This document shows, piece after piece, positions 1 through 55,051 of a DNA stretch of 55,051 bases (positions are counted from its first letter, which is position 1; each line of letters begins with the position of its first letter). The DNA comes from a virus. Taxonomy: Duplodnaviria > Caudoviricetes. The notes under the pieces were generated by a model, which saw only the letters and a list, made by a program, of their open reading frames with translations, was not told the origin of the DNA and did not search any database. The stretch lies in IMG/VR virus record IMGVR_UViG_3300044262_000024, positions 1 to 55,051 of that record; one strand, 5' to 3'. The position numbers were made by a program, and so were the translations under genes.

Positions 1-1175
1 CGGCAGCGCCTGATTACGCTCCGCTGGCCACGGCTTCGAAAGAATCAGCGCAGATCATGGCGGACCTTGGCGAGAAACAAATTGCCGCCGCGGAGCGCAT
101 GTATGCCGAGCAAAGCGCGATGGCGAACGGTATCGCCTCGCAGCAGTTGGCGATTGCGCAGCAATCAGCAGAACAGGGGCAGGATTATTTTGACTACCTC
201 AAGGAGTTTCGCCCGGCCGAGCGCGCCATGCTGGACGAGGCGATGGCCGACAATAGCGCCGAGATCGCCGAGTTCGACGCCGCAAACCAGGCTGACGCGG
301 CCGCACTGACTGCCGACGACTCAACCGTTTACGAGGCCAACCGCGGCGCGATTGATAACGATGTTGGCCGCGCCGTGGCGGACGCGCAGGGCGGCCATAC
401 CCGCGCGCTCAATCAGGCGATCCGTCAGGGATTGCGCTACGGCGGGTCGGTTTCCGAGATGGCTGGGAATGTCGGCGCCCTGAGTGCCGCCCAGGCGTCG
501 TCTACCGCATCTGCTGCAAACGGTGCGCGCACCTACGGGATCGACAACGCACGCCAGCGTATTGGCACCAGATTGCAGCTACGCGGCGCCAACAAATCTG
601 CAAAGAATGGCCAGGAAGCGATTGGCTGGGCGAAGAAGCTCGATGCTGCAGGCTTGGTCAAGGGGTTGCCTGGTGCGTCGACAGGCGCCTATAGCGTGGC
701 AGTCGGAGCGGGTGACAGTGCGATGCGCAACACAATGGCCCCGGGCGCGCTGTATCAGGATGGCTTGGCGAAGGGGGCGAGCACAGTCGGGCAGGGCCGC
801 CAGCTTTACCAGGGTGGGTTGTCCGGCGTACTGAATTCGCAGACCAGTGTTTACAACACCGATGCGCAGAACAGCCTCGATGTTGGTGGGCTGTTGAGTG
901 GAGGCGCCGCTCTGGCCAAGGCCGGCGTGTTCTCTGGTGCCGCATTCTCCGACCGTCGCCTCAAGGAAAACATCGAGGCAGTCGGTGTCGACGAGGCTAC
1001 CGGGCTCACCTTGTATGAATTCAACTACATCGCTGACGAGCGCCGTTTCCGCGGCGTGATGGCGGACGAGGTGGAGAAAGTCATGCCGGAGGCGGTGCTG
1101 TTCGACAAGCGCGGCTACCGTCTGGTCGACTACGGGCGGCTTGGAATCGAAATGAGGGAGGTAGCATGCGCCTGA
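1..1175 (+). CDS. Internal virion/ejection protein with C-terminal peptidase S74-type intramolecular chaperone; probably 5'-truncated by the window edge
   Basis: Frame is open upstream of ATG 57 (..AAPDYAPLATASKESAQIM). Ala/Gly/Gln-rich body; C-terminal FSDRRLKENI..LYEFNY..GVMADEV motif. Confidence 0.75.
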   Translation, partial: AAPDYAPLATASKESAQIMADLGEKQIAAAERMYAEQSAMANGIASQQLAIAQQSAEQGQDYFDYLKEFRPAERAMLDEAMADNSAEIAEFDAANQADAAALTADDSTVYEANRGAIDNDVGRAVADAQGGHTRALNQAIRQGLRYGGSVSEMAGNVGALSAAQASSTASAANGARTYGIDNARQRIGTRLQLRGANKSAKNGQEAIGWAKKLDAAGLVKGLPGASTGAYSVAVGAGDSAMRNTMAPGALYQDGLAKGASTVGQGRQLYQGGLSGVLNSQTSVYNTDAQNSLDVGGLLSGGAALAKAGVFSGAAFSDRRLKENIEAVGVDEATGLTLYEFNYIADERRFRGVMADEVEKVMPEAVLFDKRGYRLVDYGRLGIEMREVACA

Positions 1176-2539
1176 ATTGGAGCAACGTGGGCCGCGGGGT
1201 GGGCGACATTGCCGACGCCGTGCGTGAAAAGAAACTGGCTGACGAGTCCGCTCTCCTGACCAAGAAGATGGACGGCTCGACCACCTTCACCGCCAACCAG
1301 GGCGAAGAGGCTGGTGCACCGGCCATGCCAGACCAGCAATCTGCGCAGAAATTCGCCGACTACAACAACACGATCGCCGCCGAGGACGAAGCCACCTTTG
1401 GCGCCGGTGCCCTGTCCAGTGCGCCGAAAACGACGGTCGACAAGAGTCAGTCCTACACCCGCGCCGATTACTACGCCGACATGGGCAAGCGGGCTTCCGC
1501 GCTTGGCATGCACGACAAAGCGGAGCGTTACGATTTGCTCTCCGAAACTGCGCGCGACCGTGAATTCAACCGCACCCGCCTCGAGGCTTCCGACAAGCGC
1601 ACCGCTGAATCGCACGACCAGAGCATGAAAAAGGGCGACATTGAGATTTCCAACCTTGAGCGCCAACAGCAGGACCGCGCTCGGGTTGATGGGTTCAATG
1701 CAGCGATTTCCACCGAATACGAAGCCGCCACCAAGGCCGGCAAGCCGATGCCGTTCTCGCGCGTCAAAGAGATTGCGCTCGAGCACAAGCTGTCGCCGAC
1801 CCAAATGCTGACGGCCTACAGCGAAATGAACGGTATCGACACAGCCGAGGCAGGGCAGGCCGTCGCAGCACGCGCGCGGGCAGCGATGGAAGCGGCGCGC
1901 GGCGGTCTCGACAACATGGTCAGCGTCTACGAGACCAATCCGCTGTTCAACGACGGACAGAAGCTGGAGGTGAAGCGCGGCAAGAATGGCCAAGTAACCC
2001 TTCTGCAGAACGGCCGACCGATCACCGACCAGCCGTTCCAGAGCGAGAACCAGGCCACCGGCTTCCTGCTGAAATACGCCACCGATCCGATGTCGGCGCT
2101 TGAGTTCGATATGTCGATCAGAAAACACCAGGCCGGGCTGCGTGAGTCGGAATCCAAGACCAGCGAGAACGAGGCCCAGACGTCGAGCGCGCTGGCCACG
2201 GCCGCCAAGACCCGCGCCGAGACCGGCGTCATCAAACAGGGCGGCGACGGGAAATTCAAGGTCGAGGCAAACGAAGTGTCATCTGCTCTCGGTAAGCCTG
2301 CGCTGGACGAGCGCGGGCGTCCCATCACAGATGACTACGGCATGCAGAAATACACCCGCAATCCTGCCGAGGAAGAAGCGTTCTACAAATGGATGCGTTC
2401 GCAAGGAATCCTCGACACCAACAAGGCCATCGCTATGTGGAAAGGCGGTGCCCGCGACCAGGTCATGCCAAAGCCAGAGCCGAAAGCGCAGCCGCAAGGA
2501 ACTGGCAGAGACAAGTCTTACAAACACCTTTGGAATTAA
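1166..2539 (+). CDS. Putative internal virion (ejection) protein
   Basis: 457 aa, helical and charged, coupled between the S74 protein and the giant protein as in podovirus ejectosome modules. Confidence 0.6.
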   Translation: MRLNWSNVGRGVGDIADAVREKKLADESALLTKKMDGSTTFTANQGEEAGAPAMPDQQSAQKFADYNNTIAAEDEATFGAGALSSAPKTTVDKSQSYTRADYYADMGKRASALGMHDKAERYDLLSETARDREFNRTRLEASDKRTAESHDQSMKKGDIEISNLERQQQDRARVDGFNAAISTEYEAATKAGKPMPFSRVKEIALEHKLSPTQMLTAYSEMNGIDTAEAGQAVAARARAAMEAARGGLDNMVSVYETNPLFNDGQKLEVKRGKNGQVTLLQNGRPITDQPFQSENQATGFLLKYATDPMSALEFDMSIRKHQAGLRESESKTSENEAQTSSALATAAKTRAETGVIKQGGDGKFKVEANEVSSALGKPALDERGRPITDDYGMQKYTRNPAEEEAFYKWMRSQGILDTNKAIAMWKGGARDQVMPKPEPKAQPQGTGRDKSYKHLWN

Positions 2540-2548
2540 GGTTAGCCG

Positions 2549-5500
2549 ATGGCAAAGAAATGGGGTGATGTTGCCGCAAGCGCGGAGTTCAAGGCGCTTT
2601 CCGGTGATGAGCAAGAGGCGGCGCGCAATGAATACTTCAACACCGTAATTGCCCCTCAATTGCCGGAATCTGACGTGAAGTTTGCGCGCGGACAGTTCGA
2701 TGACGACACCAAACCAACCTTCTTCGATGGTGTGAAGGAGTTGGCCGCTCAGGCCAAGGACAACATCGTAAGCGCCTTCACTGACCCTCTCGGTAAAGGA
2801 AGCGAGGCCGAGCGGCCCGTCACGCAGATGGTCGATGCAGACAGGGCCGCGTCAGGCGCACCGCGAGCCGCCACACCCAAGGAAGCCCCGCCTGTCTCCC
2901 CCGTGTCGCTCAGCGACGACCTGCTGCAATCCGCCAAGGCCCCGCAGGCCGACATGGAAACGCTGCGCACCGAGGGCTTTGCTGCTGCATCCGCCAAGCT
3001 GCGCGGCGAGCAGGACGCCAAGGCCAATGCCCCGCTGCGCGAGCCGGCTCGCAAGATGCTGGACGATCGCACTGCCGGCGACGTGGCGCACGACTACGCG
3101 GTTTCTCTCAACAAGGGTATCGGCCAGACGGTCGAAATGGGCGGCACGATCTATGGCCTCATCAGCGGCGACATGGACAACACTGTCCGCAAGACCGGAG
3201 AGCACTACGTCAAGCGCAGCGAGGCCAAGCTGTCACCGTTCCGCCAGCAGGAGATCGCCGACCAGCGGCAGAAACTGAAGACGATCGAGGAAGAGGCCGG
3301 GCAGTCGGCGGCATTCTTCGTGGCCCTGGCTGATTCGCTGGTCGACCCGATGAAACTGGTCGAGCAGCTTCCGCAATTGGCGGTAGGCGGTGGCGCCGGC
3401 AAGGTTGTCGGCGGCGCGGTCGGTAAGGCTGCGGCCAAGCACGGCACCACGGCGGCTGTCGGTACGACCGTGGCCGCCAATGCGGCGATGGAAGGAGCGG
3501 ACCCCGCGGGTGACGCCTACGACCGCATGATGGCGCTGCCGGATGAGTTGTGGCAGCAGAGCGACGCCTACCAAGCCGAACTGGCCAAGACCGGCGACGC
3601 CCAGGCGGCCAAGCACGCGGTTTCGTTGAGTTCGGCGCGCAAGCTGGCCGGCGTGGCGGGCGGGATCGCGCTGGGTGCGGCATTCCTGCCGGGCGGCCGC
3701 ACGATCGATAACCTGCTGGTCGATGGCGTTCAGGGCGTCGGCGGCCGTGCGCGGCGTGCCGGTGTCGGCGCAGCGGGCGAGAGCGGCGGCGAGGCGCTGC
3801 AGGAAGGCGGCGGCGCGGCCGGTGCCAACCTGGCCGTGCAGCAGATCGACCCATCGCAGCAGGTCATGGAAGGCGTCGGCGCGGCGGCTGGCGAAGGCGC
3901 TGGCGTCGGCGGTCCCATGGGTGCGGCGGCCGGCTTTGCCTCCACTCCGCAGCAGGAAGACGCCGCCCCGACCGAGGCTGATTACCGCGAGGCCGTGCAA
4001 CGCGCTTTCCCCAGGACGTCGGCACGCGATGCGGAAGCGGCGCCCGTGGAGCAACCCCCGCAGGAAACCCGCACGCAGAAGATCAAGCGCGAGATCGAGG
4101 CACGCAAGGCAGCGCTGCGCGCCGAGATTGGCATGCCGGAACAACCGAAGCCCGCGATGCCTGCAGACGAGCTCGACCAGGATCAACTGCTGGAAGACCT
4201 GAATACAGAACAGGGGGCGGCCGATGGCGCAGCGCGACGCAGACCTGCCGAAATGGCTCAAGGCGGCGGTGAAGGCCGGGGCGATCTCGGAGCCCAAGGC
4301 ATTCCTGCTGCTGTGGTATCAGGATCAGGAAATGGAGTGGATACCCCTGCCGGAGTCGCTACACCCGGCGGCGGAAGCGATCTGGCTGCTGGAACTGCCG
4401 CCGGCGGGGCCGATGCAGTAGCACAAGGCGTTGGATTCAAAGAGGCATTTGACTCGCTTACCGAAGGCGGAACCACTGCAGACCTGTACCGCAAAGCATT
4501 CGATTCGCTGTCTTCTGGCAAGAGCACCATAGCCGGAGTAAAAGACCCAATCCTTGCGCGTGCCAAACCTGCATTCGACGCAGGGCTTATCAAGTCGCCT
4601 GACGACATCCGTAATTTTGAGCAGTCCGGGTATCCGAATGCCAAGCCCGCGGCTATCGACGACGCCGCCCACCAAGCCGCGACCAGCCCGACGGATACGC
4701 TACAGAATACCCAGGAGACGCAATCTGTTGCCGACGCAATGGTGGTTGGTTCCGACCGCAGCGGCGATAGACCGAAGCGAGTGTCCGGTATTGAACAGGC
4801 GGACGGCTTCGGCGACATCCCAAAAGACGGGCCGCAGAGCGGTCGTGCGAATACCACGACGCTGGAAGGCCTGAGCGAGAGTGCGATAGGTGGTTCCAAC
4901 CTCCCGCGCGATGTCTTGCGTGCGCATGCCGCCAGCGGCAAGAGCTTTGGCTCGCTCGATGTCCCAGGACAGCGACGAGTGCTCGATTCGGTGCGCGCGC
5001 TGATCGACGACGATAAGGTTTTCGGGTCTGTTGTTCAGTCCGTTCCCGTCGATGTGATGAACCAACTCGCCGGGTCTGAGCTTGCGGCCAAGCAGGCGCT
5101 GGACGACAAGGCGATGTTCATAGACGCGCTCTCCAGTGGGCGAAACGGTCTCGATGTACGGAGTAGAGCGGTCGATGCGCTGGTGCGCAGTCCTGCATTT
5201 GCGGCTGCAGTACATGCGTCCCCACTTGGCGCGGGACGGAGTGCGGAAACTGACGGCTCCACAGAACAGGCAGGTGATGGCAACGGGCATACGGAACAGG
5301 CTATCACGCGGGAAACAAAACTGCAACCCACAAACGGCAAGGATCAACCGAGCGGAGCGCCCGCCCTGTCCATCGGCTCCACCCCCAACAATGCCGAGCC
5401 CATCACCGTCAAGAATGGCGTGGTCCACGTCGGCAAGTACCCGGCTATGCACTTCGAGTCAGGCGCAGACGTCACCGTGCCGGCCGGCGCCGACAACGCG

Positions 5501-8500
5501 GCGATCGCGCAGGCGCTGCGTGATGCCGGGGTACTGAGCAGCCGGCAACGGATTTACGGCCTACCGAAAGCGACCAAACACAAGTACGACTTGCCGCCAT
5601 CGACAGTGATTCCGGACGAGCCGGCCGAGATTCCGCAGCCGTCGCGCGCACAGCAGATCAAGCAGCAGGATACCAAGGCCAGGAACAAACGTGCCGCGAA
5701 GTCGATCCTGACCGCCGATGACCTGTCCGCGCAGTCGCGCAAGACCTTCATCAAGGCCATCAAGGACATGGGCGGGATCAAGGTCGAGGAAGCCCGCGAC
5801 GTCAGCGGCGAGCCCGCGCACATCGCAAACCGCATGGCGCCTGGCCTGTTCCGCAAGGAAGGCAACGTGCTTGACCTGATTGCACGCCGCCTGAACGAAC
5901 TCGGATATTTGAGCGACGCCGACTACAATGATGTCGACGGCGGCGTGCAGTCCGTGCGCGACCTGATCGGCCAGGCGCTTTCCGGCGAGGCGGTGATGAC
6001 CACAGCCGAGCAGGAGCGCTACCGCGAACTGGTTGCCAAGGAGCAGGAACTGGCGGAAGCCATGCCGGCACGCAACGAAGCGCTGGCTGACATGGTGGAA
6101 GCCGAAGCAACCCAGGACGACGACGGGCTCGACCTCGACGCCCTGCCGACCATGAGCGAAGCCGACGCCATGCGGGCGATGGGATTCAGTGAGGAAGAGA
6201 TCAATGGGACAGCCAACGGAACGCAGGACGAAGATTCTCAAACGGCTCAAGGCGCTGCCGAAGTCGGAGCGGCTGAAGGTGCTGCAACTGGCGCTGGTGA
6301 AGCGGGCCAAGCGGGCTTTGCTCTTGAAGGCCAAAGCCCGGCAGACGTAAAGGCAGCAGAAGCCAAGAAGCAGGCCGACGCCGAAGAGAAGGCGAAATCC
6401 GACGCTGCCGCCGAAGCCAAGGCGAAAGCCGACGCCGAGCGCGACAGCTTCACCCTGGCAGGCTCCGACCGGGCGGCCGATGCCAACCCGAATCAGGCGG
6501 ATATTTTCGGGCAGCCTGTTCAGGAAAATCCCGCGTCCACGGAACGTGAACAACAGACCAGTGATGAACTGAGCCCGCTCACCAAGGCCATGAATGACCT
6601 GGCCGACGTGCGCCAGCGCATCGAAGATCAGGGCCGTGTGGCTGACGACCGCCTGCTGGAGCGCGAGCGCCAGTTGCGGAAGATGGTCAAGGAGTTGGAG
6701 CGGGCCGCCAAACCGAACAAACTCGACGCCGCCGCCGCCAGCATCGACGAAGAACTCGACGCTGCGCTGAATGACCTGGCTGACGCGCTGAAGAAGCAGA
6801 GCGGCCAACTGAATTCAGGCGTAGACCCGGCCATTCTGGCGCTGGGCGTCAAGGTGGGCTCGCTCTACGTCGCCAAGGGTGTGGTCAAGTTCGCGCAGTA
6901 CAGCCGCGCCATCATTGACGCGCTGAAATCCCGTGGCGTCGATGCCGAACAGATCAAACCCTTGCTCAAGCAGTTCTACGCTGCGACCAAGCAGACCGTG
7001 GACGATGCGACGTTCGAGCAGATGGACGATGACCGCGCGGTGCGTGGGTTCGATCTGGAATCGCTGAACGATGAGCCGGTGGCGGAAGCCAAGACAGAAG
7101 CAGAGCAAGAAACCAAGCAGCCGACCACGTTGGACGAGTTCATTGGCAATGTCGACGCTGGCTATAAGGCGCATTTCGACTACGCCGGGGTGGATGGCCG
7201 CACGGTCTGGATCGAGAAGACCGCGCAGGGCTGGGTAATGAAGTCCAAGGATGATGGCCGTTCCTCAGTAATCACCAAGGGCGGGGCCCGGCCGTGGAGC
7301 AAGGGCGACGCGCTCGATGCCGCCGAGCGCGATGCGGAGTACCGTTTTACCAAATGGAAGCCGCTGGCTGACGAAGCACCGTCACCCGTTGCCATGCCTG
7401 AAGCAAACCCGCTCCACGCCGAAGCAGATGCGCTCGGGATTACGGTTGGCAGCAAGACGGATGCACAACTGCGTGCGCAGATCGACTACGCCAAGGCTGG
7501 TGCTGCCCCGGTAGAGGACGCGCCCGCCGAGAAGATCGTCGGCGACAAACTGGAAACCAACCTGCCGGAAGTCGAGCATGTCACCGGCAAGGGCAAGACG
7601 CTGGCGGGCGTGGTCACGAAGACGCTGACCAAGGACCAGGCCGCGGCCGTCGACAAGTTCACCTTCAGGAAGGACGGCGGCTACTTCATTCGCATGAAGC
7701 ATGTGGTTCGTCCAGGTGTTGCCGAGCAAACCCGCGCCGGCACCATCGCCAGCGAAGTGAAGGCGGTCGGCATGCGCGTGATCGTCAATAGCGATAGCCG
7801 CTCATTTTACGAGGGTGAGGCGGACTTCAACGCAGGCAAGCCGCGCGTGCTGCCGTCCTATTACACCGAAACCACCGGCAAGAATGCGAAAGACTGGTAT
7901 CGGGGCTGGGACGCTGCCAACGTGGCGGCCCCGGTATCGGGTGCTACACTAAACGCGGAGGCCAACAATGATGCCGAACACTCACGAATTCCTGAACAAG
8001 CACGTCCTGCAGCCGGAGACGATCAAGCAGATCGAGGCGATGGGCGAGGTGGCGAGCCAGGTAGCCGACCGCTGGGCGGGGGCGTGGCCGAAGCAGACGC
8101 GCGCCTTGGAGAAGGCGGGGGCGCTGTTGCAGGCCGTGAAGGAGCAGGCGGAACTGGAAGCGCAGGCAGTGGCCTACGAGGCGCAGAATCCGTGGGTCGG
8201 GGGAATCGAGAGCCGTCAGATGTTCGGGATCGACCTGAACGCGCCGCCGCCGACGACGTAAGCCTACCGTCCGAGCCGCGCGCCGACTTCGTTGTCGGCG
8301 ACGATACCGCCGAAGCAATCAGCGAGGGCGGCCAGAAAACCAAAGCCCGCAACAACATCGCCGCGATCCGGCTGGTCAAGAAACTGGCCGCCGAGGACCG
8401 CCGCGCCACCATGGACGAGCAGAAGGCGCTCGCGCGCTATGTCGGCTGGGGCGGTATCAAGCAGATTTTCGACGACGGCAAGACCGAATGGGGCGCGCTG

Positions 8501-11500
8501 CGCGATGAACTGAAGGCGCTGCTGACGGCCGAAGAGTACGCCGCGGCAAACCGTTCGATCCTCGATGCGCACTTCACCAGCATGGACGTGGTGACCGGCA
8601 TGTGGGGCGCGGCCAAGCACTTGGGTTTCCACGGCGGGCGCGTGCTGGAGCCATCGGTCGGCGTCGGCAACTTCTTCGGCGCCATGCCGCAGGACGTGCG
8701 CGCCAATTCCACCCTGTTCGGCGTGGAACTGGACAACATCACCGGACAGATCGCCAAGTACCTGTACCCAAACGCGACCATTGCCACCCCGTCAGGCTTC
8801 CAGGATATTGAATTCCCGTCCGGCAGCTTCGACTTCGCCACCGGCAACCCGCCTTTCGGCGAGCAATCGCTGTACGACCGCGCGCATCCCGAGTTCCGCA
8901 GTTTCTCGATCCACCAGTTTTTCTTTGCCAAGGCGCTCGACAAGGTGCGCCCGGGCGGGATCCTGCAAATGGTGGTGTCGCGCTACCTGATGGACAGCCG
9001 CGACGCCGCCGGCTACAAGGCGCGCGAATACCTGGCGCAGCATGCCCGCCTGCTGGGCGCGATCCGCCTGCCGTACAACGCTTTCCTGTCCAACGCCAAC
9101 ACCGAAGTCGTGACCGACATCATCTTCCTGCAGAAACTGGAAGAGGGCGAGGTCGGAAATCCGGAAGCATGGACCGACATGGCCGACGTCGAGACGGTCC
9201 ACCCGAAGACGGGCGAGAAGTTCAGCTTCAGCGTCAACCGCTACTTTGCCGATCACCCGGAAATGGTCGTCGGCACGCACGCGCCGACCGGCAAGATGCG
9301 CCAGGCCAACCAGTACAACGTCGAGCCCCCGGATATGCCGCTGGCGCTGGCCATTGGTCAGGCCGTGGCCAACCTGCCGCGCGATGTTTACCGCGCCGCC
9401 GGCAAGCCGCTGGCCGAACTGGCTTCAGCAGATGCCACCGTGCCGGAGGGCACCAAGGTCTACGGCTACTACCTGGACGGCGAGACAATCATGCAGCGCC
9501 TGCCGGATTCGGCGGGGCAACGTCAGGCCCGCGCGATCGAGTTCAAGGACGGCATGGCGCCCAAGCGCGCCGCCCGCATGATCCAGATTCGGGACACGCT
9601 GCGCAGCCTGATGCGTCTGGAGTTGTCGGAAGAGGCGACCGATGGCCACATCAAGGTCATGCGTGCCACCCTCAATGAGCAGTACGACGCCTTCCGCAAG
9701 ACATTCGGCTACATCAACCAGCCGTCCAACCGCCGCGCGTTCGCCGATGATCCGGACCTGCCGCTGTTGGAATCGCTTGAACCGAAGTTCGATCCCGGGC
9801 TGGGCTCAGAAGCGGCCAAGAAGCGCGGCGAGCCGGCCCGGAAGCCGAGCGCCGAGAAGGCCGACATTTTCAGCAAGCGCGTGCTGCAGCCGCAACATGA
9901 AGTGAAGTCGCTGGAGGCCCAGCAGTACGGGCATCTGCAATCCAATGTCGCCATGCAGGACCGGCTGGCCATGTACCAGCGTGCGCCGCAGAAGATGCGC
10001 GAGCAGCTTGAGTGGGTGCTCCCGTTCAAGGAGGCGGCGGCAGCCCATCCGGCCAAGCCGTTCAGCTACACGACCGCCAATGGCAAGGCGATCGACGACA
10101 TCAAGAACGTCGCCACGCCCATTACCGAGGCCTTTGTGCTGGCGGCCAAGGGAAAGGCCGGCGAGGACGTGACTGCCGGCGAGTATCGCGGCATGAAGAT
10201 CCGCTTCCAGCGCGTGCATGGCTCCATCACGGTCGTCATGCTGAAAGGTGAGCATTCGCTGTTTGTGGGCGATTACACGATGGACGACAAGTTTTCGCCG
10301 TCCGGGCTGTTCACCCGCATCGAGAACGCCATCAGCAAACTGGACGAGCGCGAGAAAGAGGTCCGCGCCGAGGCTGATCGCAGGCTGGCCGAGATCCCGA
10401 AACTGGAAGCCGAGATTGCCAAGCCGTTCGCCAAGGAGGCCGACCTGAAGGCGGCCCGCCAGAAACACCGCGAAACCGTGTCGAAGCTGGCCAAGGCCGG
10501 CGGCGGGGTGGAGTTGTCTCCGGAAATGAAGGAGGACCTGAAGCTGGCGCTGGTGCAGCGGATGCTCGAAGGGCGCAATGCCTCCGGCGATACGTCATTC
10601 GGGTTCGTGGAAGCCGCTGGGGGCTTTACCCCCATCCTTCAACGAGAACTCGATAACGTCATCAAACGGGTCTCCGCCCGCTGGGAACGTCCGAAGGGTT
10701 TTGAGGGCGGGCGTATCACCGCCGTCGACACGCCTGCCGGGCTCCCGGTGTCGATTCTCCGCGCGGCCGCGGCGCAGAATATTCCGCAGGATGAAATCAA
10801 GGGCGTTCTTCACAATGGGCATGTCTACCTCGTCCGGGAGAATTTGAAGGATGCGGCTGACGCCGAACTGACGATCTTCCATGAGGCTTACGGCCATCTT
10901 GGGGCCCGGCTTTACTTCGGCCCCGACGCCAAGGCCGTCGAAAGGGCCATGCTGTCCATCTGGAGAAGGGTAGGCGACCTGGATGGCGTGCGCAACATGG
11001 CCGAGCGGTTCGGCGTGCTGCGCGACGTTGAGCCGTACATCAAGGCGCTGGCCACGGCCGATATGTCGCCCATCGCCAAGCAGAAGATCATCGTCGATGA
11101 ACTGCTGGCGCATGTGGCTGGACGCGGCGACTTCACCCTGGCCGAGCAGTTGAAGGCCTACGTCGGCGCGCTGCGCATCGCATTGCGGAATGCCGCCAAG
11201 GCGATGGGGCTGGATCGTTTGGCCGAGTCCATAAGCCGGTTCACGGACAGTGAATTGCTGTGGACGCTGAAAGGGATGCGGGACGCTGTTGTGAGCGGGA
11301 AGACCGGCAAGGGCGACGGCACGTTGTTTGCCAGGGCGGGCCAGACCGAAACCGAAGCCAGCAAGAAGCCGAAGAAGATAAGCGACAGCACTTACAGCTA
11401 TCGTGGATTTAGGATTAAAAAGGATGTTTCTCCGTCATCAACGGGGTGGAGCAACACCTACACCATTAGGAATGACGGCAAGAAGGTCAGTGTTGATACG

Positions 11501-14404
11501 CTGAAAGATGCGCAAAAGTACATTGATAGGCTTATCGCAGACAACCCTGACGATCCCGACACCCGTTTCGCCAAAACCACACAACAGACCCCGCCACCCG
11601 GCGGGGTTTCTGCTTCTGGACGCCAGAATGCGCTGCCTGGAATGCAAGTCGCCTCCCCGGCAGCGCCGACGATCCAGCCGCCGCTCGGCCTGTCGGGTGG
11701 GCTCAGTGGCAGCCAGGCGTCATGGTCGGAGCCGATTGATTCAGCATTCGATGATTTCCTCTACAAGTGGCAGGACAAGCACGTCGACACCCGGCGCGTG
11801 GTGCAAGCCGTCAGGGATGCCGCCGGACAGCTTGCCGACAAATGGAACCCCTATCTGCAGGAAGAGCTTTTCCACGGTCGCGCCGCCAAGCACACACTCG
11901 ATTTTGTTGACCGCGAACTGAAGCCGCTGGTGGTGATGATGCGGCTGCGCGAGCTGTCGATGGACGACATCGACCAATATTTGTGGGCACGCCACGCCAA
12001 GGAGGCCAACGCGCTGATTGCAAGCCGCGACCCGAGCATGCCTGACGGCGGCTCTGGCATGACGGATGCCGATGCCAATGCCTACTTCGCCGCACTCGAC
12101 CCAGCCAAGCAAAAACGCTTGGAGGACACCGCCAAGGCCGTCGACGAGATCATCGCCAGGACGCGCCAGATGTACGCCGAATACGGGCTTGTGTCGCAGG
12201 ACACCGTGGACGGCTGGATGGATATGTTCCAGCACTACGTCCCGCTGATGCGCGAGGACAGCGACGGCGCCATGGGAATCGGGCAGGGCTTCTCGATCAA
12301 AGGCAAGGAGGTCAAGCACCGCACCGGCTCCGGTCGCAAGGTGGTCGACATCCTGGCCAACATCGCCCTGCAGCGCGAGAAGGTCGTCGTGCGCGGCGAG
12401 AAGAACCGAGTGGTGCTGGCGCTGGCTGGGCTGGCGAAGCTGAATCCGAACCCGGATTTCTGGAGCTTCGATAAGGTTCCGACCGAGCGGGTGCTGAACG
12501 AGAAGACCGGGCTGGTCGAGGACCGTCAGGATCCGATGTTCAAGAGCCGCCCCAACGTGTTGGTCGCCAAGATCAAGGGCAGGAGCGGGCAGGTTGAAGA
12601 GCGCGCAATCGTGTTCAACGATGCAAACGAGCGCGCCTTGCGCATGGCGGAGTCGCTGAAGAATCTCGACGTCGGCGCGCTGGAGGGTGTGATGGGCGTG
12701 TCGGCGGTGATTACCCGCTACTTTGCCTCGGTCAACACGCAATACAACCCGGTGTTCGGCTTCGTCAACCTGACGCGCGACGTGCAGGGCGCGATGCTGA
12801 ACCTGAGTTCGACGCCGCTGAAGGGAAAGAAGCTGGACGTGCTGGCGCACACCTTCACCGCGCTGCCTGGCATCTACCGCGATGCGCGCGCCGAGCGCAA
12901 AGGCGGCGTCGGAACGTCGAATTGGGCGCTGCTGTGGGGGCAGTTCACCCGTGAGGGTGGACAGACAGGCTACCGCGACCTGTACCGCAATAGCGCCGAC
13001 CGCGCGAAGGCCATCCATCACATGCTCGATCCGGCCGCCTGGATGAATAGCGGATGGGGCAAGGTGTTCACAGCAGGCGGGGCGCTCAAGGTGCCTCTAA
13101 CAGTGGCGCAGAAACTGGCCACCCCTCTGTTCAACTGGCTGTCGGACTTCAACCTGACGATGGAGAACGCGGTACGGCTGTCGGCCTACAAGGTGGCGAT
13201 CGACCAAGGTATGAGCCAACAGCAGGCGGCAAGCCTGGCCAAGAACCTGACCGTCAACTTCAACCGCAAGGGGCAGGTGACGCAGCAGGTCGGCGCGCTG
13301 TACGCCTTCTTCAACGCCAGCATGCAGGGATCGGCGCGATTGGCCGAGACGCTGGGCAAGATGGACCGGCCCGGCGACATCAAGAGCATGCGCCTGTCGC
13401 GCGCCGGCGCGGCCATCGTCGGCGGCGGCGTGCTGATTGGGGTGATGCAGGCGGTACTGCTGGCGTCTGCAGGCTACGAAGACGACGAGCCGCCCGAGTT
13501 CATTCGTGAGCGCAACCTGATCATGCCGCTGGGTTGGCTGACCGGCAAGAAGGATCACCTGATGATTCCGATGCCGCTGGGCTACCACGTCTTCCCCAAC
13601 ATCGGCCGCATTCTGGCCGAAACCGCCATCCGTGGCGGCGAAGGTGCGGCCGATCGCGTCATTGACATGATCAGCATCGTGGCCGGCGCATTCAACCCGT
13701 TCGGAGGCGGCGGGGTCAATCTGCAGACGATCATGCCGACCGCGTTGGACCCGCTGGCCGCGCTCGCCGAAAACAAGGACTGGACCGGCAAGCCGATCTA
13801 CCGCGATGGATTCGGCAGCAACGAGACGCCCGGATTCGCCCGCACCAAGGACACCGCCAGCAGCTATGCGAAAGCTTTGGCCGAGGGAATCAACAGCGTC
13901 ACTGGCGGGACCGAGTACACGGCAGGCCGGTTCAGCCCAACCCCTGACCAGATCGACTATCTGGTGGCTCAGGTCACGGGCGGCGTAGGCCGCGAACTTG
14001 GCAAGGCTGAACAGAGCATCACCGCGACGATGACCGGTGAGGAACTTCCGCCGCACAAGGTTCCGCTGCTGGGGCGCTACTACGGCAGCAACGAAGGCGC
14101 ATCAGGCCAGTCGGACCGCTTCTACGCCAACCTCAAGGAGGCTAACCGGCATGAAGCCGAGATCAAGGGGCGGAGGCGCAACCATGAGCCGGTCGGCGAA
14201 TACCTCGACACACATCCTGACGCGCAGCGCTTTGCCAGCATGGGAAATCGCGCCGAGCGCCGCATCAAGGCGCTGCGCGAGCAGAAACGCAAGCTGGTAA
14301 AGGAAGGCGCGTCGCGCGTCGAGATCATCAGCATCGAGGCTGAAATCGCCACGCGCATGCGTGAGTACAACGACGACTTCCGTACGGCGAAGGATGGTCA
14401 GTAA
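2549..14404 (+). CDS. Giant DarB-like polyvalent virion protein: N6-adenine methyltransferase, zincin-like HExxGH motif, LPD38-like C-terminus; SNF2 helicase apparently missing
   Basis: 3951 aa. MTase motifs VLEPSVGVGNFFG (~8640) and GNPPFG (~8845); DarB-type KTKARNNIAAIRL..YVGWGG; IFHEAYGHLG (~10875); C-terminal IPMPLGY/ENKDWTGKPI. Confidence 0.85.
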   Translation: MAKKWGDVAASAEFKALSGDEQEAARNEYFNTVIAPQLPESDVKFARGQFDDDTKPTFFDGVKELAAQAKDNIVSAFTDPLGKGSEAERPVTQMVDADRAASGAPRAATPKEAPPVSPVSLSDDLLQSAKAPQADMETLRTEGFAAASAKLRGEQDAKANAPLREPARKMLDDRTAGDVAHDYAVSLNKGIGQTVEMGGTIYGLISGDMDNTVRKTGEHYVKRSEAKLSPFRQQEIADQRQKLKTIEEEAGQSAAFFVALADSLVDPMKLVEQLPQLAVGGGAGKVVGGAVGKAAAKHGTTAAVGTTVAANAAMEGADPAGDAYDRMMALPDELWQQSDAYQAELAKTGDAQAAKHAVSLSSARKLAGVAGGIALGAAFLPGGRTIDNLLVDGVQGVGGRARRAGVGAAGESGGEALQEGGGAAGANLAVQQIDPSQQVMEGVGAAAGEGAGVGGPMGAAAGFASTPQQEDAAPTEADYREAVQRAFPRTSARDAEAAPVEQPPQETRTQKIKREIEARKAALRAEIGMPEQPKPAMPADELDQDQLLEDLNTEQGAADGAARRRPAEMAQGGGEGRGDLGAQGIPAAVVSGSGNGVDTPAGVATPGGGSDLAAGTAAGGADAVAQGVGFKEAFDSLTEGGTTADLYRKAFDSLSSGKSTIAGVKDPILARAKPAFDAGLIKSPDDIRNFEQSGYPNAKPAAIDDAAHQAATSPTDTLQNTQETQSVADAMVVGSDRSGDRPKRVSGIEQADGFGDIPKDGPQSGRANTTTLEGLSESAIGGSNLPRDVLRAHAASGKSFGSLDVPGQRRVLDSVRALIDDDKVFGSVVQSVPVDVMNQLAGSELAAKQALDDKAMFIDALSSGRNGLDVRSRAVDALVRSPAFAAAVHASPLGAGRSAETDGSTEQAGDGNGHTEQAITRETKLQPTNGKDQPSGAPALSIGSTPNNAEPITVKNGVVHVGKYPAMHFESGADVTVPAGADNAAIAQALRDAGVLSSRQRIYGLPKATKHKYDLPPSTVIPDEPAEIPQPSRAQQIKQQDTKARNKRAAKSILTADDLSAQSRKTFIKAIKDMGGIKVEEARDVSGEPAHIANRMAPGLFRKEGNVLDLIARRLNELGYLSDADYNDVDGGVQSVRDLIGQALSGEAVMTTAEQERYRELVAKEQELAEAMPARNEALADMVEAEATQDDDGLDLDALPTMSEADAMRAMGFSEEEINGTANGTQDEDSQTAQGAAEVGAAEGAATGAGEAGQAGFALEGQSPADVKAAEAKKQADAEEKAKSDAAAEAKAKADAERDSFTLAGSDRAADANPNQADIFGQPVQENPASTEREQQTSDELSPLTKAMNDLADVRQRIEDQGRVADDRLLERERQLRKMVKELERAAKPNKLDAAAASIDEELDAALNDLADALKKQSGQLNSGVDPAILALGVKVGSLYVAKGVVKFAQYSRAIIDALKSRGVDAEQIKPLLKQFYAATKQTVDDATFEQMDDDRAVRGFDLESLNDEPVAEAKTEAEQETKQPTTLDEFIGNVDAGYKAHFDYAGVDGRTVWIEKTAQGWVMKSKDDGRSSVITKGGARPWSKGDALDAAERDAEYRFTKWKPLADEAPSPVAMPEANPLHAEADALGITVGSKTDAQLRAQIDYAKAGAAPVEDAPAEKIVGDKLETNLPEVEHVTGKGKTLAGVVTKTLTKDQAAAVDKFTFRKDGGYFIRMKHVVRPGVAEQTRAGTIASEVKAVGMRVIVNSDSRSFYEGEADFNAGKPRVLPSYYTETTGKNAKDWYRGWDAANVAAPVSGATLNAEANNDAEHSRIPEQARPAAGDDQADRGDGRGGEPGSRPLGGGVAEADARLGEGGGAVAGREGAGGTGSAGSGLRGAESVGRGNREPSDVRDRPERAAADDVSLPSEPRADFVVGDDTAEAISEGGQKTKARNNIAAIRLVKKLAAEDRRATMDEQKALARYVGWGGIKQIFDDGKTEWGALRDELKALLTAEEYAAANRSILDAHFTSMDVVTGMWGAAKHLGFHGGRVLEPSVGVGNFFGAMPQDVRANSTLFGVELDNITGQIAKYLYPNATIATPSGFQDIEFPSGSFDFATGNPPFGEQSLYDRAHPEFRSFSIHQFFFAKALDKVRPGGILQMVVSRYLMDSRDAAGYKAREYLAQHARLLGAIRLPYNAFLSNANTEVVTDIIFLQKLEEGEVGNPEAWTDMADVETVHPKTGEKFSFSVNRYFADHPEMVVGTHAPTGKMRQANQYNVEPPDMPLALAIGQAVANLPRDVYRAAGKPLAELASADATVPEGTKVYGYYLDGETIMQRLPDSAGQRQARAIEFKDGMAPKRAARMIQIRDTLRSLMRLELSEEATDGHIKVMRATLNEQYDAFRKTFGYINQPSNRRAFADDPDLPLLESLEPKFDPGLGSEAAKKRGEPARKPSAEKADIFSKRVLQPQHEVKSLEAQQYGHLQSNVAMQDRLAMYQRAPQKMREQLEWVLPFKEAAAAHPAKPFSYTTANGKAIDDIKNVATPITEAFVLAAKGKAGEDVTAGEYRGMKIRFQRVHGSITVVMLKGEHSLFVGDYTMDDKFSPSGLFTRIENAISKLDEREKEVRAEADRRLAEIPKLEAEIAKPFAKEADLKAARQKHRETVSKLAKAGGGVELSPEMKEDLKLALVQRMLEGRNASGDTSFGFVEAAGGFTPILQRELDNVIKRVSARWERPKGFEGGRITAVDTPAGLPVSILRAAAAQNIPQDEIKGVLHNGHVYLVRENLKDAADAELTIFHEAYGHLGARLYFGPDAKAVERAMLSIWRRVGDLDGVRNMAERFGVLRDVEPYIKALATADMSPIAKQKIIVDELLAHVAGRGDFTLAEQLKAYVGALRIALRNAAKAMGLDRLAESISRFTDSELLWTLKGMRDAVVSGKTGKGDGTLFARAGQTETEASKKPKKISDSTYSYRGFRIKKDVSPSSTGWSNTYTIRNDGKKVSVDTLKDAQKYIDRLIADNPDDPDTRFAKTTQQTPPPGGVSASGRQNALPGMQVASPAAPTIQPPLGLSGGLSGSQASWSEPIDSAFDDFLYKWQDKHVDTRRVVQAVRDAAGQLADKWNPYLQEELFHGRAAKHTLDFVDRELKPLVVMMRLRELSMDDIDQYLWARHAKEANALIASRDPSMPDGGSGMTDADANAYFAALDPAKQKRLEDTAKAVDEIIARTRQMYAEYGLVSQDTVDGWMDMFQHYVPLMREDSDGAMGIGQGFSIKGKEVKHRTGSGRKVVDILANIALQREKVVVRGEKNRVVLALAGLAKLNPNPDFWSFDKVPTERVLNEKTGLVEDRQDPMFKSRPNVLVAKIKGRSGQVEERAIVFNDANERALRMAESLKNLDVGALEGVMGVSAVITRYFASVNTQYNPVFGFVNLTRDVQGAMLNLSSTPLKGKKLDVLAHTFTALPGIYRDARAERKGGVGTSNWALLWGQFTREGGQTGYRDLYRNSADRAKAIHHMLDPAAWMNSGWGKVFTAGGALKVPLTVAQKLATPLFNWLSDFNLTMENAVRLSAYKVAIDQGMSQQQAASLAKNLTVNFNRKGQVTQQVGALYAFFNASMQGSARLAETLGKMDRPGDIKSMRLSRAGAAIVGGGVLIGVMQAVLLASAGYEDDEPPEFIRERNLIMPLGWLTGKKDHLMIPMPLGYHVFPNIGRILAETAIRGGEGAADRVIDMISIVAGAFNPFGGGGVNLQTIMPTALDPLAALAENKDWTGKPIYRDGFGSNETPGFARTKDTASSYAKALAEGINSVTGGTEYTAGRFSPTPDQIDYLVAQVTGGVGRELGKAEQSITATMTGEELPPHKVPLLGRYYGSNEGASGQSDRFYANLKEANRHEAEIKGRRRNHEPVGEYLDTHPDAQRFASMGNRAERRIKALREQKRKLVKEGASRVEIISIEAEIATRMREYNDDFRTAKDGQ
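4224..4421 (+). CDS. Overprinted 65-aa protein in the +1 frame of the giant gene
   Basis: Purine-rich SD (AGGGGG) before ATG; globular-looking Trp/Leu-rich sequence while the main frame is a low-complexity Gly/Ala linker. Confidence 0.55.
   Translation: MAQRDADLPKWLKAAVKAGAISEPKAFLLLWYQDQEMEWIPLPESLHPAAEAIWLLELPPAGPMQ
4700..5290 (-). CDS. HNH homing endonuclease with Zn-finger and C-terminal HTH repeats, wholly antisense inside the giant gene
   Basis: CLFCG..YCSRKC; YEHRLVV..LGRKL..ELVHHIDGNGLNNRPENL; likely start MPVAIT at 5290. Confidence 0.85.
   Translation of the reverse strand: MPVAITCLFCGAVSFRTPSRAKWGRMYCSRKCRTAHQRIDRSTPYIETVSPTGERVYEHRLVVQRLLGRKLRPGELVHHIDGNGLNNRPENLIVVDQRAHRIEHSSLSWDIERAKALAAGGMRTQDIAREVGTTYRTLAQAFQRRGIRTTALRPVFWDVAEAVRLFNTGHSLRSIAAAVGTNHHCVGNRLRLLGIL
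6204..6350 (+). CDS. Overprinted 48-aa basic helical protein in the +1 frame (below the ORF-track cutoff)
   Basis: GAGGAAGAG before ATG; MGQPTERRTKILKRLKALPKSERLKVLQLALVKRAKRALLLKAKARQT; GC3-rich codons in this frame. Confidence 0.5.
   Translation: MGQPTERRTKILKRLKALPKSERLKVLQLALVKRAKRALLLKAKARQT
7968..8261 (+). CDS. Overprinted 97-aa protein in the +1 frame, immediately before the MTase domain
   Basis: Strong SD GGAGG (7957-7961); globular sequence (VADRWAGAWPKQTRALEKAG); main frame here is R/G/D-rich disorder. Confidence 0.7.
   Translation: MMPNTHEFLNKHVLQPETIKQIEAMGEVASQVADRWAGAWPKQTRALEKAGALLQAVKEQAELEAQAVAYEAQNPWVGGIESRQMFGIDLNAPPPTT
11588..11617 (+). terminator. Terminator-like hairpin inside the giant ORF
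   Basis: ACCCCGCC-accc-GGCGGGGT followed by TTCTGCTTCT. Confidence 0.35.
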
Positions 14405-14559
14405 AGGGCCGCGACGGTGCAGCTGGTAGCGGAGAACAGGACGGCGCCGAGCATGAACAGCCAGGACAGCCCGAGCAGGATTTGCATCATGTCCTGCGGT
14501 GCCACGGCAAGCAGTGCCAGAAAACCAAGGTAGACGACGATCAGGACGAGTTCGCTCAT
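14398..14559 (-). CDS. 53-aa two-TM membrane protein, convergent with the giant gene
   Basis: MSELVLIVVYLGFLALLAVAPQDMMQILLGLSWLFMLGAVLFSATSCTVAALY; AGGATGAG upstream; not in the ORF track. Confidence 0.6.
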   Translation of the reverse strand: MSELVLIVVYLGFLALLAVAPQDMMQILLGLSWLFMLGAVLFSATSCTVAALY

Positions 14560-14594
14560 CGGCTCATCCTAGCACTTCTTTGAAGGGAGTCACG

Positions 14595-14864
14595 GTGAAA
14601 AACATCTATCAGGCGGTACTGGACGATGCCGACGAGAAGCGTCGCCGCCTGTTTGGCGGCTACGAGCCGTCGCCGGAGTTGGTGGAGAAGGTGAAGCGGT
14701 ACCTGCGCGAGCGCGAGGAACGCAGGGCTATGGAGCAGTTGGGCAAACCAAAGGAGAGAGGGAATCATGTCGGACCATGTAACAGTACAACTCGGGAACG
14801 CGGTGGCCGAGAAAAGCGGGGTGGTGGGGACTGTATCGGGGGCAGCGATGGCGACGGCCGGTAG
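14595..14864 (+). CDS. Hypothetical protein (GTG start)
   Basis: GAAGGGAG SD before GTG; charged helical N-half; 3' end overlaps the next gene. Confidence 0.4.
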   Translation: MKNIYQAVLDDADEKRRRLFGGYEPSPELVEKVKRYLREREERRAMEQLGKPKERGNHVGPCNSTTRERGGREKRGGGDCIGGSDGDGR

Positions 14865-15033
14865 CTTCACCGTCAACGACTGGCTTGCTGTCGGTGGCTT
14901 CATGCTGGCGATGGTTTCGGTGGCGTTCCAAATGTGGGCGACATGGTTCTTCAGGACGAGGCACCTTAGAATCGCAGAGGCTCGCCTGGCCGCAGACCTG
15001 AAAGACGCGGGTGACGACGATGGCGAGTCTTGA
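14767..15033 (+). CDS. Holin/antiholin-like membrane protein
   Basis: 88 aa with hydrophobic segments and a charged C-terminus, at the start of the lysis cassette. Confidence 0.6.
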   Translation: MSDHVTVQLGNAVAEKSGVVGTVSGAAMATAGSFTVNDWLAVGGFMLAMVSVAFQMWATWFFRTRHLRIAEARLAADLKDAGDDDGES

Positions 15034-15202
15034 TACGAGATTTAGGTCCCGCAAGTTCATTGTGGCGCTGCTGTCGCTGGCCAGTGCTACCGCCCTTTGT
15101 GCCACGGGCAACATCGCGGACGGCGTGTATTCCGCCGTCGTCATCGCAACCGTTGGCGCTTACATGACGGCCAACGTCACGCAGAAAGCGACTTCCAAAT
15201 GA
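15020..15202 (+). CDS. Small two-TM holin-like protein
   Basis: SRKFIVALL.. plus a second hydrophobic helix, directly upstream of the endolysin. Confidence 0.6.
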   Translation: MASLDTRFRSRKFIVALLSLASATALCATGNIADGVYSAVVIATVGAYMTANVTQKATSK

Positions 15203-15720
15203 GCCGTCTAAGAATCGCGATCGCCGCGCTGTCGTTTTCCGCCGCCGGGCTGGTGGCATGGACGACGAATGAAGGGTGGGAGCCGATAGCCCGTCAACCC
15301 GTGCCAGGCGATCCATGCACCAATGGTTTCGGCAACACACACGGGGTTAAATGTGGCGACATGGTTGACCCGGTAACGGCCTTGCAAGTCGCACAGCGCA
15401 ACGTATCCGTAAGGTTCGAGCCTGCCATCAAAAGGTGCCTCAATCCTGGTGTGATGCTGACACAGTCGGAATACGACGTTTATGTGGATTTCACCGGCAA
15501 TGTGGGGCCGGGCAATTTCTGTGGCAGCACGATGGCCGGACTGGTGAACGCCGGCCTGTATGCCGACGCCTGCCGCCAGTTTCCGCGCTGGAAGTATGTG
15601 CAAGGCAAAGACTGCACTGTTCCAGCAAACAAGTGTGGCGGCATTCCGAAGCGCCGAGACGCCGCCATGCGCTGTTGCCTGAACGACGATTGCGCTGATT
15701 TCTACAGGATCACGAAATGA
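15199..15720 (+). CDS. SAR-type endolysin (GH24 lysozyme)
   Basis: Weakly hydrophobic N-terminal SAR segment, then EG..D.CT.GFG.T catalytic pattern, NVG..F..ST and GI.KRR. Confidence 0.88.
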   Translation: MSRLRIAIAALSFSAAGLVAWTTNEGWEPIARQPVPGDPCTNGFGNTHGVKCGDMVDPVTALQVAQRNVSVRFEPAIKRCLNPGVMLTQSEYDVYVDFTGNVGPGNFCGSTMAGLVNAGLYADACRQFPRWKYVQGKDCTVPANKCGGIPKRRDAAMRCCLNDDCADFYRITK

Positions 15721-16250
15721 ACCGCGTCTCGCTGGCCCTTGCCGGAATCATCATCGCCTTGCTGGCCGCCGCCTGGACATTCTGGCCGCGCGAGAAGGTT
15801 CAGGTCGGTGTGTCGGCGCCGCTGCCGCCCGCCAAGGAGGCGAAGGGCGAGCCAAAGACGCCCATCCACCCGAAGGCCGTCAATGCCTACCCGGATAAGG
15901 TCAAGGCCAAACTGAGCCTGCCCGACGCCGTAGTAAAGGATCCTGCCCAAAAGTTAATCGGCACCGGAAGGCTGGACGCCGAGGACCGGGCCTATACCTT
16001 GTCGACCACGCTGGACACCCAGACTGGCGAGGCCCAACTATACGCCCGCCCGGATCCGCTGCCATGGATCGGGCCGGGCAAGCGCGGAGCGGTCGGAATC
16101 GCTTACGGGGCGGGCGATGTGGGAATAAGGACGAAAGCTTACGCTTATCACGACCTGCTCCAAGCGAAAGCCTTGCATGCCGGAGTGCGCGCCGAGATTG
16201 ACCAGCGCGGCGGCTGGTGGGGCGGAGCATACGTCGAGTACCGTTTCTGA
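15717..16250 (+). CDS. Spanin-position protein with N-terminal TM and C-terminal outer-membrane beta-signal
   Basis: Follows the endolysin; N-terminal hydrophobic helix without a lipobox Cys; ends GGAYVEYRF. Confidence 0.55.
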   Translation: MNRVSLALAGIIIALLAAAWTFWPREKVQVGVSAPLPPAKEAKGEPKTPIHPKAVNAYPDKVKAKLSLPDAVVKDPAQKLIGTGRLDAEDRAYTLSTTLDTQTGEAQLYARPDPLPWIGPGKRGAVGIAYGAGDVGIRTKAYAYHDLLQAKALHAGVRAEIDQRGGWWGGAYVEYRF

Positions 16251-16251
16251 C

Positions 16252-16620
16252 ATGGGGAAGCTGTCTCAAGTTCTCCGTAATGTTGAAGGCGACGGGTTGA
16301 TGTTCTGGTGTCCGGGCTGCGACGGCGCGCACATGATCCGCCACGGCGACGGGCCCGGACCTCGTTGGGCGTGGAGCGGCAACGCCGAAAAACCGACATT
16401 CTCGCCGTCGATCCTGGTGCGGGGAACGGAAATCACTCCCAAAGGGCGCGCCGATCTCGATGCGTGGCGCGCTGCTGGCTGTCCGCGTCCGGCGCCAGAG
16501 CTGGAAACCGTGCCAACGGTCTGCCATTCCTTTGTGACGGACGGGCGGATACAGTTCCTGAACGACTGCACACACAGCCTTGCAGGCCAGACGATAGACC
16601 TGCCGCCATTCGACGAATAG
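16252..16620 (+). CDS. Cys/His-rich conserved phage protein (DUF6527-like)
   Basis: FWCPGC..H..W.WSG..PTFSPSIL..CHSFVTDG.IQFL.DC.H.LAGQT. Confidence 0.7.
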   Translation: MGKLSQVLRNVEGDGLMFWCPGCDGAHMIRHGDGPGPRWAWSGNAEKPTFSPSILVRGTEITPKGRADLDAWRAAGCPRPAPELETVPTVCHSFVTDGRIQFLNDCTHSLAGQTIDLPPFDE

Positions 16621-16624
16621 CAGC

Positions 16625-16819
16625 ATGATCCGCGTGTCATGCCGGGCTGGACTGGTGCTCCGCAAGTTGCTGGACACGAAAGAAGAAGACGCGGCCATTG
16701 AAACAGTGAAGGCGCGCATGAAGGCAGCGGCAATGCAGATCGCGCTCGACCTACAGCGTGACGGCTATCGTGTCGACCTCGATGTGGCCTATCTGGTGGC
16801 GTTTGAAGAAGGGGAATGA
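16625..16819 (+). CDS. Hypothetical protein
   Basis: 64-aa ORF filling the gap before the integrase. Confidence 0.45.
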   Translation: MIRVSCRAGLVLRKLLDTKEEDAAIETVKARMKAAAMQIALDLQRDGYRVDLDVAYLVAFEEGE

Positions 16820-16840
16820 CCGTCCTGCTAAACTGGCAGG

Positions 16841-18379
16841 ATGATACGTGTCGCTATTTACTGTAGAAGCTCCAAGGACCGCTCGGACGTGTCCATTGAT
16901 GCCCAGCGGCGCCAGTTGCAGGAACTGGCCGCCGCGCGTGGCATGAGCATCGTCGCCGAGTTTTCCGATGCCGTTGAGTCTGGGAAGGACGACGATCGCC
17001 CGGACTTCCAGCGCATGCTGCGCGAATTGCGCAACCCGAGACGCGGCTGGGACGCTGTTCTGGTACTCGATACCGCGCGCATTGCCCGCCGTCGCCACCT
17101 GGCCATCATCTTTGAAGAGCACGAATGCAAGCGTGCCGGGGTGCGGGTCATCTACAAGAGCCTCCCCGAGTCTGATCCCATCACCGAAATGCTGCTCAAG
17201 TCCATCCTGCAGGCGATGGATGAATGGCACAGCCTGACCAGCCGGTCCAAGGGGCTGGCCGGCATGAGCGAGAACGTCAAGCAGGGATACCGGGCCGGGG
17301 GAAGCGCGCCGAAAGGTTACCGGCTCGACGCCATCGCCACCGGGGCAATCCGCGACGGCCAGCCTGTCACAAAGTCCAAGCTGGTCCCGGGCGACGACGC
17401 CATGCTGGTGCGCGCCTACCTGCAGCACCGGGCGCGCGGCCTGTCGCGTGCGCGTGCACTGGCCCTGGTGGGGGCCGGCTGGCCCGTGACGACGCTCCTA
17501 TACATGGAGCGCAATGCGCTGACCTACGCCGGGCACACGATCTGGAATCGCCACGCCGAGCGCGACGGCACCCGCTACCAGGGCGGCGATCGCTACCGGC
17601 CGCGAGAGGAATGGGTGATCGAGCGCAACACCCATGAGGCGCTGATCTCCGAAGACGAGGCCAACATCATCACGGCCGCCGCCGAGTCTCGCCGGCCGAC
17701 GCGGGCGCGGGAGGGCGTCGGCTACATGCTGCGCGGCCTGTTGATGACGCCTGACGGGCAAAAGTGGCACGCCGATGGTGACGGGTCATACCGGGTAGGC
17801 AAGGGCAAGCGCATCAAGGCGAGCGAAGTTGATGCGGTCGTGCTGGACGCCATCAAGGCCGACATCGTGAGCGACGAGTTCGCCAGCGCGGTGCTGGACC
17901 ATTACCGCGCGCTGGCGAAGCCGGCCAGCCGTGACAGGTCGGCGACGAAGGCGGCCGCCAGAATCCGCGAGATCGAACAACAGACGCACCGCCTGGCCGA
18001 GCTCATGGGGCAGACTACCGCACCGGAGGCGCTACTGCGCTCGATCGAAAAGCTGGAAGCCGAGCGCGACGGATTGGCAGAACAGATCGCTGCCTCGAAG
18101 GAAGCAGAGAAAGCGGCGACGAGCCTGCGCAGCCTGACGCTGGCCCAGGTCAAGACGTTTCTCGGGAATATTCAGGTTGAGGACATGGACAATGACGCCA
18201 TGGCCGCATTGGTGGAGCGGATCACGCTCGATCCAGCCACGATGGAGGCGCGGATTTACTACAAAATTTGCCAACTTACCGGGGATAAGTTGGCGTCCCC
18301 ACGGGGCACAGAACTTATCCCCGCTTTCGCGTCTCCGCGCGCCGTCGTGATTCCGCACCGTAGGCGGGCTGCGATCTAA
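16841..18379 (+). CDS. Large serine recombinase (phage integrase)
   Basis: AIYCRSS catalytic Ser motif, D..ESG..RP.F, D..RIAR, recombinase domain GYR, coiled-coil C-terminus. Confidence 0.93.
   Translation: MIRVAIYCRSSKDRSDVSIDAQRRQLQELAAARGMSIVAEFSDAVESGKDDDRPDFQRMLRELRNPRRGWDAVLVLDTARIARRRHLAIIFEEHECKRAGVRVIYKSLPESDPITEMLLKSILQAMDEWHSLTSRSKGLAGMSENVKQGYRAGGSAPKGYRLDAIATGAIRDGQPVTKSKLVPGDDAMLVRAYLQHRARGLSRARALALVGAGWPVTTLLYMERNALTYAGHTIWNRHAERDGTRYQGGDRYRPREEWVIERNTHEALISEDEANIITAAAESRRPTRAREGVGYMLRGLLMTPDGQKWHADGDGSYRVGKGKRIKASEVDAVVLDAIKADIVSDEFASAVLDHYRALAKPASRDRSATKAAARIREIEQQTHRLAELMGQTTAPEALLRSIEKLEAERDGLAEQIAASKEAEKAATSLRSLTLAQVKTFLGNIQVEDMDNDAMAALVERITLDPATMEARIYYKICQLTGDKLASPRGTELIPAFASPRAVVIPHRRRAAI
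18280..18323. other. attP: 12-bp inverted repeats around a 16-bp tRNA-Glu 3'-end identity
   Basis: CGGGGATAAGTT (18280-18291) / AACTTATCCCCG (18312-18323); core TGGCGTCCCCACGGGG is the reverse complement of CCCCGTGGGGACGCCA. Confidence 0.8.
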
Positions 18380-18540
18380 CCCCGGGCACGACCGGGCTCG
18401 GCCTTCTTCTCTTCCGCACCAACAATCCGCAAGTCCGGCCGCTTCTCCTGTGACTCAAGCAGTAGGCGCGCGAGTGCTGCGGCACCCGACAATGGCGGCT
18501 TTCCTGTCGACGACACACGGATCTTGGGTTTTGCACTCAC
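18376..18540 (-). CDS. Small basic protein, candidate recombination directionality factor
   Basis: Last gene of the leftward early operon, convergent on the integrase with a 4-bp overlap; function inferred from position only. Confidence 0.4.
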   Translation of the reverse strand: MSAKPKIRVSSTGKPPLSGAAALARLLLESQEKRPDLRIVGAEEKKAEPGRARG

Positions 18541-18755
18541 GACTGCGCACCTTCTTGCCGTGGGTCTACCCGGCATCCGGCGCAGTTCCACCCCTTCAGC
18601 ACGGCCTCGCCGGTTTCAGGGTGGTGTTGGTGGCAATGCTTGCTCATGTTGTCTGGGATCTCGACCATGATTCGCCGGCCGTCCTCGGTCCAGCCGTTTT
18701 GGGCTGGGGCGGTGGGGGCGAAGTCGGCGCGGTTGTAGCAGAGTGGTCTATTCAT
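18537..18755 (-). CDS. Hypothetical Cys-containing phage protein
   Basis: MNRPLCYNR..C..CAGC; 4-bp overlaps with both neighbours. Confidence 0.6.
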   Translation of the reverse strand: MNRPLCYNRADFAPTAPAQNGWTEDGRRIMVEIPDNMSKHCHQHHPETGEAVLKGWNCAGCRVDPRQEGAQS

Positions 18756-19132
18756 GCCTGCCTCCTGCTCGTTATGCAGACCAGCAGCGCCAGCGAATTG
18801 CGGGCCTTGATGAACCGCTCGCCCCCGCGTTCCTTCAGTCGCCGGCGGTAATTCCGTGACCATACCGCCCAGCCCTGCGCCTTCGGCCGTTTGGCATTGG
18901 TGCCATGGGTGATCGAGTACACCGGGATGGCGCGGCCGTCCGTGTTTCGTATCCAGCGCGACACGCGCACCAGTTCGGCAGCCTGCAGGCGCAGTAGCTT
19001 GCGGCTGATCCATCCGTGGTTGTCGTACTCCAGATGGTCGGCCAGGTCGCCCGGTGTCATGTCTCCATCCTCGTCGAGAGCGGATAGCAGGCGGCGGTCG
19101 GTGCGGGTGATTTTGAGTGCTGTTTCACTCAT
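18752..19132 (-). CDS. Winged-HTH DNA-binding protein
   Basis: DRRLLSAL..MTPGDLADHL..ISRKLLRL..ELV pattern. Confidence 0.65.
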   Translation of the reverse strand: MSETALKITRTDRRLLSALDEDGDMTPGDLADHLEYDNHGWISRKLLRLQAAELVRVSRWIRNTDGRAIPVYSITHGTNAKRPKAQGWAVWSRNYRRRLKERGGERFIKARNSLALLVCITSRRQA

Positions 19133-19301
19133 CGTCTTCTCCGAAAACTCGTTGCTCGATGCCGGCCATCACCTTCTCCTGTTTCTCGGTCAGCGTCGCG
19201 CGCTGGCGGATGCTGGGTAGGAAATCGTGTTTCTCCCACGATGAAAGGTCGCTGCCGACTGCTTCGGCCAGGATGCGGTCTACGCGCTGGGCGGGGGTCA
19301 T
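19125..19301 (-). CDS. Hypothetical protein
   Basis: LSSWEKHDFLPSI..LTEKQ; translationally coupled. Confidence 0.6.
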   Translation of the reverse strand: MTPAQRVDRILAEAVGSDLSSWEKHDFLPSIRQRATLTEKQEKVMAGIEQRVFGEDDE

Positions 19302-19942
19302 TGGGTCACCCGCTTGAACTCGACCACCCATACCAACGGGTTGGCGGACCAGCTTTCATGCCCGTTGATCTGCTCCCAGATCGACCGATATGCCAGCTTC
19401 GGGAATCCGGTCGACTTCATGATGTTCTGATCGCCATGAATGTCGCCGCGCTTCCAAAGCGTCGGGTATTCGGGGTTTCGCTCTATACCCTCCGCAATCG
19501 CGTCAGCATCGCTGATGTCCTGTAGCCGCTCGACGCGCACGCTGACGATCTCCAGCGTGATGCGGCTGGCCCAGCGGGGCATGAACATGCCGGGCCGGTA
19601 CTTTCCCCAGCCCGCAATTGGTTCGCAGTCGGCTTCGTAGGTGATGGCGCAGGAGTCGTGAAGGTCGCGCGGCGGGATCGAGTTGGCGTCAGGCGAAGTG
19701 CGCCATGCCTCCCGCACATAAAGCCGGTCGCCTGGCATGCCGTATGGGCAGTGTGTCGCAATCAATGGCGAATGAATCGACGTTGTCTGGTCGCCTTTGC
19801 GCGAGCGCAATACAAGGCCGGAGTCGATGAATCTCGGCTCGTGGTGCGGCTGCGGGGTCACCACCCGCCGCGTCTGCGTCTTCGTGCCGCCGAGCAGGGC
19901 GCGCACCATCGGCGCGCTGAATAGGATGGGGCGCTCTTTCAT
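19298..19942 (-). CDS. ASCH/PUA-like conserved phage protein
   Basis: MKERPILFSAPMVRA..KTQTRR..GDRLYVREAW..MPRWASRITLEI..VERLQDIS..NPLVWVVEF. Confidence 0.8.
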   Translation of the reverse strand: MKERPILFSAPMVRALLGGTKTQTRRVVTPQPHHEPRFIDSGLVLRSRKGDQTTSIHSPLIATHCPYGMPGDRLYVREAWRTSPDANSIPPRDLHDSCAITYEADCEPIAGWGKYRPGMFMPRWASRITLEIVSVRVERLQDISDADAIAEGIERNPEYPTLWKRGDIHGDQNIMKSTGFPKLAYRSIWEQINGHESWSANPLVWVVEFKRVTQ

Positions 19943-20406
19943 GCTGCTTGCTCCTGAATTTCAAAAATCTGCCCACGCCTGACCCGGCGATCCACTTCGT
20001 CGAGCGCGTCCATCGCTTCCTGCTGGCTACACGCTTCAAGCTGCGCCTCGTATATCGGCAGCCACTTGACCAGCGCGGTGAGGCTGGGACCATCCAACAA
20101 CCAGCGGCCGCGACGGTCGCCGTTGATCTTCAGCTTGAAAACTGCCTGCTGTGCGCCGCCGATCAGTTCCGAGTAGCCATCACCCAGCCCGCGCTCGGCC
20201 AGGACCATCGAGACATTTACGCCTGACGCCAGGTTATGAAACGCGATGGCGTCGGCTTGGCCAAGGCGCAGCGCCTCCAGGTGGGTGCGCAGGACGACGC
20301 CAAGGGTCTGCTTCTGGCCATTGTCGAGCGGGTGCTGGCGGTCGGCGCTGCGGAAGGCTGCAAGCGGGTCGATGCGGCGGGTGAAGGTTCTCCCCTTCTT
20401 CCTCAT
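19939..20406 (-). CDS. Conserved hypothetical phage protein
   Basis: 155 aa, coupled to both neighbours. Confidence 0.65.
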   Translation of the reverse strand: MRKKGRTFTRRIDPLAAFRSADRQHPLDNGQKQTLGVVLRTHLEALRLGQADAIAFHNLASGVNVSMVLAERGLGDGYSELIGGAQQAVFKLKINGDRRGRWLLDGPSLTALVKWLPIYEAQLEACSQQEAMDALDEVDRRVRRGQIFEIQEQAA

Positions 20407-20903
20407 AGCGTGTTCCCTTCATGTAGGTCGCGCTTCGCTTGTACATACGCTTCATGAGCATCATTTGCATTCTCGAATTGCCCAAGGTGTTTCTGTCTTC
20501 CGCATACACGGATGTCTGCTCGATATTTCCCAGATGCCTTGTTGAAGCAAACACCAAGGAATCCATGCGTGCTGTCTGAGTGAGCATTTTTTAGGTTCTG
20601 AGCATTCACGGACCTGGATACGTCACGAAGATTTAAAATCCTGTTGTCATCACGATCCCCGTTTATATGGTCAACATGGTGCTTTGGTAGGCTCCCATAG
20701 TGGGCCATCCATGCGAGGCGATTCGCCCGATACAACCCGCCATCAATACCTATGACACGATAGCCGTCCGGCCTGATGCAGCCGGCCACGTCACCAGCAT
20801 TTACGCATCGACGTGGCTTCCTCCAAACAAACAACCCCGTATCGGAGTCATATGAAAGAAGCTCTATGACGCGCTCTATCGTCAGCGGAATGTGTTTGCG
20901 CAT
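20403..20903 (-). CDS. HNH endonuclease with AP2-like C-terminal domain
   Basis: LLSYDSDTGLFVW..RLAW..VDHINGDRDDNRILNLR..GV.F..KYRA.I..KHLG.F; lower GC. Confidence 0.9.
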   Translation of the reverse strand: MRKHIPLTIERVIELLSYDSDTGLFVWRKPRRCVNAGDVAGCIRPDGYRVIGIDGGLYRANRLAWMAHYGSLPKHHVDHINGDRDDNRILNLRDVSRSVNAQNLKNAHSDSTHGFLGVCFNKASGKYRADIRVCGRQKHLGQFENANDAHEAYVQAKRDLHEGNTL

Positions 20904-20905
20904 GA

Positions 20906-21316
20906 TTAAGCCGCTGCCGCCAGTTCAATCCGCATCCGGTACGCTTCCCACTTGACCAGATGGGCGCGCAGTTCCTTCTTGGCGGCCGGCGATACGGCCA
21001 GGCAGACCAGGAAGCCGTCGATCATCGCCTCGTCGGGTTGCGGGCGCTCGGCCGGAATGGGCGGGATACTCGCTGCACTGACGTTGGTCTGTCCCAAAAC
21101 CCCAGCGTCAGAATCCGCTTTCTCCCCTTGATCGTTGGCAGCGGGCTGGGCGTGCGCCTCTGCCGCCGCAGCCCGCGCTTCGCCAGCCTTGCGCTCTGCC
21201 TCGACGGCTGCGGCAATGCGGGCTTCCTCGGCTTTGCGAGCGTCTTCTGCCTTCTCAGCCTCTGCCGCTTTGTGGGCGTCGATCCTGTTAACTACTATGA
21301 GCTGAAACTTGTTCAC
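20906..21316 (-). CDS. Separated C-terminal portion of the YqaJ-family protein
   Basis: GTG start with AAGGAAA SD; FQLIVVNRIDAHKAAEAE continues the usual C-terminus of long phage YqaJ proteins. Confidence 0.6.
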   Translation of the reverse strand: MNKFQLIVVNRIDAHKAAEAEKAEDARKAEEARIAAAVEAERKAGEARAAAAEAHAQPAANDQGEKADSDAGVLGQTNVSAASIPPIPAERPQPDEAMIDGFLVCLAVSPAAKKELRAHLVKWEAYRMRIELAAAA

Positions 21317-22025
21317 GTTTTTTCCTTTCGTGGAATTCTCTCAACGATGCAGCAACCTTTGCCTTGTGCTCTGCGGAAAGCGTATTTCCTCTTTTTGCCT
21401 CGGCAAGCTTTTCTTTGTGGGCTTCTGATAACCGCTTGCCTTTATGAGCAGCGGATATTTTTGCTTTTGTTTCTTGTGACCTCGGCACGCCAATTCGCAA
21501 AGACGGCTTTCCTTTATTCCACGGCGTTTGTCCGATATGTGACGTGGATAGCTTCTGGCGCGTTTCCTCTGACGGAATAACACCTGGCTTCCCTGTCCTT
21601 GCCATTGACATCTTTAGTCGCGTGGCTTCAGATGCCTTTTTCCCAAGGCAATTCTGGTTGCCCTTATTGGCAGCAGATAGTTTTGCCTTGGTTTCCGCTG
21701 ACAAACTCTTTCCCTTCTTCGCGTTTGATAACTTAATGCGGACTTCTGGCGATGGATTACTGAGTCCGGTTCCTCCATCACACAGATTCACTAGGCCATA
21801 TCCATCGCGCCTAAGTTGCGCGATCTGGTGCATTTCGTCAGCCAGTGCCTTTTCTTCTGTTTCGCATGGAAAAACGAAGACAAGAATGTTGTCCTTTCCA
21901 TATTTCGCAACAACTCTCATGTGGTGCGTGGTGCGGCCACAGGAAAAGACATGGCTGCGCCTTCCTGACCCTTTTCCGACATAGGTTCCGTCAGGCTTGC
22001 AGTGAATGTATGTGTAGAACTTCAC
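21288..22025 (-). CDS. GIY-YIG homing endonuclease with NUMOD3 repeats
   Basis: FYTYIH..YVGKG..R; LVNLCDGG.G; repeated S.ET(K/R).K(L/M/I)S.A..G; AT-rich. Confidence 0.88.
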   Translation of the reverse strand: MKFYTYIHCKPDGTYVGKGSGRRSHVFSCGRTTHHMRVVAKYGKDNILVFVFPCETEEKALADEMHQIAQLRRDGYGLVNLCDGGTGLSNPSPEVRIKLSNAKKGKSLSAETKAKLSAANKGNQNCLGKKASEATRLKMSMARTGKPGVIPSEETRQKLSTSHIGQTPWNKGKPSLRIGVPRSQETKAKISAAHKGKRLSEAHKEKLAEAKRGNTLSAEHKAKVAASLREFHERKKREQVSAHSS

Positions 22026-22033
22026 AGCGAGCC

Positions 22034-23269
22034 TCAATCGACTAGAGCAACAATTTCGTTTAGGTCAGGAAAAAGGAACTCATACCCTTTCGCGTATTCC
22101 TTGAACCATCGAATATTTTTTTCGATCCTGTCGGCGATCTCGTTGGCTTCGACCTTGGCCTGCGCAAGCGCCCCGGCTACCTTGTCGCGCATGGAGTCGA
22201 GCGACTTTAGGCCTTTGATGGCGTCGGAGAAGACCAGCGAATTCGGCGTCGGCATCCACTTTCCGCCGATGCGCTCGTTCAGCGAGTTGAAATGCGCAAT
22301 CAAAATGTCTGACGCATTGCGCACAATCTCGGCCTTGCGGTTCGCCTTCTCCGCGTCTACCAGCTTGTTGAGCGCCAGCCGCTTGGCTTTCATCTGCTCG
22401 CTGATGGCGTCCACGGTGCGGAACAGTTCGTCGATGCTGGCCGTCTGTGCCAGCGCCTGCGACTTCGCAAGGGCAAGCCGTTCCTCGCCGTCCTTCAAGA
22501 ACTTCACCATCTTGTCGGCGTCGGCAAAGTCCTGGTCGTTGACCAGTTCGGTCTTGATGCCGTCGATGAAGGTCTGCGCGGCCTGCTTGAACGCCTCCAG
22601 GTTGGTGGCCAGTACCTTGCCCTCGACCTGGACGAACAGGGCGGGCAGGGCTTCGATGGTGGCGGCTACCGGGGCTGGGGCGGTTTCGACATGCTGGTAG
22701 TTGGCCAGGTCTTCGGCAAACTGCTTCCAGCCGGCGATCAGCTTCTCGCGGCGGCCGGGCACGGCTTCGTACCACATGCCGACCGTGTTCTCGGGGGTGC
22801 CGTCGCTGGTGGTGAAGTAGATCCGCTCGGCGCCCGATACCAGAAGTTGCTGCTCAAGCTGCCAGTAGTAGTGCGGCTCAAGCTGGCCGGCGCGCACGGC
22901 ATCGGCCAGGGCAGCGTTCCACAGCTTCGATTCCCAAGCCTTGTCTTCGATGTCGGTCAGGCCGTCGAAACTTGCCAGCAGGCGCATCCCGTCAACTTCG
23001 ATCCAGCCGGTGACGGGGTACAGCGTTTCACCGATGATCCCCTCGACGATGGGCCGCGCGGCGGCTTCAGCGGCGTGTCCGCGGTCGAACAGGCGTTGCG
23101 TGCCTTCGTCAACGTCCTTGGCCAGTCCGGTGGCCTTCTGCTTCAGTAGATCGCTGCGCGTCTGGTACTTGCTGGCGCCCATCATGGCCGGGGCTTCCGA
23201 TGCGGTGAAGCATCCGGCGCGGGCGGCCAGCCATTCGTTCGTCCCTTGCAATGCGTCGATAGTGTTCAT
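22034..23269 (-). CDS. YqaJ-like (lambda-exo family) exonuclease
   Basis: QGTNEWLAAR..TASEAPAMMG..GH..E..LASFDG..WESK..YYWQLEQQL. Confidence 0.9.
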   Translation of the reverse strand: MNTIDALQGTNEWLAARAGCFTASEAPAMMGASKYQTRSDLLKQKATGLAKDVDEGTQRLFDRGHAAEAAARPIVEGIIGETLYPVTGWIEVDGMRLLASFDGLTDIEDKAWESKLWNAALADAVRAGQLEPHYYWQLEQQLLVSGAERIYFTTSDGTPENTVGMWYEAVPGRREKLIAGWKQFAEDLANYQHVETAPAPVAATIEALPALFVQVEGKVLATNLEAFKQAAQTFIDGIKTELVNDQDFADADKMVKFLKDGEERLALAKSQALAQTASIDELFRTVDAISEQMKAKRLALNKLVDAEKANRKAEIVRNASDILIAHFNSLNERIGGKWMPTPNSLVFSDAIKGLKSLDSMRDKVAGALAQAKVEANEIADRIEKNIRWFKEYAKGYEFLFPDLNEIVALVD

Positions 23270-24078
23270 TGTTCTGCCTCCATTTCCTGTACAAAGTCGG
23301 CGTCAATGGCCGGGGTGGGCGCCAGGGCGAGAATCTGCGCGCGCTGTGCGTCGGTGAGGGTGAATCGGGTCGCCGCCATGTCGGCAAAGGCTTGCGCGGT
23401 CTTCTTGCCGGCGTCGATTGCTGCCTGCCACTTGGGGAACTGCGCTTCAAGTTCGGCCTGGTCACACGGTGGCAGTTCTGCCTTTGCGGCTGGCGTGACT
23501 TCGCCGGTGCTGCGGTCGATGGTGCCCATGTCGCGCACGGTGTAGTCTGCCAATTCCTCTGCACCGCCCAACCCTTTAAGCAGGTCCGAAGCGGCATCGC
23601 GCGCCGCAAACCAGAATGCGCGCCATGCCATCTGCCGCTCCGGGTTCGTCCTCCACGGCCCTTCCTTTCCCCACAATCCGGCCGTCTTGGCGTTGTCGAT
23701 GCAATATGTGCGCTCGACCGGCGGACGGTTGCCGCGCGTGATCTTGCAGCGTGCCCGACCGGACTTCTTGATGATCTCGATGTCGTCTTCTTCGATGACG
23801 CAGCCGGCTGCAAGCAGGATCGCCTTGCCGGCATCGCCGTAGATTCCGGGCTTGCCATTGATGACCGCAATGTTCTGGATGGCGGCCATCGGTTGCAGGC
23901 CAACCTCGTTACCCATCTGGACCGCAATCAGCACATCACCAGGCTTGCCCCGGAAGCTCTTGGGGACAAGCTCGGAGTCGGCCATCATCTTGGCGAAATC
24001 CATAGCTTCAGTAAGGGTGCGCGGGGCCAGCGAAAACGTTTGAGGCATGGCGGGTTTTTGTGCGGCGAGGTCGCTCAT
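23266..24078 (-). CDS. recT: RecT-like single-strand annealing protein
   Basis: SELVPKSFRGKPGDVLIAVQMG.EVGL.PM.AIQNIAVING.P..W..NPERQM.WRA; paired with YqaJ. Confidence 0.85.
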   Translation of the reverse strand: MSDLAAQKPAMPQTFSLAPRTLTEAMDFAKMMADSELVPKSFRGKPGDVLIAVQMGNEVGLQPMAAIQNIAVINGKPGIYGDAGKAILLAAGCVIEEDDIEIIKKSGRARCKITRGNRPPVERTYCIDNAKTAGLWGKEGPWRTNPERQMAWRAFWFAARDAASDLLKGLGGAEELADYTVRDMGTIDRSTGEVTPAAKAELPPCDQAELEAQFPKWQAAIDAGKKTAQAFADMAATRFTLTDAQRAQILALAPTPAIDADFVQEMEAEQ

Positions 24079-24383
24079 TTGGCAAGTCTCCATAAAATGA
24101 CAAAAGCCAGCATCAGCACGGCGGCAGCAATGCCCGCCCAGCCGCTGCGGCTGCGTTGCAGAAAGGTGATGCGGCCAGGTGCCGGCTCGTTGTGACCGAA
24201 CGCCTCGCGGGACGAGCGCGGAAAGCGCGCGGTCAGGTTGTCGTCGGTGCATGCGGTGCCGTCGATCAGGAAGCCAAGCGGCTGCGGACGGCGTGGCTTG
24301 TATCGGTTCGGCGTATTGAGTCCACGTTCAGCCGCGACGATCAACGGGCTGCGAAGCTGGGTCTGCTGTCGAATGGTCTGCAT
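24075..24383 (-). CDS. Hypothetical protein with C-terminal TM
   Basis: RFPRSSREAFG motif and hydrophobic C-terminal helix. Confidence 0.55.
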   Translation of the reverse strand: MQTIRQQTQLRSPLIVAAERGLNTPNRYKPRRPQPLGFLIDGTACTDDNLTARFPRSSREAFGHNEPAPGRITFLQRSRSGWAGIAAAVLMLAFVILWRLAK

Positions 24384-24385
24384 GG

Positions 24386-24739
24386 TCAATCCCCCACAAA
24401 GCAAACAGGGCCACGGGCGCGGCACTCGCTGTAATACTTGCCGAGCGCGAGGGCGAACAACTCGTTGCGGTCGTTCTTGACCGCGTATTCGATGACGCCG
24501 TGCGGCTTGTTGCTTACGCCCTGGCGGACATTGACCGGCGCCCAGCGGCGGGCCTTGGCCAGCGGCATGCCACGATCAACCAGATGGCCGATTTCCTCGG
24601 CAACAATCTGTTCGTCGGCGGAAAGCGGCGTGCCGTTGATTTCGGCGTCTGCCAGGGGGCGGGTGTAGGTGTCGCTCGGCAGGCCAAGGCTTTCGCAATA
24701 GGTGGCGTTGGTGCGGGCGATTTCGTGAAACAGGTTCAT
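24386..24739 (-). CDS. First gene of the leftward early operon, hypothetical
   Basis: GGAGGGAA SD, downstream of PL. Confidence 0.6.
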   Translation of the reverse strand: MNLFHEIARTNATYCESLGLPSDTYTRPLADAEINGTPLSADEQIVAEEIGHLVDRGMPLAKARRWAPVNVRQGVSNKPHGVIEYAVKNDRNELFALALGKYYSECRARGPVCFVGD

Positions 24740-24777
24740 GTCATTCCCTCCGTTGTGTTGTTTGGTGGCACAACTGC

Positions 24778-24820
24778 ATTTAACGCCATGTTAAACAGAA
24801 TGTCAAACATTTTGTTAAAT
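24778..24820 (-). promoter_or_regulatory. PL promoter with two 17-bp operators (OL)
   Basis: Minus strand TTGACA-17 nt-TTAAAT; palindromes TTTAACGCCATGTTAAA (24779-95) and TCAAACATTTTGTTAAA (24803-19). Confidence 0.8.
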
Positions 24821-24835
24821 TATTTTGTATGGGCG

Positions 24836-24859
24836 AAAAAAAGCCCGCCGAAGCGGGCA
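24836..24859 (-). terminator. Rho-independent terminator of the cI operon
   Basis: GCCCGC-ttcg-GCGGGC followed by T7 on the minus strand. Confidence 0.8.
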
Positions 24860-24875
24860 GGCAGGAGGGGGAGGG

Positions 24876-25127
24876 TTATTTAGAGCAGGCCAGGAACGGC
24901 TGAGAAAGCTGATCCTCAAGGATGGCGGCTACCCCTACGGCGGCGACTTGATCGCTGGCGAGTTGCCCGGTGCTTCCGAATAGTGGGCGCTCTCCGCGCT
25001 TTTGGATGACGCCGAACACCATCCCGGATATTTTGCCGTCTTTCGCCATTTCCAGCAGCAAGCGCAAGGCGTCGATGGTGTCGTGTTCGTGGAAGTCCAG
25101 CGCGACGAGTTTTGATTTACGAGGCAT
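24876..25127 (-). CDS. Small protein co-transcribed with the repressor
   Basis: MPRKSKLVALDF..; overlaps the cI stop. Confidence 0.65.
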   Translation of the reverse strand: MPRKSKLVALDFHEHDTIDALRLLLEMAKDGKISGMVFGVIQKRGERPLFGSTGQLASDQVAAVGVAAILEDQLSQPFLACSK

Positions 25128-25563
25128 CTTTTTTCTTCCTCGTTGACACGGGGCCATTAAGAAAGCTGAACTCGGTCTTCCGCACGCTGACGACCTTCTC
25201 CGCGCCGAAGTGCTGGGCGGCTTCACGGTTCTTTGCCGCCATCGGGCGCATTTCATCCAGCATGGCCTGCTTTTCGCTAGGCAATAAGTATGCCCAAATC
25301 GCCAGCAAGTCAGCCTCGCCTGAGTAATCGAACGCTTCGCCTATCTGCATAGGCCCTTGACCTGTTTCCAGCCACACCGCCGAGCAGCCTATTTTCTCCT
25401 GCGCAATCAGGATGCCGCCCTTCGACATGCCGCGCTTCTCCCAATTGGCGAGGGTTTGCGGCGACTGGTTCAGGTAGCGGGCGACCTCGGACTGGCCGCG
25501 CCATCCCCGCATGTCCTCCGCTGCCTGGTAGAGCCTTGTCATGGTTGCGTGCATATCCAGCAT
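25117..25563 (-). CDS. CI-like XRE-HTH repressor without a peptidase S24 domain
   Basis: QSEVARYLNQSPQTLANWEKRG..SAVWLETGQGPM; divergent from cro; start may be 25554. Confidence 0.85.
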   Translation of the reverse strand: MLDMHATMTRLYQAAEDMRGWRGQSEVARYLNQSPQTLANWEKRGMSKGGILIAQEKIGCSAVWLETGQGPMQIGEAFDYSGEADLLAIWAYLLPSEKQAMLDEMRPMAAKNREAAQHFGAEKVVSVRKTEFSFLNGPVSTRKKKDAS

Positions 25564-25588
25564 TGTCCTGGCACCGAACAAAATCGGG

Positions 25589-25630
25589 TTCAACAAAGTG
25601 TTTGACTTTCGATTTAACGTGGTGTTAAAT
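25589..25630 (+). promoter_or_regulatory. PR promoter with two 17-bp operators (OR)
   Basis: TTGACT (25602-07)-17 nt-TTAAAT; TTCAACAAAGTGTTTGA (25589-605) and TTTAACGTGGTGTTAAA (25613-29); same 24-bp period as OL. Confidence 0.8.
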
Positions 25631-25636
25631 AAGTGC

Positions 25637-25831
25637 ATGGATACTCCAATCTCAAAAGATAAGGCGCTGATCGAGAAGCTGGGCGGACCCGCAAAGCTGT
25701 CCGAGCTGCTCGGATACAAGAAAAAAGGTGGGCCGCAGCGAGTTAGCAACTGGATGAATCGCGGCATACCGTCAAGGGTGAAGCTCGAACATCCAGAGCT
25801 TTTTCTGTCGGCACACGCGAAAGCCGCATGA
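25637..25831 (+). CDS. Cro-like repressor
   Basis: LIEKLGGPAKLSELLG..QRVSNW..RGIP. Confidence 0.85.
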   Translation: MDTPISKDKALIEKLGGPAKLSELLGYKKKGGPQRVSNWMNRGIPSRVKLEHPELFLSAHAKAA

Positions 25832-25867
25832 CATCGCATGCTCCAGCCCGCTTCGGCGGGCTCCCTC

Positions 25868-25900
25868 CCGGCGCTACTACGGTCGCGCCGGGTTTTTTAT
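25868..25900 (+). terminator. tR1-like terminator
   Basis: CCGGCGC..GCGCCGG followed by a T run. Confidence 0.6.
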
Positions 25901-26028
25901 TCAGTGCTGCGCGCCGGTCTGCATCCCAGACGTGCAGGAAGTTCCTGATTGGCTGCAATTCCGTGGTTTCGAAAAGCGGTAACTGCTCCATTTCTTCATC
26001 CCTCCATTGATCCGAGGTTCCAGCGTAG

Positions 26029-26325
26029 ATGCCAGCTCCTGCAAACGCCCGTAAATTTGTCGCAAAGAATGAGTCCGTGCTTTTGCGGGCCATTGCGGAT
26101 ACCAAGCAAACAACGGTAGGCGATGCCATCGGCCATGATTCCAGCTATGTCTCCAACTTCCTGAATGGAAAGCAGAAATTCACGCTCCAGGAAGTGCTGG
26201 CAATGCTCGAAGCCTGCAACCTGGCCATTCACAGACTCAGTGAGGACGACATGATCGTGTCGCGCGAGGACTGGAAGATGTACCTGACCTTGGCGAAGCG
26301 GCACATGGAGGACGTCGAGGTATGA
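26029..26325 (+). CDS. CII-like HTH regulator
   Basis: KNESVLLRAIA..QTTVGDAIGHDSSYVS..; position after cro. Confidence 0.7.
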   Translation: MPAPANARKFVAKNESVLLRAIADTKQTTVGDAIGHDSSYVSNFLNGKQKFTLQEVLAMLEACNLAIHRLSEDDMIVSREDWKMYLTLAKRHMEDVEV

Positions 26326-26531
26326 AACCGGCCTGCTACGCCTGCATTCACATGATTCCGCCCGAGAAAACGGTGGACGGCTCCCGCCTTTGCCGGGCTT
26401 ACGGCTTGCCGGTGTCTCTTACGCTGGAGGCCGATTGCACCCGGAACGTCCCCGATACGGACGCCGCCGACGAGGTTCCGGTGTGGTACGCCGACGCCTG
26501 GCATGTGGGCGGGGAAGGGCGTGGCGACTGA
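26322..26531 (+). CDS. Cys-rich hypothetical protein
   Basis: CYACIH..C..C; coupled start. Confidence 0.5.
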   Translation: MKPACYACIHMIPPEKTVDGSRLCRAYGLPVSLTLEADCTRNVPDTDAADEVPVWYADAWHVGGEGRGD

Positions 26532-26724
26532 ATGCCTGTGTCCAAGATGCTCCGCCTCACCGAAGCCCAGCTACTCGCAATCGCACCTGCTCGCGTGCGA
26601 GGCCCGGTTGCTGTTGACATGGCCGCTGGCACAGCGCCGCGAGTACCTGGCCAGGCCAGCCGTACAACCGAGGCGGGAAGCGCTGCAGGCCGAAATGACG
26701 CGGCAGCACAAATCCAGACCGTGA
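26521..26724 (+). CDS. Hypothetical phage protein
   Basis: CPRC..ACEARLLL.WPL.QRREYL. Confidence 0.55.
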   Translation: MATECLCPRCSASPKPSYSQSHLLACEARLLLTWPLAQRREYLARPAVQPRREALQAEMTRQHKSRP

Positions 26725-27077
26725 TGCTGCCGTGGCCATCGCCCATGCTTTCACCGAATGCCCGCGCCCATTGGGCACAGAAAAGCCGGCTATCGAAGTC
26801 CTACCGGGCCGCGTGCGCCCTGCATACCAAGTGCGCCGGCCTGAAGGTCGATTGGGATGGGCTGGTGCATGTGGCCATCACATTCTTTCCGCCTGACCGC
26901 AGACACCGCGACATGGACAACCTGATCGCCAGCATCAAGGCGCTGCTCGATGGAGTTGCTGACGCGCTCTGTGTCAACGATCGCCGGTTCCGCATTCACC
27001 CTGTTTTGTCTGACGACACTCACCCAGGCGGCGCGGTGATGGTCGAACTGTTCCGCCGCGTGGAGGATTTGGCATGA
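26721..27077 (+). CDS. RusA-like Holliday junction resolvase
   Basis: LPWPS..LSPN..PPDRRHRDMDNL..K..LDG.ADAL..ND. Confidence 0.85.
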   Translation: MMLPWPSPMLSPNARAHWAQKSRLSKSYRAACALHTKCAGLKVDWDGLVHVAITFFPPDRRHRDMDNLIASIKALLDGVADALCVNDRRFRIHPVLSDDTHPGGAVMVELFRRVEDLA

Positions 27078-27166
27078 CTGCATTACTGATCGCGCTGGTT
27101 TACGGCGGTGTGGTGCTGGTGGCGTGGGCGATGCTCCGCGCTGAAAAGGCCGGGTGGTTCGAGTGA
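27074..27166 (+). CDS. 30-aa TM peptide
   Basis: MTALLIALVYGGVVLVAWAMLRAEKAGWFE; 4-bp overlaps on both sides. Confidence 0.5.
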   Translation: MTALLIALVYGGVVLVAWAMLRAEKAGWFE

Positions 27167-27465
27167 GGATCGCCCAGGCGTTCACCGCCTGCGATGCCTA
27201 CGCTGCCCACCACGCGACCGGCAAGGCGTCTGCGCAGTGTGCCCGCATCCTGGGTTTTATCGCTGCCAACAGCAGCATCGACTGGAGCATCGGCGAACTG
27301 GCCCATTTCCTGAGCATGGAAAAGAGCACGGTATCGGCCCGACTACGGGAATTGCTCGACGCCGGCCAGCTTGAGCCGAAGACGCACCGCAAGGATAGGC
27401 GCAGCGGTATCAAGATCCGGCCCGTGGGATTGCCGGCGGTGGGTCAACTGGAGATGTTTCAGTGA
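27163..27465 (+). CDS. Winged-HTH protein
   Basis: SIGELAHFL.MEKSTVSARLREL..G.L. Confidence 0.7.
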   Translation: MRIAQAFTACDAYAAHHATGKASAQCARILGFIAANSSIDWSIGELAHFLSMEKSTVSARLRELLDAGQLEPKTHRKDRRSGIKIRPVGLPAVGQLEMFQ

Positions 27466-27692
27466 ATCAAATCGCGTTCCATGAGACGGAAATGATGCGC
27501 AACTTCGAGGCCGGAAGGTTTGCCTCGGCGCGCTGGCATTGCCGTATCTGGACGCGGCTGGTGGCGGCACAAAAGTTTTCCCATGACGGCACGGAGGCAT
27601 CCGGCCTGCTGAATTCAGACCAGCAGGCACGCCGTCACCCTATCAAGTCTGAATTGCGCCTGGCGGATGGCGCGTCTGAAGGAAAGCCATGA
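27462..27692 (+). CDS. Hypothetical protein
   Basis: Coupled ORF between the HTH and replication genes. Confidence 0.45.
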   Translation: MNQIAFHETEMMRNFEAGRFASARWHCRIWTRLVAAQKFSHDGTEASGLLNSDQQARRHPIKSELRLADGASEGKP

Positions 27693-28507
27693 ACTACTAC
27701 GAAAGACACCTGGGCGACTACGCCAAGGACACGGCGCATCTTTCCATGCTTGAGCATGGCGCGTATGGGCTGCTGCTGGATCGCTACTACGCGACCGAGT
27801 GCGGCATTCCAGCAGACCAGGCGCATCGCCTTGCAAGGGCCAGGACGAAGGAAGAAAAGCAGGCTGTCGATTCAGTCCTGGCCGAGTTCTTCAAGTTGGT
27901 GGATGGCGTGTGGATCAACAACCGGGCCAGCGACGAGATAACCAAAGCCCAAAGCAAGATCAAAGCGGCACAGGAAAACGGCAAGCGTGGCGGGCGTCCA
28001 AAGACGAACCAAACAGAAACCCAAGAGAAACCCAGTGGGTTATTTGTGGGTTCGGATTCGGAAACCGAAACGAAAGCTCACCAGACACCAGACACCAGAC
28101 ACCAAGAAACCCTATCGCCTACGGCTCTGTCAGGTTCGACCGAAAAGCCGGTCGAACCTGACCCTCTGCCGTGCCCGGTCGAGAAAATCATTGAGGCGTA
28201 CCACGAGGCCATGCCGCTCAACCCTGCATGCAAGGTTCTCAACGATTCGCGCAAGCGGTCGATCCGGCAGCGGTGGCGCGAGGCATCCAGGATGCAGGCC
28301 CAGCCGTTCGGGTATTCGACACAGCTTGATGGCCTGATGGCCTGGAGGCGGTTCTTCGAGGTTTGCGCCGAGTCTGATTTCCTAACTGGCCGGGTGCCGG
28401 GGCGCAACGGAGCGCCGCCATTCCTGGCTGACGTCGACTTTCTATTTTCGCCTTCAGGCTTTGCCAAGGTGCTTGAAAACAAATATCACCGCGAGGTGAT
28501 GGCATGA
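27689..28507 (+). CDS. Replication initiator (YdaU/DUF1376-like)
   Basis: MNYYERHLGDYAKDTAHLSMLEHGAY.LLLD.YY..NGKRGGRP. Confidence 0.85.
   Translation: MNYYERHLGDYAKDTAHLSMLEHGAYGLLLDRYYATECGIPADQAHRLARARTKEEKQAVDSVLAEFFKLVDGVWINNRASDEITKAQSKIKAAQENGKRGGRPKTNQTETQEKPSGLFVGSDSETETKAHQTPDTRHQETLSPTALSGSTEKPVEPDPLPCPVEKIIEAYHEAMPLNPACKVLNDSRKRSIRQRWREASRMQAQPFGYSTQLDGLMAWRRFFEVCAESDFLTGRVPGRNGAPPFLADVDFLFSPSGFAKVLENKYHREVMA
28005..28112. repeat. Putative origin: AACCCA/TGGGTT iterons and (CACCAGA)3.7 tandem repeat inside the initiator gene
   Basis: Tandem repeat at 28079-28104; lambdoid origins lie within the initiator gene. Confidence 0.5.
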
Positions 28508-29868
28508 ACGCCCCTCTCGACTTTGAAGACCTGGGCGCCCGCCTGCCCCCGCATCACGCCGAGTCCGAGCAGTCGGTGCTGGGCGGCCTGCTGCAGGACA
28601 ACACGGCGATGGACCGCATCGACCTGGCCGAGTCGGATTTCTACGCCCATGACCATCGGCTGATCTGGAAAGCAATCGCCAGCCTGATCGACGCCGGCAA
28701 GCCGGCCGATGTGATTACCGTGGCCGAAGCCTTGGAGGCCGCCGGCGAACTGGATCGCGTCGGCGGCCTGTCCTACGTCGTGGCCCTGTCGGCGAACACA
28801 CCGAGCGCAGCGAACGTGCGCAGCTACGCCAAGACGGTGAAGGACCGGGCCGTGTTGCGGCGGCTGGCCGAAGCCGGGACGCGCATCGCGGACATGGCCT
28901 ACGCTGGCGGCGATGCGTCCGAGTCCGTGGCCCAAGCGCAGCAGGTTGTAATGGAACTGGACAGCACCGAGGCGGCACAGGAATCCATGAGCCTGCGCGA
29001 TGCGCTGAAGGCGATGGTCGAACGGGTGGATGACGCATTCCACGGCAGGAACGCGGCCACGCCGACCGGGTTTACCGACCTAGACGCGAAGATCGTCGGA
29101 CTGGAGAAGGGCGACGTGATCGTTGTTGCCGGACGCCCGAGCATGGGAAAGACCGCATTCGCCATGCAGATCGCCGAGCAGGTGAGCGAGGACGGTCCGG
29201 TGCAGGTGTTCAGCCTTGAAATGGGCGCCGAGGCGCTATCAATGCGGATGGCCGCTGGGGTCGGCAAGATCGACCTGATGAAGATGAGGACCGGGCAACT
29301 CAACGACGACGATTGGGGTCGCCTGACCTATGCGCTGGGCAAACTGAACAGCCGGCCGCTTTACATCGACGACCGATCCAGCCTGTCGGTGGCACAGATC
29401 CGCGCCCGCGCTCGCCAAACCAAGCGCAAGCACGGTCTGGGCCTGGTGGTGATCGACTACATCGGCCTGATCGACGCGCCAGGCGAGAACCGGGCCGCCG
29501 CTGTTGGCGCGGTGAGCCGCAGCATCAAGGCGATGGCGCGCGAGTTGGCGGTGCCGGTGATCCTGTTGTGCCAACTCAATCGACTTGTGACTGGCCGCAC
29601 CGACAAGCGGCCGGTGTTGTCAGACCTGCGTGAGTCGGGCGCCATCGAGCAAGACGCCGATCTGATCCTGCTGCTGCATCGGGATGATTACTACAACCCC
29701 GACAGCCAATACAAGGGCGTGGCCGAGTGCATCATCGGCAAGCAGCGCAACGGTCCGACCGGCATCGTGCCGCTTGCATTCGACGCCGAGAGCGCGCGCT
29801 TCGGTAACTTCGCCGGACGCTACGCGCCGGAAGCGCAGGCCAAGCCGGTCAAGAAGGGGTTTGCATGA
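28504..29868 (+). CDS. dnaB: Replicative DNA helicase
   Basis: AEQ-like SVLGGLL, AGRPSMGKT Walker A, FSLEM, IDYIGL, QLNR, DLRESGAIEQDAD, KQRNGP. Confidence 0.95.
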   Translation: MNAPLDFEDLGARLPPHHAESEQSVLGGLLQDNTAMDRIDLAESDFYAHDHRLIWKAIASLIDAGKPADVITVAEALEAAGELDRVGGLSYVVALSANTPSAANVRSYAKTVKDRAVLRRLAEAGTRIADMAYAGGDASESVAQAQQVVMELDSTEAAQESMSLRDALKAMVERVDDAFHGRNAATPTGFTDLDAKIVGLEKGDVIVVAGRPSMGKTAFAMQIAEQVSEDGPVQVFSLEMGAEALSMRMAAGVGKIDLMKMRTGQLNDDDWGRLTYALGKLNSRPLYIDDRSSLSVAQIRARARQTKRKHGLGLVVIDYIGLIDAPGENRAAAVGAVSRSIKAMARELAVPVILLCQLNRLVTGRTDKRPVLSDLRESGAIEQDADLILLLHRDDYYNPDSQYKGVAECIIGKQRNGPTGIVPLAFDAESARFGNFAGRYAPEAQAKPVKKGFA

Positions 29869-30239
29869 CCGCCCCCTGGCAGGAAATGCTCACCGAGCAG
29901 CAGCGGAAGATCCTCAACGCTGCCTGCGGCGACCTGGCCGAGCAAATCCGCTGGCACGGCAACCGGCTTTCAAAGGACGATTGGCGCCACCTGATCAGCG
30001 GGACCGTACTCGGCTGGCGGATGATGCCGGCCATCGACCGGGGTGAGGGCGCGCCGGGCTTCATCATGCTGGGCGGCTCGAGCCTGAAACTGACGAAAGA
30101 GCAGTGCATCGACGCCATCACGATGGCCTTCCACATCGGCGACGACCCGAGCAGCCAGGGCCTGAAGTCGCAGCCGGTGCGCTGGTGCGCGGCCGTTTGC
30201 AAGGCTCGGTGGCTGGCTGACGAGGGCATGGCCGCATGA
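29865..30239 (+). CDS. NinB-like protein
   Basis: Q.K.LNA.C.DLA.QI.W.G..L..DDWR..LGGSS. Confidence 0.7.
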   Translation: MTAPWQEMLTEQQRKILNAACGDLAEQIRWHGNRLSKDDWRHLISGTVLGWRMMPAIDRGEGAPGFIMLGGSSLKLTKEQCIDAITMAFHIGDDPSSQGLKSQPVRWCAAVCKARWLADEGMAA

Positions 30240-30541
30240 CCTTCCGCTCGCGCGCCATCCTGAACCTAGCCCACAAGCTGAACCGCTGCCTATGCGGAAA
30301 CTTCAGCCCGGAAGGATTGGAGCCAGCCCATGCAAATTCACAGCTTTACGGCAAGGGAATGGGCGAGAAGGCCGGCGACCAATGGCATGCCGCCATGTGC
30401 CACCAGTGCCACCTCGAGTACGACAGCGGCAAAGGCAGCCGCGAGGAAAAGGAGTGGATGTTTCAGCGCTACCACGTTTGGACGTGGAACCAGTATTTCG
30501 CAAACGGCTGGATCAAGGTCGACAGGGAGGCGGCAAAGTGA
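30236..30541 (+). CDS. Zn-binding nuclease-like nin protein (DUF1364-like)
   Basis: C..AHAN..GKGMG.KA.D..A..CHQCH..YD. Confidence 0.7.
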   Translation: MTFRSRAILNLAHKLNRCLCGNFSPEGLEPAHANSQLYGKGMGEKAGDQWHAAMCHQCHLEYDSGKGSREEKEWMFQRYHVWTWNQYFANGWIKVDREAAK

Positions 30542-30828
30542 AGCCAGACGCCAAAAGCATGGAGCTTATGCGCCGCTTGGCTGCGGTGAGGATCGCTGCA
30601 GCCAATCATTCCAACCGGTTCCGCGAGCTCCTGAAGGAGCGCGCGATCGAGCGGATCAAGGCGCAGCCGTTTTTCCGGCTGAAAGCCGAAGACGAAGGCC
30701 TCGATGTGCATCCGCCGATGGATTTGAGCGCCTACCCGGACAGGACCGAGGTAGTCGTTATTCGCCCCAGCGAGCCGCTTCAGCGGTTCAACTGGCCCGA
30801 TAGCGACGAGCCTTGGTACTGGCCTTGA
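30538..30828 (+). CDS. Hypothetical protein
   Basis: GTG start coupled to the upstream stop; GGAGG SD. Confidence 0.5.
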   Translation: MKPDAKSMELMRRLAAVRIAAANHSNRFRELLKERAIERIKAQPFFRLKAEDEGLDVHPPMDLSAYPDRTEVVVIRPSEPLQRFNWPDSDEPWYWP

Positions 30829-30839
30829 AGCTGCACCGG

Positions 30840-31028
30840 ATGAACCCGCTCGACATCCTGATCGCAGCCGAATCCGCTTCATGCAAAGGCTGCGCCAGGG
30901 AAATGCCAGTCAGGTTCGGGGATGAAATCAAGATGGGATGCACGCAAGGGAGAAAACACGGTGATCGCTGCAAGAAATACCTACCAAACACACGAAAGGG
31001 CGCGAATGCACAATCGGGCAGCAACTGA
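30840..31028 (+). CDS. Cys-rich small protein preceding the Q-like gene
   Basis: NPLDILI..E..SCKGC..C..G..C.KY. Confidence 0.55.
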   Translation: MNPLDILIAAESASCKGCAREMPVRFGDEIKMGCTQGRKHGDRCKKYLPNTRKGANAQSGSN

Positions 31029-31377
31029 GGTTGATTCACTGACCGATGCCGGCATGGCGCGGTTCGAGAACTGGCACGCCTGGGCGGCGGGCGGCGAGAC
31101 TGCCATGGTGATGCGGCACTCTTACCCGCGCCAGGTAGCGGCTTGCGCTCTGTATCGCTCGACCGAGCATTACACGGACGACGAAGCCCCGCAGCTTCCG
31201 ATCGACAAGGAGGACGCCCTGAAGGTCGACCGGGCAATCTGCCTGCTGCCGAATCACCTGAAAACAGCGGTCACCAACAAGTACATGCACCGGCCGGATA
31301 TACGTAATGTCCCTTACGACGTGCTGGATGGCTGGGTTAAACAGGCCGCACGGATGCTGATGGAGCGCTGGCCGTAA
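31006..31377 (+). CDS. Putative Q-like late antiterminator
   Basis: RFENWHAWA..DALKVDRAICLLP..K..V..KY; end of the nin region. Confidence 0.6.
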   Translation: MHNRAATEVDSLTDAGMARFENWHAWAAGGETAMVMRHSYPRQVAACALYRSTEHYTDDEAPQLPIDKEDALKVDRAICLLPNHLKTAVTNKYMHRPDIRNVPYDVLDGWVKQAARMLMERWP

Positions 31378-31433
31378 TTGTTGCCGGACAAGCAGCCCGG
31401 CTTATTGCTGCTGAAAAACTGAAAGGACTTTCT

Positions 31434-31676
31434 ATGCACTACAGAAACGGCCGCGAGGCCAAGAATGGCGACAAGATCGTGCGACTCGAGGGCGGCGTCA
31501 TCGTCGCATTCGGCACGCTGCAGGACGCGACGCCTGGGAATGACTACTGCAACGGCAATATCGTGCACGAAAGCGGGCATTCGACCTATGCCTGCATGTG
31601 TGACTGCCTGCACGTCGACGACGTGGCCGAAGTGCTGGCTGCGCAGGGCTTGGACAAGCGACCCAAAGGCAAGTGA
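31434..31676 (+). CDS. Conserved small phage protein
   Basis: MHYRNGREAKNGDKIV..NDYCNG..CDCLHVDD; AAGGA SD. Confidence 0.75.
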   Translation: MHYRNGREAKNGDKIVRLEGGVIVAFGTLQDATPGNDYCNGNIVHESGHSTYACMCDCLHVDDVAEVLAAQGLDKRPKGK

Positions 31677-31862
31677 TCTTCTGCGTTGCCACTGCGCATG
31701 TTGATGAAGCGCGTCCCGTGAACGGACCACCTATTACGTCCTGGCGCTCATAGGCCGCCTCCGACGCCTTCCCCGGTGTGGACAAAGGGGAGACCGCGGC
31801 CCCAGCGCATGCTGCATGTGCGTAGACGGATGGGGCACCCACCAACCACGAAAGGTAATCAC

Positions 31863-32147
31863 ATGAAAGTATTGACCGTCACCAAAGGCAATGAAACGCG
31901 CCGCTTCGCCATGGACACCGTCCGCTCCCAGCATGTCATCACGATCGATGCCGCGCTCAAACCCGGGCAGGAGGCACCGCACCACCACATCCCCAACCAT
32001 AAACACCTGCTGGTGATCGAGTTGCGCCCGATCAAGTCGCTGGACGGCGAGGGCAAAGGCCAGGTCGTCGACTTCTGCCAGCAGTTCGAGTGGATGTTCG
32101 ACGAGCGCCGCCAGGTCGACGAGGCTGTTACGGTCGACGAGGTATGA
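31863..32147 (+). CDS. Hypothetical protein
   Basis: AAAGGT SD; phage-like codon use. Confidence 0.6.
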   Translation: MKVLTVTKGNETRRFAMDTVRSQHVITIDAALKPGQEAPHHHIPNHKHLLVIELRPIKSLDGEGKGQVVDFCQQFEWMFDERRQVDEAVTVDEV

Positions 32148-32349
32148 GCAACATCAATGAATTGATGTTGCGGCAAGAGGGCGCGGTTGGCGCTGACGTC
32201 GCTCCGGTATGGAAACCTGGCCAACCCGCGAGCGACGCCACCTGTGCAGCCACCGGCGCTGGTGGCGACGTGTTGACCCGAGAGACATCGGCAGCGATGT
32301 ACTAGGGTTTTTGATAGTGCCAGCGGGTGAGCCGGTTTACGCGGGCAGC

Positions 32350-32535
32350 ATGAGCGAACTAGATGCAGAAGAAACCGAATGCGTGCACATGTGCCTTGAT
32401 GATGCGCTTGTGCCGCGTGCAGATGAGAACGGCGCAATATTTTCGCTGTGGGGACGAGTTAAGCGTTTCAAGTACGGCGGGCCAAACGACGACAACGGGA
32501 TGCAATTACCGACCCCAGGCAACGAAGGCGCATAA
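32350..32535 (+). CDS. Hypothetical protein whose stop lies in the first attC-like core
   Basis: ECVHMCLDD..VPR..FSLWGRV; stop TAA within GCATAAC; start uncertain. Confidence 0.5.
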   Translation: MSELDAEETECVHMCLDDALVPRADENGAIFSLWGRVKRFKYGGPNDDNGMQLPTPGNEGA

Positions 32536-32593
32536 CGGCAAAGTTAAGGCCGACGCGCTTTAGCGCGGTCGGGCCTTGAACGTAGAGTTGGGC
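32530..32593 (-). repeat. attC-like site 1 (64 bp)
   Basis: Minus strand GCCCAAC-tctac-GTTCAAGG..CCTTAAC-tttgcc-GTTATGC: canonical R''/5/L''(extra base)/L'/6/R' layout. Confidence 0.88.
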
Positions 32594-32611
32594 AACGAAC
32601 AGGAGCGAAGA

Positions 32612-32845
32612 ATGGAACTGACAGACGTTTTACGAGGGGGCCGCCAATGTGATGAGGACGGCACTGAAATAATCATGAGCCGGGAAGCGTGCGTGGTAGC
32701 AGCAGATTTGATTGAGCGGCAACAGAAGGCACTGGCAACGCTGGCGAAATACTTTACCGGCGGCAACCACATCCAGGTTGACCAGGCGACGATCAAGGCC
32801 GCCGACTTCTGGAGTATTACGGGGCTGTCGGTGCCCAACGCATAG
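32612..32845 (+). CDS. Cassette 1 hypothetical protein
   Basis: AGGAG SD; ends ..VPNA* inside the next site. Confidence 0.7.
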   Translation: MELTDVLRGGRQCDEDGTEIIMSREACVVAADLIERQQKALATLAKYFTGGNHIQVDQATIKAADFWSITGLSVPNA

Positions 32846-32879
32846 TTTAGGCCGCGCCCGCTAGAGCAAAGTGTTGGGC
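32833..32879 (-). repeat. attC-like site 2 (short, degenerate or chimeric)
   Basis: GCCCAAC..CCCGCTAGAGCAAAGT-GTTGGGC; right half nearly identical to site 7. Confidence 0.55.
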
Positions 32880-33031
32880 GCGTAAGTTATTGAAAACACA
32901 GGCGACCTTAAAGAATAGACAGCTGAACTGGGTCTAAAGGTTGACAAATGTTCGAATCAGCAAGAAAGCGAGGTTGACAAAATTCCAGAAGTGCAATGAG
33001 TTAAACGACAGCGGACATAAGAGGAAAGACG

Positions 33032-33307
33032 ATGGAACGAGAAAAGCGGTATTTTGTGATAAAGCTGACCGACGCGGCAAAGTACCTGACGCCAACGCAA
33101 AGTAGCAGGCTGCAAGAAATGGGTGAGCAGATCAACGAACTTCGGGCAGCAGACGGGAAGCCGCCGATGCACGGTGTTTTTGTGGAGCACGACTGGCCGG
33201 AATATGAGCCGACGTGGCAGGCCATTGAACGGCGCATGGACGCGGTGCCGAACGCTGAAATAACCGGGCGCACGCTGGCCCAAAACGAAGCCGAACCGCT
33301 CGATTAA
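33032..33307 (+). CDS. Cassette 2 conserved phage protein
   Basis: MEREKRYFVIKL.D..VEHDWPEYEPTW.AIE.R; reads through site 3. Confidence 0.75.
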   Translation: MEREKRYFVIKLTDAAKYLTPTQSSRLQEMGEQINELRAADGKPPMHGVFVEHDWPEYEPTWQAIERRMDAVPNAEITGRTLAQNEAEPLD

Positions 33308-33317
33308 CGTGTTAGCC
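33247..33317 (-). repeat. attC-like site 3 (degenerate centre)
   Basis: GCCGAAC-gctgaa-ATAACCGG..CCGCTCGATT-aacgt-GTTAGCC. Confidence 0.6.
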
Positions 33318-33358
33318 GACTCACGTTAAAGGTCGGCACTTGTTGGAGATAAAACCCA

Positions 33359-33505
33359 ATGGAAACTGTAATCAACGAAGCAATCAAAGCACTTGCCGAA
33401 AAGTCCAAGGCAGCACCGGCCCACGAAGTCATGCACCTTACGCAAGCCGCGCTGAATCTGGCGCACACGCTACAGGTCAAGAAGCAGACCGAAGCCACGA
33501 AGTAA
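33359..33505 (+). CDS. Cassette 3 48-aa helical protein (not in the ORF track)
   Basis: GGAG SD; METVINEAIKALAEKSKAAPAHEVMHLTQAALNLAHTLQVKKQTEATK. Confidence 0.65.
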   Translation: METVINEAIKALAEKSKAAPAHEVMHLTQAALNLAHTLQVKKQTEATK

Positions 33506-33536
33506 TGAACAGTCGCCACTGGCTGATGCTGGTGGT

Positions 33537-33600
33537 GGCTAACGATTAAATTAACAGGCTGGCCGCTTGCGGACAGTCCCGCTAGAACGCCGTGTTAGGC
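33537..33600 (-). repeat. attC-like site 4 (64 bp)
   Basis: GGCTAAC..GGCTGGCCGC-tt-GCGGACAGTCC..GTTAGGC. Confidence 0.7.
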
Positions 33601-33622
33601 GTGAACCTGAAAGGAGAATGAA

Positions 33623-33820
33623 ATGTTTGGAATTATCGGTAGCTTGACTAAGGCAGTTGTCGGCGTGGTTGTTGAAGCCCCGATTGCAATTGCGGCAGAC
33701 GTGATGACGCTCGGAGGAACGCTTACCGACAAAAACCAGTGCGGCGGCGAAACCTACACGGAAACCGCATTGAAAGGCGTGATGAAGAACTTGGAAAATG
33801 CGACCAAGCCCGACGCCTAA
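33623..33820 (+). CDS. Cassette 4 conserved small phage protein
   Basis: AAGGAG SD; SL.KA.VG.V.E.P.A..ADV.TLGG.LTD; stop in GCCTAAC. Confidence 0.75.
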   Translation: MFGIIGSLTKAVVGVVVEAPIAIAADVMTLGGTLTDKNQCGGETYTETALKGVMKNLENATKPDA

Positions 33821-33958
33821 CAAACAGGTAAGGGGCTGCCCGCACAACGAACAGGAGCAAGAGCGATGACCATAGAGACACCACAAACCGAAAACGAAGC
33901 CGCTGGCGGGCAGTCCCGCGCAGCCGAAGGCGGAGCGAACTTGACCGCCGTGTTGGGC
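33815..33958 (-). repeat. attC-like site 5 (144 bp) with the next gene's RBS and start codon in its loop
   Basis: GCCTAAC-aaacag-GTAAGGGGCTGCCCG..CGGGCAGTCCC..CTTGAC-cgccgt-GTTGGGC. Confidence 0.7.
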
Positions 33959-34156
33959 GCACTGGCTGACCAGTTTGAGTGCCACGCGCTCAGCCGGAGC
34001 ATTGACGATATTGAGGCGGCAGGCCGGGCCATGCGTGATGCCAAGGCCGAGGTTGAGCGGCTGCGCGCATCGCTGGCAGAGGCACTGGAGGTAGGGAGCC
34101 ACCTGATGTCTGCGGCAGCCTACGAGCGGGCACGAAAGCTGGTGCCCAACGGCTGA
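33866..34156 (+). CDS. Cassette 5 hypothetical protein
   Basis: AGGAG SD inside site 5; ends ..VPNG*. Confidence 0.65.
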   Translation: MTIETPQTENEAAGGQSRAAEGGANLTAVLGALADQFECHALSRSIDDIEAAGRAMRDAKAEVERLRASLAEALEVGSHLMSAAAYERARKLVPNG

Positions 34157-34207
34157 ATTGAGGGGCCGCGCGCTTTTGCGCGGTCCCGCTCGGATGATGT
34201 GTTGTGC
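34144..34207 (-). repeat. attC-like site 6 (64 bp)
   Basis: GCCCAAC-ggctga-ATTGAGGGGCCGCGCGC-tttt-GCGCGGTCCCGCTCGGAT-gatgt-GTTGTGC. Confidence 0.85.
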
Positions 34208-34228
34208 CCCTGCCAAACGGAGAGAGAA

Positions 34229-34513
34229 ATGGACTTGGTTTTACCACTGAAGGGCGAGTATTTCGACCAGATAAAGGCCGGGGTAAAGATTTACGAATAC
34301 CGGCTTTGCACGCTGTATTGGAAAAAGCGGATCGAGGGCCGGAGATACGACAACGTGATTTTGACGCGCGGGTACCCGAAGCGTACAGACACCGAGCGCC
34401 GCCTGGTGGTGCCGTGGAGGGGGTGGCGAATGATGGTGATTTCACACCCCCATTTCGGGCCTGACCCGGTATCGGTGTACGCGATAGAGGTGGGGCACAA
34501 CGGCAACGCTTAG
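34229..34513 (+). CDS. Cassette 6 ASCH-domain protein
   Basis: L.LPLKGEYFDQIKAG.K..EYRL...YW.KR..GR.YD....GYP. Confidence 0.85.
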   Translation: MDLVLPLKGEYFDQIKAGVKIYEYRLCTLYWKKRIEGRRYDNVILTRGYPKRTDTERRLVVPWRGWRMMVISHPHFGPDPVSVYAIEVGHNGNA

Positions 34514-34556
34514 GGGACGCCGCTTGCGGCGGTCCCGCTAGAGCAAAGTGTTGTGC
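34495..34556 (-). repeat. attC-like site 7 (62 bp)
   Basis: GCACAAC-ggcaac-GCTTAGGGGACGCCGC-tt-GCGGCGGTCCCGCTAGAGC-aaagt-GTTGTGC. Confidence 0.85.
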
Positions 34557-34573
34557 GACTGGACGGAGAGAAC

Positions 34574-34804
34574 ATGAGAAAGACAAGATTTACAGCAACA
34601 ATGGCCGCGCTGGCTGTGGCATTCGGGACGGAAGCCGAAATGTTTGACCTTACCGCGCGGCGCGGAAAGACGCTTCCTTCGTACTACCCGAAGTGCACCG
34701 ATAGCGAGAGCGCGGCACGGCTGGCAGCGGCGGAGGAAAAGCGAAAGCGCCGAGCCAAGAAGTTGAAGGCGCACAACGGCAAAGATCAGGCCGACGCCGC
34801 GTAG
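34574..34804 (+). CDS. Cassette 7 basic protein
   Basis: GGAGAG SD; RLAAAEEKRKRRA; reads into site 8. Confidence 0.65.
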   Translation: MRKTRFTATMAALAVAFGTEAEMFDLTARRGKTLPSYYPKCTDSESAARLAAAEEKRKRRAKKLKAHNGKDQADAA

Positions 34805-34835
34805 CGGCGGTCGCGCCTGGATCGATGTGTTAGAG
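34771..34835 (-). repeat. attC-like site 8 (65 bp)
   Basis: GCACAAC-ggcaaa-GATCAGGCCGACGCCGC-gta-GCGGCGGTCGCGCCTGGATC-gatgt-GTTAGAG. Confidence 0.85.
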
Positions 34836-34858
34836 CGCTGGATCAACTAGGAGAGAAC

Positions 34859-35071
34859 ATGACTTTCGATGAGCACTGGCAAAAAGTGAGAAACGCAAAC
34901 CCGAAATTGGCGGATGACCACTTTGCAAGAGCGCTGGCCGAAGCGGCATGGGAAGCCGCAACCAAGGCAGAGCGCGAGGCGTGCTGCCGAGCGATAGATG
35001 CAATAGACGATGGCGAAGCGCCAGAATACAGAGCGTGCCAAGAGGCGATCATGGCGTGCTCTAACGGCTGA
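34859..35071 (+). CDS. Cassette 8 hypothetical protein
   Basis: AGGAGAG SD; AWEAA..AEREAC..I motif common in phage small proteins; ends SNG*. Confidence 0.7.
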   Translation: MTFDEHWQKVRNANPKLADDHFARALAEAAWEAATKAEREACCRAIDAIDDGEAPEYRACQEAIMACSNG

Positions 35072-35122
35072 ATTCAGGGGCGGGCGGCTTTTCGCCCGTC
35101 CCGCTGGAATGACGTGTTATGC
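35059..35122 (-). repeat. attC-like site 9 (64 bp)
   Basis: CTCTAAC-ggctga-ATTCAGGGGCGGGCG..CGCCCGTCCCGCTGGAAT-gacgt-GTTATGC. Confidence 0.85.
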
Positions 35123-35142
35123 CACAAATTTAAGAGAGAACG

Positions 35143-35460
35143 ATGAACGAAAAAAGCTGTGTTGGCTGCAAATATCTTTACACCCAAGGGCACGGTTACA
35201 GCAACTACACCTGGGAGGAAACCCGCGTTGAATGCGCCAAAGATAAAAACCCGAACCTACCAAGCGATGAGCCTTACGACTGGAACGAGAAAGACGACAA
35301 CTGGCCCGCCACAAACGCCAGCAGGTGCGAGCTTTACGCCACGGGAGAGAAGGTTTGCCTCGATGTGGATGGAGAGAATGGCCCGGCAGATGAAACGACC
35401 GACGAGGAAGCGATTGCCGCGATTTGCGAGCACAGCGGGCGTGGGCGGAATGGGGCATAA
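35143..35460 (+). CDS. Cassette 9 Cys-rich acidic protein
   Basis: SCVGCKYL..GYSNYT..C; stop in GCATAAC. Confidence 0.7.
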   Translation: MNEKSCVGCKYLYTQGHGYSNYTWEETRVECAKDKNPNLPSDEPYDWNEKDDNWPATNASRCELYATGEKVCLDVDGENGPADETTDEEAIAAICEHSGRGRNGA

Positions 35461-35519
35461 CGGCTGAATTGAGGGGCCGCGCGCTTTTTGCGCGGTCCCG
35501 CTCGGATGATGTGTTGTGC
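35455..35519 (-). repeat. attC-like site 10 (65 bp), near-identical to site 6
   Basis: Differs from 34144-34207 only in the left core and one extra loop T. Confidence 0.88.
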
Positions 35520-35539
35520 CCAGGAGATTGAGGAAACCG

Positions 35540-36136
35540 ATGACCGTAGCCGTACTTTTTGCCAGAGCAGACAGCAACTACAAGGCGCTGGACTGCGACG
35601 TGTGGGACGAGCAGCGCGACGCCCGCCGCTGGCCGGGGGGCTGCCCGGTTGTGGCGCACCCGCCATGCAGGGCGTGGGGCAGGCTGCGGCACTTCGCAAA
35701 GCCACGGGACGACGAGAAAGACCTTGCGCGGTTTGCTGTGGCACAGGTGCGAAAGTGGGGCGGGGTTTTGGAACACCCGGAGAGCTCGCAATTGTGGCAA
35801 GACCAAGGACTGCCGCCGCCAGGTAAGAAGGACGATTTTGGGGGGTGGACTTTGCCAGTGCATCAATTCTGGTGGGGCCACCGGGCGCAGAAAAAGACGT
35901 GGCTTTATGTGGTTGGGTGCGAACCGAGAGAACTGCCGCCGATGCCTTTGCGCCTTGGTGTAAGCGATTGCGTGATACGGCTGGACAAGCGCAGGCCGGA
36001 CGGAACGCACATTAGGAAAGGCGACCACGACTGGCGAGAGCCACTAGGGCCAGCCGAAAGAGAACACACGCCCCCGGCGCTGGCGGAATGGCTGATTGAG
36101 CTGGCAGCACGCTGCAAGGGGCACAACCAGGATTAG
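35540..36136 (+). CDS. Cassette 10 minimal cytosine-C5 methyltransferase-like protein
   Basis: VAVLF..; VAHPPCRAW (PC motif); VLEHP..S; Q.WWGH...K.TWL. Confidence 0.6.
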   Translation: MTVAVLFARADSNYKALDCDVWDEQRDARRWPGGCPVVAHPPCRAWGRLRHFAKPRDDEKDLARFAVAQVRKWGGVLEHPESSQLWQDQGLPPPGKKDDFGGWTLPVHQFWWGHRAQKKTWLYVVGCEPRELPPMPLRLGVSDCVIRLDKRRPDGTHIRKGDHDWREPLGPAEREHTPPALAEWLIELAARCKGHNQD

Positions 36137-36210
36137 CCTCCACGTCCGATAACCTCGCCCACGCCAGATTATCAGACACGGCGCATAAGCTGGAAACTTG
36201 TCAGATAACG
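36121..36210 (-). other. attI-like terminal half-site with repeated GTCnGATAA(C/T) boxes
   Basis: Core GCACAAC without a partner hairpin; boxes at 36144-53, 36168-77 (inverted) and 36200-09. Confidence 0.5.
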
Positions 36211-36309
36211 TGCCTAGCACTGGCGCGGCTTGCGGCGGTGAAACTGGCAGGGAATGGCTTGATAACGAAACCGGAAAGGCGTCACGAAGGCCCATGTACC
36301 ATAAACCAC

Positions 36310-36363
36310 TTGACGCGAGACTCTTTCTTCTTGAACATCGAGGCTGTGGGGCAAGGTGCGCCC
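36310..36363 (+). promoter_or_regulatory. Putative late promoter with GGGCAAnnTGCGCCC element (copy 1)
   Basis: TTGACG-17 nt-GAACAT, then GGGCAAGGTGCGCCC at 36349-63. Confidence 0.55.
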
Positions 36364-36399
36364 AAAGCGCACGCCCTACAGGCAACACGGGTGGTGATT

Positions 36400-36745
36400 G
36401 GTGTTGTCCCCAGACGAGTCCGTGAAAGCCGGGCAGGAGGCGAAAGCCGACGACGAAACAGCTATGGGGGCGCGCCAGTCACCAGCCGTGTTGGTGAATG
36501 CGTAGGCTGATGCGCAGCGACAGCAAGCCGGCGCCGATCTAAAACAGCAATGCCGGGGCGAAAGCCTTGGAGGAAGGGGCTGATCGGACCCACCTGACCC
36601 CGCTGGGGACATGGTTGTATGCCAAAGCCGGAGATCGCAGCACCGGCCACCAGCAAGCCACCCTTCGGGGTGGCTTTTTTATTGCACATCTGAAAGTCGG
36701 GCTTACCGCAGATGAGGCCAACGACGGGCGAGAGCCCAGCAGGCA
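36400..36745 (+). ncRNA. Structured non-coding late leader (hammerhead-core-like motifs and a multi-stem element)
   Basis: No convincing ORF; GNRA-capped stems; CAGAnGA-stem-GA(A/G)A motifs; stem TTGGTG..CACCAG. Confidence 0.4.
36656..36682 (+). terminator. Rho-independent terminator
   Basis: AGCCACCC-ttcg-GGGTGGCT followed by a T run. Confidence 0.85.
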
Positions 36746-36809
36746 GCGGGTAGCTTGAGGCTGGCACCCTCTTAGTCGAGTCACTTAGCCATACACACAC
36801 GAAGCATCG

Positions 36810-36837
36810 GCCCGCCCATTGAGGCGGGCTTTTTTAT
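36810..36837 (+). terminator. Rho-independent terminator before terS
   Basis: GCCCGCC-cattga-GGCGGGC-TTTTTT. Confidence 0.8.
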
Positions 36838-36850
36838 GCCTGGAGAAACC

Positions 36851-37453
36851 ATGCCGGAACAGAAGAAAGCCCCGGATTGGGATCGCATCGAGATTGACTA
36901 TCGCGCCGGCATCAAGACGCTGCGCGAGATCGCTGACGAGCATGGCATTACCCATGGCGCCATCAACAAGCGCGCCAAGCGTGACGGCTGGGTCCGCGAC
37001 CTGGCTGAGAAGATCCGCGCCAAAGCGAAAGAGAAGGTATCCAAGAGCGAGGTATCCAAAGAGGTATCCAGTGAGCGCCTGGCTACCGAGCGGGAGATTA
37101 TCGAGGTCGAATCCGAGGTTCAGGCCCGCATCGAGATCGCACATCGCCGCGACATCACCAAGGCCAGGTCGTTGGCGATGAGCCTGCTGGATGAGCTCGG
37201 GCATCAGGTTGCAAACCCTGAACTGTACGAGCGGCTTGGCGAGTTGTTGCGCAAGGAAGACGACAAAGGCGTCGACAGGCTGAACGACATCTACCACAAG
37301 GTTGTCGGGTTCGGCGGACGCTCCACGAACATGAAGCAACTGGCTGACACCTTGAAGGTGTTGGTTGACCTTGAGCGCAAGGTCTACGGCATTGAATCAC
37401 GCGCAGCTACAGGCGGCGGCCTTGAAGAACTGCTTGGTAAGCTGGATGAATGA
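36851..37453 (+). CDS. Terminase small subunit
   Basis: PDWDRIE.DYRAG..TLREIA..HGITHGAI.KRAKR.GW.RDL HTH; upstream of terL. Confidence 0.85.
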   Translation: MPEQKKAPDWDRIEIDYRAGIKTLREIADEHGITHGAINKRAKRDGWVRDLAEKIRAKAKEKVSKSEVSKEVSSERLATEREIIEVESEVQARIEIAHRRDITKARSLAMSLLDELGHQVANPELYERLGELLRKEDDKGVDRLNDIYHKVVGFGGRSTNMKQLADTLKVLVDLERKVYGIESRAATGGGLEELLGKLDE

Positions 37454-38951
37454 CAACGAAAAGCTGCGCCGGCTTCGGCTGTTGCGCACGCAGTTCAAGC
37501 AGTACGCGCCGCTGGCGCTGCGCATACGGGACAAGGCTGGCCGCATCGTGCCGTTTGCGCTCAACAAGGCACAGGAAGCGCTCGACACGGCGATCAATGA
37601 CCAGCTTGCAACGATCGGGCGGGTCCGGATCATTGTGTTGAAAGGGCGCCAGCAGGGAATCAGTACCTATACCGAGGGGCGGTTCTACTGGCGCACATCG
37701 ATGCAGTTCGGTAAGACGGCCTTCATCCTCACTCATGAGGACCGTGCGACACAAAACCTGTTCGGCATGGCGAAGCTCTATCACGACAGCGTGCCGCCAG
37801 CCTTGAAGCCGAACACCAGCGCGGCAAACGCCAACGAATTGCAGTTTGATCGCCTGGCCAGTCGCTATGCGGTCGGCACGGCGCGCACCAAGGGTACCGG
37901 GCGCGGCTTCACGGTGCACTACTTCCACGGCTCGGAGGTGGCGTTTTGGGCGAATGCGGCCGAGCACTTGGCTGGTTTGGGGCAGGCGATCCCGGACGAG
38001 CCCGGCACCGAGGTAATCCTGGAAAGCACGGCCAACGGTGTCGGCAACGTGTTCTACAGCATGGTGCAGGACGCGCAACGCGGGATTGGTGATTACAAGC
38101 TGGTATTCATTCCGTGGTTCTGGCAACCGGAATACCGCTCTGACGTGCCGAGCGACTTCGTGATGGACGCCGAAGAGGCGGCCTATGCGGAACGCTACGG
38201 GCTGGACGCCGGGCAGATGGTATGGCGCCGGCGCAAGATCCAGACGGATTTCAGGGGCGACGTGGCGCTGTTCGATCAGGAATACCCAGCAACCCCGGCC
38301 CTGGCGTTCCGCGCGGCGGCCAGCGGGTCGTTTATTGGCCTCGATTTGGTCGACGCCGGAATGGACACAACGGTCACAGAAGACGCCTTGGCCCCCAAGA
38401 TCATGGGCGTGGACCCGGCTGAATATGGCGATGACGCCACGGCAATCGTGAAGCGTCTTGGGCGCAAGGTTTACCCGATCGAGCGCCATTACAAGCGTGG
38501 TCCGATGGAGGTCGCCGGGATCGTGGCGCGACGCGCCGACGAGTGGGGCCCCGACGCCATCAATGTGGACTGCACGGGCATCGGCTCCGGTGTGGCGGAT
38601 CGCCTGATCGAGCTTGGCTACCCGGTCAACCGTGTGCATTTCGGCGAGAGCGCGATCGAAAAAGACCAGTACGGCATCCGCAAGGATGAAATGTGGGGCG
38701 AAATGAAGCGCTGGCTCGAAGACCTGCCGAACGAACTTCCGCGTGATGATGTGCTGGCCGCTGATCTGGTGGGCCCGCAGTACACCTACGACAGTTCCAG
38801 GCGCCTGCGCATCGAGAGCAAGGAAAAGATGAAAGCGCGCGGCATCCAGTCTCCGGACAGCGGGGACGCGCTGGCGCTGACGTTTGCCGTGCGTATCAAT
38901 CGGAATGAAGAGCGCGCCCCATCGAGACGATATAACTGGAGGGTTGGTTGA
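37446..38951 (+). CDS. Terminase large subunit
   Basis: LKGRQQGIST Walker A, HGSEVAFW, LESTANG, nuclease MGVDPA..GDD, SPDSGDAL. Confidence 0.95.
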   Translation: MNDNEKLRRLRLLRTQFKQYAPLALRIRDKAGRIVPFALNKAQEALDTAINDQLATIGRVRIIVLKGRQQGISTYTEGRFYWRTSMQFGKTAFILTHEDRATQNLFGMAKLYHDSVPPALKPNTSAANANELQFDRLASRYAVGTARTKGTGRGFTVHYFHGSEVAFWANAAEHLAGLGQAIPDEPGTEVILESTANGVGNVFYSMVQDAQRGIGDYKLVFIPWFWQPEYRSDVPSDFVMDAEEAAYAERYGLDAGQMVWRRRKIQTDFRGDVALFDQEYPATPALAFRAAASGSFIGLDLVDAGMDTTVTEDALAPKIMGVDPAEYGDDATAIVKRLGRKVYPIERHYKRGPMEVAGIVARRADEWGPDAINVDCTGIGSGVADRLIELGYPVNRVHFGESAIEKDQYGIRKDEMWGEMKRWLEDLPNELPRDDVLAADLVGPQYTYDSSRRLRIESKEKMKARGIQSPDSGDALALTFAVRINRNEERAPSRRYNWRVG

Positions 38952-39160
38952 TGCCTAAGAAGGCAAGGGCTTCCATGCTCACAAAATCCGAGATAGACCG
39001 TCGAGCGAAGTCGTGCGGGCTCAAGCCGACAGACGAGTTGCGAGAGTTTGCCAGGAACATTTTTTTGTTCGGGCTACGCACCGCACATGCCGATGCAGTG
39101 ATGGCGTGCACATCGATCGAGGCTGAAATCAGCCTCAACATCAAGAAGGGCGGTGTTTAA
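38951..39160 (+). CDS. Hypothetical protein
   Basis: Fills the terL-portal gap. Confidence 0.45.
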   Translation: MPKKARASMLTKSEIDRRAKSCGLKPTDELREFARNIFLFGLRTAHADAVMACTSIEAEISLNIKKGGV

Positions 39161-41308
39161 ATGGCCGACAGCAACGCCGTAAAGGAACTGACGCTATCCG
39201 AGTGGCAGGACATTCTCGGGGAGATCCAGCAGCAGCCGGCCTGGCGCCGCGACGCCGACACCGAGGCCGACTACTACGACGGCAATCAACTGGATTCCGA
39301 GACGCTGCAGGCCATGCAAGAGCTTGGCATGGCGCCGATCATCGAGAACCTGATCGCGCCGTCGATCGATTCTGTGCTCGGTATGGAGGCGAAGAACCGC
39401 CTCGACTGGCGCGTGACCAGCCAGGGCAGCAACAAGCACGCCGAGATCGCCGAGGCGATCAACGAAAAGCTGAACGAAGCCGAGCGCGAGTCGAAGGCTG
39501 ACCGCGCGTGCGCCGACGCCTACGCGGCTCAGTGCAAGGTGGGCGCCGGCTGGGTGACGGTCGGCCATGAGCATGATCCGTTCAAGTACCTGCACCGCGC
39601 CGAGTATGTGCACCGCAACGAAGTGTTCTGGGACTGGAATTCGCGCGAGCCGGACCTGTCCGACGCCCGCTATCTGGTCAGGAAGCGCTGGCATGACGTC
39701 GATGTACTGCAGGTGGCTTTCCCTAAGCAGGCCGATCTAATCAAGAACGCCGGCTACGGCTGGGCGACGACCGACATTGAGACCATGCTCGACGGCGGCC
39801 AGTCGACGGGCTTGAGCCGCGGCTACGCCGAGGAACGGGCATGGACACTGCTGGAGCACGAATGGCGCCAGCTTTACCGCCGCCGCCTGTGTCTGTCCGA
39901 GGTCTGGTATCGGCGCTGGGTGCGTATCAAGGTGCTGCGCGCGCCGGATGGCCGTGTGGTCGAGTTTGACCCCGATAACTTCGACCATCAGGTCGCGGTG
40001 CAGTCCGGCATGGTCCAGCTACAGGAGGCGATGACGTCGAAGGTGCGGCTGTCGTGGTGGATCGGCCCGCACAAACTGGCGGACATCCCCAACCCATACG
40101 GCCACGGCAAGATCCCCTACGTGCCGTTCTTCGGCAAGCGCGAAGACCTGACCGGCGTGCCGTATGGCCTGATCCGGCCGATGAAGAGCCTGCAGGACGA
40201 GATCAACGCCCGCAATACCAAGATGCAGTGGCTGCTGGTGGCCAAGCGGGTAACCATGACCCGGGGCGTCGCCGACGTCAACACGACCCGCAACGAGGCG
40301 GCGCGTCCGGACGCGGTGCACGTGCTGGACCCCGCCAAGATGCGCGATGGCGGCGTGTTCAAGGTCGAGTCCGACTTCACCCTCAACCAGCAGCAGTATC
40401 AGGCGCTGGTGGACAAGCGCGAGTCGCTGAAGAACGTCGCCGGCATCTACAAGGCGTTCGAGGGGCAGAACGGCAACGCCACGTCGGGGCGCGCGATCGA
40501 CAGCCTGGTCGACCAGTCGACGCAGACGCTGGCCGAGATCAACGACAATTTCCGCTTTGCCCGGGCGGCGGTGGGCGACCTGCTGATGTCGAACGTGACC
40601 GAAGAGATTGGCCAGATGGAGACCGATGTCGAGGTCAAGGGAGCCTTCGCCACCGGCGCCAAGGTTATCAAGCTGAACCAGCGCGCCCAGGATGAGCAGG
40701 GCCGTGAATTCCTCAACAACGACCTGCAGCGCGCCCGCCTCAAGGTGGCGCTGTCCGATGTGCCGTCGACAGCCAGCTACCGCAAGCAGCGCTTCATGCT
40801 GCTGTCCGAGCTTGGCAAGAGCCTGCCGCCGAACCTGCAGGCGATCATGTTGCCCTACATCGTGGCCGCATCCGACGAGCCCGAGCGCGACGTGATCGTG
40901 AAGGAACTGCGCAAGGCGCTGGGGCAGGCCAGCAACGAGCCGGCGAAGACGCCAGAAGAGCAGGCCGAGCGGGATGCGGCCGATGCGCAGGCGCGTGAAA
41001 TGGCCGCATTGCAGAAGCGCCTGGCTGACATGCAGTTCCGCGAGCTCGCGGCCAAGGTCGAGAAGATGGAGGCGGAGACCGACAAGCTGCTGCGCGAAAT
41101 CCATAAGCCCGTCGCCGTCGAGGTCGCCGAGATCAATGCCGATAGCCGCAAGGACCTGGCCGCCATGAACCACGGTGCCGCGACCGAGAGCCGGCTGCAG
41201 ACGGCGGCCATTGCGCAACTGACCAACGAGCGACAGGAAGAAGCCGGCGAGCACAACGACAGCCCAGCCGAAGAGGCGCGAGAAAAAACGCTTGAAACAT
41301 CCGAATAG
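39161..41308 (+). CDS. Portal protein (podovirus type)
   Basis: 715 aa after terL; YYDGNQ..NLIAP.ID.VLG.E..PYVPF..YGLIR..QDEIN..SGRAI. Confidence 0.9.
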   Translation: MADSNAVKELTLSEWQDILGEIQQQPAWRRDADTEADYYDGNQLDSETLQAMQELGMAPIIENLIAPSIDSVLGMEAKNRLDWRVTSQGSNKHAEIAEAINEKLNEAERESKADRACADAYAAQCKVGAGWVTVGHEHDPFKYLHRAEYVHRNEVFWDWNSREPDLSDARYLVRKRWHDVDVLQVAFPKQADLIKNAGYGWATTDIETMLDGGQSTGLSRGYAEERAWTLLEHEWRQLYRRRLCLSEVWYRRWVRIKVLRAPDGRVVEFDPDNFDHQVAVQSGMVQLQEAMTSKVRLSWWIGPHKLADIPNPYGHGKIPYVPFFGKREDLTGVPYGLIRPMKSLQDEINARNTKMQWLLVAKRVTMTRGVADVNTTRNEAARPDAVHVLDPAKMRDGGVFKVESDFTLNQQQYQALVDKRESLKNVAGIYKAFEGQNGNATSGRAIDSLVDQSTQTLAEINDNFRFARAAVGDLLMSNVTEEIGQMETDVEVKGAFATGAKVIKLNQRAQDEQGREFLNNDLQRARLKVALSDVPSTASYRKQRFMLLSELGKSLPPNLQAIMLPYIVAASDEPERDVIVKELRKALGQASNEPAKTPEEQAERDAADAQAREMAALQKRLADMQFRELAAKVEKMEAETDKLLREIHKPVAVEVAEINADSRKDLAAMNHGAATESRLQTAAIAQLTNERQEEAGEHNDSPAEEAREKTLETSE

Positions 41309-41407
41309 GCGCTAAAATTCGGGTGTCAGGACAGGCCCCGGCCGGGGCTTTTCACCGCTTGCCCGGTGGATTACTGACACCAATCAATCACCGGCAAGGG
41401 TGTCTAG

Positions 41408-42136
41408 ATGAGCAAAATCTGCAAAAAATGCGGCGAAACGAAGCCGACAACAGAGTTTTACAAGCACGCTAGAAAGCGCGATGGCCTGCAACCGTTCTGC
41501 AAGGCGTGCGCTCGCCTCTCGCATGCCGCTTGGTGTGCCGCCAACCCAGAGAGGGCCAAGGCCAACATCGACAAATGGGTCGCTTCCAATCGCGAGAAGC
41601 ACAACGCATCAACCGCCGCGTGGTTCAAGGCCAACCCCGGGAAGAGAAAGGCTTACGCGGCAAAATGGTACGCAGCAAACAAGGAGAATCTAAAGTCAGG
41701 TGCCGTCAAGTGGAATTCCAAGAATCCAGAGAAGGTGAAGGCATACAAAGCCAAATGGAGCGCGGCAAACAAGGAGAGGACAAGGTCATATTCCGCCAAG
41801 TGGAGAGCTGCCAATACTGAGAAGGTGAAAGCACGGCACGCGGCCAACCCGGAAGCCCGCCGTATATACAAACAAAACCGCCGAGCCAGAAAGTGTGCCA
41901 ATGGCGGGCGGCTGTCACCTGGATTGGCGGGCAAATTATTCAGGCTGCAAAAAGGCAAGTGCGCGTGCTGCCACGTCAGCATTGCCGATGGCTACCACCT
42001 TGACCACAGAATCCCGTTGGCATTGGATGGACAGAACGAAGACTTGAACATGCAGCTTCTGTGTGGCCCGTGCAATTTATCAAAGGGCGCAAAGCATCCG
42101 GTCGAGTTCATGCAAAGCAGAGGGTTTCTGTTGTGA
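41408..42136 (+). CDS. HNH endonuclease with repeated KW.AAN.EK helices
   Basis: CKKC..C..C N-terminus; CACC..YHLDHRIPL..G.N...N.QLLC.PCN.SKG. Confidence 0.88.
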   Translation: MSKICKKCGETKPTTEFYKHARKRDGLQPFCKACARLSHAAWCAANPERAKANIDKWVASNREKHNASTAAWFKANPGKRKAYAAKWYAANKENLKSGAVKWNSKNPEKVKAYKAKWSAANKERTRSYSAKWRAANTEKVKARHAANPEARRIYKQNRRARKCANGGRLSPGLAGKLFRLQKGKCACCHVSIADGYHLDHRIPLALDGQNEDLNMQLLCGPCNLSKGAKHPVEFMQSRGFLL

Positions 42137-42146
42137 ATGAAACCTC

Positions 42147-42199
42147 TTGCAAAGCGCGCAACTTCAAGTTATAAAAACGACAGCGGGCAAATTGCGCCC
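42147..42199 (+). promoter_or_regulatory. Putative late promoter with GGGCAAnnTGCGCCC element (copy 2)
   Basis: TTGCAA-17 nt-TATAAA, then GGGCAAATTGCGCCC at 42185-99. Confidence 0.65.
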
Positions 42200-42238
42200 A
42201 CAGAGTTCACGCGATCCCGGCGACAAGGGAAACACGAC

Positions 42239-42265
42239 AACCTCCCCATGTGGGAGGTTTTTTTA
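42239..42265 (+). terminator. Rho-independent terminator
   Basis: AACCTCCC-catgt-GGGAGGTT followed by a T run. Confidence 0.8.
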
Positions 42266-42326
42266 TTCCAAACGCAGCCCTGCGATATGGGTTTCGGCCG
42301 TGTGCTGAATTGGAGAGCGAGAAGCG

Positions 42327-43265
42327 ATGACTGAAGCAGCAAAAGACCTTAACCATTACCTGAACAATCTTGACGAGCTCGGTGACCTGAGCGACGACCA
42401 GATCGAGGCCCTGGCTAATCCCCAAGGGACAGCGACCGAAGCGACGCCGGCCGAGGACAAGGGCGATACCGAAAGTGCCGCAACGCCCGGCGGCACCGCA
42501 GACGTTCAGCCGAATGGTGATGAGCAGCAACCCGATGGAATCCTTGCCCGCGACGGCAAGCATGTAATCCCCTACAGCCGGCTGGAAGCCGCAGAGCAGC
42601 GCGCCCGGGATCTCGCCAAGCAATTGGAAGAGCTCTCGAACAAGCGGGCCGAAGGCCAGCCGGCAGGCGAGCAGGACGCGGCCACGACCGACAGTTTCCT
42701 CAGTGATGACGAACTGGACGAACTGGACCGCGACCTGCCCGCACTGGCGAAGGTGATTCGTGGGCAGCAGTCGCAACTTAGGGCGATGGCCGGCAAGGTT
42801 GAAGAGCTCAGTAAGGGACACGAAACCCAGCAGCAGCAGGAGGAAGCGGCGGCCACGCAGTCGTGGAATGAAGCACTGGATAAGAACCCCAAGGCGAAAT
42901 TCCTGGACGCAACGCTGCCGCTCGACGTTGGCCAGAAGTTCATCGACGTCACCGCTTCCCTGCATGACGATTGGGCGAACATGAGCCACGAAGCCCGCGC
43001 CGACGCCATCGTGCGGCAGTACGAGGCGGTTCATGGCGAGGTCAAGGTCACAGCCATTGCAGCAAAGCCGGGCAACACCCCCCCGGCGCCGGTCAAAGCA
43101 CCGGCAAAACCGGATGTGCCTGTCTCGATGGCCGGCATCCCGGGCGGTTCAGCGCCGCCGGTCGACGAGGCCGCAGCGTTACTGAGCAAGTCCGGGGCCG
43201 AACTGACGCATGACTTCATGGCCATGACGCCAGAGCAGATCGAGGCATCGCTCAACCGACTTTGA
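42327..43265 (+). CDS. Capsid scaffolding protein
   Basis: Acidic; DGKHVIPY.RL motif; sits between portal and capsid. Confidence 0.8.
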   Translation: MTEAAKDLNHYLNNLDELGDLSDDQIEALANPQGTATEATPAEDKGDTESAATPGGTADVQPNGDEQQPDGILARDGKHVIPYSRLEAAEQRARDLAKQLEELSNKRAEGQPAGEQDAATTDSFLSDDELDELDRDLPALAKVIRGQQSQLRAMAGKVEELSKGHETQQQQEEAAATQSWNEALDKNPKAKFLDATLPLDVGQKFIDVTASLHDDWANMSHEARADAIVRQYEAVHGEVKVTAIAAKPGNTPPAPVKAPAKPDVPVSMAGIPGGSAPPVDEAAALLSKSGAELTHDFMAMTPEQIEASLNRL

Positions 43266-43289
43266 GCAACCCACACACACCGATACCCA

Positions 43290-43313
43290 GCCGCCCTTGA
43301 GGCGGCTTTTTCA
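43290..43313 (+). terminator. Terminator-like hairpin
   Basis: AGCCGCC-cttga-GGCGGCT-TTTT. Confidence 0.65.
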
Positions 43314-43332
43314 TTTCTGAAAGGACTAAATC

Positions 43333-44649
43333 ATGCAAACCTCAGTTGCAGCAGGTTCCGACCAGGCCGCCGTTCTCTACGGTGCCGCGCTCTTCGCGCA
43401 GGCACAGAAGAAGGCCGGCACTTTCCGCAATATGACCGGCAAGAAGCCGACCATGGCCGAAGTCGAAGGCAAGATCGGCAAGCAACAGACCGATCCCGGC
43501 ATGCCGATCGTCGAAATCTACGATCTGGCGCACACCGCTGGCGAAACCGTGAAGATGGATTGCATCGACATCGTGACGCAGAAGCCGATCATGGGCAGCC
43601 GCAACGCTGAAGGCCGTGGCGCCGCGCTGTCGTTCAGCAACATGGACGTGTCGATCAACCAATGGACCTTCCCGGTCTCGGCTGGCGACAACATGAGCCA
43701 GCAGCGCACCCCGCACGAACTGCGCAAGCTGGCCCGCGCGACTGCTGTTGGCCTGGCTGCCCGCTACTTCGAGCAGCGCACGCTGGTTCATCTGGCCGGC
43801 GCGCGTGGCCAGGCTTCCGGCGCGGATTGGGTGATCCCGCTGCAGTACGCCGATGGCGCATCCAGTGGCGGCGATGCCGACTTCGCTGAGATCATGGTCA
43901 ACGACGTCAAGGCACCGACGTACAACCGCCATTTCATCGTCAACGGCAACGACATCGTTCAGGGCGGCACCACGGGTTCGCACGCGCTGCTGTCGATCGA
44001 CTCGGCCGACACGCTCAAGCTGACCCACCTGGACCAGTTGCGCAACGTCATCGACAACCTCGATCTGACCCTGCAGCCGGTGCAGATCTCCGACGACCCC
44101 GCGGCCGGCGACGATCCGATGTGGGTGATGCTGGTTCCGGCCAACGTCTACTCGGCACTGCTGCAGGAGGGCAGCCTGCGCGCGTTCCAGCAGAACGCCA
44201 TCAACCGGGCTTCGCTGGGCTCCAAGCACCCGCTGTTCCGTGGCGAGGTCGGCATGTGGAACGGCATCCTGGTGAAGAAGATCAACCGCGCCATCCGCTT
44301 CAACCCGAGCGATTACGTCAAGGTGATCGGCAGCGCCGAAGAGGCAGCGGGCACCGAGACCGCGATCCAGGTCAACACCGCCCTGACTTCCGGCTACGCG
44401 GTCGAGCGCTGCATCCTGATGGGTGCGCAGGCCTTGGCCAACGCCTATGGCAAGGATTCGAAGTCCGGCACGCACTATAGCTGGGCGGAGAATCCGCAGA
44501 ACTTCGGCCGCGAAATGGAATACGCCGTGTACGGCGTCGAGGGCTCGTCCAAGGTGCGTTTCAACGTGCCCAACGGCTCCGGCACCAAGGTTCCGACCGA
44601 CCATGGTGTGATCGTGCTGGACGTGGCTGCCAAGAAGGCTGTCGCCTGA
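43333..44649 (+). CDS. Major capsid protein (N4-gp56/DUF4043-like)
   Basis: 438 aa; PI...DL...AG..V..MSQQRTPHELR..HPLF.GE.G.WNGILV..GAQALA..D.GVI. Confidence 0.88.
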   Translation: MQTSVAAGSDQAAVLYGAALFAQAQKKAGTFRNMTGKKPTMAEVEGKIGKQQTDPGMPIVEIYDLAHTAGETVKMDCIDIVTQKPIMGSRNAEGRGAALSFSNMDVSINQWTFPVSAGDNMSQQRTPHELRKLARATAVGLAARYFEQRTLVHLAGARGQASGADWVIPLQYADGASSGGDADFAEIMVNDVKAPTYNRHFIVNGNDIVQGGTTGSHALLSIDSADTLKLTHLDQLRNVIDNLDLTLQPVQISDDPAAGDDPMWVMLVPANVYSALLQEGSLRAFQQNAINRASLGSKHPLFRGEVGMWNGILVKKINRAIRFNPSDYVKVIGSAEEAAGTETAIQVNTALTSGYAVERCILMGAQALANAYGKDSKSGTHYSWAENPQNFGREMEYAVYGVEGSSKVRFNVPNGSGTKVPTDHGVIVLDVAAKKAVA

Positions 44650-44710
44650 CGAATGAATAGCCCGGCCTAGCGCCGGGCGTTCTTCTCCACTTTTCTGAAA
44701 GGAAACCGAA

Positions 44711-45154
44711 ATGGGTACCAAAACCACCAGCAGCAAGAAGCCGATTGCCAGCCAGGCAAACAACTCCGTCCATTACGATCAGGTCTCCGTCACCAATGCC
44801 GACATCGATGCGGCAGACGTGATCCAGCCGGTGATGGTTCCGGGCGGCACTGTCGTGCACAAGGTCCGCACCAAGACCAGCGAACTGGACAGCAATGGCT
44901 CGCCGTCGCTGACCGCCAAGATCGGCTTTACCCCGGTCGACGGCAGCGCCGCGCCGTCCGGTGCCGATACCGCCGTCTCTGCCGACGCGGCCTGGGGCCA
45001 GAACGCCGAAGTGAAGTCGTATGACGTCATCCCGCCCTACGTGGTCGAGAAAGACTCCTACCTCAACATCGTCATCGGCACCGGCGCTGCCACCGAGGCC
45101 GCCACCGGCACGGTGTATGCCGTGGTCGAGGGCGAGGCGCGCGGCGTCAAGTAA
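44711..45154 (+). CDS. Putative capsid decoration/cement protein
   Basis: Beta-rich, 147 aa, directly after the capsid gene; strong SD. Confidence 0.6.
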   Translation: MGTKTTSSKKPIASQANNSVHYDQVSVTNADIDAADVIQPVMVPGGTVVHKVRTKTSELDSNGSPSLTAKIGFTPVDGSAAPSGADTAVSADAAWGQNAEVKSYDVIPPYVVEKDSYLNIVIGTGAATEAATGTVYAVVEGEARGVK

Positions 45155-45168
45155 TCGCCGGCTGTGAA

Positions 45169-45201
45169 CATGGGGCGGCTGCGGTCGCCCCATTTCTTTT
45201 T
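45169..45201 (+). terminator. Terminator-like hairpin
   Basis: ATGGGGCGGC-tgcg-GTCGCCCCAT-TTCTTTTT. Confidence 0.65.
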
Positions 45202-45211
45202 AAGGACACCA

Positions 45212-45979
45212 ATGAATAAGATCATCGGGATTCGTTACATCGGCAAGAAGGCCGCCAAGGTCGACACCATTTTCGGCACCGGCGCCGTCTGGTCTCAGGG
45301 CCAGGTGCACAACTTCGCCGCTTCGATGGCGACGCAACTGCTCAAGCACTCCGACAGCTTCGAAGAGGCGCCGGTCAGTGTCGACGGCGACACCTTCATG
45401 GGCGGCGGCAAGACCACGCGCAAAGAGGCGCCGGTCTCCGTCTACGCCAACCTCACCAACATGAGCGTCGATCAACTGGCGCTCTTTGCCCAGCGCGAGC
45501 TCAATCGCACCATCGACATCAAGGACCGCGACATCGATGCCATCCGTGCCGACGTGCACCGCCTGATGACCACCCGCAACATGGACGAAATCGCCGACGA
45601 GGCCAATGCGGGCAAGCCGCTCACCGATGGCGTGCCGTACACCATCCACGTCAGCGTGGCCGAACTCGATGCGCTGCAGGCTGGGCTGATTGTCGCCAAG
45701 CTGGTGCCGGCAGAAGTAGCCGACGAGATCCCGGAAGCCAACGACCCAGCGGAAGCCGGCGCAGGGTCTCCGCCTGACGACGCAGCTTCCGAAGCCAACG
45801 AAAAAACTGCCAGCAATCCGGCTCCTACGCTGGACGAACTGCTGGAAAGCCTGGACAAAGACGGGTTGCTGGCCTTTGCGATTCAGGAGAAGGTGCCCGG
45901 GCTCACCGCGCGCAATTCGGTCGAGACCATGCGCAACACGATCCGCGAAGCGCTGACCAGCAAGCCTGCGGCTGAATGA
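45212..45979 (+). CDS. Hypothetical virion-module protein
   Basis: IRYIG.K..K.D...GTG..W; AAGGA SD. Confidence 0.7.
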   Translation: MNKIIGIRYIGKKAAKVDTIFGTGAVWSQGQVHNFAASMATQLLKHSDSFEEAPVSVDGDTFMGGGKTTRKEAPVSVYANLTNMSVDQLALFAQRELNRTIDIKDRDIDAIRADVHRLMTTRNMDEIADEANAGKPLTDGVPYTIHVSVAELDALQAGLIVAKLVPAEVADEIPEANDPAEAGAGSPPDDAASEANEKTASNPAPTLDELLESLDKDGLLAFAIQEKVPGLTARNSVETMRNTIREALTSKPAAE

Positions 45980-46587
45980 GCACCGACCTGACCGACGTGC
46001 GGCCGTATGTGCTGCCGGACGTCGACAAATGCCCCATTCCGATCGTCGATCAGGCGATCAGGCAGGCAGCCATCCGCTTCTGTGCCGAGACCGGGGTGTG
46101 GCGCTATACCCATGCGACGCAGCCCGTTGTCGAGATCACCACGACCTACATCTTCGTGCCCCCCACCGGGGCCAAGGTCGAGCGCGTGCTCGCGGCCTGG
46201 CTCGATGGCCAGCCGCTGACGGTGAAGAACGCCACCGACATGCTGGGTGTTGTGGACTGGACGACCGAGACCGGCACGCCGACGTGCCTGGTCGTGCTGT
46301 CCGACAGCCAGTTCCGCGTCTATCCGCTGGGTGACGGCGACGTCGACATGGAGGTGACGCTGAAACCATCGCGTGCCGCCACCACGATCGACGACAACGT
46401 GTTCGAGGCGCACGTCGAGGCGATCGCATCCGGTGCGCTAGAGATCCTGATGGTCAAGCCGGGCAAGCCATGGAGCAATCCCGACCTGGCCGTGTACCAC
46501 AAAGGAAAGTTCGAGAAGGCCATCGACGACGCCGAAATCCGCGAATTCAGGCACGCGCCAATCCGCACGGCGCGGCCACCGCTTTAA
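45976..46587 (+). CDS. Head-to-tail adaptor-like protein
   Basis: V.P.V..CP......AIR.AAI.FC..T..W..L.PSR..IASGA..L...PGKPWS.P. Confidence 0.7.
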   Translation: MSTDLTDVRPYVLPDVDKCPIPIVDQAIRQAAIRFCAETGVWRYTHATQPVVEITTTYIFVPPTGAKVERVLAAWLDGQPLTVKNATDMLGVVDWTTETGTPTCLVVLSDSQFRVYPLGDGDVDMEVTLKPSRAATTIDDNVFEAHVEAIASGALEILMVKPGKPWSNPDLAVYHKGKFEKAIDDAEIREFRHAPIRTARPPL

Positions 46588-46603
46588 CTGAAAGGGGAAC
46601 ACC

Positions 46604-49099
46604 ATGCATGTAGCCATCATCAAGGCGCTGGTCGATACGAACGGGAAGGACATTTCCGGCAAGAGTGTGCCGATGCCGTCAGGCAGCTATCACCTTGTCA
46701 GCAAACTCGACCTGCTGTTTTTCCGGCAGCATCCTGATGTGTTCGAAGTCACGAACAGTGATCTTGATGTGAATTATCCGCTTACAGGGAAGACCGACGT
46801 CAAAGGCGCTACCGTGTTGCTGAGGTCGGATGGGGACGCGATCCGCACCCTGTTCGACCCAAGCACCCCCATCCTGATGATCGGCGGCGACCATCCCTAT
46901 TCACAGTGGATCGGAGACGCCACCCACGATGGCACGCTGGCCTACTACGAGGCCAACGGCATCAAGCCGTACATCGCCATCAACACCGACGCCGAAAGCG
47001 GGGAGAACAACCCCGGCGACACCGGGATGATGACGTGGGCCGAAGTTGCCACGATCAAGAACCGGGTCGAGTTTCAATCGCACGGCGCACGACACATCCA
47101 AGCGTGGTCAAAAATCAACACCGGGCTGAAGATTACCTACACCGGAGCGAATGCCACCGCGACCGTGTACTGCGACGGCACCAATCTTGTGCTGACCGAT
47201 TCCGGCGCGACCAATATCGCCCTGTCTGGAAAGACGCTGACGACTCTGGCGGCTGCTGTAAACGCCGTATCGGGATGGGCCTGCACGCTCGCTGGTGAAC
47301 TGACCGGAGACGAGAGTGCGGCCAACGTGCTGACCATCGCCAGCGGTAACGCCAAGAACGCCAAGACCCCGAACATCGCCCGCATGGCGACCGGGGGCGG
47401 TATCACCATCCGCTACAGCGGAACAGCCTACCGCAGCGCATGGGTGTGGCGTGCCACCAACTTGCTGATTCTGCACGGCGACGGCGTGCCCGTTGCCTGG
47501 ATCGACACCACCAACCCCAGCTATGACACGCTTGGTGATCTGGTGACGTACATCAACACGCTCACCGGCTGGACTGCCTACCTGTGCGACAACGACAACA
47601 GCGTGGCAGCCAATACCGACAACTACATCAGCGGCGGAGAGTCGTCGGCCAATTTGAAGCTGTCACGTTTTGTTGACTGCATCAACACCCGCGCAATCTT
47701 GACGGCTGGCCTGAGCAATCACTACATGATCCGCCGCCAACTGCTGCAAGCGAAGGCGCAGGCAGTGGCGAACGGGCTGGAGTTCAAGAATTTCAGCCAG
47801 TCGGGCGGCTCTGCGTGGCCCGAACTGTTCGCGGCACATGCTGACCTCCACGGGATTTTCCGGGGTAACGACCAGTGGGCGGTTCAGTATCAGCCGGGGC
47901 AGTTCCAGCTTGGACTTGTGCGCCACATGATGCCGCATTACAGCATCGGTGATGTCGAGGGCTATACGTCCGTTGGGCGCTGTGAAGCGATGATCGAGGC
48001 ACTGGCAGATTCTCCGGGATTCGCTCTGAACCTGCTCGCGCATGAAATCAACCCGGATGGCAGTACCGGGCAGACTTTCCTTGACGATATGCACGCCGGG
48101 GCTCTGACCGAGACCTATTGGGCCGCGCTGGTCGCCAAGATCAAAGCCAAGCAGGACGCCGGTGAAATCCTGGTGCTAACGCCGGAGGAGGCGCGAAAGC
48201 TCATCCCGCAGTCGCGCGCATTCAACAAGCTGTTCAACGCGCGCCTGAAGAACAGCGGCGAGGCGCTGACAGGTGTCAGCAATGACGCCGGCGTGGTTAT
48301 CCCCGGCTGGAACTTAAATACCCCGGCACAGTTTACGGCGGTGTCCGTCACGGATGGGGCGCTCTCGCTTGCCAGTAACGCGACCACCCTACAGGCACCG
48401 CTGAAGCAGTACGTGTTTCTCAAGCCGGGTAAGACCTATCGTTTCATGATGCACATCGACGAAATCACGGTGTCATCCGGTAGCGGTGTGCAGTTGTCGC
48501 TGGCGCGTGCGGTCAACAAACTGGCGATGGACGCCTCGCCAGCTTCCTCACAGACCGCCTTCACGACGTATGCCACAACGGCGGGAATGCTGGAGATGCT
48601 GGTATCCGTTCCCGTTGAAGAAGTGCAGCGGGCCTATGTGCGCAGCCTGAATGCCCAAACTTACGACCTGTCCACGAACACCAATATCCGGGTCAACATC
48701 GACGGCAAAGGGCTGACCGCAGACATCAACTGCGCAGGCGCAACGCCAGCCGCCACCACGGCGAAAGAAGTCGCAACTGCGATCAATGCCGCACTGGCCG
48801 CGAACGCGAGTTACCCCGCCGAGTACCACAACTGCGCAAGGGCCGAGAACGGGCGGGTGATCATCGAATCACCGTATGCGTATGCGTCAGGCGCTCCTGA
48901 CACCTACCAGATCATCGTCGATCAGGGCAGCGCGAATGATGCCTACAGCGCAATCTTCGGCAGTGTGGTGCAGGATGGCAAAAGCCTTGGCAAGAACGCG
49001 ACCGCGCTGCCCGACAACACTTCGTGGTGGCTGTTCGGGGTGAACGTGGCGCTGTCCGGGAGCGTGAAGGTGTCAGGTTTAACCTGCGAAGAGTTGTGA
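46604..49099 (+). CDS. Polysaccharide-deacetylase (CE4/NodB)-like virion protein with a large insertion and a CBM-like domain
   Basis: GIK..IAIN, MMTWAEVA.I...EFQSHG..H, later L.AHEI..VLT; 831 aa. Confidence 0.6.
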   Translation: MHVAIIKALVDTNGKDISGKSVPMPSGSYHLVSKLDLLFFRQHPDVFEVTNSDLDVNYPLTGKTDVKGATVLLRSDGDAIRTLFDPSTPILMIGGDHPYSQWIGDATHDGTLAYYEANGIKPYIAINTDAESGENNPGDTGMMTWAEVATIKNRVEFQSHGARHIQAWSKINTGLKITYTGANATATVYCDGTNLVLTDSGATNIALSGKTLTTLAAAVNAVSGWACTLAGELTGDESAANVLTIASGNAKNAKTPNIARMATGGGITIRYSGTAYRSAWVWRATNLLILHGDGVPVAWIDTTNPSYDTLGDLVTYINTLTGWTAYLCDNDNSVAANTDNYISGGESSANLKLSRFVDCINTRAILTAGLSNHYMIRRQLLQAKAQAVANGLEFKNFSQSGGSAWPELFAAHADLHGIFRGNDQWAVQYQPGQFQLGLVRHMMPHYSIGDVEGYTSVGRCEAMIEALADSPGFALNLLAHEINPDGSTGQTFLDDMHAGALTETYWAALVAKIKAKQDAGEILVLTPEEARKLIPQSRAFNKLFNARLKNSGEALTGVSNDAGVVIPGWNLNTPAQFTAVSVTDGALSLASNATTLQAPLKQYVFLKPGKTYRFMMHIDEITVSSGSGVQLSLARAVNKLAMDASPASSQTAFTTYATTAGMLEMLVSVPVEEVQRAYVRSLNAQTYDLSTNTNIRVNIDGKGLTADINCAGATPAATTAKEVATAINAALAANASYPAEYHNCARAENGRVIIESPYAYASGAPDTYQIIVDQGSANDAYSAIFGSVVQDGKSLGKNATALPDNTSWWLFGVNVALSGSVKVSGLTCEEL

Positions 49100-49125
49100 T
49101 CGCTTTCAACCCATGACCACAACCA

Positions 49126-49150
49126 AGCCGCCTGACCAGCGGCTTTTTCC
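49126..49150 (+). terminator. Terminator-like hairpin
   Basis: AAGCCGC-ctgacca-GCGGCTT-TTT. Confidence 0.6.
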
Positions 49151-49168
49151 ATTCTGGAGCCCTGACAC

Positions 49169-49756
49169 ATGGCCGGACTGACGCTTGCCACCCCAATCGC
49201 CACGGCGCGCGGGATCCTCAACGATCCAGACGCCGTGCACTATTCGGCGGCCGACCTGCTGCAGTACGCCAACGACTGCCTCGATGTGCTGGTGACGCTG
49301 CTGCCGCAACTGTTCTACGAGGAGTCCGAGCACACCTGCGCTGCGGGCGCCGAGCAGGCGCTATCGTTTGATTCGGCCCTCCAGCTTGTCGATGTGCCGC
49401 GCATCAAGAACGGCGGCGTCGTGTTGCCGGGCGATCGCGCCGCGCTCGATGCGTTCGACCCGGCCTGGCGCAGCGGTACCCCTGGCGACGCTGTCAACTG
49501 GATGCGGGTCAACGATGACGACCCGCTCCGCTTCCTGGTCTATCCGCCAGCGTCTGACGGGCAGATCCTAAATACCAAAATCGTGAGCATTCCTGCCGAG
49601 TACACCATCAGCCAGGACACAGGTCTCCCGATGGTGCTGGCGGATGCCATAACCGACTACATCGTGCACCGCGCCGAGAGCCGCGACGACGAGCACATCA
49701 ACAGCAACCGAGCGGCGCAGTTTCAGGCCAGCTTTGTAGCGAAAGTGAAGGGGTAA
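49169..49756 (+). CDS. Second adaptor-like protein (DUF6682-like)
   Basis: ARGILND....YS...LL.Y.ND..LD.F.P.W..F.VYPP..DY...RA.S.D.E. Confidence 0.7.
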   Translation: MAGLTLATPIATARGILNDPDAVHYSAADLLQYANDCLDVLVTLLPQLFYEESEHTCAAGAEQALSFDSALQLVDVPRIKNGGVVLPGDRAALDAFDPAWRSGTPGDAVNWMRVNDDDPLRFLVYPPASDGQILNTKIVSIPAEYTISQDTGLPMVLADAITDYIVHRAESRDDEHINSNRAAQFQASFVAKVKG

Positions 49757-49759
49757 CGC

Positions 49760-51430
49760 GTGGGCAGCCAATTATTCAAGAATTTCGCGCATTCCACTTT
49801 GGCGGCGTCGCTGGCGACTGGTGCCACCAGTATGTCGGTGCCGACAGGTGAGGGGCTGCGCTTCCCGGCGATCACCGGCAGCGATTACTTCCTGCTGGTG
49901 CTGCAGGACGCGACCCACACCGAAGTGATTAAAGTCACCGCGCGCACCGGCGACAGCATGACGATCGAGCGCGAGCAAGAGGGCACCACGTCCCCGGCGA
50001 CGTTCGCAACCGGCACGATCGTCTCGTTGCGGCTGACGGCCGCCACGCTGGAGTCCGCGATGAATTTGGCTACGGCCCACATCGCCGACGCGGCCGCTGC
50101 GCACGCCGCCAGCGCGATCAGCAATGCGCCCAGCGGAAACCTGGCGGCGACGGACCTGCAGGGGGCGGTCGACGAGCTGCAGACCGAGATCGACGGGATA
50201 CAAAACGACCTCACCGCTGCGGAGGCGAGCATTGCGGCGGTCGATCCCGTGTTGGTCGGGACGGTGGCGCTGGCCATGAGCGGGAACGCCGCCCTGCAGC
50301 CGCCGGAATACGCTCCGGCCAACGGATCGGTGCAGTCAAGCACCGGAGATTACGCGGCGCTATACGCCAAATATGGGCGGGCGTTCACCGTTGAAGGTCT
50401 CGCCACGTACCCGGCAAGTGAAGCAGCGGTTCCGCAGGTACCGCCTATCGGCGGGCAGATGGCCATGTCCGACGCGCTACCCACCGCGGCCCGCGGGCAC
50501 GCCGCAGTTACGTTGTCAGACGGTCGGGTGCTGGTGGTCGGCGGGTACAGCGGCACCACCTATCTGAACAGCACCTATTTCGGCACGCCTGAGAGCACAG
50601 CGGGCTACGGCTCCAACGGCATTACATGGGCGGCCGGGACTGCGCTGCCCGCTGCCAAGTACGGCCACACGCTGACGCTGCTTGACGATGGACGGGTGCT
50701 GGCGACAGGCGGCATTGTATCGGCCGGAAGCTACGTCACGACGACCTACTTCGGCACCATTTCAGGCAACACGATCACCTGGGTAGCCGGCAGTGCGCTG
50801 CCCCGCGCGATCATGGAGCACGCGATGGTGCAGTTGTCGGACGGGCGCTTGCTGCTGACCGGTGGATACGATGGGGCGAACGCGCGGGCGGAAACCTATT
50901 TCGGCACAATCGCCGGAAATACGATTACCTGGGCTGCCGGGACAAGCATGCCGGGAGGCCGCTATGGACACTCGTTGGCGGTTGAGTATCTGGGCCGTTA
51001 CGATCCGTGGATGGCCGGCGGACTCACCACGGCGGTCGGCGGCTACACCGACAAGACCTATCAACTCAGCATATCCGGCAATGCCATCACCTACAACGAA
51101 ACCACCAAGCTACCCATTCCGCTCGGGTATCACCGTGTCGTCGTGCTGCGCGAACAGGCCAACGATAACCTTGGCCTAATCATGCTGATAGGCGGCGCGT
51201 CCACGTCTGACATGACTGGACGGGCGTGGGTCGGCGTGCGGCCGAGTGTCTTTTTCGGCGCGACGATGTGGGCTGAAGCATCCCCGTTGCTGTGGCCCAA
51301 GGCGTTGCACGCTGCGGTGAGGTTGAACGACGACCGTGTGCTCGTAGTCGGCGGCTACCTTGGCGGCACCAGCGAGACCGTTGACGACTGCAATATCGCC
51401 ACCCTCCTGAAATTCAAGGTGAAACTATGA
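49760..51430 (+). CDS. Tail fibre/receptor-binding protein with a Kelch beta-propeller
   Basis: N-terminal anchor (F.N.A.STLA..EVIKVTAR.GD..TI.R.QEGT); repeats R.GH....L.DGRVL..GG. Confidence 0.75.
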   Translation: MGSQLFKNFAHSTLAASLATGATSMSVPTGEGLRFPAITGSDYFLLVLQDATHTEVIKVTARTGDSMTIEREQEGTTSPATFATGTIVSLRLTAATLESAMNLATAHIADAAAAHAASAISNAPSGNLAATDLQGAVDELQTEIDGIQNDLTAAEASIAAVDPVLVGTVALAMSGNAALQPPEYAPANGSVQSSTGDYAALYAKYGRAFTVEGLATYPASEAAVPQVPPIGGQMAMSDALPTAARGHAAVTLSDGRVLVVGGYSGTTYLNSTYFGTPESTAGYGSNGITWAAGTALPAAKYGHTLTLLDDGRVLATGGIVSAGSYVTTTYFGTISGNTITWVAGSALPRAIMEHAMVQLSDGRLLLTGGYDGANARAETYFGTIAGNTITWAAGTSMPGGRYGHSLAVEYLGRYDPWMAGGLTTAVGGYTDKTYQLSISGNAITYNETTKLPIPLGYHRVVVLREQANDNLGLIMLIGGASTSDMTGRAWVGVRPSVFFGATMWAEASPLLWPKALHAAVRLNDDRVLVVGGYLGGTSETVDDCNIATLLKFKVKL

Positions 51431-51954
51431 CGACCTATTCCTACGTGGGTGAAGTGCTGTACATGGACGGCGAGGCTGTTCTGCTGGTCGAGGGCGCGAC
51501 GCCGGAGCAGATGGCAGCACTGGTACTGGATTACCAGGCGTCAGCCGACGCACCGAAGATCGATCCGCTGCTGGCCAGGGCGCGGCACGTCGCCAAACAG
51601 GACATCGAGGGCGCCCGCGATACCACGCTCGACAACGGCGTGACATGGAACGGCAAGCGGTGGTACGCCGATCAGGTATTTCAGAACCAGATCACATCGT
51701 ATATCGTCGGCTTCCTCTGCGGGGTATTGCAGCCCGGGGCCACGGTTCCAGTGCGCGCAATGGACAAGACCGTGAACCAGTTGACGTTTGACGACCTCAA
51801 GGCCCTTTCACCCGTATTGATGGCGCATGTGCAGCAGGCGTATGGCGGTAGCTGGGTAGAGAAATCCACGGTCGAGGCGCTTGGACCCGATGCGCTGGTC
51901 GATCTTGGCTACGGCCCGAGCGCGACCAAGCGGGCGCTGAAGGGTAACGGGTAA
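51427..51954 (+). CDS. Tail fibre assembly protein (DUF4376-like)
   Basis: I...RD.....GV.WNG....AD..R..D.....L...DL.AL; follows the fibre gene. Confidence 0.7.
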   Translation: MTTYSYVGEVLYMDGEAVLLVEGATPEQMAALVLDYQASADAPKIDPLLARARHVAKQDIEGARDTTLDNGVTWNGKRWYADQVFQNQITSYIVGFLCGVLQPGATVPVRAMDKTVNQLTFDDLKALSPVLMAHVQQAYGGSWVEKSTVEALGPDALVDLGYGPSATKRALKGNG

Positions 51955-51959
51955 CACCC

Positions 51960-53966
51960 GTGAAACTGACCGGATTCCGTGGGATCGCGCCACGCACGTC
52001 GCCGCGACTGCTGGGCGATGTGGTTGCGCAGGTCGCCGAGAACACCAACCTGTCGTCGGGCGAAGCCCGCCCGCTGGCGGAGCCCGAGTTATCCTATGTC
52101 TCACTGAAGACGGGCCCGTTCGAGACAATCTATAAAGCGGACCAGATCAACAGCGTCGACGACCTCTGGTTCACCTGGGCGCACGACGTCGATGTCTGCC
52201 GCAGCCCGTTACCTGGCACGGCCAAATGGATATACAGCGGCGACGGCGAGCCGCGCATCACTACCCTGGCGCTGGCAATGACCGGCACCGGAGACAACTA
52301 CCCAGCGGTTGCGCGTAGTCTCGGGGTGCCGAAGCCTCAGACCGCGCCGAGCGTGTCGCCATCCGGCGGCACACTGGTGTCGGTGACACGGTACTACGCC
52401 TACACCTTCTATGACGACTGGAATCAGGAGTCCGCATTCAGTCCGTTGTCCACCATCACCACGGGGAAGCCAGACGGAACGTGGTCGATCAGCGGCATGG
52501 ACGCCGCGCCGACGAGCAGCGGGACCGGTACTGTCGCAGTCGCATCCGGGGTTACAACATTCACCAATACGGCCGCAGCAAAGCACTGGTTGCGTGTCGG
52601 CGAGGAGGTCGTGATAAGCGGCACGACGGTCGCGGTGACCGCGATCGATTCGGCCTCGGTATTCAAGGTTGCGGGCGACTTTACCGGTGCAACATCGTGG
52701 GCGCGCAAGGCTGAATGGGGAACCTGCACCAAGCGGCTGTATCGCACGACCGGCACGGCTGGTCAGTGGCAACTGGTTGCCGAGGGCATTACGACGACCA
52801 CGTTCAGCGACAACATACTCGATAAGGACATCCCGGGCGACGAGGCGCTTACGATCACATGGGAATTGCCCCCGGTCGACCTCAAGGGCGTGTTCACCCT
52901 GCCGAGCGGTGCATTGTGCGGGTTCTCCGGCAACGAAACGTGTTTCTCTGAGCCGTTTCAGCCGCACGCATGGCCGCCCGAGTACCGCAAGCGCACCGAC
53001 TTCCCCGTGGTGGCGGCGGCGATGTTCACTTCCGGGGTTGTGGTCGGTACCACCGGCGCACCACAGATCATCATTGGCCATGAACCTGGCCAGATGCGGG
53101 CGCAACCCGTGACCGGCGCATACCCGTGTCTATCGAAGCGTTCGATGGCCTCGCTTGGCGACAGCGTGGGGTATGCAACCGCTCACGGTTACGCGCGCAT
53201 CGGTGACAACGGGGTGGATTTGCTGACAAAGGATTTGTTTACCCGCGATGATTGGGACGACTACGACCCGTCGACGATGATCGCTGCCGCGGTGCGCGGA
53301 CGCCTCTATCTGATGACGCAGGGCCGCGGGCCGGCATTGCTCATTTTCGACTACCTCGACGGCACCGGGCTGACCACATCCGACGTCGACGCAACCGCGC
53401 TGCATGCCGATGCGCTGACCGGTCGGCTGTATTTCAGCGATTCGGTCAACATGGACGTGCGCGAGTTCGACCCGCCGGGCGGCGTCTACATGCTGCAGAC
53501 GTGGAAAAGCAAAGAATTCGTGATGCCTGAACCGGGCTGCCCGGGCGCTGCGCGGGTGAATTTTGAATCACGATGGACCGAGGCGCAGTACGATGCGCTG
53601 TACGCTGCCTACTTGGCAGAACTGGCGGCCAACGCGGCGCTTGTTTCAAGTGGCCGCACGGTGGAGGGGATCGCGCTGGGCGTCGGTGATATTGGCGGCG
53701 ACCTGGCTGGCGATGCGTTCGGCACCTACGCGGTGGCGGATTCCGCGATCCTGGAGGTGGCGGCTCCCAGCCTCGAATCGGCCGGCGTGACGTTCACCCT
53801 GTTCGTCAACGGCGTCCCGCTCTACTCGCGCGCCGTGACGAACAGCAATGGGTTCCGGCTGCCTTCTGGCTACAAGCATGACACCTTTGCGGTGCAGGTG
53901 CAGGGGCAAAGCCTGGTGAAGTCGATCGACATCGCCGACACCATGATCGGGCTCAAAGGTGCTTAA
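51960..53966 (+). CDS. Tail nozzle/stabilisation protein
   Basis: F.GIAPR.SPRLL..AQ.AEN..FSEPF.PHAWP.EY..CLSKRS..WKSKEF..FRLPSG. Confidence 0.8.
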   Translation: MKLTGFRGIAPRTSPRLLGDVVAQVAENTNLSSGEARPLAEPELSYVSLKTGPFETIYKADQINSVDDLWFTWAHDVDVCRSPLPGTAKWIYSGDGEPRITTLALAMTGTGDNYPAVARSLGVPKPQTAPSVSPSGGTLVSVTRYYAYTFYDDWNQESAFSPLSTITTGKPDGTWSISGMDAAPTSSGTGTVAVASGVTTFTNTAAAKHWLRVGEEVVISGTTVAVTAIDSASVFKVAGDFTGATSWARKAEWGTCTKRLYRTTGTAGQWQLVAEGITTTTFSDNILDKDIPGDEALTITWELPPVDLKGVFTLPSGALCGFSGNETCFSEPFQPHAWPPEYRKRTDFPVVAAAMFTSGVVVGTTGAPQIIIGHEPGQMRAQPVTGAYPCLSKRSMASLGDSVGYATAHGYARIGDNGVDLLTKDLFTRDDWDDYDPSTMIAAAVRGRLYLMTQGRGPALLIFDYLDGTGLTTSDVDATALHADALTGRLYFSDSVNMDVREFDPPGGVYMLQTWKSKEFVMPEPGCPGAARVNFESRWTEAQYDALYAAYLAELAANAALVSSGRTVEGIALGVGDIGGDLAGDAFGTYAVADSAILEVAAPSLESAGVTFTLFVNGVPLYSRAVTNSNGFRLPSGYKHDTFAVQVQGQSLVKSIDIADTMIGLKGA

Positions 53967-54372
53967 TCGGTCGATCCCGGCGGTACCGGCCTCGGCGCAG
54001 GACGCCGGCCGCGTGTCTTTCGATCAGGCCATCAAGTCGACCCTTGAAAGCGTGGTCGATGCGGTGAACGGCACCAGCGAGGCCGCGGCTGCGGCAGCAG
54101 CACAGACCAACACCAGCACCATACTCGACGCGCTGTGGGAGTTGGACGATTGGGATGAAACCCCGTCAGGCGGAACGGCTGACCAGCCGGCCTTGCTCAC
54201 CTACGCCAAGGACGACCGCGAGGTGACAGCAACACTCACCTGGGGGGCTGCCGGCGGGGAAGATGGCAATATCACCGAGGTCGTGTTCGCCGCGAACGAC
54301 ACCGACCGCACCCGCACGCTGACCATTGCATACGATGCTGACGGCTACGTCACCAGCAAGACATGGAGTTGA
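53959..54372 (+). CDS. Hypothetical tail-associated protein
   Basis: Coupled to the nozzle gene. Confidence 0.6.
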   Translation: MLNRSIPAVPASAQDAGRVSFDQAIKSTLESVVDAVNGTSEAAAAAAAQTNTSTILDALWELDDWDETPSGGTADQPALLTYAKDDREVTATLTWGAAGGEDGNITEVVFAANDTDRTRTLTIAYDADGYVTSKTWS

Positions 54373-54375
54373 ATA

Positions 54376-54726
54376 ATGCTTGATTCGTTTGGCGTCTCTG
54401 GGCGGCTGAAGGCGATTCTCGCCATGCTGGCATCCGGCGGCATTCCCGGCACGGTCAAATCGATCCAGACCGGAGTAAACACCACCACCAGTGCGTCAAC
54501 AGGGACGGCCGGGAGCGAGGATGATAGATATGTCGACATCACCATATCGGCAGTGGTCGTAAACAAGTCTGTTGTGTTGGTGCAGCCGATCCGCGACACG
54601 TCAGACGGCCAGCCGCTGTGTGAAACGGCGCGGCTCACCTCGACCACAAACCTGCGCCTGTCACGGCGCGGCGTCACGACTGAGAATTACGTGGCCGCCC
54701 GCTGGACGGTGATCGAGTATTACTGA
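54376..54726 (+). CDS. Small beta-rich virion protein
   Basis: VKSIQ.G..ITISAV...KS..ARLTS.T.L..W.VIEY motif. Confidence 0.65.
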   Translation: MLDSFGVSGRLKAILAMLASGGIPGTVKSIQTGVNTTTSASTGTAGSEDDRYVDITISAVVVNKSVVLVQPIRDTSDGQPLCETARLTSTTNLRLSRRGVTTENYVAARWTVIEYY

Positions 54727-54774
54727 TCGCTGATAGACACTTCGCCCGGCGTGATGGTGTGGTGAAAAATCCAG

Positions 54775-54825
54775 TTGCCGTAGCCTGTTGATGTGGTAAC
54801 CTTCAAGTGCGGGCAAGTTGCGCCC
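54775..54825 (+). promoter_or_regulatory. Putative late promoter with GGGCAAnnTGCGCCC element (copy 3)
   Basis: TTGCCG-16 nt-TAACCT, then GGGCAAGTTGCGCCC at 54811-25. Confidence 0.6.
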
Positions 54826-54834
54826 GCGTAAAAC

Positions 54835-54864
54835 GGCGGTCCCATGCGGGCCGCCTTTTTTTTC
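54835..54864 (+). terminator. Rho-independent terminator
   Basis: GGCGGTCC-catgc-GGGCCGCC followed by T8. Confidence 0.8.
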
Positions 54865-54868
54865 GCCC

Positions 54869-55051
54869 ATGAAAACCCTTGTCACTGACCATAAGGACGC
54901 CTTCGCCGCGTATGTCGCGCGCAAGGTCGACCAGAAAGCGTCGTGGGGCTCGTTCTACGCCATGGGAATAGTCGACACCGACAAACGCGAGATCGTTGCC
55001 GGGGTGGTCATCAACAACTTCAACGGTGCCAACGCCACGGCGCACATTGCC
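54869..55051 (+). CDS. GNAT-like (DUF2824-type) protein, 3'-truncated
   Basis: MKTLVTD..YAMG.....EIVAGVVINNFNG.N...HIA; this gene type typically precedes ejection-protein genes, which links the window end to its start. Confidence 0.65.
   Translation, partial: MKTLVTDHKDAFAAYVARKVDQKASWGSFYAMGIVDTDKREIVAGVVINNFNGANATAHIA

Follow-up and report, generated by a model that had tools for sequence, protein, structure and literature searches.

On the usual view, homing endonucleases persist in essential or useful genes because they reside in introns, inteins or intergenic DNA, and some free-standing endonucleases split the host gene, as mobE does in nrdA of Aeromonas phage Aeh1. A fourth route, in which the endonuclease gene lies inside the coding frame and is translated through, was described in 2025 for same-strand elements in a few mycobacteriophages (PMC11855218). 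This element, the ShiLan domain, inserts a hidden HNH in another frame into the DNA methylase genes of mycobacteriophages (Arsenault, Gosselin & Gogarten 2025, PMC11855218). As presented in the main text of that article, the HNH ORF (~195 aa, with flanking zinc-finger regions) nearly fills the insertion in the phage gene, no stop codon interrupts the host frame through the insert, intron and intein features are not seen, the element is patchy among alleles, no ribosome-binding site was seen, and the in-frame translation is without known function (PMC11855218). A disordered, low-confidence model is given there for the related Pacc40 insertion (PMC11855218). The words antisense, reverse, opposite and complement are absent from the main text (PMC11855218).

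Here we analysed a 55,051-nucleotide stretch of phage DNA (the window) in which an HNH gene is hidden in a host coding frame on the opposite strand. The locus shares with ShiLan the HNH ORF that nearly fills its segment, the open host frame, an in-frame translation of no known function, the lack of intron and intein features, the patchy distribution and the lack of a visible ribosome-binding site. We confirmed the geometry of the element in phage ShiLan as same strand, frame offset 2 and 195 aa from a GTG, whereas the window HNH lies on the opposite strand and is codon-aligned with its host frame, so that the same-strand arrangement of ShiLan is not found here. The hosts also differ, as the window gene occupies an inter-domain slot of a giant polyvalent protein while ShiLan lies inside a methylase domain. 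Furthermore, an antisense copy needs its own transcript, whereas the same-strand ShiLan copy can use the host mRNA. Comparison of the window HNH with 15 mycobacteriophage records (genes annotated methylase) revealed 40.7–42.7% identity over residues 3–104/106, and the window HNH and the ShiLan HNH fall in one 24-row fork of the HNH tree (SH-aLRT 83, a weak value). Judged from its sequence, the window HNH is an antisense variant of the already published ShiLan-type hidden HNH.

Other known arrangements share single features with this locus. Free-standing phage HNH homing endonucleases of the I-HmuI type have, like the window protein, an HNH_3 domain followed by a helix-turn-helix (HTH), but they sit between genes, whereas the window gene lies inside a coding frame that is kept whole. 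Relatives of the window protein annotated as HNH or homing endonuclease stand alone in other phages, and 20 of the 61 free relatives scored face against both neighbours. Inteins resemble the locus in that they invade conserved genes and lie in frame within a host ORF that stays unbroken; however, the intein endonuclease has the strand and frame of its host and requires Hint motifs, which Pfam does not detect in the giant protein of the window. Homing endonuclease genes of nuclear group I introns are antisense to the host gene, as in the window, but they are carried in self-splicing rDNA introns and are absent from the host product, whereas the window locus shows no intron signature and an open frame (PMC9548176).

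An intact HNH-HTH gene is nested antisense in a giant phage gene

The nested gene (4700..5290, minus strand; ATG at 5290–5288, stop TAG at 4702–4700) encodes 196 aa and lies entirely within the host ORF at 2549–14404, on the opposite strand. The minus-strand ORF in its full extent (4700..5452) encodes 250 aa from a GTG, with its first ATG at 5290; a start at this ATG, giving the 196-aa form, fits the alignments of relatives, which begin at residues 1–5 of that form. The ORF matches HNH_3 (Pfam PF13392) with 35.8 bits against a gathering cutoff of 24.8, 11 of the 13 PHROGs families that it matches are annotated HNH endonuclease, and it is the only ORF with an HNH profile match in the whole window. 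With all 3951 host codons open, the proposal of the sequence-only reading that an intact HNH gene lies fully antisense in an unbroken 11.9-kb ORF is borne out.

Analysis of the domain structure indicated a putative zinc ribbon (CxxC...CxxxC, HNH residues 7–32; 5195..5272, minus strand), read from the translation, whose Cys pairs align in the nested loci L003 and L004. It is followed by the HNH_3 catalytic core (residues 57–100 of the 196-aa form; 4991..5122, minus strand), a first HTH (HTH_23, Pfam PF13384, 27.6 bits against a cutoff of 24.6; 4859..4945, minus strand), also seen as AF2 helices, and a predicted second helical DNA-binding module at the C-terminus (4703..4816, minus strand). This last module is suggested by a match to PHROG 664 ('DNA binding protein') over residues 160–246 of the 250-aa form, by AF2 helices at residues 159–192 of the HNH protein (block-mean pLDDT 86–97; mean pLDDT of the whole protein, 75.6), and by its alignment with L002 and L005. 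The Zn-finger-HNH-HTH architecture read earlier from the sequence is therefore upheld by Pfam for HNH_3 and HTH_23, with the zinc finger, which rests on the translation and the Cys alignment, remaining putative. In an alignment of six nested HNHs, E58, H59, R60, V77, H78, H79, G82, N87, N91, L92, H100, and H104 are invariant, so that the His/Asn/His motif residues H59, H78, H79, N87, N91, H100, and H104 are conserved across all six. Taken as a sequence, the nested ORF is an intact HNH_3-family HNH-HTH gene with predicted nuclease activity.

The closest relatives of the window copy are distant, with a best identity of 43%. A protein word-index search gave one distant match (45% over 45% of the length), and a query of the protein collection with the window HNH did not return the window HNH itself. 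In a Foldseek search of the HNH model against the PDB, the top neighbour was I-HmuI (1u3e; E 0.019, probability 0.96, TM 0.28), which is not significant, and a PDB sequence-profile search with the HNH returned designed helical repeats and one HTH protein only.

The nested gene fills a variable slot of a DarB-like polyvalent protein

The host gene (2549..14404, plus strand) is an unbroken ORF for a DarB-like polyvalent giant protein of 3951 aa (P0002), which matches PHROG 10089 'DarB-like antirestriction' at E 2e-236. Two Pfam families were found in it at E ≤ 0.01: an Eco57I-type N6-adenine methylase domain (PF07669, 28.6 bits against a cutoff of 25.3; residues 2077–2173; 8777..9067, plus strand) and an LPD38 domain (PF18857, 145.3 bits; residues 3646–3841; 13484..14071, plus strand). 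Its homologs carry further domains, including InPase, RadC, helicase, and LPD37. The host gene thus has the make-up of polyvalent proteins, giant phage polypeptides that each combine several effector or LPD domains. It had earlier been called an essential gene for a virion protein, which goes further than the data. 'Essential' is unsupported; polyvalent proteins are described as conflict or accessory proteins (PMC5512222). Virion packaging has been proposed for InPase-bearing polyvalent proteins (PMC5512222), and the giant gene lies after internal-virion and ejection-like genes and before the endolysin; from family and gene order we infer that the giant protein may be packaged in the virion, and 'virion protein' was an overstatement.

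Alignment of the giant proteins revealed that the nested gene lies in a variable slot (residues 715–939; 4691..5365, plus strand), filled here by the HNH cassette. The slot is bounded on the left by the anchor DDAAHQAATSP (residues 704–714; 4658..4690, plus strand), which is nearly invariant in six giant proteins (invariant columns D704, A706, A707, H708, A710, A711, T712, S713, and P714), and the HNH stop codon begins 10 nt past it. The right anchor, LSIGSTPNNAEPITVKNG (residues 940–957; 5366..5419, plus strand), is conserved across the giant proteins, with invariant columns L940, S941, G943, T945, P946, A949, E950, P951, and T953–G957. Five homologs (P0003–P0007) align on both sides of the slot inside single polypeptides. 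The slot measures 225 aa in the window, 181–251 aa in P0003, P0005, P0006, and P0007, where it holds an InPase domain, and 52 aa in P0004. A profile of the reverse-complement 'shadow' peptide described below matches residues 719–915 of P0002 and none of seven homologs (0/7), so that homologs lacking the insert, for which the earlier reading had called, do exist, with InPase or a 52-aa linker in the slot. At the protein level, presence is thus patchy among homologous host alleles, with insert-free forms known, and the segment appears to be less a simple insertion than the occupant, or the replacement, of a variable module slot that InPase takes in homologs.

At the DNA level, phage blastn and searches of metagenome and genome contigs for a close insert-free allele returned none, and searches of viral contigs returned none or distant matches only. 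The sole DNA relative of the giant gene found (L020/L108, 32% identity) is without the HNH. The anchor pattern occurred in seven stretches of metagenome contigs, none of which was confirmed by tblastn, and the insert-free joint was not seen in contigs of the sequencing run, which cannot show absence.

The two frames are codon-aligned and the host frame reads a shadow peptide

The HNH and host frames are codon-aligned, with position 1 of one codon opposite position 3 of the other (register 0). With this alignment, a stop in the host frame can arise only opposite a TTA, CTA, or TCA codon of the HNH. The window HNH uses none of these three codons, and the 3951-codon host frame therefore runs through. 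Position 4700 begins a plus-strand codon, the HNH stop TAG being read as CTA (Leu718) and the HNH ATG as His in the host frame. The giant protein consequently contains a 'shadow' peptide (residues 718–914; 4700..5290, plus strand) that is the exact codon-by-codon reverse complement of the HNH ORF, as had been claimed for about 200 of its residues. The shadow segment matched no Pfam family, and in a word-index protein search it matched itself only. Its AF2 model has a mean pLDDT of 44.2, with 0 of 197 residues at or above 70, predicting that the shadow peptide is unstructured. Together with its place in an inter-domain slot, this model agrees with the earlier view of a tolerated disordered linker.

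An antisense frame is easily open in this register. Among 197-codon windows over the genes of the contig, 243 of 804 (30%) were antisense-open in register 0, compared with <0.5% in the other two registers. For the window HNH, the chance of zero forbidden codons given its Leu and Ser content is 0.24, and the open antisense frame alone, in the window, is no more than chance. Codon usage does not tell the two strands of the segment apart (log-likelihood +0.06 and −0.02 bits/codon, against +0.32 for the contig's genes). The locus shares this easily open codon-aligned register with the shadow ORFs and antisense overlaps of GC-rich genomes; unlike those, its antisense ORF belongs to an ancient enzyme family with a curated profile, which sets it apart from chance ORFs and from genes overprinted de novo, and it is the host gene rather than the nested gene that contains the 'shadow'. 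The nested feature is judged real because of the profile match and its recurrence elsewhere.

The feature is almost certainly neither a coincidental antisense ORF of GC-rich DNA nor the product of a chimeric assembly. Long antisense ORFs in register 0 are numerous in the giant gene, the longest reaching 426 aa, but the nested ORF passes curated HNH_3 and HTH thresholds, and the arrangement recurs in contigs with a G+C content of 44–68%. As for a chimera, a 7810-nt Logan contig spanning 3900–6300 agrees base for base (0 differences), although it probably comes from the same sample, so that the agreement is between two assemblies and not between independent samples.

The antisense arrangement recurs in other phages and in bacterial genomes

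In a sample of relatives seeded with nested-type queries, an antisense frame of at least 500 aa ran across the HNH match in 22 of 96 rows, corresponding to 20 of 94 unique contigs after L027 and L036, duplicate contigs of L005 and L006, were dropped. Register 0 was found in 17 of these 20 viral contigs. Together with five loci in bacterial genomes (the top 5 of 80, all nested), this gives 22 further loci in which the HNH is nested in the same way, each verified in DNA. Of the best HNH matches of one relative search, 12 of 13 were nested. All 24 verified nested ORFs, a set from which the three register-1 loci were kept out, are intact, in register 0 and without forbidden codons, and all ORFs tested (20/20 and 4/4) passed the HNH_3 gathering score. 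Among free-standing relatives, by comparison, 3 of 66 lack TTA, CTA, and TCA, and 1 of 23 on contigs with G+C ≥0.55. This control left out sense frames >330 aa (L015, L045, L084, L085, L094, and the L025 stop-to-stop piece) and rows having no single open sense frame. The nested locus L004 has 45% G+C, and with the codon usage of its host an HNH ORF would be free of the three codons with a probability of 0.0016.

The nested host genes elsewhere encode polyvalent proteins, with known domains flanking the HNH on both sides. In 7 of 16 viral host ORFs, the HNH is either inside InPase or no more than 61 residues away from it. Insertion positions vary, and some host genes hold two copies from different tree groups. 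A profile built from the shadow peptides matched 1166 representative proteins (clusters) at E ≤ 1e-3 and 362 at E ≤ 1e-10, mostly giant polyvalent phage proteins, and among the matches listed 124 of 149 are at least 1000 aa long; these 1166 matches are protein-only, the antisense HNH being DNA-verified at 22 loci besides the window. A tblastn search of the shadow peptides against cultured phages gave no match, and HNH queries against cultured phages and plasmids gave no antisense-nested example. One nested copy (locus L113) lies in a prophage of a cultured host, Aromatoleum anaerobium LuFRes1, where the HNH spans 7863–8447 within an ORF of 2398 aa at 3210–10403.

Substitutions in the nested family follow the HNH frame

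Comparison of divergence at HNH codon positions 1/2/3 gave 0.475/0.383/0.608 for nested ORFs and 0.499/0.414/0.659 for free-standing ORFs. Across the nested family, substitutions follow the HNH frame. Purifying selection in the plus frame only, which the sequence-only reading had named as counting against its proposal, is the opposite of this outcome. The HNH alignment has 21 invariant columns, compared with 4 in the shadow alignment. On the HNH tree, nested copies cluster (5 changes, whereas shuffling gave 21.4 on average and reached so low a value in 0 of 500 trials); the tree is poorly resolved and does not separate one from several origins of nesting.

These data bear on whether the nested HNH has been domesticated, such that the HNH, an antisense RNA or the shadow peptide serves the phage in exclusion, giant-gene regulation or module exchange. 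The arrangement is widespread and long-maintained, the HNH fills the InPase slot in the window and is near or inside InPase in the host ORFs counted above, and in the 40–60% identity bin nested copies show slightly less divergence at the HNH wobble position than free copies do (0.606 vs 0.653), all of which would suit such a role. However, presence is patchy even among close host homologs (0/7), the positions vary, some host genes hold two copies from different tree groups, and the shadow, with only 4 invariant columns, has no predicted fold. These traits are typical of a parasite rather than of a fixed functional part, and we consider domestication quite improbable.

Expression signals and the case against splicing

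The only room for expression signals of the cassette's own is a stretch of ~75 nt (5291..5365, minus strand) that separates the right anchor from the start codon of the HNH and may have a regulatory role. The 60 nt upstream of the HNH have 53% G+C, against 61% in the gene body. No SD-like motif was found upstream of the window HNH, and a consensus scan for sigma-70 promoters and terminators gave 0 sites. The stretch was found in one DNA sequencing run, probably the source sample, and in 0 RNA runs. The window copy could be a silent relic of a cassette that landed or recombined in the slot, tolerated and no longer expressed or active, in which case only the plus strand would matter and the minus ORF would be open by virtue of the GC-rich register. 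Such a relic would fit the lack of an SD-like motif and of a consensus promoter, the 30% of windows open in this register, and the ambiguous codon usage, and at 43% best identity there is no close relative from which selection on the window copy could be measured. Against it, the full-length ORF has lost none of the invariant HNH columns and neither HTH module and scores above the Pfam cutoff, nested copies diverge in an HNH-frame coding pattern as free ones do, and all 24 nested ORFs are intact, unlike a population of decaying relics. On balance, a relic is unlikely.

Removal of the segment before the mature protein is formed, by an unrecognised intron or an intein-like splicing element, was also considered; the open frame would then be incidental in the case of an intron, or required only up to splicing in that of an intein. 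A permissively filtered Rfam cmscan of 4000–6000 returned nothing at E ≤ 1 (0 matches), which speaks against a group I or group II intron-encoded endonuclease, and no intein (Hint/splicing) family is among the Pfam matches of P0002, which speaks against an intein. Rfam covers described families only, so a novel ribozyme is conceivable, and at three loci (L061, L072, and L091) the ORF around an antisense HNH gives intein-splicing matches below threshold. Yet an intron needs neither the codon-aligned register nor the avoidance of three codons seen in 24 of 24 ORFs, and the homologous ShiLan element is likewise presented without intron or intein features (PMC11855218). Splicing is therefore very improbable. 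Read-through is favoured because 22 other nested loci, some of them on low-GC contigs, also preserve an open host frame, for which an intron has no need. The earlier proposal of a splice-free invasion accordingly holds as to the lack of an intron or intein family and the open frames, but the idea itself had already been published for ShiLan (PMC11855218).

Discussion

Taken together, these results make it likely that the window carries an HNH-HTH homing endonuclease gene of the free-standing type, set antisense into an inter-domain slot of a giant polyvalent phage gene, spread by homing and with the host frame read through. Alleles free of the insert would be cut by the nuclease and would receive the cassette through recombination in the conserved flanks, and RecE/RecT-like proteins are encoded by the phage. 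Selection would retain only those copies through which the host frame stays open, as the giant protein must be made in one piece, and ribosomes on the host mRNA would read the segment as an unstructured linker of ~200 residues.

A broader reading is possible, though doubtful, namely that an HNH lineage has specialised for life in coding sequence by way of the antisense register, and that breaks near module boundaries, often at InPase, drive the cassette exchange that makes polyvalent proteins mosaic. On this view, the nested gene keeps its own start and stop, the cost to the host frame is three synonymous-codon choices, and the nucleases would be more than passengers. At the slot of the window, the HNH cassette would have taken the place of InPase, with the invariant anchors left on either side. 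More than 1000 giant-protein clusters would then hide an unannotated second gene on the opposite strand.

The window offers the mirror-image solution of the same-strand hidden HNH, and the survey suggests that it is common. Nested genes of this kind are missed by gene callers, and stretches of ~200 residues in many giant phage proteins would be reverse-complement 'noise' that is not for domain mining. Such loci would provide clean natural material for the study of dual-coding constraints, of antisense expression in phages, and of the start of module shuffling in polyvalent proteins, and the copy in A. anaerobium LuFRes1 makes the nested arrangement testable in a cultured host. Recurring as it does in many phages, the arrangement has the look of an evolved strategy by which a selfish gene inhabits another gene and does without splicing.

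An intact HNH gene antisense to the giant gene

The window is a whole 55,051-bp IMG/VR viral contig (completeness estimate of 94%, approximately 62% G+C), and its analysis bore out the claim of the sequence-only reading that an intact HNH gene lies antisense within an unbroken giant ORF. The host ORF (2549..14404, plus strand) runs for 3951 codons without a stop. The minus strand carries an ORF at 4700..5452, in which the first ATG (5290) begins a 196-aa HNH protein (4700..5290). This protein matches Pfam HNH_3 (35.8 bits, cutoff 24.8), Pfam HTH_23 (27.6 bits, cutoff 24.6), and 13 PHROG families, 11 of them annotated as HNH endonuclease, and is the single match to the HNH profile in the whole window. 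A 7810-nt Logan contig from a separate assembly, probably of the identical source sample, spans 3900–6300 with 0 differences. The giant gene encodes a DarB-like polyvalent protein (PHROG 10089, 2e-236) with further matches to Pfam Eco57I methylase and LPD38, and lies after internal-virion/ejection-like genes and before an endolysin gene. The phage is temperate, as indicated by its integrase; RecE- and RecT-like recombination proteins, together with a serine-type integrase, are encoded at 22034–24252 (minus strand) and 16841–18379 (plus strand), and the RecE/RecT-like machinery could serve homing of the cassette.

An open antisense frame is not by itself surprising at this locus. The long antisense ORFs of the giant gene all lie in a single register, the codon-aligned one with position 1 facing position 3 (register 0). 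Among the genes of the contig, 243 of 804 197-codon windows are antisense-open in this register, compared with 3/801 and 2/801 in the other two, because a stop on one strand is TTA, CTA, or TCA on the other. The nested HNH contains 0 TTA, 0 CTA, and 0 TCA, and the other two plus registers across it contain 6 and 7 stops. Codon usage gives an ambiguous signal for the segment: both strands score approximately 0 bits per codon, versus +0.32 ± 0.17 for genes of the contig, a result expected of foreign DNA.

A variable slot in homologous giant proteins

Seven homologous giant proteins were found, every one from Logan assemblies, and five were aligned with the window's protein (P0002). The invariant columns end at P714 (anchor DDAAHQAATSP) and restart at L940 (anchor LSIGSTPNNAEPITVKNG), so that the codon-aligned HNH-HTH gene occupies a variable inter-domain slot. 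In P0002, the slot (225 aa) consists of the HNH shadow, the plus-strand peptide complementary to the HNH ORF, and approximately 25 further residues. In the homologs P0005 and P0006 (181 aa each), P0003 (214 aa), and P0007 (251 aa), it holds an InPase domain, assigned from PF18823 in P0006 residues 645–779 (1e-46) and precomputed Pfam lists, and in P0004 (52 aa) it is a linker without a domain. A shadow-peptide profile matched the window's own protein and 0/7 homologs. The conserved ATSPxD string is followed by one codon and then the HNH stop codon (Leu718 in the host frame), and only approximately 75 nt separate the HNH ATG (His914) from the right anchor, indicating that the HNH ORF almost fills the cassette. 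The slot data are compatible with two origins, in which the cassette would have either taken the place of an InPase module or inserted into an allele resembling P0004; close allele DNA was not found in phage, viral, metagenome, and genome contigs. Directly left of the left anchor, a 72-aa segment (AQGVGFKEAF...NAKPAA, residues 625–696, 4421–4636, plus strand) is missing from 5/5 aligned homologs and looks like plus-strand coding by codon usage.

Recurrence of antisense nesting

The window's HNH as query recovered 16 loci from viral contigs; an alignment of six nested HNHs recovered 540 relatives, and the top 80 were retained. In 22/96 rows, equal to 20/94 unique contigs (L027 and L036 repeat the contigs of L005 and L006), the HNH match is crossed by an antisense frame open for at least 500 aa, as it is in 12 of the 13 best matches within the best 80 of 540. 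In a local profile search, 17 viral loci on contigs of 44–68% G+C were confirmed to contain an intact HNH-frame segment in register 0 inside the host frame; the host frames range from 640 to 3999 aa. Among bacterial and archaeal genomes, one per species, the top 5 of the best 80 loci were nested in register 0, in host frames of 1119 to at least 4313 aa. The genome locus L113 comes from the cultured isolate Aromatoleum anaerobium LuFRes1 (NZ_WTVG02000039.1), with the HNH at 7863–8447 in a 2398-aa ORF (3210–10403) matching the DarB-like PHROG also matched by the window's giant gene, and this bacterium is a possible experimental system. The HNH_3 gathering score was passed by all ORFs tested in two batches (20/20 and 4/4), and L110 and L111 were checked by in-house profile only. 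Two nested antisense copies share one giant ORF in the viral locus L023 (442–990 and 1399–1863) and in the genome locus L114 (5334–6047 and 7962–8459). The nested host ORFs encode polyvalent proteins with InPase, LPD38, LPD22, LPD1, ART-PolyVal, ddrB-ParB, PBECR5, SLT, helicase, and methylase domains, which often flank the HNH on both sides. InPase lies within 61 residues of the HNH or encloses it in 7/16 viral host ORFs, with the HNH after InPase in 3, before it in 3, and inside it in 1 (L005).

Three HNH_3-positive antisense loci in register 1 were kept apart from this set: L061 (HNH 7520–8074), L072 (7581–8477), and L091 (3469–4191). Their host ORFs (765–1049 aa, contigs of 44–47% G+C) have sub-threshold Intein_splicing as their sole Pfam matches and no identity in PHROGs, and may be inteins with an antisense HNH in the endonuclease slot. 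An archaeal MAG locus (L169, 37% G+C, 584–1186) is in register 1 in a 560-aa frame by in-house profile only. At L084 (8001–8309), L085 (8001–8444), and L094 (518–868), the HNH match lies under two own-strand frames (136–172 aa and 508–636 aa), making these viral contigs candidates for same-strand, ShiLan-like nesting.

To survey proteins, a profile of six shadow peptides was searched against 1.84 billion representative proteins, giving 1166 matches at E<=1e-3, 362 at E<=1e-10, and 7 at E<=1e-30. Among 149 matches listed, the window's protein aside, 124 have at least 1000 aa, 88 at least 2000 aa, and 8 fewer than 500 aa (median 2339 aa); some have two or three shadow stretches, and P0015 has three. 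Pfam was run on 19 of the 149; 14 had matches, 12 of them to families that Pfam names polyvalent-protein-associated, and none of these 14 had a Pfam match over the best shadow stretch. In P0021, the shadow interrupts an InPase domain. P0011 (2373 aa) has the same length as the host of L002, which is verified in DNA, and P0012 has 637 aa versus the DNA-verified 640-aa host of L005. The remaining matches, known as proteins alone, probably also conceal an opposite-strand HNH.

Codon avoidance and selection on the HNH frame

Nesting was verified at the DNA level in the window and 22 other loci, in a sample seeded with nested-type queries. The host frame stays open through total avoidance of the three codons, which are absent from 24/24 verified nested ORFs versus 3/66 free-standing relatives from the same searches (1/23 at G+C of at least 0.55, 2/43 below). 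Under host codon usage, the chance of this absence is 0.0016 for L004 (45% G+C) and 0.24 for the window. Divergence at HNH codon positions 1/2/3 is 0.475/0.383/0.608 in nested ORFs (276 pairs) and 0.499/0.414/0.659 in free ORFs (2137 pairs). The third position of the host frame, which is HNH position 1, is not the fastest-diverging, and the resemblance to free ORFs indicates that the ordinary coding pattern belongs to the HNH frame. The proposed check of selection by strand thus came out for the nuclease, with divergence, and with it selection at the amino-acid level, following the HNH frame and not the plus frame alone. In the 40–60% identity bin, nested and free ORFs differ solely at the HNH wobble position (0.606 versus 0.653), a slight sign of additional constraint. 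Invariant columns number 21 in the HNH alignment and 4 in the shadow alignment. Run on equally shallow alignments, AlphaFold2 modelled the HNH with mean pLDDT 75.6 (at least 70 in 124/196 residues) and the shadow with 44.2 (at least 70 in 0/197).

A tree of 90 HNHs, poorly resolved, groups 24/24 nested ORFs within a single 34-row fork (SH-aLRT 89), and the nested label requires 5 changes versus a shuffled mean of 21.4 (0/500 shuffles that low). The lineage is mostly nested. The two copies of L114 belong to different groups and those of L023 are not sisters, suggesting separate insertion events in the same gene. Among free relatives, 20/61 scorable ones are opposite in strand to both neighbours. 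L028 (HNH 7809–8522) is the non-nested member of a well-supported group with nested L004, L025, and L032 (SH-aLRT 96–97). It has one forbidden codon and a shadow frame still open for 234 aa, which begins precisely where the upstream gene, on the opposite strand, has its stop; this copy may have separated or escaped recently. The free-standing L088, L055, L069, L080, and L056 lie tightly between two opposite-strand ORFs (329–740 aa, gaps of −30 to 260 nt) and could be intergenic or gene-splitting insertions.

Relation to known elements and proposed mechanism

In PMC11855218, the ShiLan domain is described as an HNH concealed in the third frame of methylase genes of mycobacteriophages, on the same strand; the host frame is open, splicing features are absent, and the ORF likewise nearly fills its insertion. 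The window's HNH shares homology with this element, matching 15 mycobacteriophage records at 40.7–42.7% identity, of which 14 lie under genes annotated methylase or methyltransferase. Re-deriving the geometry in phage ShiLan gave the same strand with offset 2, whereas the window's HNH is on the opposite strand, which places it outside the strict ShiLan type. The words antisense, reverse, opposite, and complement are absent from the main text of PMC11855218, and the polyvalent-protein paper (PMC5512222) leaves homing and antisense unmentioned and names HNH once, unrelatedly. Our literature search found no report of an HNH nested antisense within a protein-coding frame; antisense homing-endonuclease genes are described inside nuclear group I introns (PMC9548176), whereas the window's gene lies inside a protein-coding frame. 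The earlier interpretation of a splice-free invasion of an essential gene was largely right, except that "essential" is not supported, nor is the implied novelty of principle, given ShiLan.

The 60 nt upstream of nested starts are lower in G+C than the gene body in 15/17 starts examined, and an SD-like motif precedes approximately 7 of the 17, clearly in L004, L023b, L025, and L029. Upstream of the window's HNH start, the scan found neither an SD-like motif nor a consensus promoter.

The recurrence in further loci makes the finding broader than the sequence-only reading had assumed and changes how it is read. That the cassette moves by homing is suggested by its patchy distribution, its changing positions, the paired insertions in single genes, and its homology to an element for which active homing has been reported. 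Any copy breaking the host frame would be lost, and the host ribosome would translate the segment as a passive linker. Nesting would cost little, because in the antisense register the HNH keeps its own ATG and stop and the price falls only on synonymous codon choice.

Follow-up and report, generated by a model that had tools for sequence, protein, structure and literature searches.

The interval 32530-36130 of the window (the whole stretch of DNA that was analysed, 55,051 nt) is very probably a CALIN, i.e. at least two attC sites with no IntI nearby, carrying ten mobile cassettes in a temperate lambda-like phage, with IntI supplied in trans. Ten attC-like sites are found in it, and behind each of them lies a single + strand ORF. 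The ten sites and ten small ORFs reported in the initial annotation are thus present, but only seven of the sites are well formed, two being degenerate and one having a long loop; the seven well-formed hairpins (E1, E4 with its weak stem, E6, E7, E8, E9 and E10) measure 64–67 nt. The features are as follows (bit scores refer to covariance model R1, described below):

16841..18379, + strand, large serine integrase (phrog_95, E 2.3e-48)
32209..32535, + strand, phage ORF c0, 108 aa, not a cassette
32530..32595, + strand, attC-like site E1 (58.4 bits, in the training set)
32612..32845, + strand, cassette ORF c1, 77 aa; SD-like motif upstream; flanking cores complementary over 8 nt
32833..32881, + strand, attC-like site E2, truncated to 49 nt (35.6 bits, E 3e-7, outside the training set)
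33032..33307, + strand, cassette ORF c2, 91 aa (phrog_7810, E 2.9e-22), with a 150-nt leader ahead
33247..33319, + strand, attC-like site E3, degenerate (24.8 bits, E 4e-4, outside the training set)
33359..33505, + strand, cassette ORF c3, 48 aa; GGAG before the ATG; flanking cores GTTAGCC/GGCTAAC, 7 nt
33537..33602, + strand, attC-like site E4, weak stem (63.5 bits, in the training set; fold -6.1 kcal/mol)
33623..33820, + strand, cassette ORF c4, 65 aa (phrog_33676, E 4e-9); flanking cores complementary over 9 nt
about 33815..33958, + strand, long attC-like site E5, arms 33827-33843 and 33905-33945, loop ~60 nt
33866..34156, + strand, cassette ORF c5, 96 aa, start in the E5 loop; flanking cores GTTGGGC/GCCCAAC, 7 nt
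34144..34209, + strand, attC-like site E6, almost identical to E10 (71.9 bits)
34229..34513, + strand, cassette ORF c6, 94 aa (phrog_625, E 3.4e-34); homologous cassette in viral locus L024
34495..34558, + strand, attC-like site E7; 6/5-nt spacers, three bulges on the 3' arm (71.8 bits)
34574..34804, + strand, cassette ORF c7, 76 aa, extending 27 nt beyond AAC into E8
34771..34837, + strand, attC-like site E8 (54.6 bits)
34859..35071, + strand, cassette ORF c8, 70 aa; flanking cores GTTAGAGC/GCTCTAAC, 8 nt
35059..35124, + strand, attC-like site E9 (71.7 bits)
35143..35460, + strand, cassette ORF c9, 105 aa, Cys-rich; flanking cores complementary over 8 nt
35455..35521, + strand, attC-like site E10 (68.4 bits; outside the training set, nearly identical to E6)
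35540..36136, + strand, cassette ORF c10, 198 aa (phrog_12600, function unassigned, E 1.2e-77)
36121..36127, + strand, terminal half-site GCACAAC, right array end, no hairpin beyond
36655..36830, + strand, pair of strong terminator-like hairpins separating array and small terminase gene

AAC and GTT cores are present in all ten sites and are invariant across a 20-site alignment; compensatory changes are seen at 6 of 13 predicted pairs. On the + strand the sites have a 6-nt and a 5-nt spacer and two or three bulged bases confined to the 3' arm: in folds of E1, E7, E8 and E9 the spacers are 6 and 5 nt and the bulges 0/3, and in E6 and E10 the bulges are 0/2, so that the spacers and extrahelical bases described in the initial annotation are real. 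E1, for example, reads RYYYAAC, 6 nt, a stem whose 3' arm has three bulges, 5 nt, GTTGGGC. This + strand anatomy is that of the bottom strand of the class 1 aadA1 attC as read from R100 (In2), which likewise has R and L boxes, folds with 6/5-nt spacers and carries two extrahelical bases on one arm (bulges 0/2); however, aadA1 is encoded by the top strand, whereas the coding strand of the window cassettes has bottom-strand geometry. E2, E3 and E5 are degenerate or atypical and perhaps inactive, and the array may be partly fossil. E3 overlaps the 3' end of c2; the loop of E5 contains the SD motif and ATG of c5, direct repeats (D4, D9) within E5 match the 3' half of other sites, and in its fold the arms pair with each other, as do the R boxes.

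The cores flanking each ORF are cognate partners. Between the GTT core before an ORF and the AAC core after it, perfect complementary runs of 8, 3, 7, 9, 7, 10, 8, 8, 8 and 9 nt (c1 to c10) average 7.7 nt, as against 3.87 nt for non-cognate pairs, and none of 100,000 permutations attains the observed sum; the short run of c2 is due to a 1-nt insertion in its AAC core (CCCAAAAC). Within one hairpin the R''/R' runs are just 3, 7, 3, 5, 3, 4, 7, 3, 4 and 3 nt. Complementarity across the ORF rather than within the site, a central point of the initial annotation, is borne out by these figures, and all eight core pairs that it listed lie where it had placed them. At the left end of the array the 3' end of c0, GCGCATAAC, forms the left R-box half of E1, and upstream of c0 there is neither a matching GTTATGCGC core nor an R1 match; the stop codon TAA of c4 falls within an R box. 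SD-like motifs precede nine of the ten ORFs, and four of the ten match PHROG families, while c0 and c9 match no family in Pfam or PHROG. Two of the functional labels previously given to the cargo are not confirmed: for the 'ASCH' protein c6 the Pfam ASCH match is a weak one, below threshold (E 0.077; 14.1 bits, cut-off 21.2), and the 'MTase-like' c10 matches phrog_12600 only, with no family support for that name.

Homology to attC was evaluated using R1, a model trained solely on phage sites (six from the window and 14 from IMG/VR). In R100 (50 kb) it matches a single place, the attC of aadA1, and does so on the strand that does not encode aadA1 (38.6 bits, E 4e-8); it has no match in 1,233,911 plus 728,713 bases (1.96 Mb) of control DNA from phages encoding relatives of the small terminase. 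R1 detects nine of the ten window sites; the tenth, E5, was not reported by the model and was recognised by eye and by folding. By this sequence comparison the window sites are true attC homologues, and the region deserves the name of integron-type cassette array that it was first given.

For every one of the ten window ORFs, the coding strand is the one with bottom-strand geometry. Because coding thus runs along the recombinogenic 'bottom' strand, a site stands ahead of its ORF, and the cassette unit is a site plus downstream ORF, not an ORF plus downstream site; a terminal half-site without a hairpin, as found at the right end, is what such a unit predicts. The canonical cassette (ORF on the top strand, attC downstream, expression from Pc) is not the form found in the window. 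In viral arrays ORF and site share a strand in 28 cases and lie on opposite strands in six, whereas in bacterial arrays of the same site family (203 R1 matches in 80 loci) the counts are three same, 64 opposite and 38 unclear over 105 gaps (Fisher p 7e-16 for 28/6 against 3/64); four of ten bacterial opposite-strand ORFs were confirmed by Pfam. The polarity of sites relative to ORFs had been overlooked in the initial annotation. These counts bear on the proposal that the array is a piece of a host chromosomal integron, acquired through imprecise excision or illegitimate recombination and carried as passive cargo. The site family is indeed that of chromosomal arrays of Betaproteobacteria, Acidithiobacillus and Methylococcaceae, and such events are among those described in PMC9892861 (cf. 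Vibrio anguillarum phages). However, the bacterial ORFs occupy the opposite strand and the window ORFs, ten of ten, the site strand; the cargo matches phage families; the array sits in the early operon, ~14 kb from the serine integrase and not at a prophage end; and both array ends fit the unit of site plus downstream ORF. Passive capture from a host is accordingly judged very improbable.

Cassettes common to different phage contigs have unrelated neighbours, and identity between the contigs starts and stops at the AAC core (or AACG). In attC sites the cassette boundary lies within the R' core, between G and TT on the top strand and between AA and C on the bottom strand; the junctions at AAC or AACG, together with the cognate flanking cores, agree with this boundary. 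An ORF moves together with the site ahead of it: upstream and downstream sites of shared cassettes are 98/69, 92/59, 100/74, 96/66, 94/86 and 74/61% identical, with one exception (66/72). E6, for instance, is 98% identical to the site preceding the homologous cassette in L024. A phage cassette pool, as first suggested, is thus supported by cassettes that change neighbours between phages exactly at the AAC/GTT core.

The same junctions weigh on the view that the hairpins are RNA-level elements (processing or stability signals, or weak terminators) or homology anchors for RecE/RecT, and not recombination sites. Each pair of adjacent ORFs is indeed separated by a hairpin on the transcribed sense strand, RecE-like and RecT-like proteins are encoded at 22034-24252, and attC sites are thought to be weak terminators (according to PMC9892861). 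Homologous recombination within 65-nt repeats would nevertheless scatter crossovers and lose the cognate R-box halves, and would not put every junction at AAC; the asymmetric 6/5-nt spacers and one-sided bulges match features of IntI strand selection; the site family is physically linked to IntI and attI; and a terminator scan gave nothing above chance in the array (in the entire region scanned there were nine, 8.1 being expected). An RNA-level or RecE/RecT role in place of recombination is regarded as extremely improbable.

Assembly must also be considered, as repeated hairpins could have joined integron cassettes of other genomes to a phage contig or set a false cassette order. In run X1 every hairpin interrupts the independent unitigs, so that the internal order rests on the metagenome assembly, and the joints visible in assembled contigs fall in repeats with short sides; in three further metagenomes the hairpins recur at high depth, flanked by other DNA, and E6 and E10 are nearly identical. 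Against this, two X1 contigs bridge the array ends with 0 differences: one (12,751 nt) continues from phage DNA on the upstream side into E1 and c1, the other (1,881 nt) leads from E10 across c10 to the phage DNA downstream, support that is not independent because X1 may be the source sample. Hairpins other than E6 and E10 differ enough for 150-nt reads to span them, and arrays of the same build (at least two R1 matches) occur in 13 other viral loci, some of them records with terminal repeats. An artefact of this kind appears very unlikely. No close relative of the window phage was found, the best small-terminase relatives being at most 61% identical in IMG/VR and at most 64% in metagenomes.

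A search of the whole 55,051-nt record with TIGR02249 gave no candidates, and no tyrosine recombinase is present; the serine integrase is the only site-specific recombinase, in agreement with the initial annotation. In a by-eye comparison the sequence after c10 is unlike the attI common to loci L004 and L149 (AAC followed by TTAAATTC...). A complete integron, with intI and attI beside the array, is not what the window holds; it encodes no IntI, and the array is therefore a CALIN that would rely on IntI in trans, as the initial annotation had proposed. Elsewhere the same site family is found beside both components. L004 combines phage baseplate, tail and DGR genes with four cassettes of this kind, attI, a serine integrase and an IntI that scores 474.7 bits on TIGR02249 (cut-off 265) and is 58% identical to IntI1; E9 is 93% identical over 58 nt to the attC adjoining that IntI. 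Relatives of the L004 IntI are encoded by 33 viral loci; in 32 of these, all 100 R1 matches are on the intI strand and 97 are upstream of intI. A Thiobacillus denitrificans prophage has the same layout, with the site family beside IntI and attI. In L004, L149 and L342 the cassettes, attI and intI lie just upstream of the phage's own integrase, and the cargo is of phage type and co-oriented with phage genes; c10 is 37% identical to L149:7029-7940 and belongs to the same family as the attI-proximal cassette of L149. Among candidate host genomes, four of five have an IntI 59–65% identical to the phage IntI.

Integrons had been described in the initial annotation as known mainly from chromosomes and plasmids, a statement to be qualified, CALINs and integrons in phages having been published before. 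Qi et al. (2023, Front Microbiol; PMC9892861) surveyed 10,705 phage genomes and reported 17 CALINs, with two or three sites each in their figures, and phage attC sites recombined with attI1 under IntI1. Those CALINs likewise combine attC sites and single-gene cassettes in phage genomes without IntI, and DNA methyltransferases recur in their cargo, as here. The present array differs in its ten cassettes, in a site family that many uncultured phages have in common and in a cognate phage-borne IntI; bottom-strand ORFs, here all ten, are unmentioned in the Results of that survey. Complete integrons on phage-plasmids and prophages, as recounted there, resemble the present case in placing integron parts on temperate phages: P1 carries class 1 integron mosaics, Vibrio prophages carry captured pieces of host chromosomal integrons, and a Shewanella prophage integron has host-type IntI and attI (PMC9892861). 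L004, L149 and L342 are unlike these described cases in having cassettes, attI and intI upstream of the phage integrase and phage-type cargo. Sedentary chromosomal integrons of soil and freshwater Proteobacteria (Thiobacillus, Gallionella, Azonexus, Acidithiobacillus and relatives) share the attC sequence family and the polarity of attC relative to intI; however, their ORFs are on the top strand, ahead of attC, with bacterial cargo (GNAT, FMN reductase, NERD), whereas phage ORFs are on the bottom strand, behind attC, and point to attI/intI. Both the reversed polarity and the phage-borne IntI family seem to be undescribed so far.

A mechanism for the mobile CALIN can be proposed from this anatomy and from the junctions. 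The array lies in the rightward early operon, between replication/nin-like genes and terminase. On the coding strand each cassette consists of C, a 6-nt spacer, an imperfect hairpin, a 5-nt spacer, GTTRRRY, a ribosome-binding site, the ORF and RYYYAA, and this strand folds as the recombinogenic bottom strand does in classical attC sites. An integron integrase cutting between A and C of AAC would excise the cassette as a circle and reinsert it. This IntI, we assume, would come in trans from a co-resident phage or prophage with an IntI-bearing form or from a host chromosomal integron, and expression would probably depend on read-through of the phage operon, not on an integron Pc promoter.

Whether these arrays amount to a phage-specific integron, with a pool of opposite polarity, IntI beside the phage integrase, counter-defence cargo and expression insulated from the bacterial pool, is in our estimation evenly poised. 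If they do, attC would stand upstream and the ORF on the recombinogenic strand, pointing to attI/intI and expressed by phage-operon read-through, and the mobility of the cassettes would be due to IntI genes borne by temperate phages beside their own integrase. DNA-modification genes (methyltransferases, a Mom-like protein) would be abundant in the pool, a counter-defence cargo mirroring the anti-phage defence cassettes of bacterial integrons. A phage cassette would then be silent in a bacterial integron and a bacterial cassette silent in a phage, so that the two pools would use one recombinase and yet be insulated from each other in expression.

The attC site downstream of aadA1 on plasmid R100 served as the reference for the ten attC-like sites (E1-E10) of the array at 32530-36130. 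Read on its coding (top) strand, the aadA1 site opens with a 5-nt spacer and the arm that carries two extra bases, after which come the clean arm and a 6-nt spacer; on its bottom strand the order is 6 nt, the clean arm, the two-bulge arm and 5 nt. The + strand sites of the window have exactly this bottom-strand layout (spacers of 6 and 5 nt, bulges 0/2-3); the 5/6-nt spacers and extrahelical bases described in the initial annotation are thus seen on folding and match the bottom strand of the aadA1 attC. A covariance model of the phage sites (R1) was trained on 6 window sites together with 14 IMG/VR sites from a pattern scan that yielded 25 loci, in 17 of which the whole site is visible by eye; compensatory changes occur in 6 of its 13 predicted pairs. 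When R1 is run on 50 kb of R100 its sole match is the aadA1 attC, on the strand opposite to aadA1 (38.6 bits, E 4e-8), and the window sites outside the training set (E10, E2 and E3) are also recovered. In phage DNA around relatives of the small terminase R1 has 0 matches in 1.23 Mb and 0 in 0.73 Mb. Because the aadA1 attC and the held-out sites are matched and the control phage DNA is blank, the window sites are, as judged from sequence, homologous to attC, and R1 is specific.

The ten imperfect palindromes of the initial annotation stand as seven well-formed hairpins on folding (E1, E4 and E6-E10), the other three departing from that description: E2 is truncated, E3 is degenerate, and E5 is long, with a loop of ~60 nt that contains the ribosome-binding site and start codon of the cassette ORF c5. 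All of the core pairs listed there are present, as established by reading the sequence and by a core scan. The GTT before and the AAC after each cassette ORF (c1-c10) form perfect complementary runs of 8, 3, 7, 9, 7, 10, 8, 8, 8 and 9 nt, respectively, compared with a mean run of 3.87 nt for non-cognate core pairs; the observed cognate sum is reached by 0 of 100,000 permutations, and core runs within a hairpin are only 3-7 nt, which upholds the proposal that complementarity lies across the ORF and not within the site.

All ten cassette ORFs are on the + strand. An SD-like motif lies no more than 20 nt from the ATG in nine of them, and the start is 24-30 nt past the GTT core in seven. PHROG families are assigned to four (c2, phrog_7810; c4, phrog_33676; c6, phrog_625; c10, phrog_12600). 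No convincing Pfam match is obtained for 10 of the 11 ORFs from c0 to c10 (c0 being the non-cassette ORF to the left of E1); the sole Pfam match, which would make c3 a ZapA, is weak (E 0.0045, below the cut-off) and was rejected, and the labels 'ASCH' and 'MTase-like' previously given to the cargo find no support at family thresholds. Long site loops holding the SD motif and start codon of the downstream ORF are seen at window 33815-33958 and in two other viral loci (L004:6453-6544 and L149:7245-7330); at such sites the N-terminal codons of the downstream ORF traverse the attC 3' arm and the GTT core. The 150-nt leader of c2 (window 32882-33031) contains GGTTGACAAA twice and is not called by the promoter scan.

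The record of 55,051 nt has an estimated completeness of 94% (IMG/VR), and PHROG matches give it the layout of a temperate, lambda-like phage:

15097, endolysin
16841-18379, large serine integrase
22034-24252, leftward, RecE-like and RecT-like genes
25117-25839, repressor-like gene, listed with the leftward RecE-like/RecT-like group
27689, rightward, replication initiator
28504, rightward, DnaB helicase
29865, rightward, NinB
between NinB and the terminase genes, small genes and then the cassette array
36836, small terminase
37365, large terminase
39161, portal
43333, major head protein

This gene order places the array at the end of the rightward early operon, and two strong terminator-like hairpins (36655-36830) separate it from the terminase genes. 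Promoter and terminator scans find none above chance inside the array, and no tRNA or tmRNA gene is found across the window. Searching the whole record with the integron-integrase model TIGR02249, which also detects ordinary tyrosine recombinases (14 of 14 control genomes), gives 0 IntI candidates. When window 30000-40000 is compared by megablast with 50,697 phage records no match is returned, and searches through the small terminase find no close relatives (best 61% identity for 80 IMG/VR loci and 64% for 80 metagenome loci), with 0 attC-like sites in those 80 IMG/VR and 80 metagenome loci. One + strand ORF at window 2549-14404 is 3951 aa long and presumably encodes a very large virion or ejection protein. 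The small terminase gene is preceded by ~700 nt without a convincing ORF, in which several GATAAC/TTATC words occur directly after the array (36140-36300, two of them inverted relative to each other at about 36150-36175). This region may be a packaging or regulatory site, and it does not resemble the attI of L004 and L149.

To define the cassette, the viral arrays were cut into 173 site-gap-site units, giving 41 homologous gap pairs in different contexts, many of which come from loci present in duplicate (L150/L152, L167/L168) or from tandem copies within L008. Where the neighbours differ, the upstream site is kept with the ORF and the downstream site is not; the sole reverse pair is L150 u5 / L151 u5 (upstream 66 versus downstream 72).

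Table. Identity of the sites on either side of homologous cassettes (u, numbered unit within one array).
Window c6 / L024: upstream site 98, downstream site 69
L014 / L001: upstream site 92, downstream site 59
L150 u1 / L151 u1: upstream site 100, downstream site 74
L150 u4 / L151 u4: upstream site 96, downstream site 66
L150 u3 / L151 u2: upstream site 94, downstream site 86
L150 u0 / L146 u0: upstream site 74, downstream site 61
L008 internal copies: upstream site 93-96, downstream site 61-65

Compared base by base, shared cassettes are alike from the AAC of the upstream site to the AAC or AACG of the next site, and both flanks are unrelated. These borders at the AAC core agree with the earlier view of the cassettes as exchangeable units, and the crossover they predict is the cut point of the integron integrase, between AA and C on the bottom strand; a cassette thus consists of C, spacer, hairpin, GTTRRRY, ORF and RYYYAA. 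The ends of the array fit this site-then-ORF unit, as ten sites each with an ORF behind are followed by a bare GCACAAC half-site (36121-36127), and c0 has no partner core upstream. Seven of the ten window ORFs read in frame through AAC, with the stop 6-27 nt past the crossover, so that the last codons and the stop are supplied by the neighbouring cassette or, for c10, by phage DNA.

The polarity of the ORF relative to the R1 site was scored where the longest ORF of a gap was at least 1.3x the longest on the other strand and filled at least 60% of the gap. Bacterial loci with three or more sites (32 loci) have 64 gaps with the ORF opposite to the site, 3 on the same strand and 38 unclear, and four of ten opposite-strand ORFs carry cassette-typical Pfam domains (GNAT, FMN reductase, GTPase, NERD). 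The viral loci of the first scan, in contrast, have 28 same, 6 opposite and 21 unclear (viral versus bacterial counts, Fisher's test p = 7e-16). Two window gaps with long antisense ORFs were scored 'opposite' by the ORF-length rule, which was overridden by the PHROG match of c4 and the SD-like motifs. Viral loci linked to IntI have the ORF on the site strand in 36 gaps and on the opposite strand in 18, with 22 unclear; 10 of the 18 opposite gaps come from one provirus record (L166) that resembles an ordinary chromosomal integron. Some IntI-linked arrays are mixed (L150, in the order SSOSOO for same and opposite; L152; L170); one array can therefore hold both polarities, the two pools are not kept strictly apart, and, from the make-up of L150/L152 and L170, one IntI seems to handle both.

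Among the 19 viral records behind the pattern matches, a full integron integrase is present in one, L004 (474.7 bits, cut-off 265), which is clearly phage DNA: it encodes baseplate J, a P2-type tail protein I, an Mtd-like tail fibre, Avd and a truncated reverse transcriptase, followed by four cassettes (one with a Dam-type methyltransferase), an attI-like site, intI and a large serine recombinase. The L004 IntI aligns with IntI1 over 328 residues at 58% identity and with one 4-residue gap, so that standard attC x attI assays should work, and one L004 site is 93% identical to window E9. The DGR reverse-transcriptase ORF (L004:4847-5340, 147 aa) covers positions 84-223 of a 1040-position PHROG profile and ends within the first attC; the array may have been inserted into this gene or have replaced its 3' part. 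With this IntI as query, 33 viral loci are found (57-100% identity). In the 32 other than L004, 100 of 100 R1 matches are on the intI strand and all but three, in L143, lie upstream of intI, a geometry identical to that of attC and intI1 in R100. Direct terminal repeats occur in two of the viral IntI records, and seven have a completeness rating of 100%. L149, a terminal-repeat record, carries an HNH endonuclease, a PAPS-reductase-like cassette and a phrog_12600 cassette adjoining attI, with IntI, a second tyrosine integrase and a tail protein; the junction at which AAC is followed by TTAAATTC... is common to L004 and L149. In the provirus record L008, whose IntI is fragmented and contains stops, one 316-nt cassette is repeated five times in tandem at 626-1963; four copies are full-length (88.9-91.7% identity to one another) and the fifth matches over 159-160 nt only.

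A site scan across 185,579 species genomes yielded 107 stretches; 80 of these were turned into loci, which have 203 R1 sites, many in arrays. Burkholderiales and Nitrosomonadales, broadly defined, supply most of these loci (Thiobacillus, Gallionella, Sideroxydans, Azonexus, Polaromonas), and others come from Acidithiobacillus and Methylococcaceae; four of five such genomes have an IntI 59-65% identical to the phage IntI, one with an internal stop. The isolate genome of Thiobacillus denitrificans RG (G052) contains a prophage-borne integron (L342; contig C52, 4000-23900), with a minor tail protein, a replication initiator, an Ant anti-repressor, four sites, two DNA methyltransferase cassettes (both on the intI strand), IntI (15378-16409) and a phage tyrosine integrase (16543-17520) in that order; a separate array in the same genome (L035) has the usual bacterial polarity. 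This prophage would offer a culturable experimental system. The window portal has matches at E <= 1e-20 in 7 of 401 genomes sampled from the order to which T. denitrificans RG belongs, the best three at 43-51% identity; a betaproteobacterial host would fit the window phage but is not specifically indicated.

Four sequencing runs were examined, all as assembled contigs; no RNA run with window sequence was found. A sediment metagenome that is possibly the source sample contains 0.79 of the sampled window words; its unitigs show 0 differences to the window but are broken at every hairpin, and contigs of 12,751 nt and 1,881 nt join upstream phage DNA to E1 and c1, and E10 and c10 to downstream DNA, respectively. 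The other three runs, from three studies (soil, groundwater, landfill), contain fragments of c6, c7 and c10, about 88-92% identical, that stop at cassette borders (e.g. 34199-34501), and hairpins at high depth with other flanks. Fifteen joints in the runs are not counted as excision products: each joins one hairpin repeat to another, the sides are of 21-38 nt, and they are untrustworthy.

Cargo was surveyed in 88 same-strand cassette ORFs of the window and viral arrays, leaving out L166, L008 and the duplicates L152 and L167. At E <= 1e-5, 54 PHROG families are matched; the most recurrent are those of DNA methyltransferases, to which 11 of 25 listed families belong, none with more than 4 members (figures are members per family and not the number of ORFs with any match). 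A Mom-like modification protein, DHH phosphoesterases and RNase H also occur.

Qi et al. 2023 (PMC9892861) report 3 complete integrons, 1 In0 and 17 CALINs (attC clusters without an integron integrase) in 10,705 phage genomes, and recombination of 5 of 6 tested phage attC sites with attI1 under IntI1; by this survey phage CALINs are already known. The passages covered make no mention of bottom-strand cassette ORFs, nor of phage IntI beside the phage integrase in Betaproteobacteria-type phages, and it is the only paper found on reversed polarity or phage integrons. A 2026 paper on Burkholderia prophages states that integrons were looked for and none found. The finding is real, and the initial reading, in which a phage carries a cassette array of integron type but no integron integrase of its own, was essentially right. 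Two aspects seem new: the reversed polarity, with the site upstream, the ORF on the predicted recombinogenic strand and expression presumably by phage read-through; and the place of the array in an integron family that is widespread in phages and prophages and has an IntI of its own.

Integrons are regarded as bacterial devices to store and shuffle accessory genes, and lately as anti-phage defence banks. The array and its relatives suggest use of the integron machinery by temperate phages of Betaproteobacteria and neighbours for accessory genes of their own, in cassettes built the other way round that would thus be expressed by phage transcription and not from Pc. The polarity rule is testable, in that reversed orientation may or may not silence cassettes crossing between phage and bacterial pools. 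If temperate phages do use the machinery in this way, the rapid turnover of small "moron" genes in their genomes would have a mechanism, and phage and host integrons a direct path for exchanging genes.

Follow-up and report, generated by a model that had tools for sequence, protein, structure and literature searches.

In the window, the whole 55,051-nt stretch of phage DNA that was analysed, we identified ten integron-type attC sites and a terminal half-site between positions 32530 and 36122, interspersed with ten cassette ORFs. The phage is P22-like and has no integrase, and the array belongs to its accessory region (Table 1). A 25-nt pattern representing the 3' half of the sites, with at most two mismatches allowed, matched seven times, always on the plus strand and inside the array; shuffling predicts 0.22 matches (seven were reached in none of 100 shuffles). 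The covariance model R1 gave nine matches in the 55-kb window, all on the plus strand between 32530 and 35519 and scoring 18.8-79.7 bits, seven of these sites being in its seed and S2 and S3 outside it; on the minus strand the same sites scored at most 12.4 bits, and the rest of the window at most 11.8 bits. As a calibration, R1 matched all four attC sites of the class 1 integron of R46 on the strand opposite the coding strand of blaOXA-2 and aadA1 (33.3-36.5 bits, E 7e-8 to 5e-7; sense strand at most 6.9 bits), and it gave no match in 80 loci with related large terminases, 1.01 Mb in all. None of the 29 aligned sites departs from the AAC and GTT triplets, which stand within boxes of the form RYYYAAC ... 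GTTRRRY. We read the interval as a true cassette array of the integron type inside a phage genome. The nine model matches lie on one strand within 3 kb, and since the window contains no integrase the array is formally a CALIN (a cluster of attC sites lacking an integron-integrase), a class that we define by at least two attC sites on one strand, spaced <4 kb apart and with intI absent nearby, following the clustering rule of Cury et al. (2016; same strand, <4 kb apart).

Table 1. Genes, attC sites and flanking elements of the array (S, site; g, ORF; R1, covariance model; L numbers, other loci carrying related sites or genes).
Feature	Position	Strand	Description	Evidence and remarks
g0	32350..32535	+	last backbone ORF before array	ORF/start listing; no family match; TAA stop within S1 left box
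S1	32530..32593	+	full attC, distal (left) array end	R1 46.4 bits; left box GCATAAC, right box GTTGGGC
g1	32612..32845	+	77 aa	Shine-Dalgarno-like motif and ATG; codon test +; no family match
S2	32833..32879	+	short attC-like site, 47 nt, apical stem absent	R1 36.4 bits, outside seed; left box GCCCAAC complementary to S1 right box
g2	33032..33307	+	91 aa, preceded by 152-nt spacer	phrog_7810, E 2.9e-22
S3	33247..33317	+	degenerate attC-like site, overlaps g2 3' end	R1 18.8 bits, E 0.018, outside seed; right box GTTAGCC complementary to S4 left box GGCTAAC
g3	33359..33505	+	48 aa	Shine-Dalgarno-like motif and ATG; only a weak sub-threshold ZapA match
S4	33537..33600	+	attC	R1 62.6 bits
g4	33623..33820	+	65 aa	phrog_33676, E 4e-9; homologue in L148/L169, 65% identity
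S5	33815..33958	+	long atypical attC-like site, 144 nt, extra inserts	bounded by hand from boxes GCCTAAC (S4 complement) and GTTGGGC (S6 complement); R1 aligns 3' part only (33918-33958, 8.5 bits); fold; loop contains g5 ribosome-binding site and start
g5	33866..34156	+	96 aa, N-terminal part encoded by S5 3' arm	ORF/start listing; 74% identical stretch in L179
S6	34144..34207	+	attC	R1 75.6 bits; body 100% identical to L181 site, 98% to S10
g6	34229..34513	+	94 aa	phrog_625, E 3.4e-34; homologues in 330 GenBank phage records
S7	34495..34556	+	attC	R1 65 bits
g7	34574..34804	+	76 aa	ORF/start listing; codon test
S8	34771..34835	+	attC	R1 46.6 bits
g8	34859..35071	+	70 aa	ORF/start listing; codon test
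S9	35059..35122	+	attC	R1 79.7 bits
g9	35143..35460	+	105 aa	ORF/start listing; codon test
S10	35455..35519	+	attC	R1 69.4 bits; identical body (100%) at sites of L134, L144 and L123, which have different flanks
g10	35540..36136	+	198 aa, last cassette ORF	phrog_12600, E 1.2e-77; homologue (60% identity) directly upstream of large terminase gene in Pseudomonas phage Meltemi, no attC there
orphan left box	36116..36122	+	half-site GCACAAC, insertion-proximal (right) end	complementary to S10 right box GTTGTGC; no attC body after it
terminator-like hairpins	36655..36830	+	two, at 36655-36676 and 36809-36830	pattern matches only

A first-pass annotation of this DNA had proposed that the polarity of the attC sites is inverted relative to every cassette gene, the canonical layout being read on the minus strand. 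On that strand S1 does read GCCCAAC, 5 nt, GTTCAAGG (with one extra base), CCTTAAC, 6 nt and GTTATGC, and DNA folds, the check suggested for extrahelical bases, placed each bulge on the 3' arm of the plus strand. The unpaired bases in S4, S6, S7, S9 and S10 are G16, G20 and T24, numbered from the GTT box's 3' end and separated by 3+3 pairs, and S1 (G16/G23/G27) and S8 (G16/C22/G27) show other spacings after G16. In the 29 aligned sites, helices drawn with three 3'-arm bulges were 90.8% paired, compared with 31.6-44.3% when the partners were slid; both-side changes occurred in 78 cells, as against 23.9 in shuffles (none of 500 shuffles reached the observed value), and were present in 10 of 19 helix pairs. 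The plus-strand arm with G16, G20 and T24 faces the AAC triplet. Nivina et al. (2016) describe the bottom-strand extrahelical bases opposite the AAC triplet as G16, an optional base at position 20 and T23/24, with a 6-bp stem separating the first and the last. Since the plus-strand bulges match this layout, the plus strand is the recombined bottom strand, which is also the strand that codes for the ORFs, and the proposed inversion was confirmed.

As had been claimed, all ten cassette ORFs are on the plus strand; each is preceded by a Shine-Dalgarno-like motif before an ATG start, and four of the ten have PHROG family matches, all on this strand. A codon test called the plus strand in all eight inter-site intervals of the window, using a model trained on this phage that was right for 36 of 38 held-out pieces but for only two of three R46 intervals; because intervals of the same array are non-independent, the support is smaller than the Fisher and binomial P values suggest. 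Classical cassettes are coded on the attC top strand, and here the bottom strand codes in 8/8 intervals. With all ten ORFs on the plus, and hence bottom, strand, the gene orientation is the reverse of that in classical cassettes. The same asymmetry was found across viral sites: 83 of 115 have a ribosome-binding site and start codon after the right box on the bottom strand, and one of 118 has them after the left box on the top strand. The corresponding counts in bacterial contigs were 8/104 for the bottom strand and 26/106 for the top strand.

In integrons the integrase cuts the bottom strand within the 5' AAC box, between A and C. With this cut, each mobile unit here starts with the C of one box and continues with the attC body, the GTTxxxx box and a ribosome-binding site with its ORF, up to the xxxxAA of the following box. 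That each unit consists of an attC followed by its gene had been put forward in the first-pass annotation, and the proposal was supported by box complementarity across genes, the right half-site, box linkage and the backbone junctions. In the window, each site's right box complements the left box of the site that follows rather than its own left box, perfectly at 9/10 junctions and at 6/7 positions in one, and across viral arrays such cross-gene complementarity was present at 75 of 95 junctions, compared with 24 of 129 for a site's own box. Among between-contig pairs with bodies at least 85% identical, the right 4-nt box alone was shared in 24 and the left alone in three, and a conserved right flank alone was seen in three and a left flank alone in none; 99 of 111 similar-body pairs shared neither flank. 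A lone xxxxAAC box terminates 17 of 18 viral arrays on the right. A complementary box is also present on the left in 8 of the 18, which we attribute to putative weaker sites that escaped detection. In nine distinct contigs that share a backbone gene, divergence falls exactly at the lone AAC box. Furthermore, since the g5 start is inside the S5 loop, a crossover at the right box would cut g5. These comparisons of sequence place the crossover at AA|C of the left box, by which the unit is attC then gene.

The ends of the array are as originally claimed, with the full site S1 on the left and only the half-site on the right. No complementary GTTATGC box was seen in the sequence upstream of S1, and the lone box on the right is followed by non-coding DNA without likeness to the flank of the L115 group, which includes a contig with a flipped array and an integrase (see below). 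No intI adjoins the array, as it would in a complete integron: the record, which is 94% complete, has no PF00589 or TIGR02249 match that would indicate an intI or other tyrosine-recombinase gene, and a tblastn search with the L115 IntI gave no match that would indicate a remnant. As the record is 94% complete, an integrase could lie in the missing part. A promoter scan returned no more matches than shuffled sequence. The array continues a block of co-directional plus-strand ORFs that begins at about 26.5 kb, and the two terminator-like hairpins follow it, between the array and a putative small terminase gene. This arrangement is consistent with transcription of the cassettes from the rightward operon of the phage rather than from Pc. 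As insertion is orientation-specific according to Nivina et al. (2016), the cassettes would be predicted to fall silent if captured at the attI of a host integron.

The flipped layout recurs in other viral contigs. By codon-model strand calls, it was found in 22 of 24 viral loci and the canonical layout in 18 of 20 bacterial-contig loci; canonical calls among the viral arrays amounted to 10/79 intervals and 2/24 loci. A metagenome sample of this attC family contained 39 mirror-layout and 37 canonical loci, and because the related arrays were retrieved with one sequence pattern, all of these counts represent a single attC sequence family. One of the related contigs, that of L115, carries Baseplate_J and Mtd genes and is a fragment of a phage; in it an IntI gene (474.7 bits, over the family cut-off) directly follows the orphan box of a flipped array. 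As a further calibration of polarity, an IntI homologue is located on the bottom-strand side, and on that strand, also in L208, L263, L261, L187, L213, L236 and L249. In L115 and L208 the ORFs run toward intI, against the usual direction of Pc. Decay of intI was evident in two relatives, as a pseudogene in the L120 contig and an N-terminal remnant in the L146 contig. The recurrence of the layout suggests a distinct pool of mobile cassettes on the phage side.

We consider it probable that the locus is a phage integron-type array that is the mirror image of classical cassettes, with attC-then-gene as the mobile unit. New units would enter at the right end (36122), beside the packaging genes, leaving S1 as the distal end, and rightward transcription of the phage itself would read the cassette genes. 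The integrase would act in trans from the host, and in some relatives the phage itself encodes it, immediately downstream of the array and in the same orientation. Catalysis by IntI and present-day mobility are what these sequences suggest. The array could instead be the decaying relic of an integron once borne by a phage, one that carries true attC sites of the polarity described but has lost intI and no longer exchanges cassettes, so that the polarity would record history. The absence of intI from the window, the degenerate S2, S3 and S5 and the decay of intI in relatives fit such a relic, and part of the array may indeed be immobile given these three sites. However, seven sites retain intact helices and bulges (46-80 bits), 9/10 cross-gene box pairs are perfectly complementary, and other contigs have site bodies of 98-100% identity beside unrelated genes, a sign that the family has turned over recently. 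We therefore regard a relic as unlikely, while according it a real chance.

Homologous recombination by phage functions between near-identical 50-60-nt bodies would dispense with an integron integrase altogether, and it could draw on bodies whose identity, within contigs as well as between them, reaches 100% and on the YqaJ-type exonuclease that the phage genome encodes. Exchange within bodies would not, however, yield cross-gene complementarity of the four variable box bases, leave a lone box at one end or set the backbone junctions exactly at AAC in nine distinct contigs, and the conservation of the three bulges, with covariation, is what recognition of a folded strand by a protein would predict; we judge this explanation improbable. 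Convergence on the appearance of attC by RNA or DNA elements of the phage, for instance terminators, operators or processing sites, would suit intergenic hairpins within an operon, and section 3.4 of Qi et al. (2023; PMC9892861) proposes attC sites as weak terminators. Against this, R1 recovers all four validated-type R46 sites and also finds arrays adjoining IntI genes in bacterial contigs, no Rfam family matched the repeats (best E-value 0.48), and the hairpins inside the array have no T-run after them, which makes convergence very improbable. Finally, a canonical array with its real genes on the minus strand and spurious plus-strand ORFs is barely credible, as the long antisense ORFs (for example 33551-34216 on the minus strand, 221 aa), which let a crude longest-ORF count favour the minus strand in 4/8 window intervals, extend across attC sites, while the PHROG matches and the codon test fall on the plus strand, ribosome-binding sites with starts at viral sites strongly favour the bottom over the top strand, and the homologues of g6 and g10 are annotated genes of cultured phages.

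If the mirror-image array is accepted, we can tentatively extend it, to a point at which we are slightly less than evenly convinced: phages may keep their own mirror-image pool, in which ordinary accessory genes are given a shared 5' bottom-strand attC, moved from phage to phage by host or phage IntI, expressed only through the phage operon and silent in a bacterial integron. Bacterial cassettes would, conversely, be silent in a phage array. As near-identical attC bodies stand beside unrelated genes, the arrays may show cassette genesis in progress.

The sites share with the R46 attC sites (aadA1, blaOXA-2, orfD) their RYYYAAC/GTTRRRY boxes and cross-cassette complementarity, L boxes, an unpaired G at position 16 with more bulges on the same arm, a length of 57-70 nt and recognition by the same covariance model (33-36 bits). 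They differ in that the bottom strand of R46 is antisense and attC follows the gene, whereas in the phage array the bottom strand is sense and attC precedes it. Clusters of attC without an integrase in phage genomes, as here, were described as phage CALINs and integrons by Qi et al. (2023; PMC9892861), who noted methyltransferase cassettes and found that IntI1 recombined 5/6 tested phage attC sites. Section 3.4 of that paper gives the cassette direction as typical of bacteria, or divergent in one phage, and reports no systematic inversion of ORF and attC, a point on which its supplementary tables could bear. Our literature search found no report of flipped cassette polarity; phage attC clusters themselves were already published. 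Sedentary chromosomal integrons likewise have near-identical site bodies beside unrelated genes and many small ORFs of unknown function, but here the host is a phage, intI is absent and the ORFs are on the bottom strand. Loot et al. (2017) placed the bottom strand on the template of the leading strand for 25 of 30 chromosomal integrons; in this phage it would be the lagging-strand template if replication runs rightward from the replication genes.

The 'reverse' integrons of Treponema resemble L115 and L208 in that intI and the cassette genes are co-directional, but in them intI itself is flipped relative to attC and lies upstream of the cassettes (Cury et al., 2016; Tansirichaiya et al., 2016). 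In L115 and L208 the relation of intI to attC is canonical and each cassette ORF is flipped, so that intI lies downstream of the genes, on the bottom strand and, as in R46, 3' of the array; in the window intI is absent. Some toxin-antitoxin cassettes sit inverted within chromosomal integrons, their ORFs, like those described here, antisense to the direction of the array. Toxin-antitoxin cassettes carry their own promoter (Richard et al., 2024). Inverted chromosomal cassettes are a minority in canonical arrays, whereas in these phages whole arrays are inverted and would rely on read-through from the phage operon.

The attC sites of the array each form an imperfect hairpin between an xxxxAAC box and a GTTxxxx box. 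A 25-nt pattern matched the window seven times, always on the + strand and always inside the array, where shuffles predict 0.22 matches. For a structural alignment we used 29 sites, seven from the window and 22 from other viral contigs, chosen from 46 regular-expression matches by leaving out duplicates, overlapping variants and stemless matches. Across these 29 sites, a structure with three bulges in the 3' arm was 90.8% paired, versus 31.6-44.3% with slid partners, and contained 78 double-change cells versus 23.9 in shuffles (0/500 shuffles as high). A mis-spaced pattern with one extra N, which has no match in the window, was kept solely as a control for chance; its 25 viral matches included none with attC structure, and the correct pattern gave 81 loci, about 28 of them real-looking by eye. 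R1, a covariance model of the + strand sites, had nine hits in the window, every one of them on the + strand (32530-35519), and gave the reverse complement of these sites no more than 12.4 bits. The boundaries of S5, a long and atypical site, were set by hand, and S2, S3 and S5 look decayed. Upstream of g0, the last backbone ORF before the array, there was also a weak attC-like match at 32219-32278 (+) (11.2 bits, E 1.5), with boxes GGCCAAC and GTTGACC and the stem GCCACC/GGTGGC. Its boxes are unpaired with those of S1, and it may be a relic site.

The first-pass annotation had read the attC polarity as inverted relative to the cassette genes. As defined in Nivina et al. 2016, the bottom strand of attC carries 5'-RYYYAAC in R'. 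The arm facing the AAC triplet holds its extrahelical bases, near L'': a G at position 16, optionally one at 20, and a T at 23/24; a 6-bp stem separates the first of these from the last. When both strands of the window sites were folded, it was the + strand whose extrahelical bases matched this definition: S4, S6, S7, S9 and S10 have an unpaired G16, G20 and T24, where numbering starts at the 3' end of the GTT box, and S1 and S8 retain G16 with other bulge spacings. The + strand was also slightly more stable than the - strand in all nine folded sites. We calibrated R1 on plasmid R46, whose class 1 integron has intI1 on the - strand and blaOXA-2, aadA1 and orfD on the + strand; R1 placed 4/4 attC sites on the - strand (33.3-36.5 bits), and the + strand scored no more than 6.9 bits. 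In seven bacterial loci, an IntI homologue lies 3' of the sites on the strand matched by R1. The bulge layout, the R46 calibration and the position of IntI therefore identify the + strand of the window as the attC bottom strand, and the proposed polarity held.

All ten array ORFs (g1-g10) begin on the + strand with an ATG preceded by a Shine-Dalgarno-like motif, and four of them matched PHROG families on this strand; homologues of g6 and g10 occur in cultured phages. Pfam and NCBIfam searches assigned no function to the cassette proteins of the window. Because a longest-ORF comparison miscalled four of eight window intervals in this GC-rich DNA, it was replaced as a strand test by codon-likelihood and ribosome-binding site (RBS) tests. 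The codon-likelihood test, trained on the long genes of the phage and correct for 36 of 38 held-out pieces, called 8/8 window intervals as +. ORF starts inside 24 long viral sites, 13 sense (on the bottom strand) versus 16 antisense, were not discriminating, and only single cases with a strong RBS are noteworthy among them. Many site bodies, among them those of S6, S9 and S10 and some in several loci, open with C-GGC-TGA behind the AAC box. This gives the upstream ORF the end ...AAC GGC TGA, with a stop codon taken from the attC of the next cassette. After circularisation, the gene's own attC would replace this borrowed stop codon.

The extent of the mobile unit was approached from the site boundaries. 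In the window, the right box of a site is complementary, across the gene, to the left box of the site that follows, perfectly so at nine of ten junctions, and in viral arrays such complementarity was found across the gene at 75/95 junctions versus 24/129 within the same site. As cross-gene complementarity is symmetric, polarity is not given by it alone. The right end of the window array is a lone GCACAAC box, and 17 of 18 viral arrays have the same type of end. Nine distinct contigs share the start of a backbone gene; their upstream sequence differs in all cases, and in every one an xxxxAAC box precedes the common RBS by 11-12 nt. Outside syntenic contigs, four homologous-gene pairs had both sites available: upstream and downstream site identities were 91% and 55% (site bodies) for a pair of 99% identical genes (loci L107 and L142), 100% and 65% for g6 and its homologue in L181, and 69% and 62%, and 73% and 76%, for the others. 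Since four gene pairs are too few, we added a count of box linkage in site pairs with similar bodies. The right box alone was kept in 24 pairs and the left box alone in 3 on different viral contigs, and in 58 and 15 pairs, respectively, on bacterial contigs. In addition, the start codon of g5 lies within the loop of S5. On the sense strand, the box linkage, half-site, backbone junctions, gene pairs and g5 start together put the exchange point within the left box, at AA|C, so that the mobile unit consists of an attC and then its gene. The same unit had been put forward by the first-pass annotation, and the junctions mapped in the nine backbone-sharing contigs agree with it.

The window is an entire IMG/VR virus record of 55,051 bp; it is linear, has an estimated completeness of 94% and encodes a CI-like repressor, a YqaJ exonuclease and a lysozyme in addition to the features in the table. 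Its array lies between replication and packaging genes and closes a block of co-directional + strand ORFs, with two terminator-like hairpins downstream. A search of this 94% complete record for a tyrosine recombinase or integron integrase found neither. The 3951-aa ORF is presumably a giant virion or injected protein. The non-coding stretch downstream of the array contains three GATAAC/GATTATC motifs (about 36150-36225) as well as the two terminator-like hairpins, which are strong and lie near 36.66-36.83 kb; it gave only a chance-level match in Rfam, and may hold a packaging site or a small RNA. In the 152-nt spacer of cassette 2 (32880-33031), the direct repeat GGTTGACAAA occurs at about 32939 and about 32972; it could be an internal promoter or operator, and was not among the matches of a consensus promoter scan of the window. 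Searched by blastn against GenBank phages, the array had no match. The 80 loci related through the large terminase are without arrays (R1 finds 0 sites in 1.01 Mb) and without homologues of the genes upstream of the array, and an empty site is not definable there.

Coordinates of features in the window and of the g10 homologue in a cultured phage
Feature	Sequence	Position	Strand	Remark
Single ORF of 3951 aa	Window	2549-14404	+	
DnaB helicase	Window	28504-29868		
Non-coding stretch, ~700 nt	Window	36137-36835		From array to putative small terminase gene
Large ORF	Window	37365-38951		Weak terminase match
P22-type portal	Window	39161-41308		
g10 homologue, 60% identical	L300 (Pseudomonas phage Meltemi, OR683407)	13043-13639		Directly upstream of large terminase gene

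Cultured phages carry the g6 and g10 homologues as ordinary genes, packed tightly. In Meltemi, the stop and start codons of the g10 homologue and the large terminase gene overlap and there is no attC; here an ordinary gene occupies the genomic position that g10 has in the window. Identical attC bodies adjoin unrelated genes. Comparison of the plain-gene and cassette states could make the long-open question of cassette creation testable.

Of 81 viral loci, 32 contain sites detected by R1 (121 in total), as do 43 of 100 bacterial loci (109 in total). With two redundant loci, intervals under 120 nt or over 1500 nt and two minority-strand matches left out of the strand counts, the codon test gave bottom-strand coding in viral arrays (69/79 intervals, 22/24 loci) and top-strand coding in bacterial arrays (48/56 intervals, 18/20 loci). 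An independent RBS test favoured the bottom strand in viral arrays (83/115 sites versus 1/118 for the top strand) and the top strand in bacterial arrays (26/106 versus 8/104 for the bottom strand). The only two of 20 bacterial loci with majority sense-strand cassettes, L200 (a 1.8-kb contig in a Saccharibacteria MAG bin, with a 38% identical g10 homologue) and L253, are on short contigs and may be phage contigs binned with bacteria. In two bacterial genomes with IntI, the genes lie at contig ends with no array readable beside them. Among 29 array-bearing viral records, seven are at least 90% complete, four have direct terminal repeats, and one has an IntI over the family cut-off. A further 120 metagenome loci were searched with nhmmer, a tool that recovers 137 of the 234 model hits, in no case on the opposite strand; in these loci, mirror layouts, with ORFs on the bottom strand, were about equal to canonical ones (39 versus 37 loci, with two ties). 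A Pfam scan of the flanks of 10 metagenome loci, too few for counting, was in line with the split between phage and bacterium: one sense-type locus is flanked by ERF and Gp157 phage genes, and antisense-type loci have an ABC transporter and a TIR protein in their flanks. One sense-type locus, L345, has an IntI-like gene on one side and a flagellin gene on the other.

In integron theory, strand-selective recombination orients promoterless genes for Pc. In Vibrio arrays, certain toxin-antitoxin cassettes are inverted; the attC-aadA7 sequence, attG sites and group IIC-attC introns also belong to the background. Clusters of attC in phages are already published, and IntI1 recombines some of them, according to Qi et al. 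2023. A literature search covering full texts, exclusive of supplementary files, returned no report of arrays with bottom-strand ORFs. The most likely mechanism, judged from these sequence features, is an IntI-catalysed bottom-strand exchange. The integrase would be supplied by the host, or by the phage itself as in the phage contig L115; cassettes would enter at the right end of the array and be expressed by phage read-through transcription. Gene order and GC skew suggest that a rightward fork may use the bottom strand as its lagging-strand template, a position that would favour attC folding (Loot et al. 2017). Mirror-polarity arrays, mostly of phages, would combine one recombination chemistry with a second expression logic, in which reading proceeds from the distal to the insertion end, towards intI where present. 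This predicts an expression barrier between phage and bacterial cassette pools despite their common attC sites and integrases, and bacterial integrons could be a silent reservoir of phage genes. Where annotation software takes a cassette to be a gene plus its downstream attC, every gene in mirror arrays would be mis-assigned.

Two loci with the mirror layout carry an integrase gene beside the array. The phage fragment L115 contains Baseplate_J and Mtd genes and a Dam methyltransferase cassette; sense-strand ORFs run along its whole array, followed by an orphan box and then by intI on the same strand. At 3077-5290 of this contig, an Mtd-like gene (PF21916) precedes an RT-like ORF that ends at the first attC, a layout that we take to resemble a diversity-generating retroelement. 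Pfam gave no match for the RT-like fragment; the arrangement resembles a reverse transcriptase cut when a whole integron inserted at a non-attI site. L208, from a bacterial metagenome-assembled genome (186-kb contig), has the layout of L115, and its IntI is 85.6% identical to that of L115. In both loci the intI/attC geometry is canonical and the flip is limited to the ORFs, which makes the genes point towards intI. In Treponema-type reverse integrons, it is instead intI itself that is flipped.
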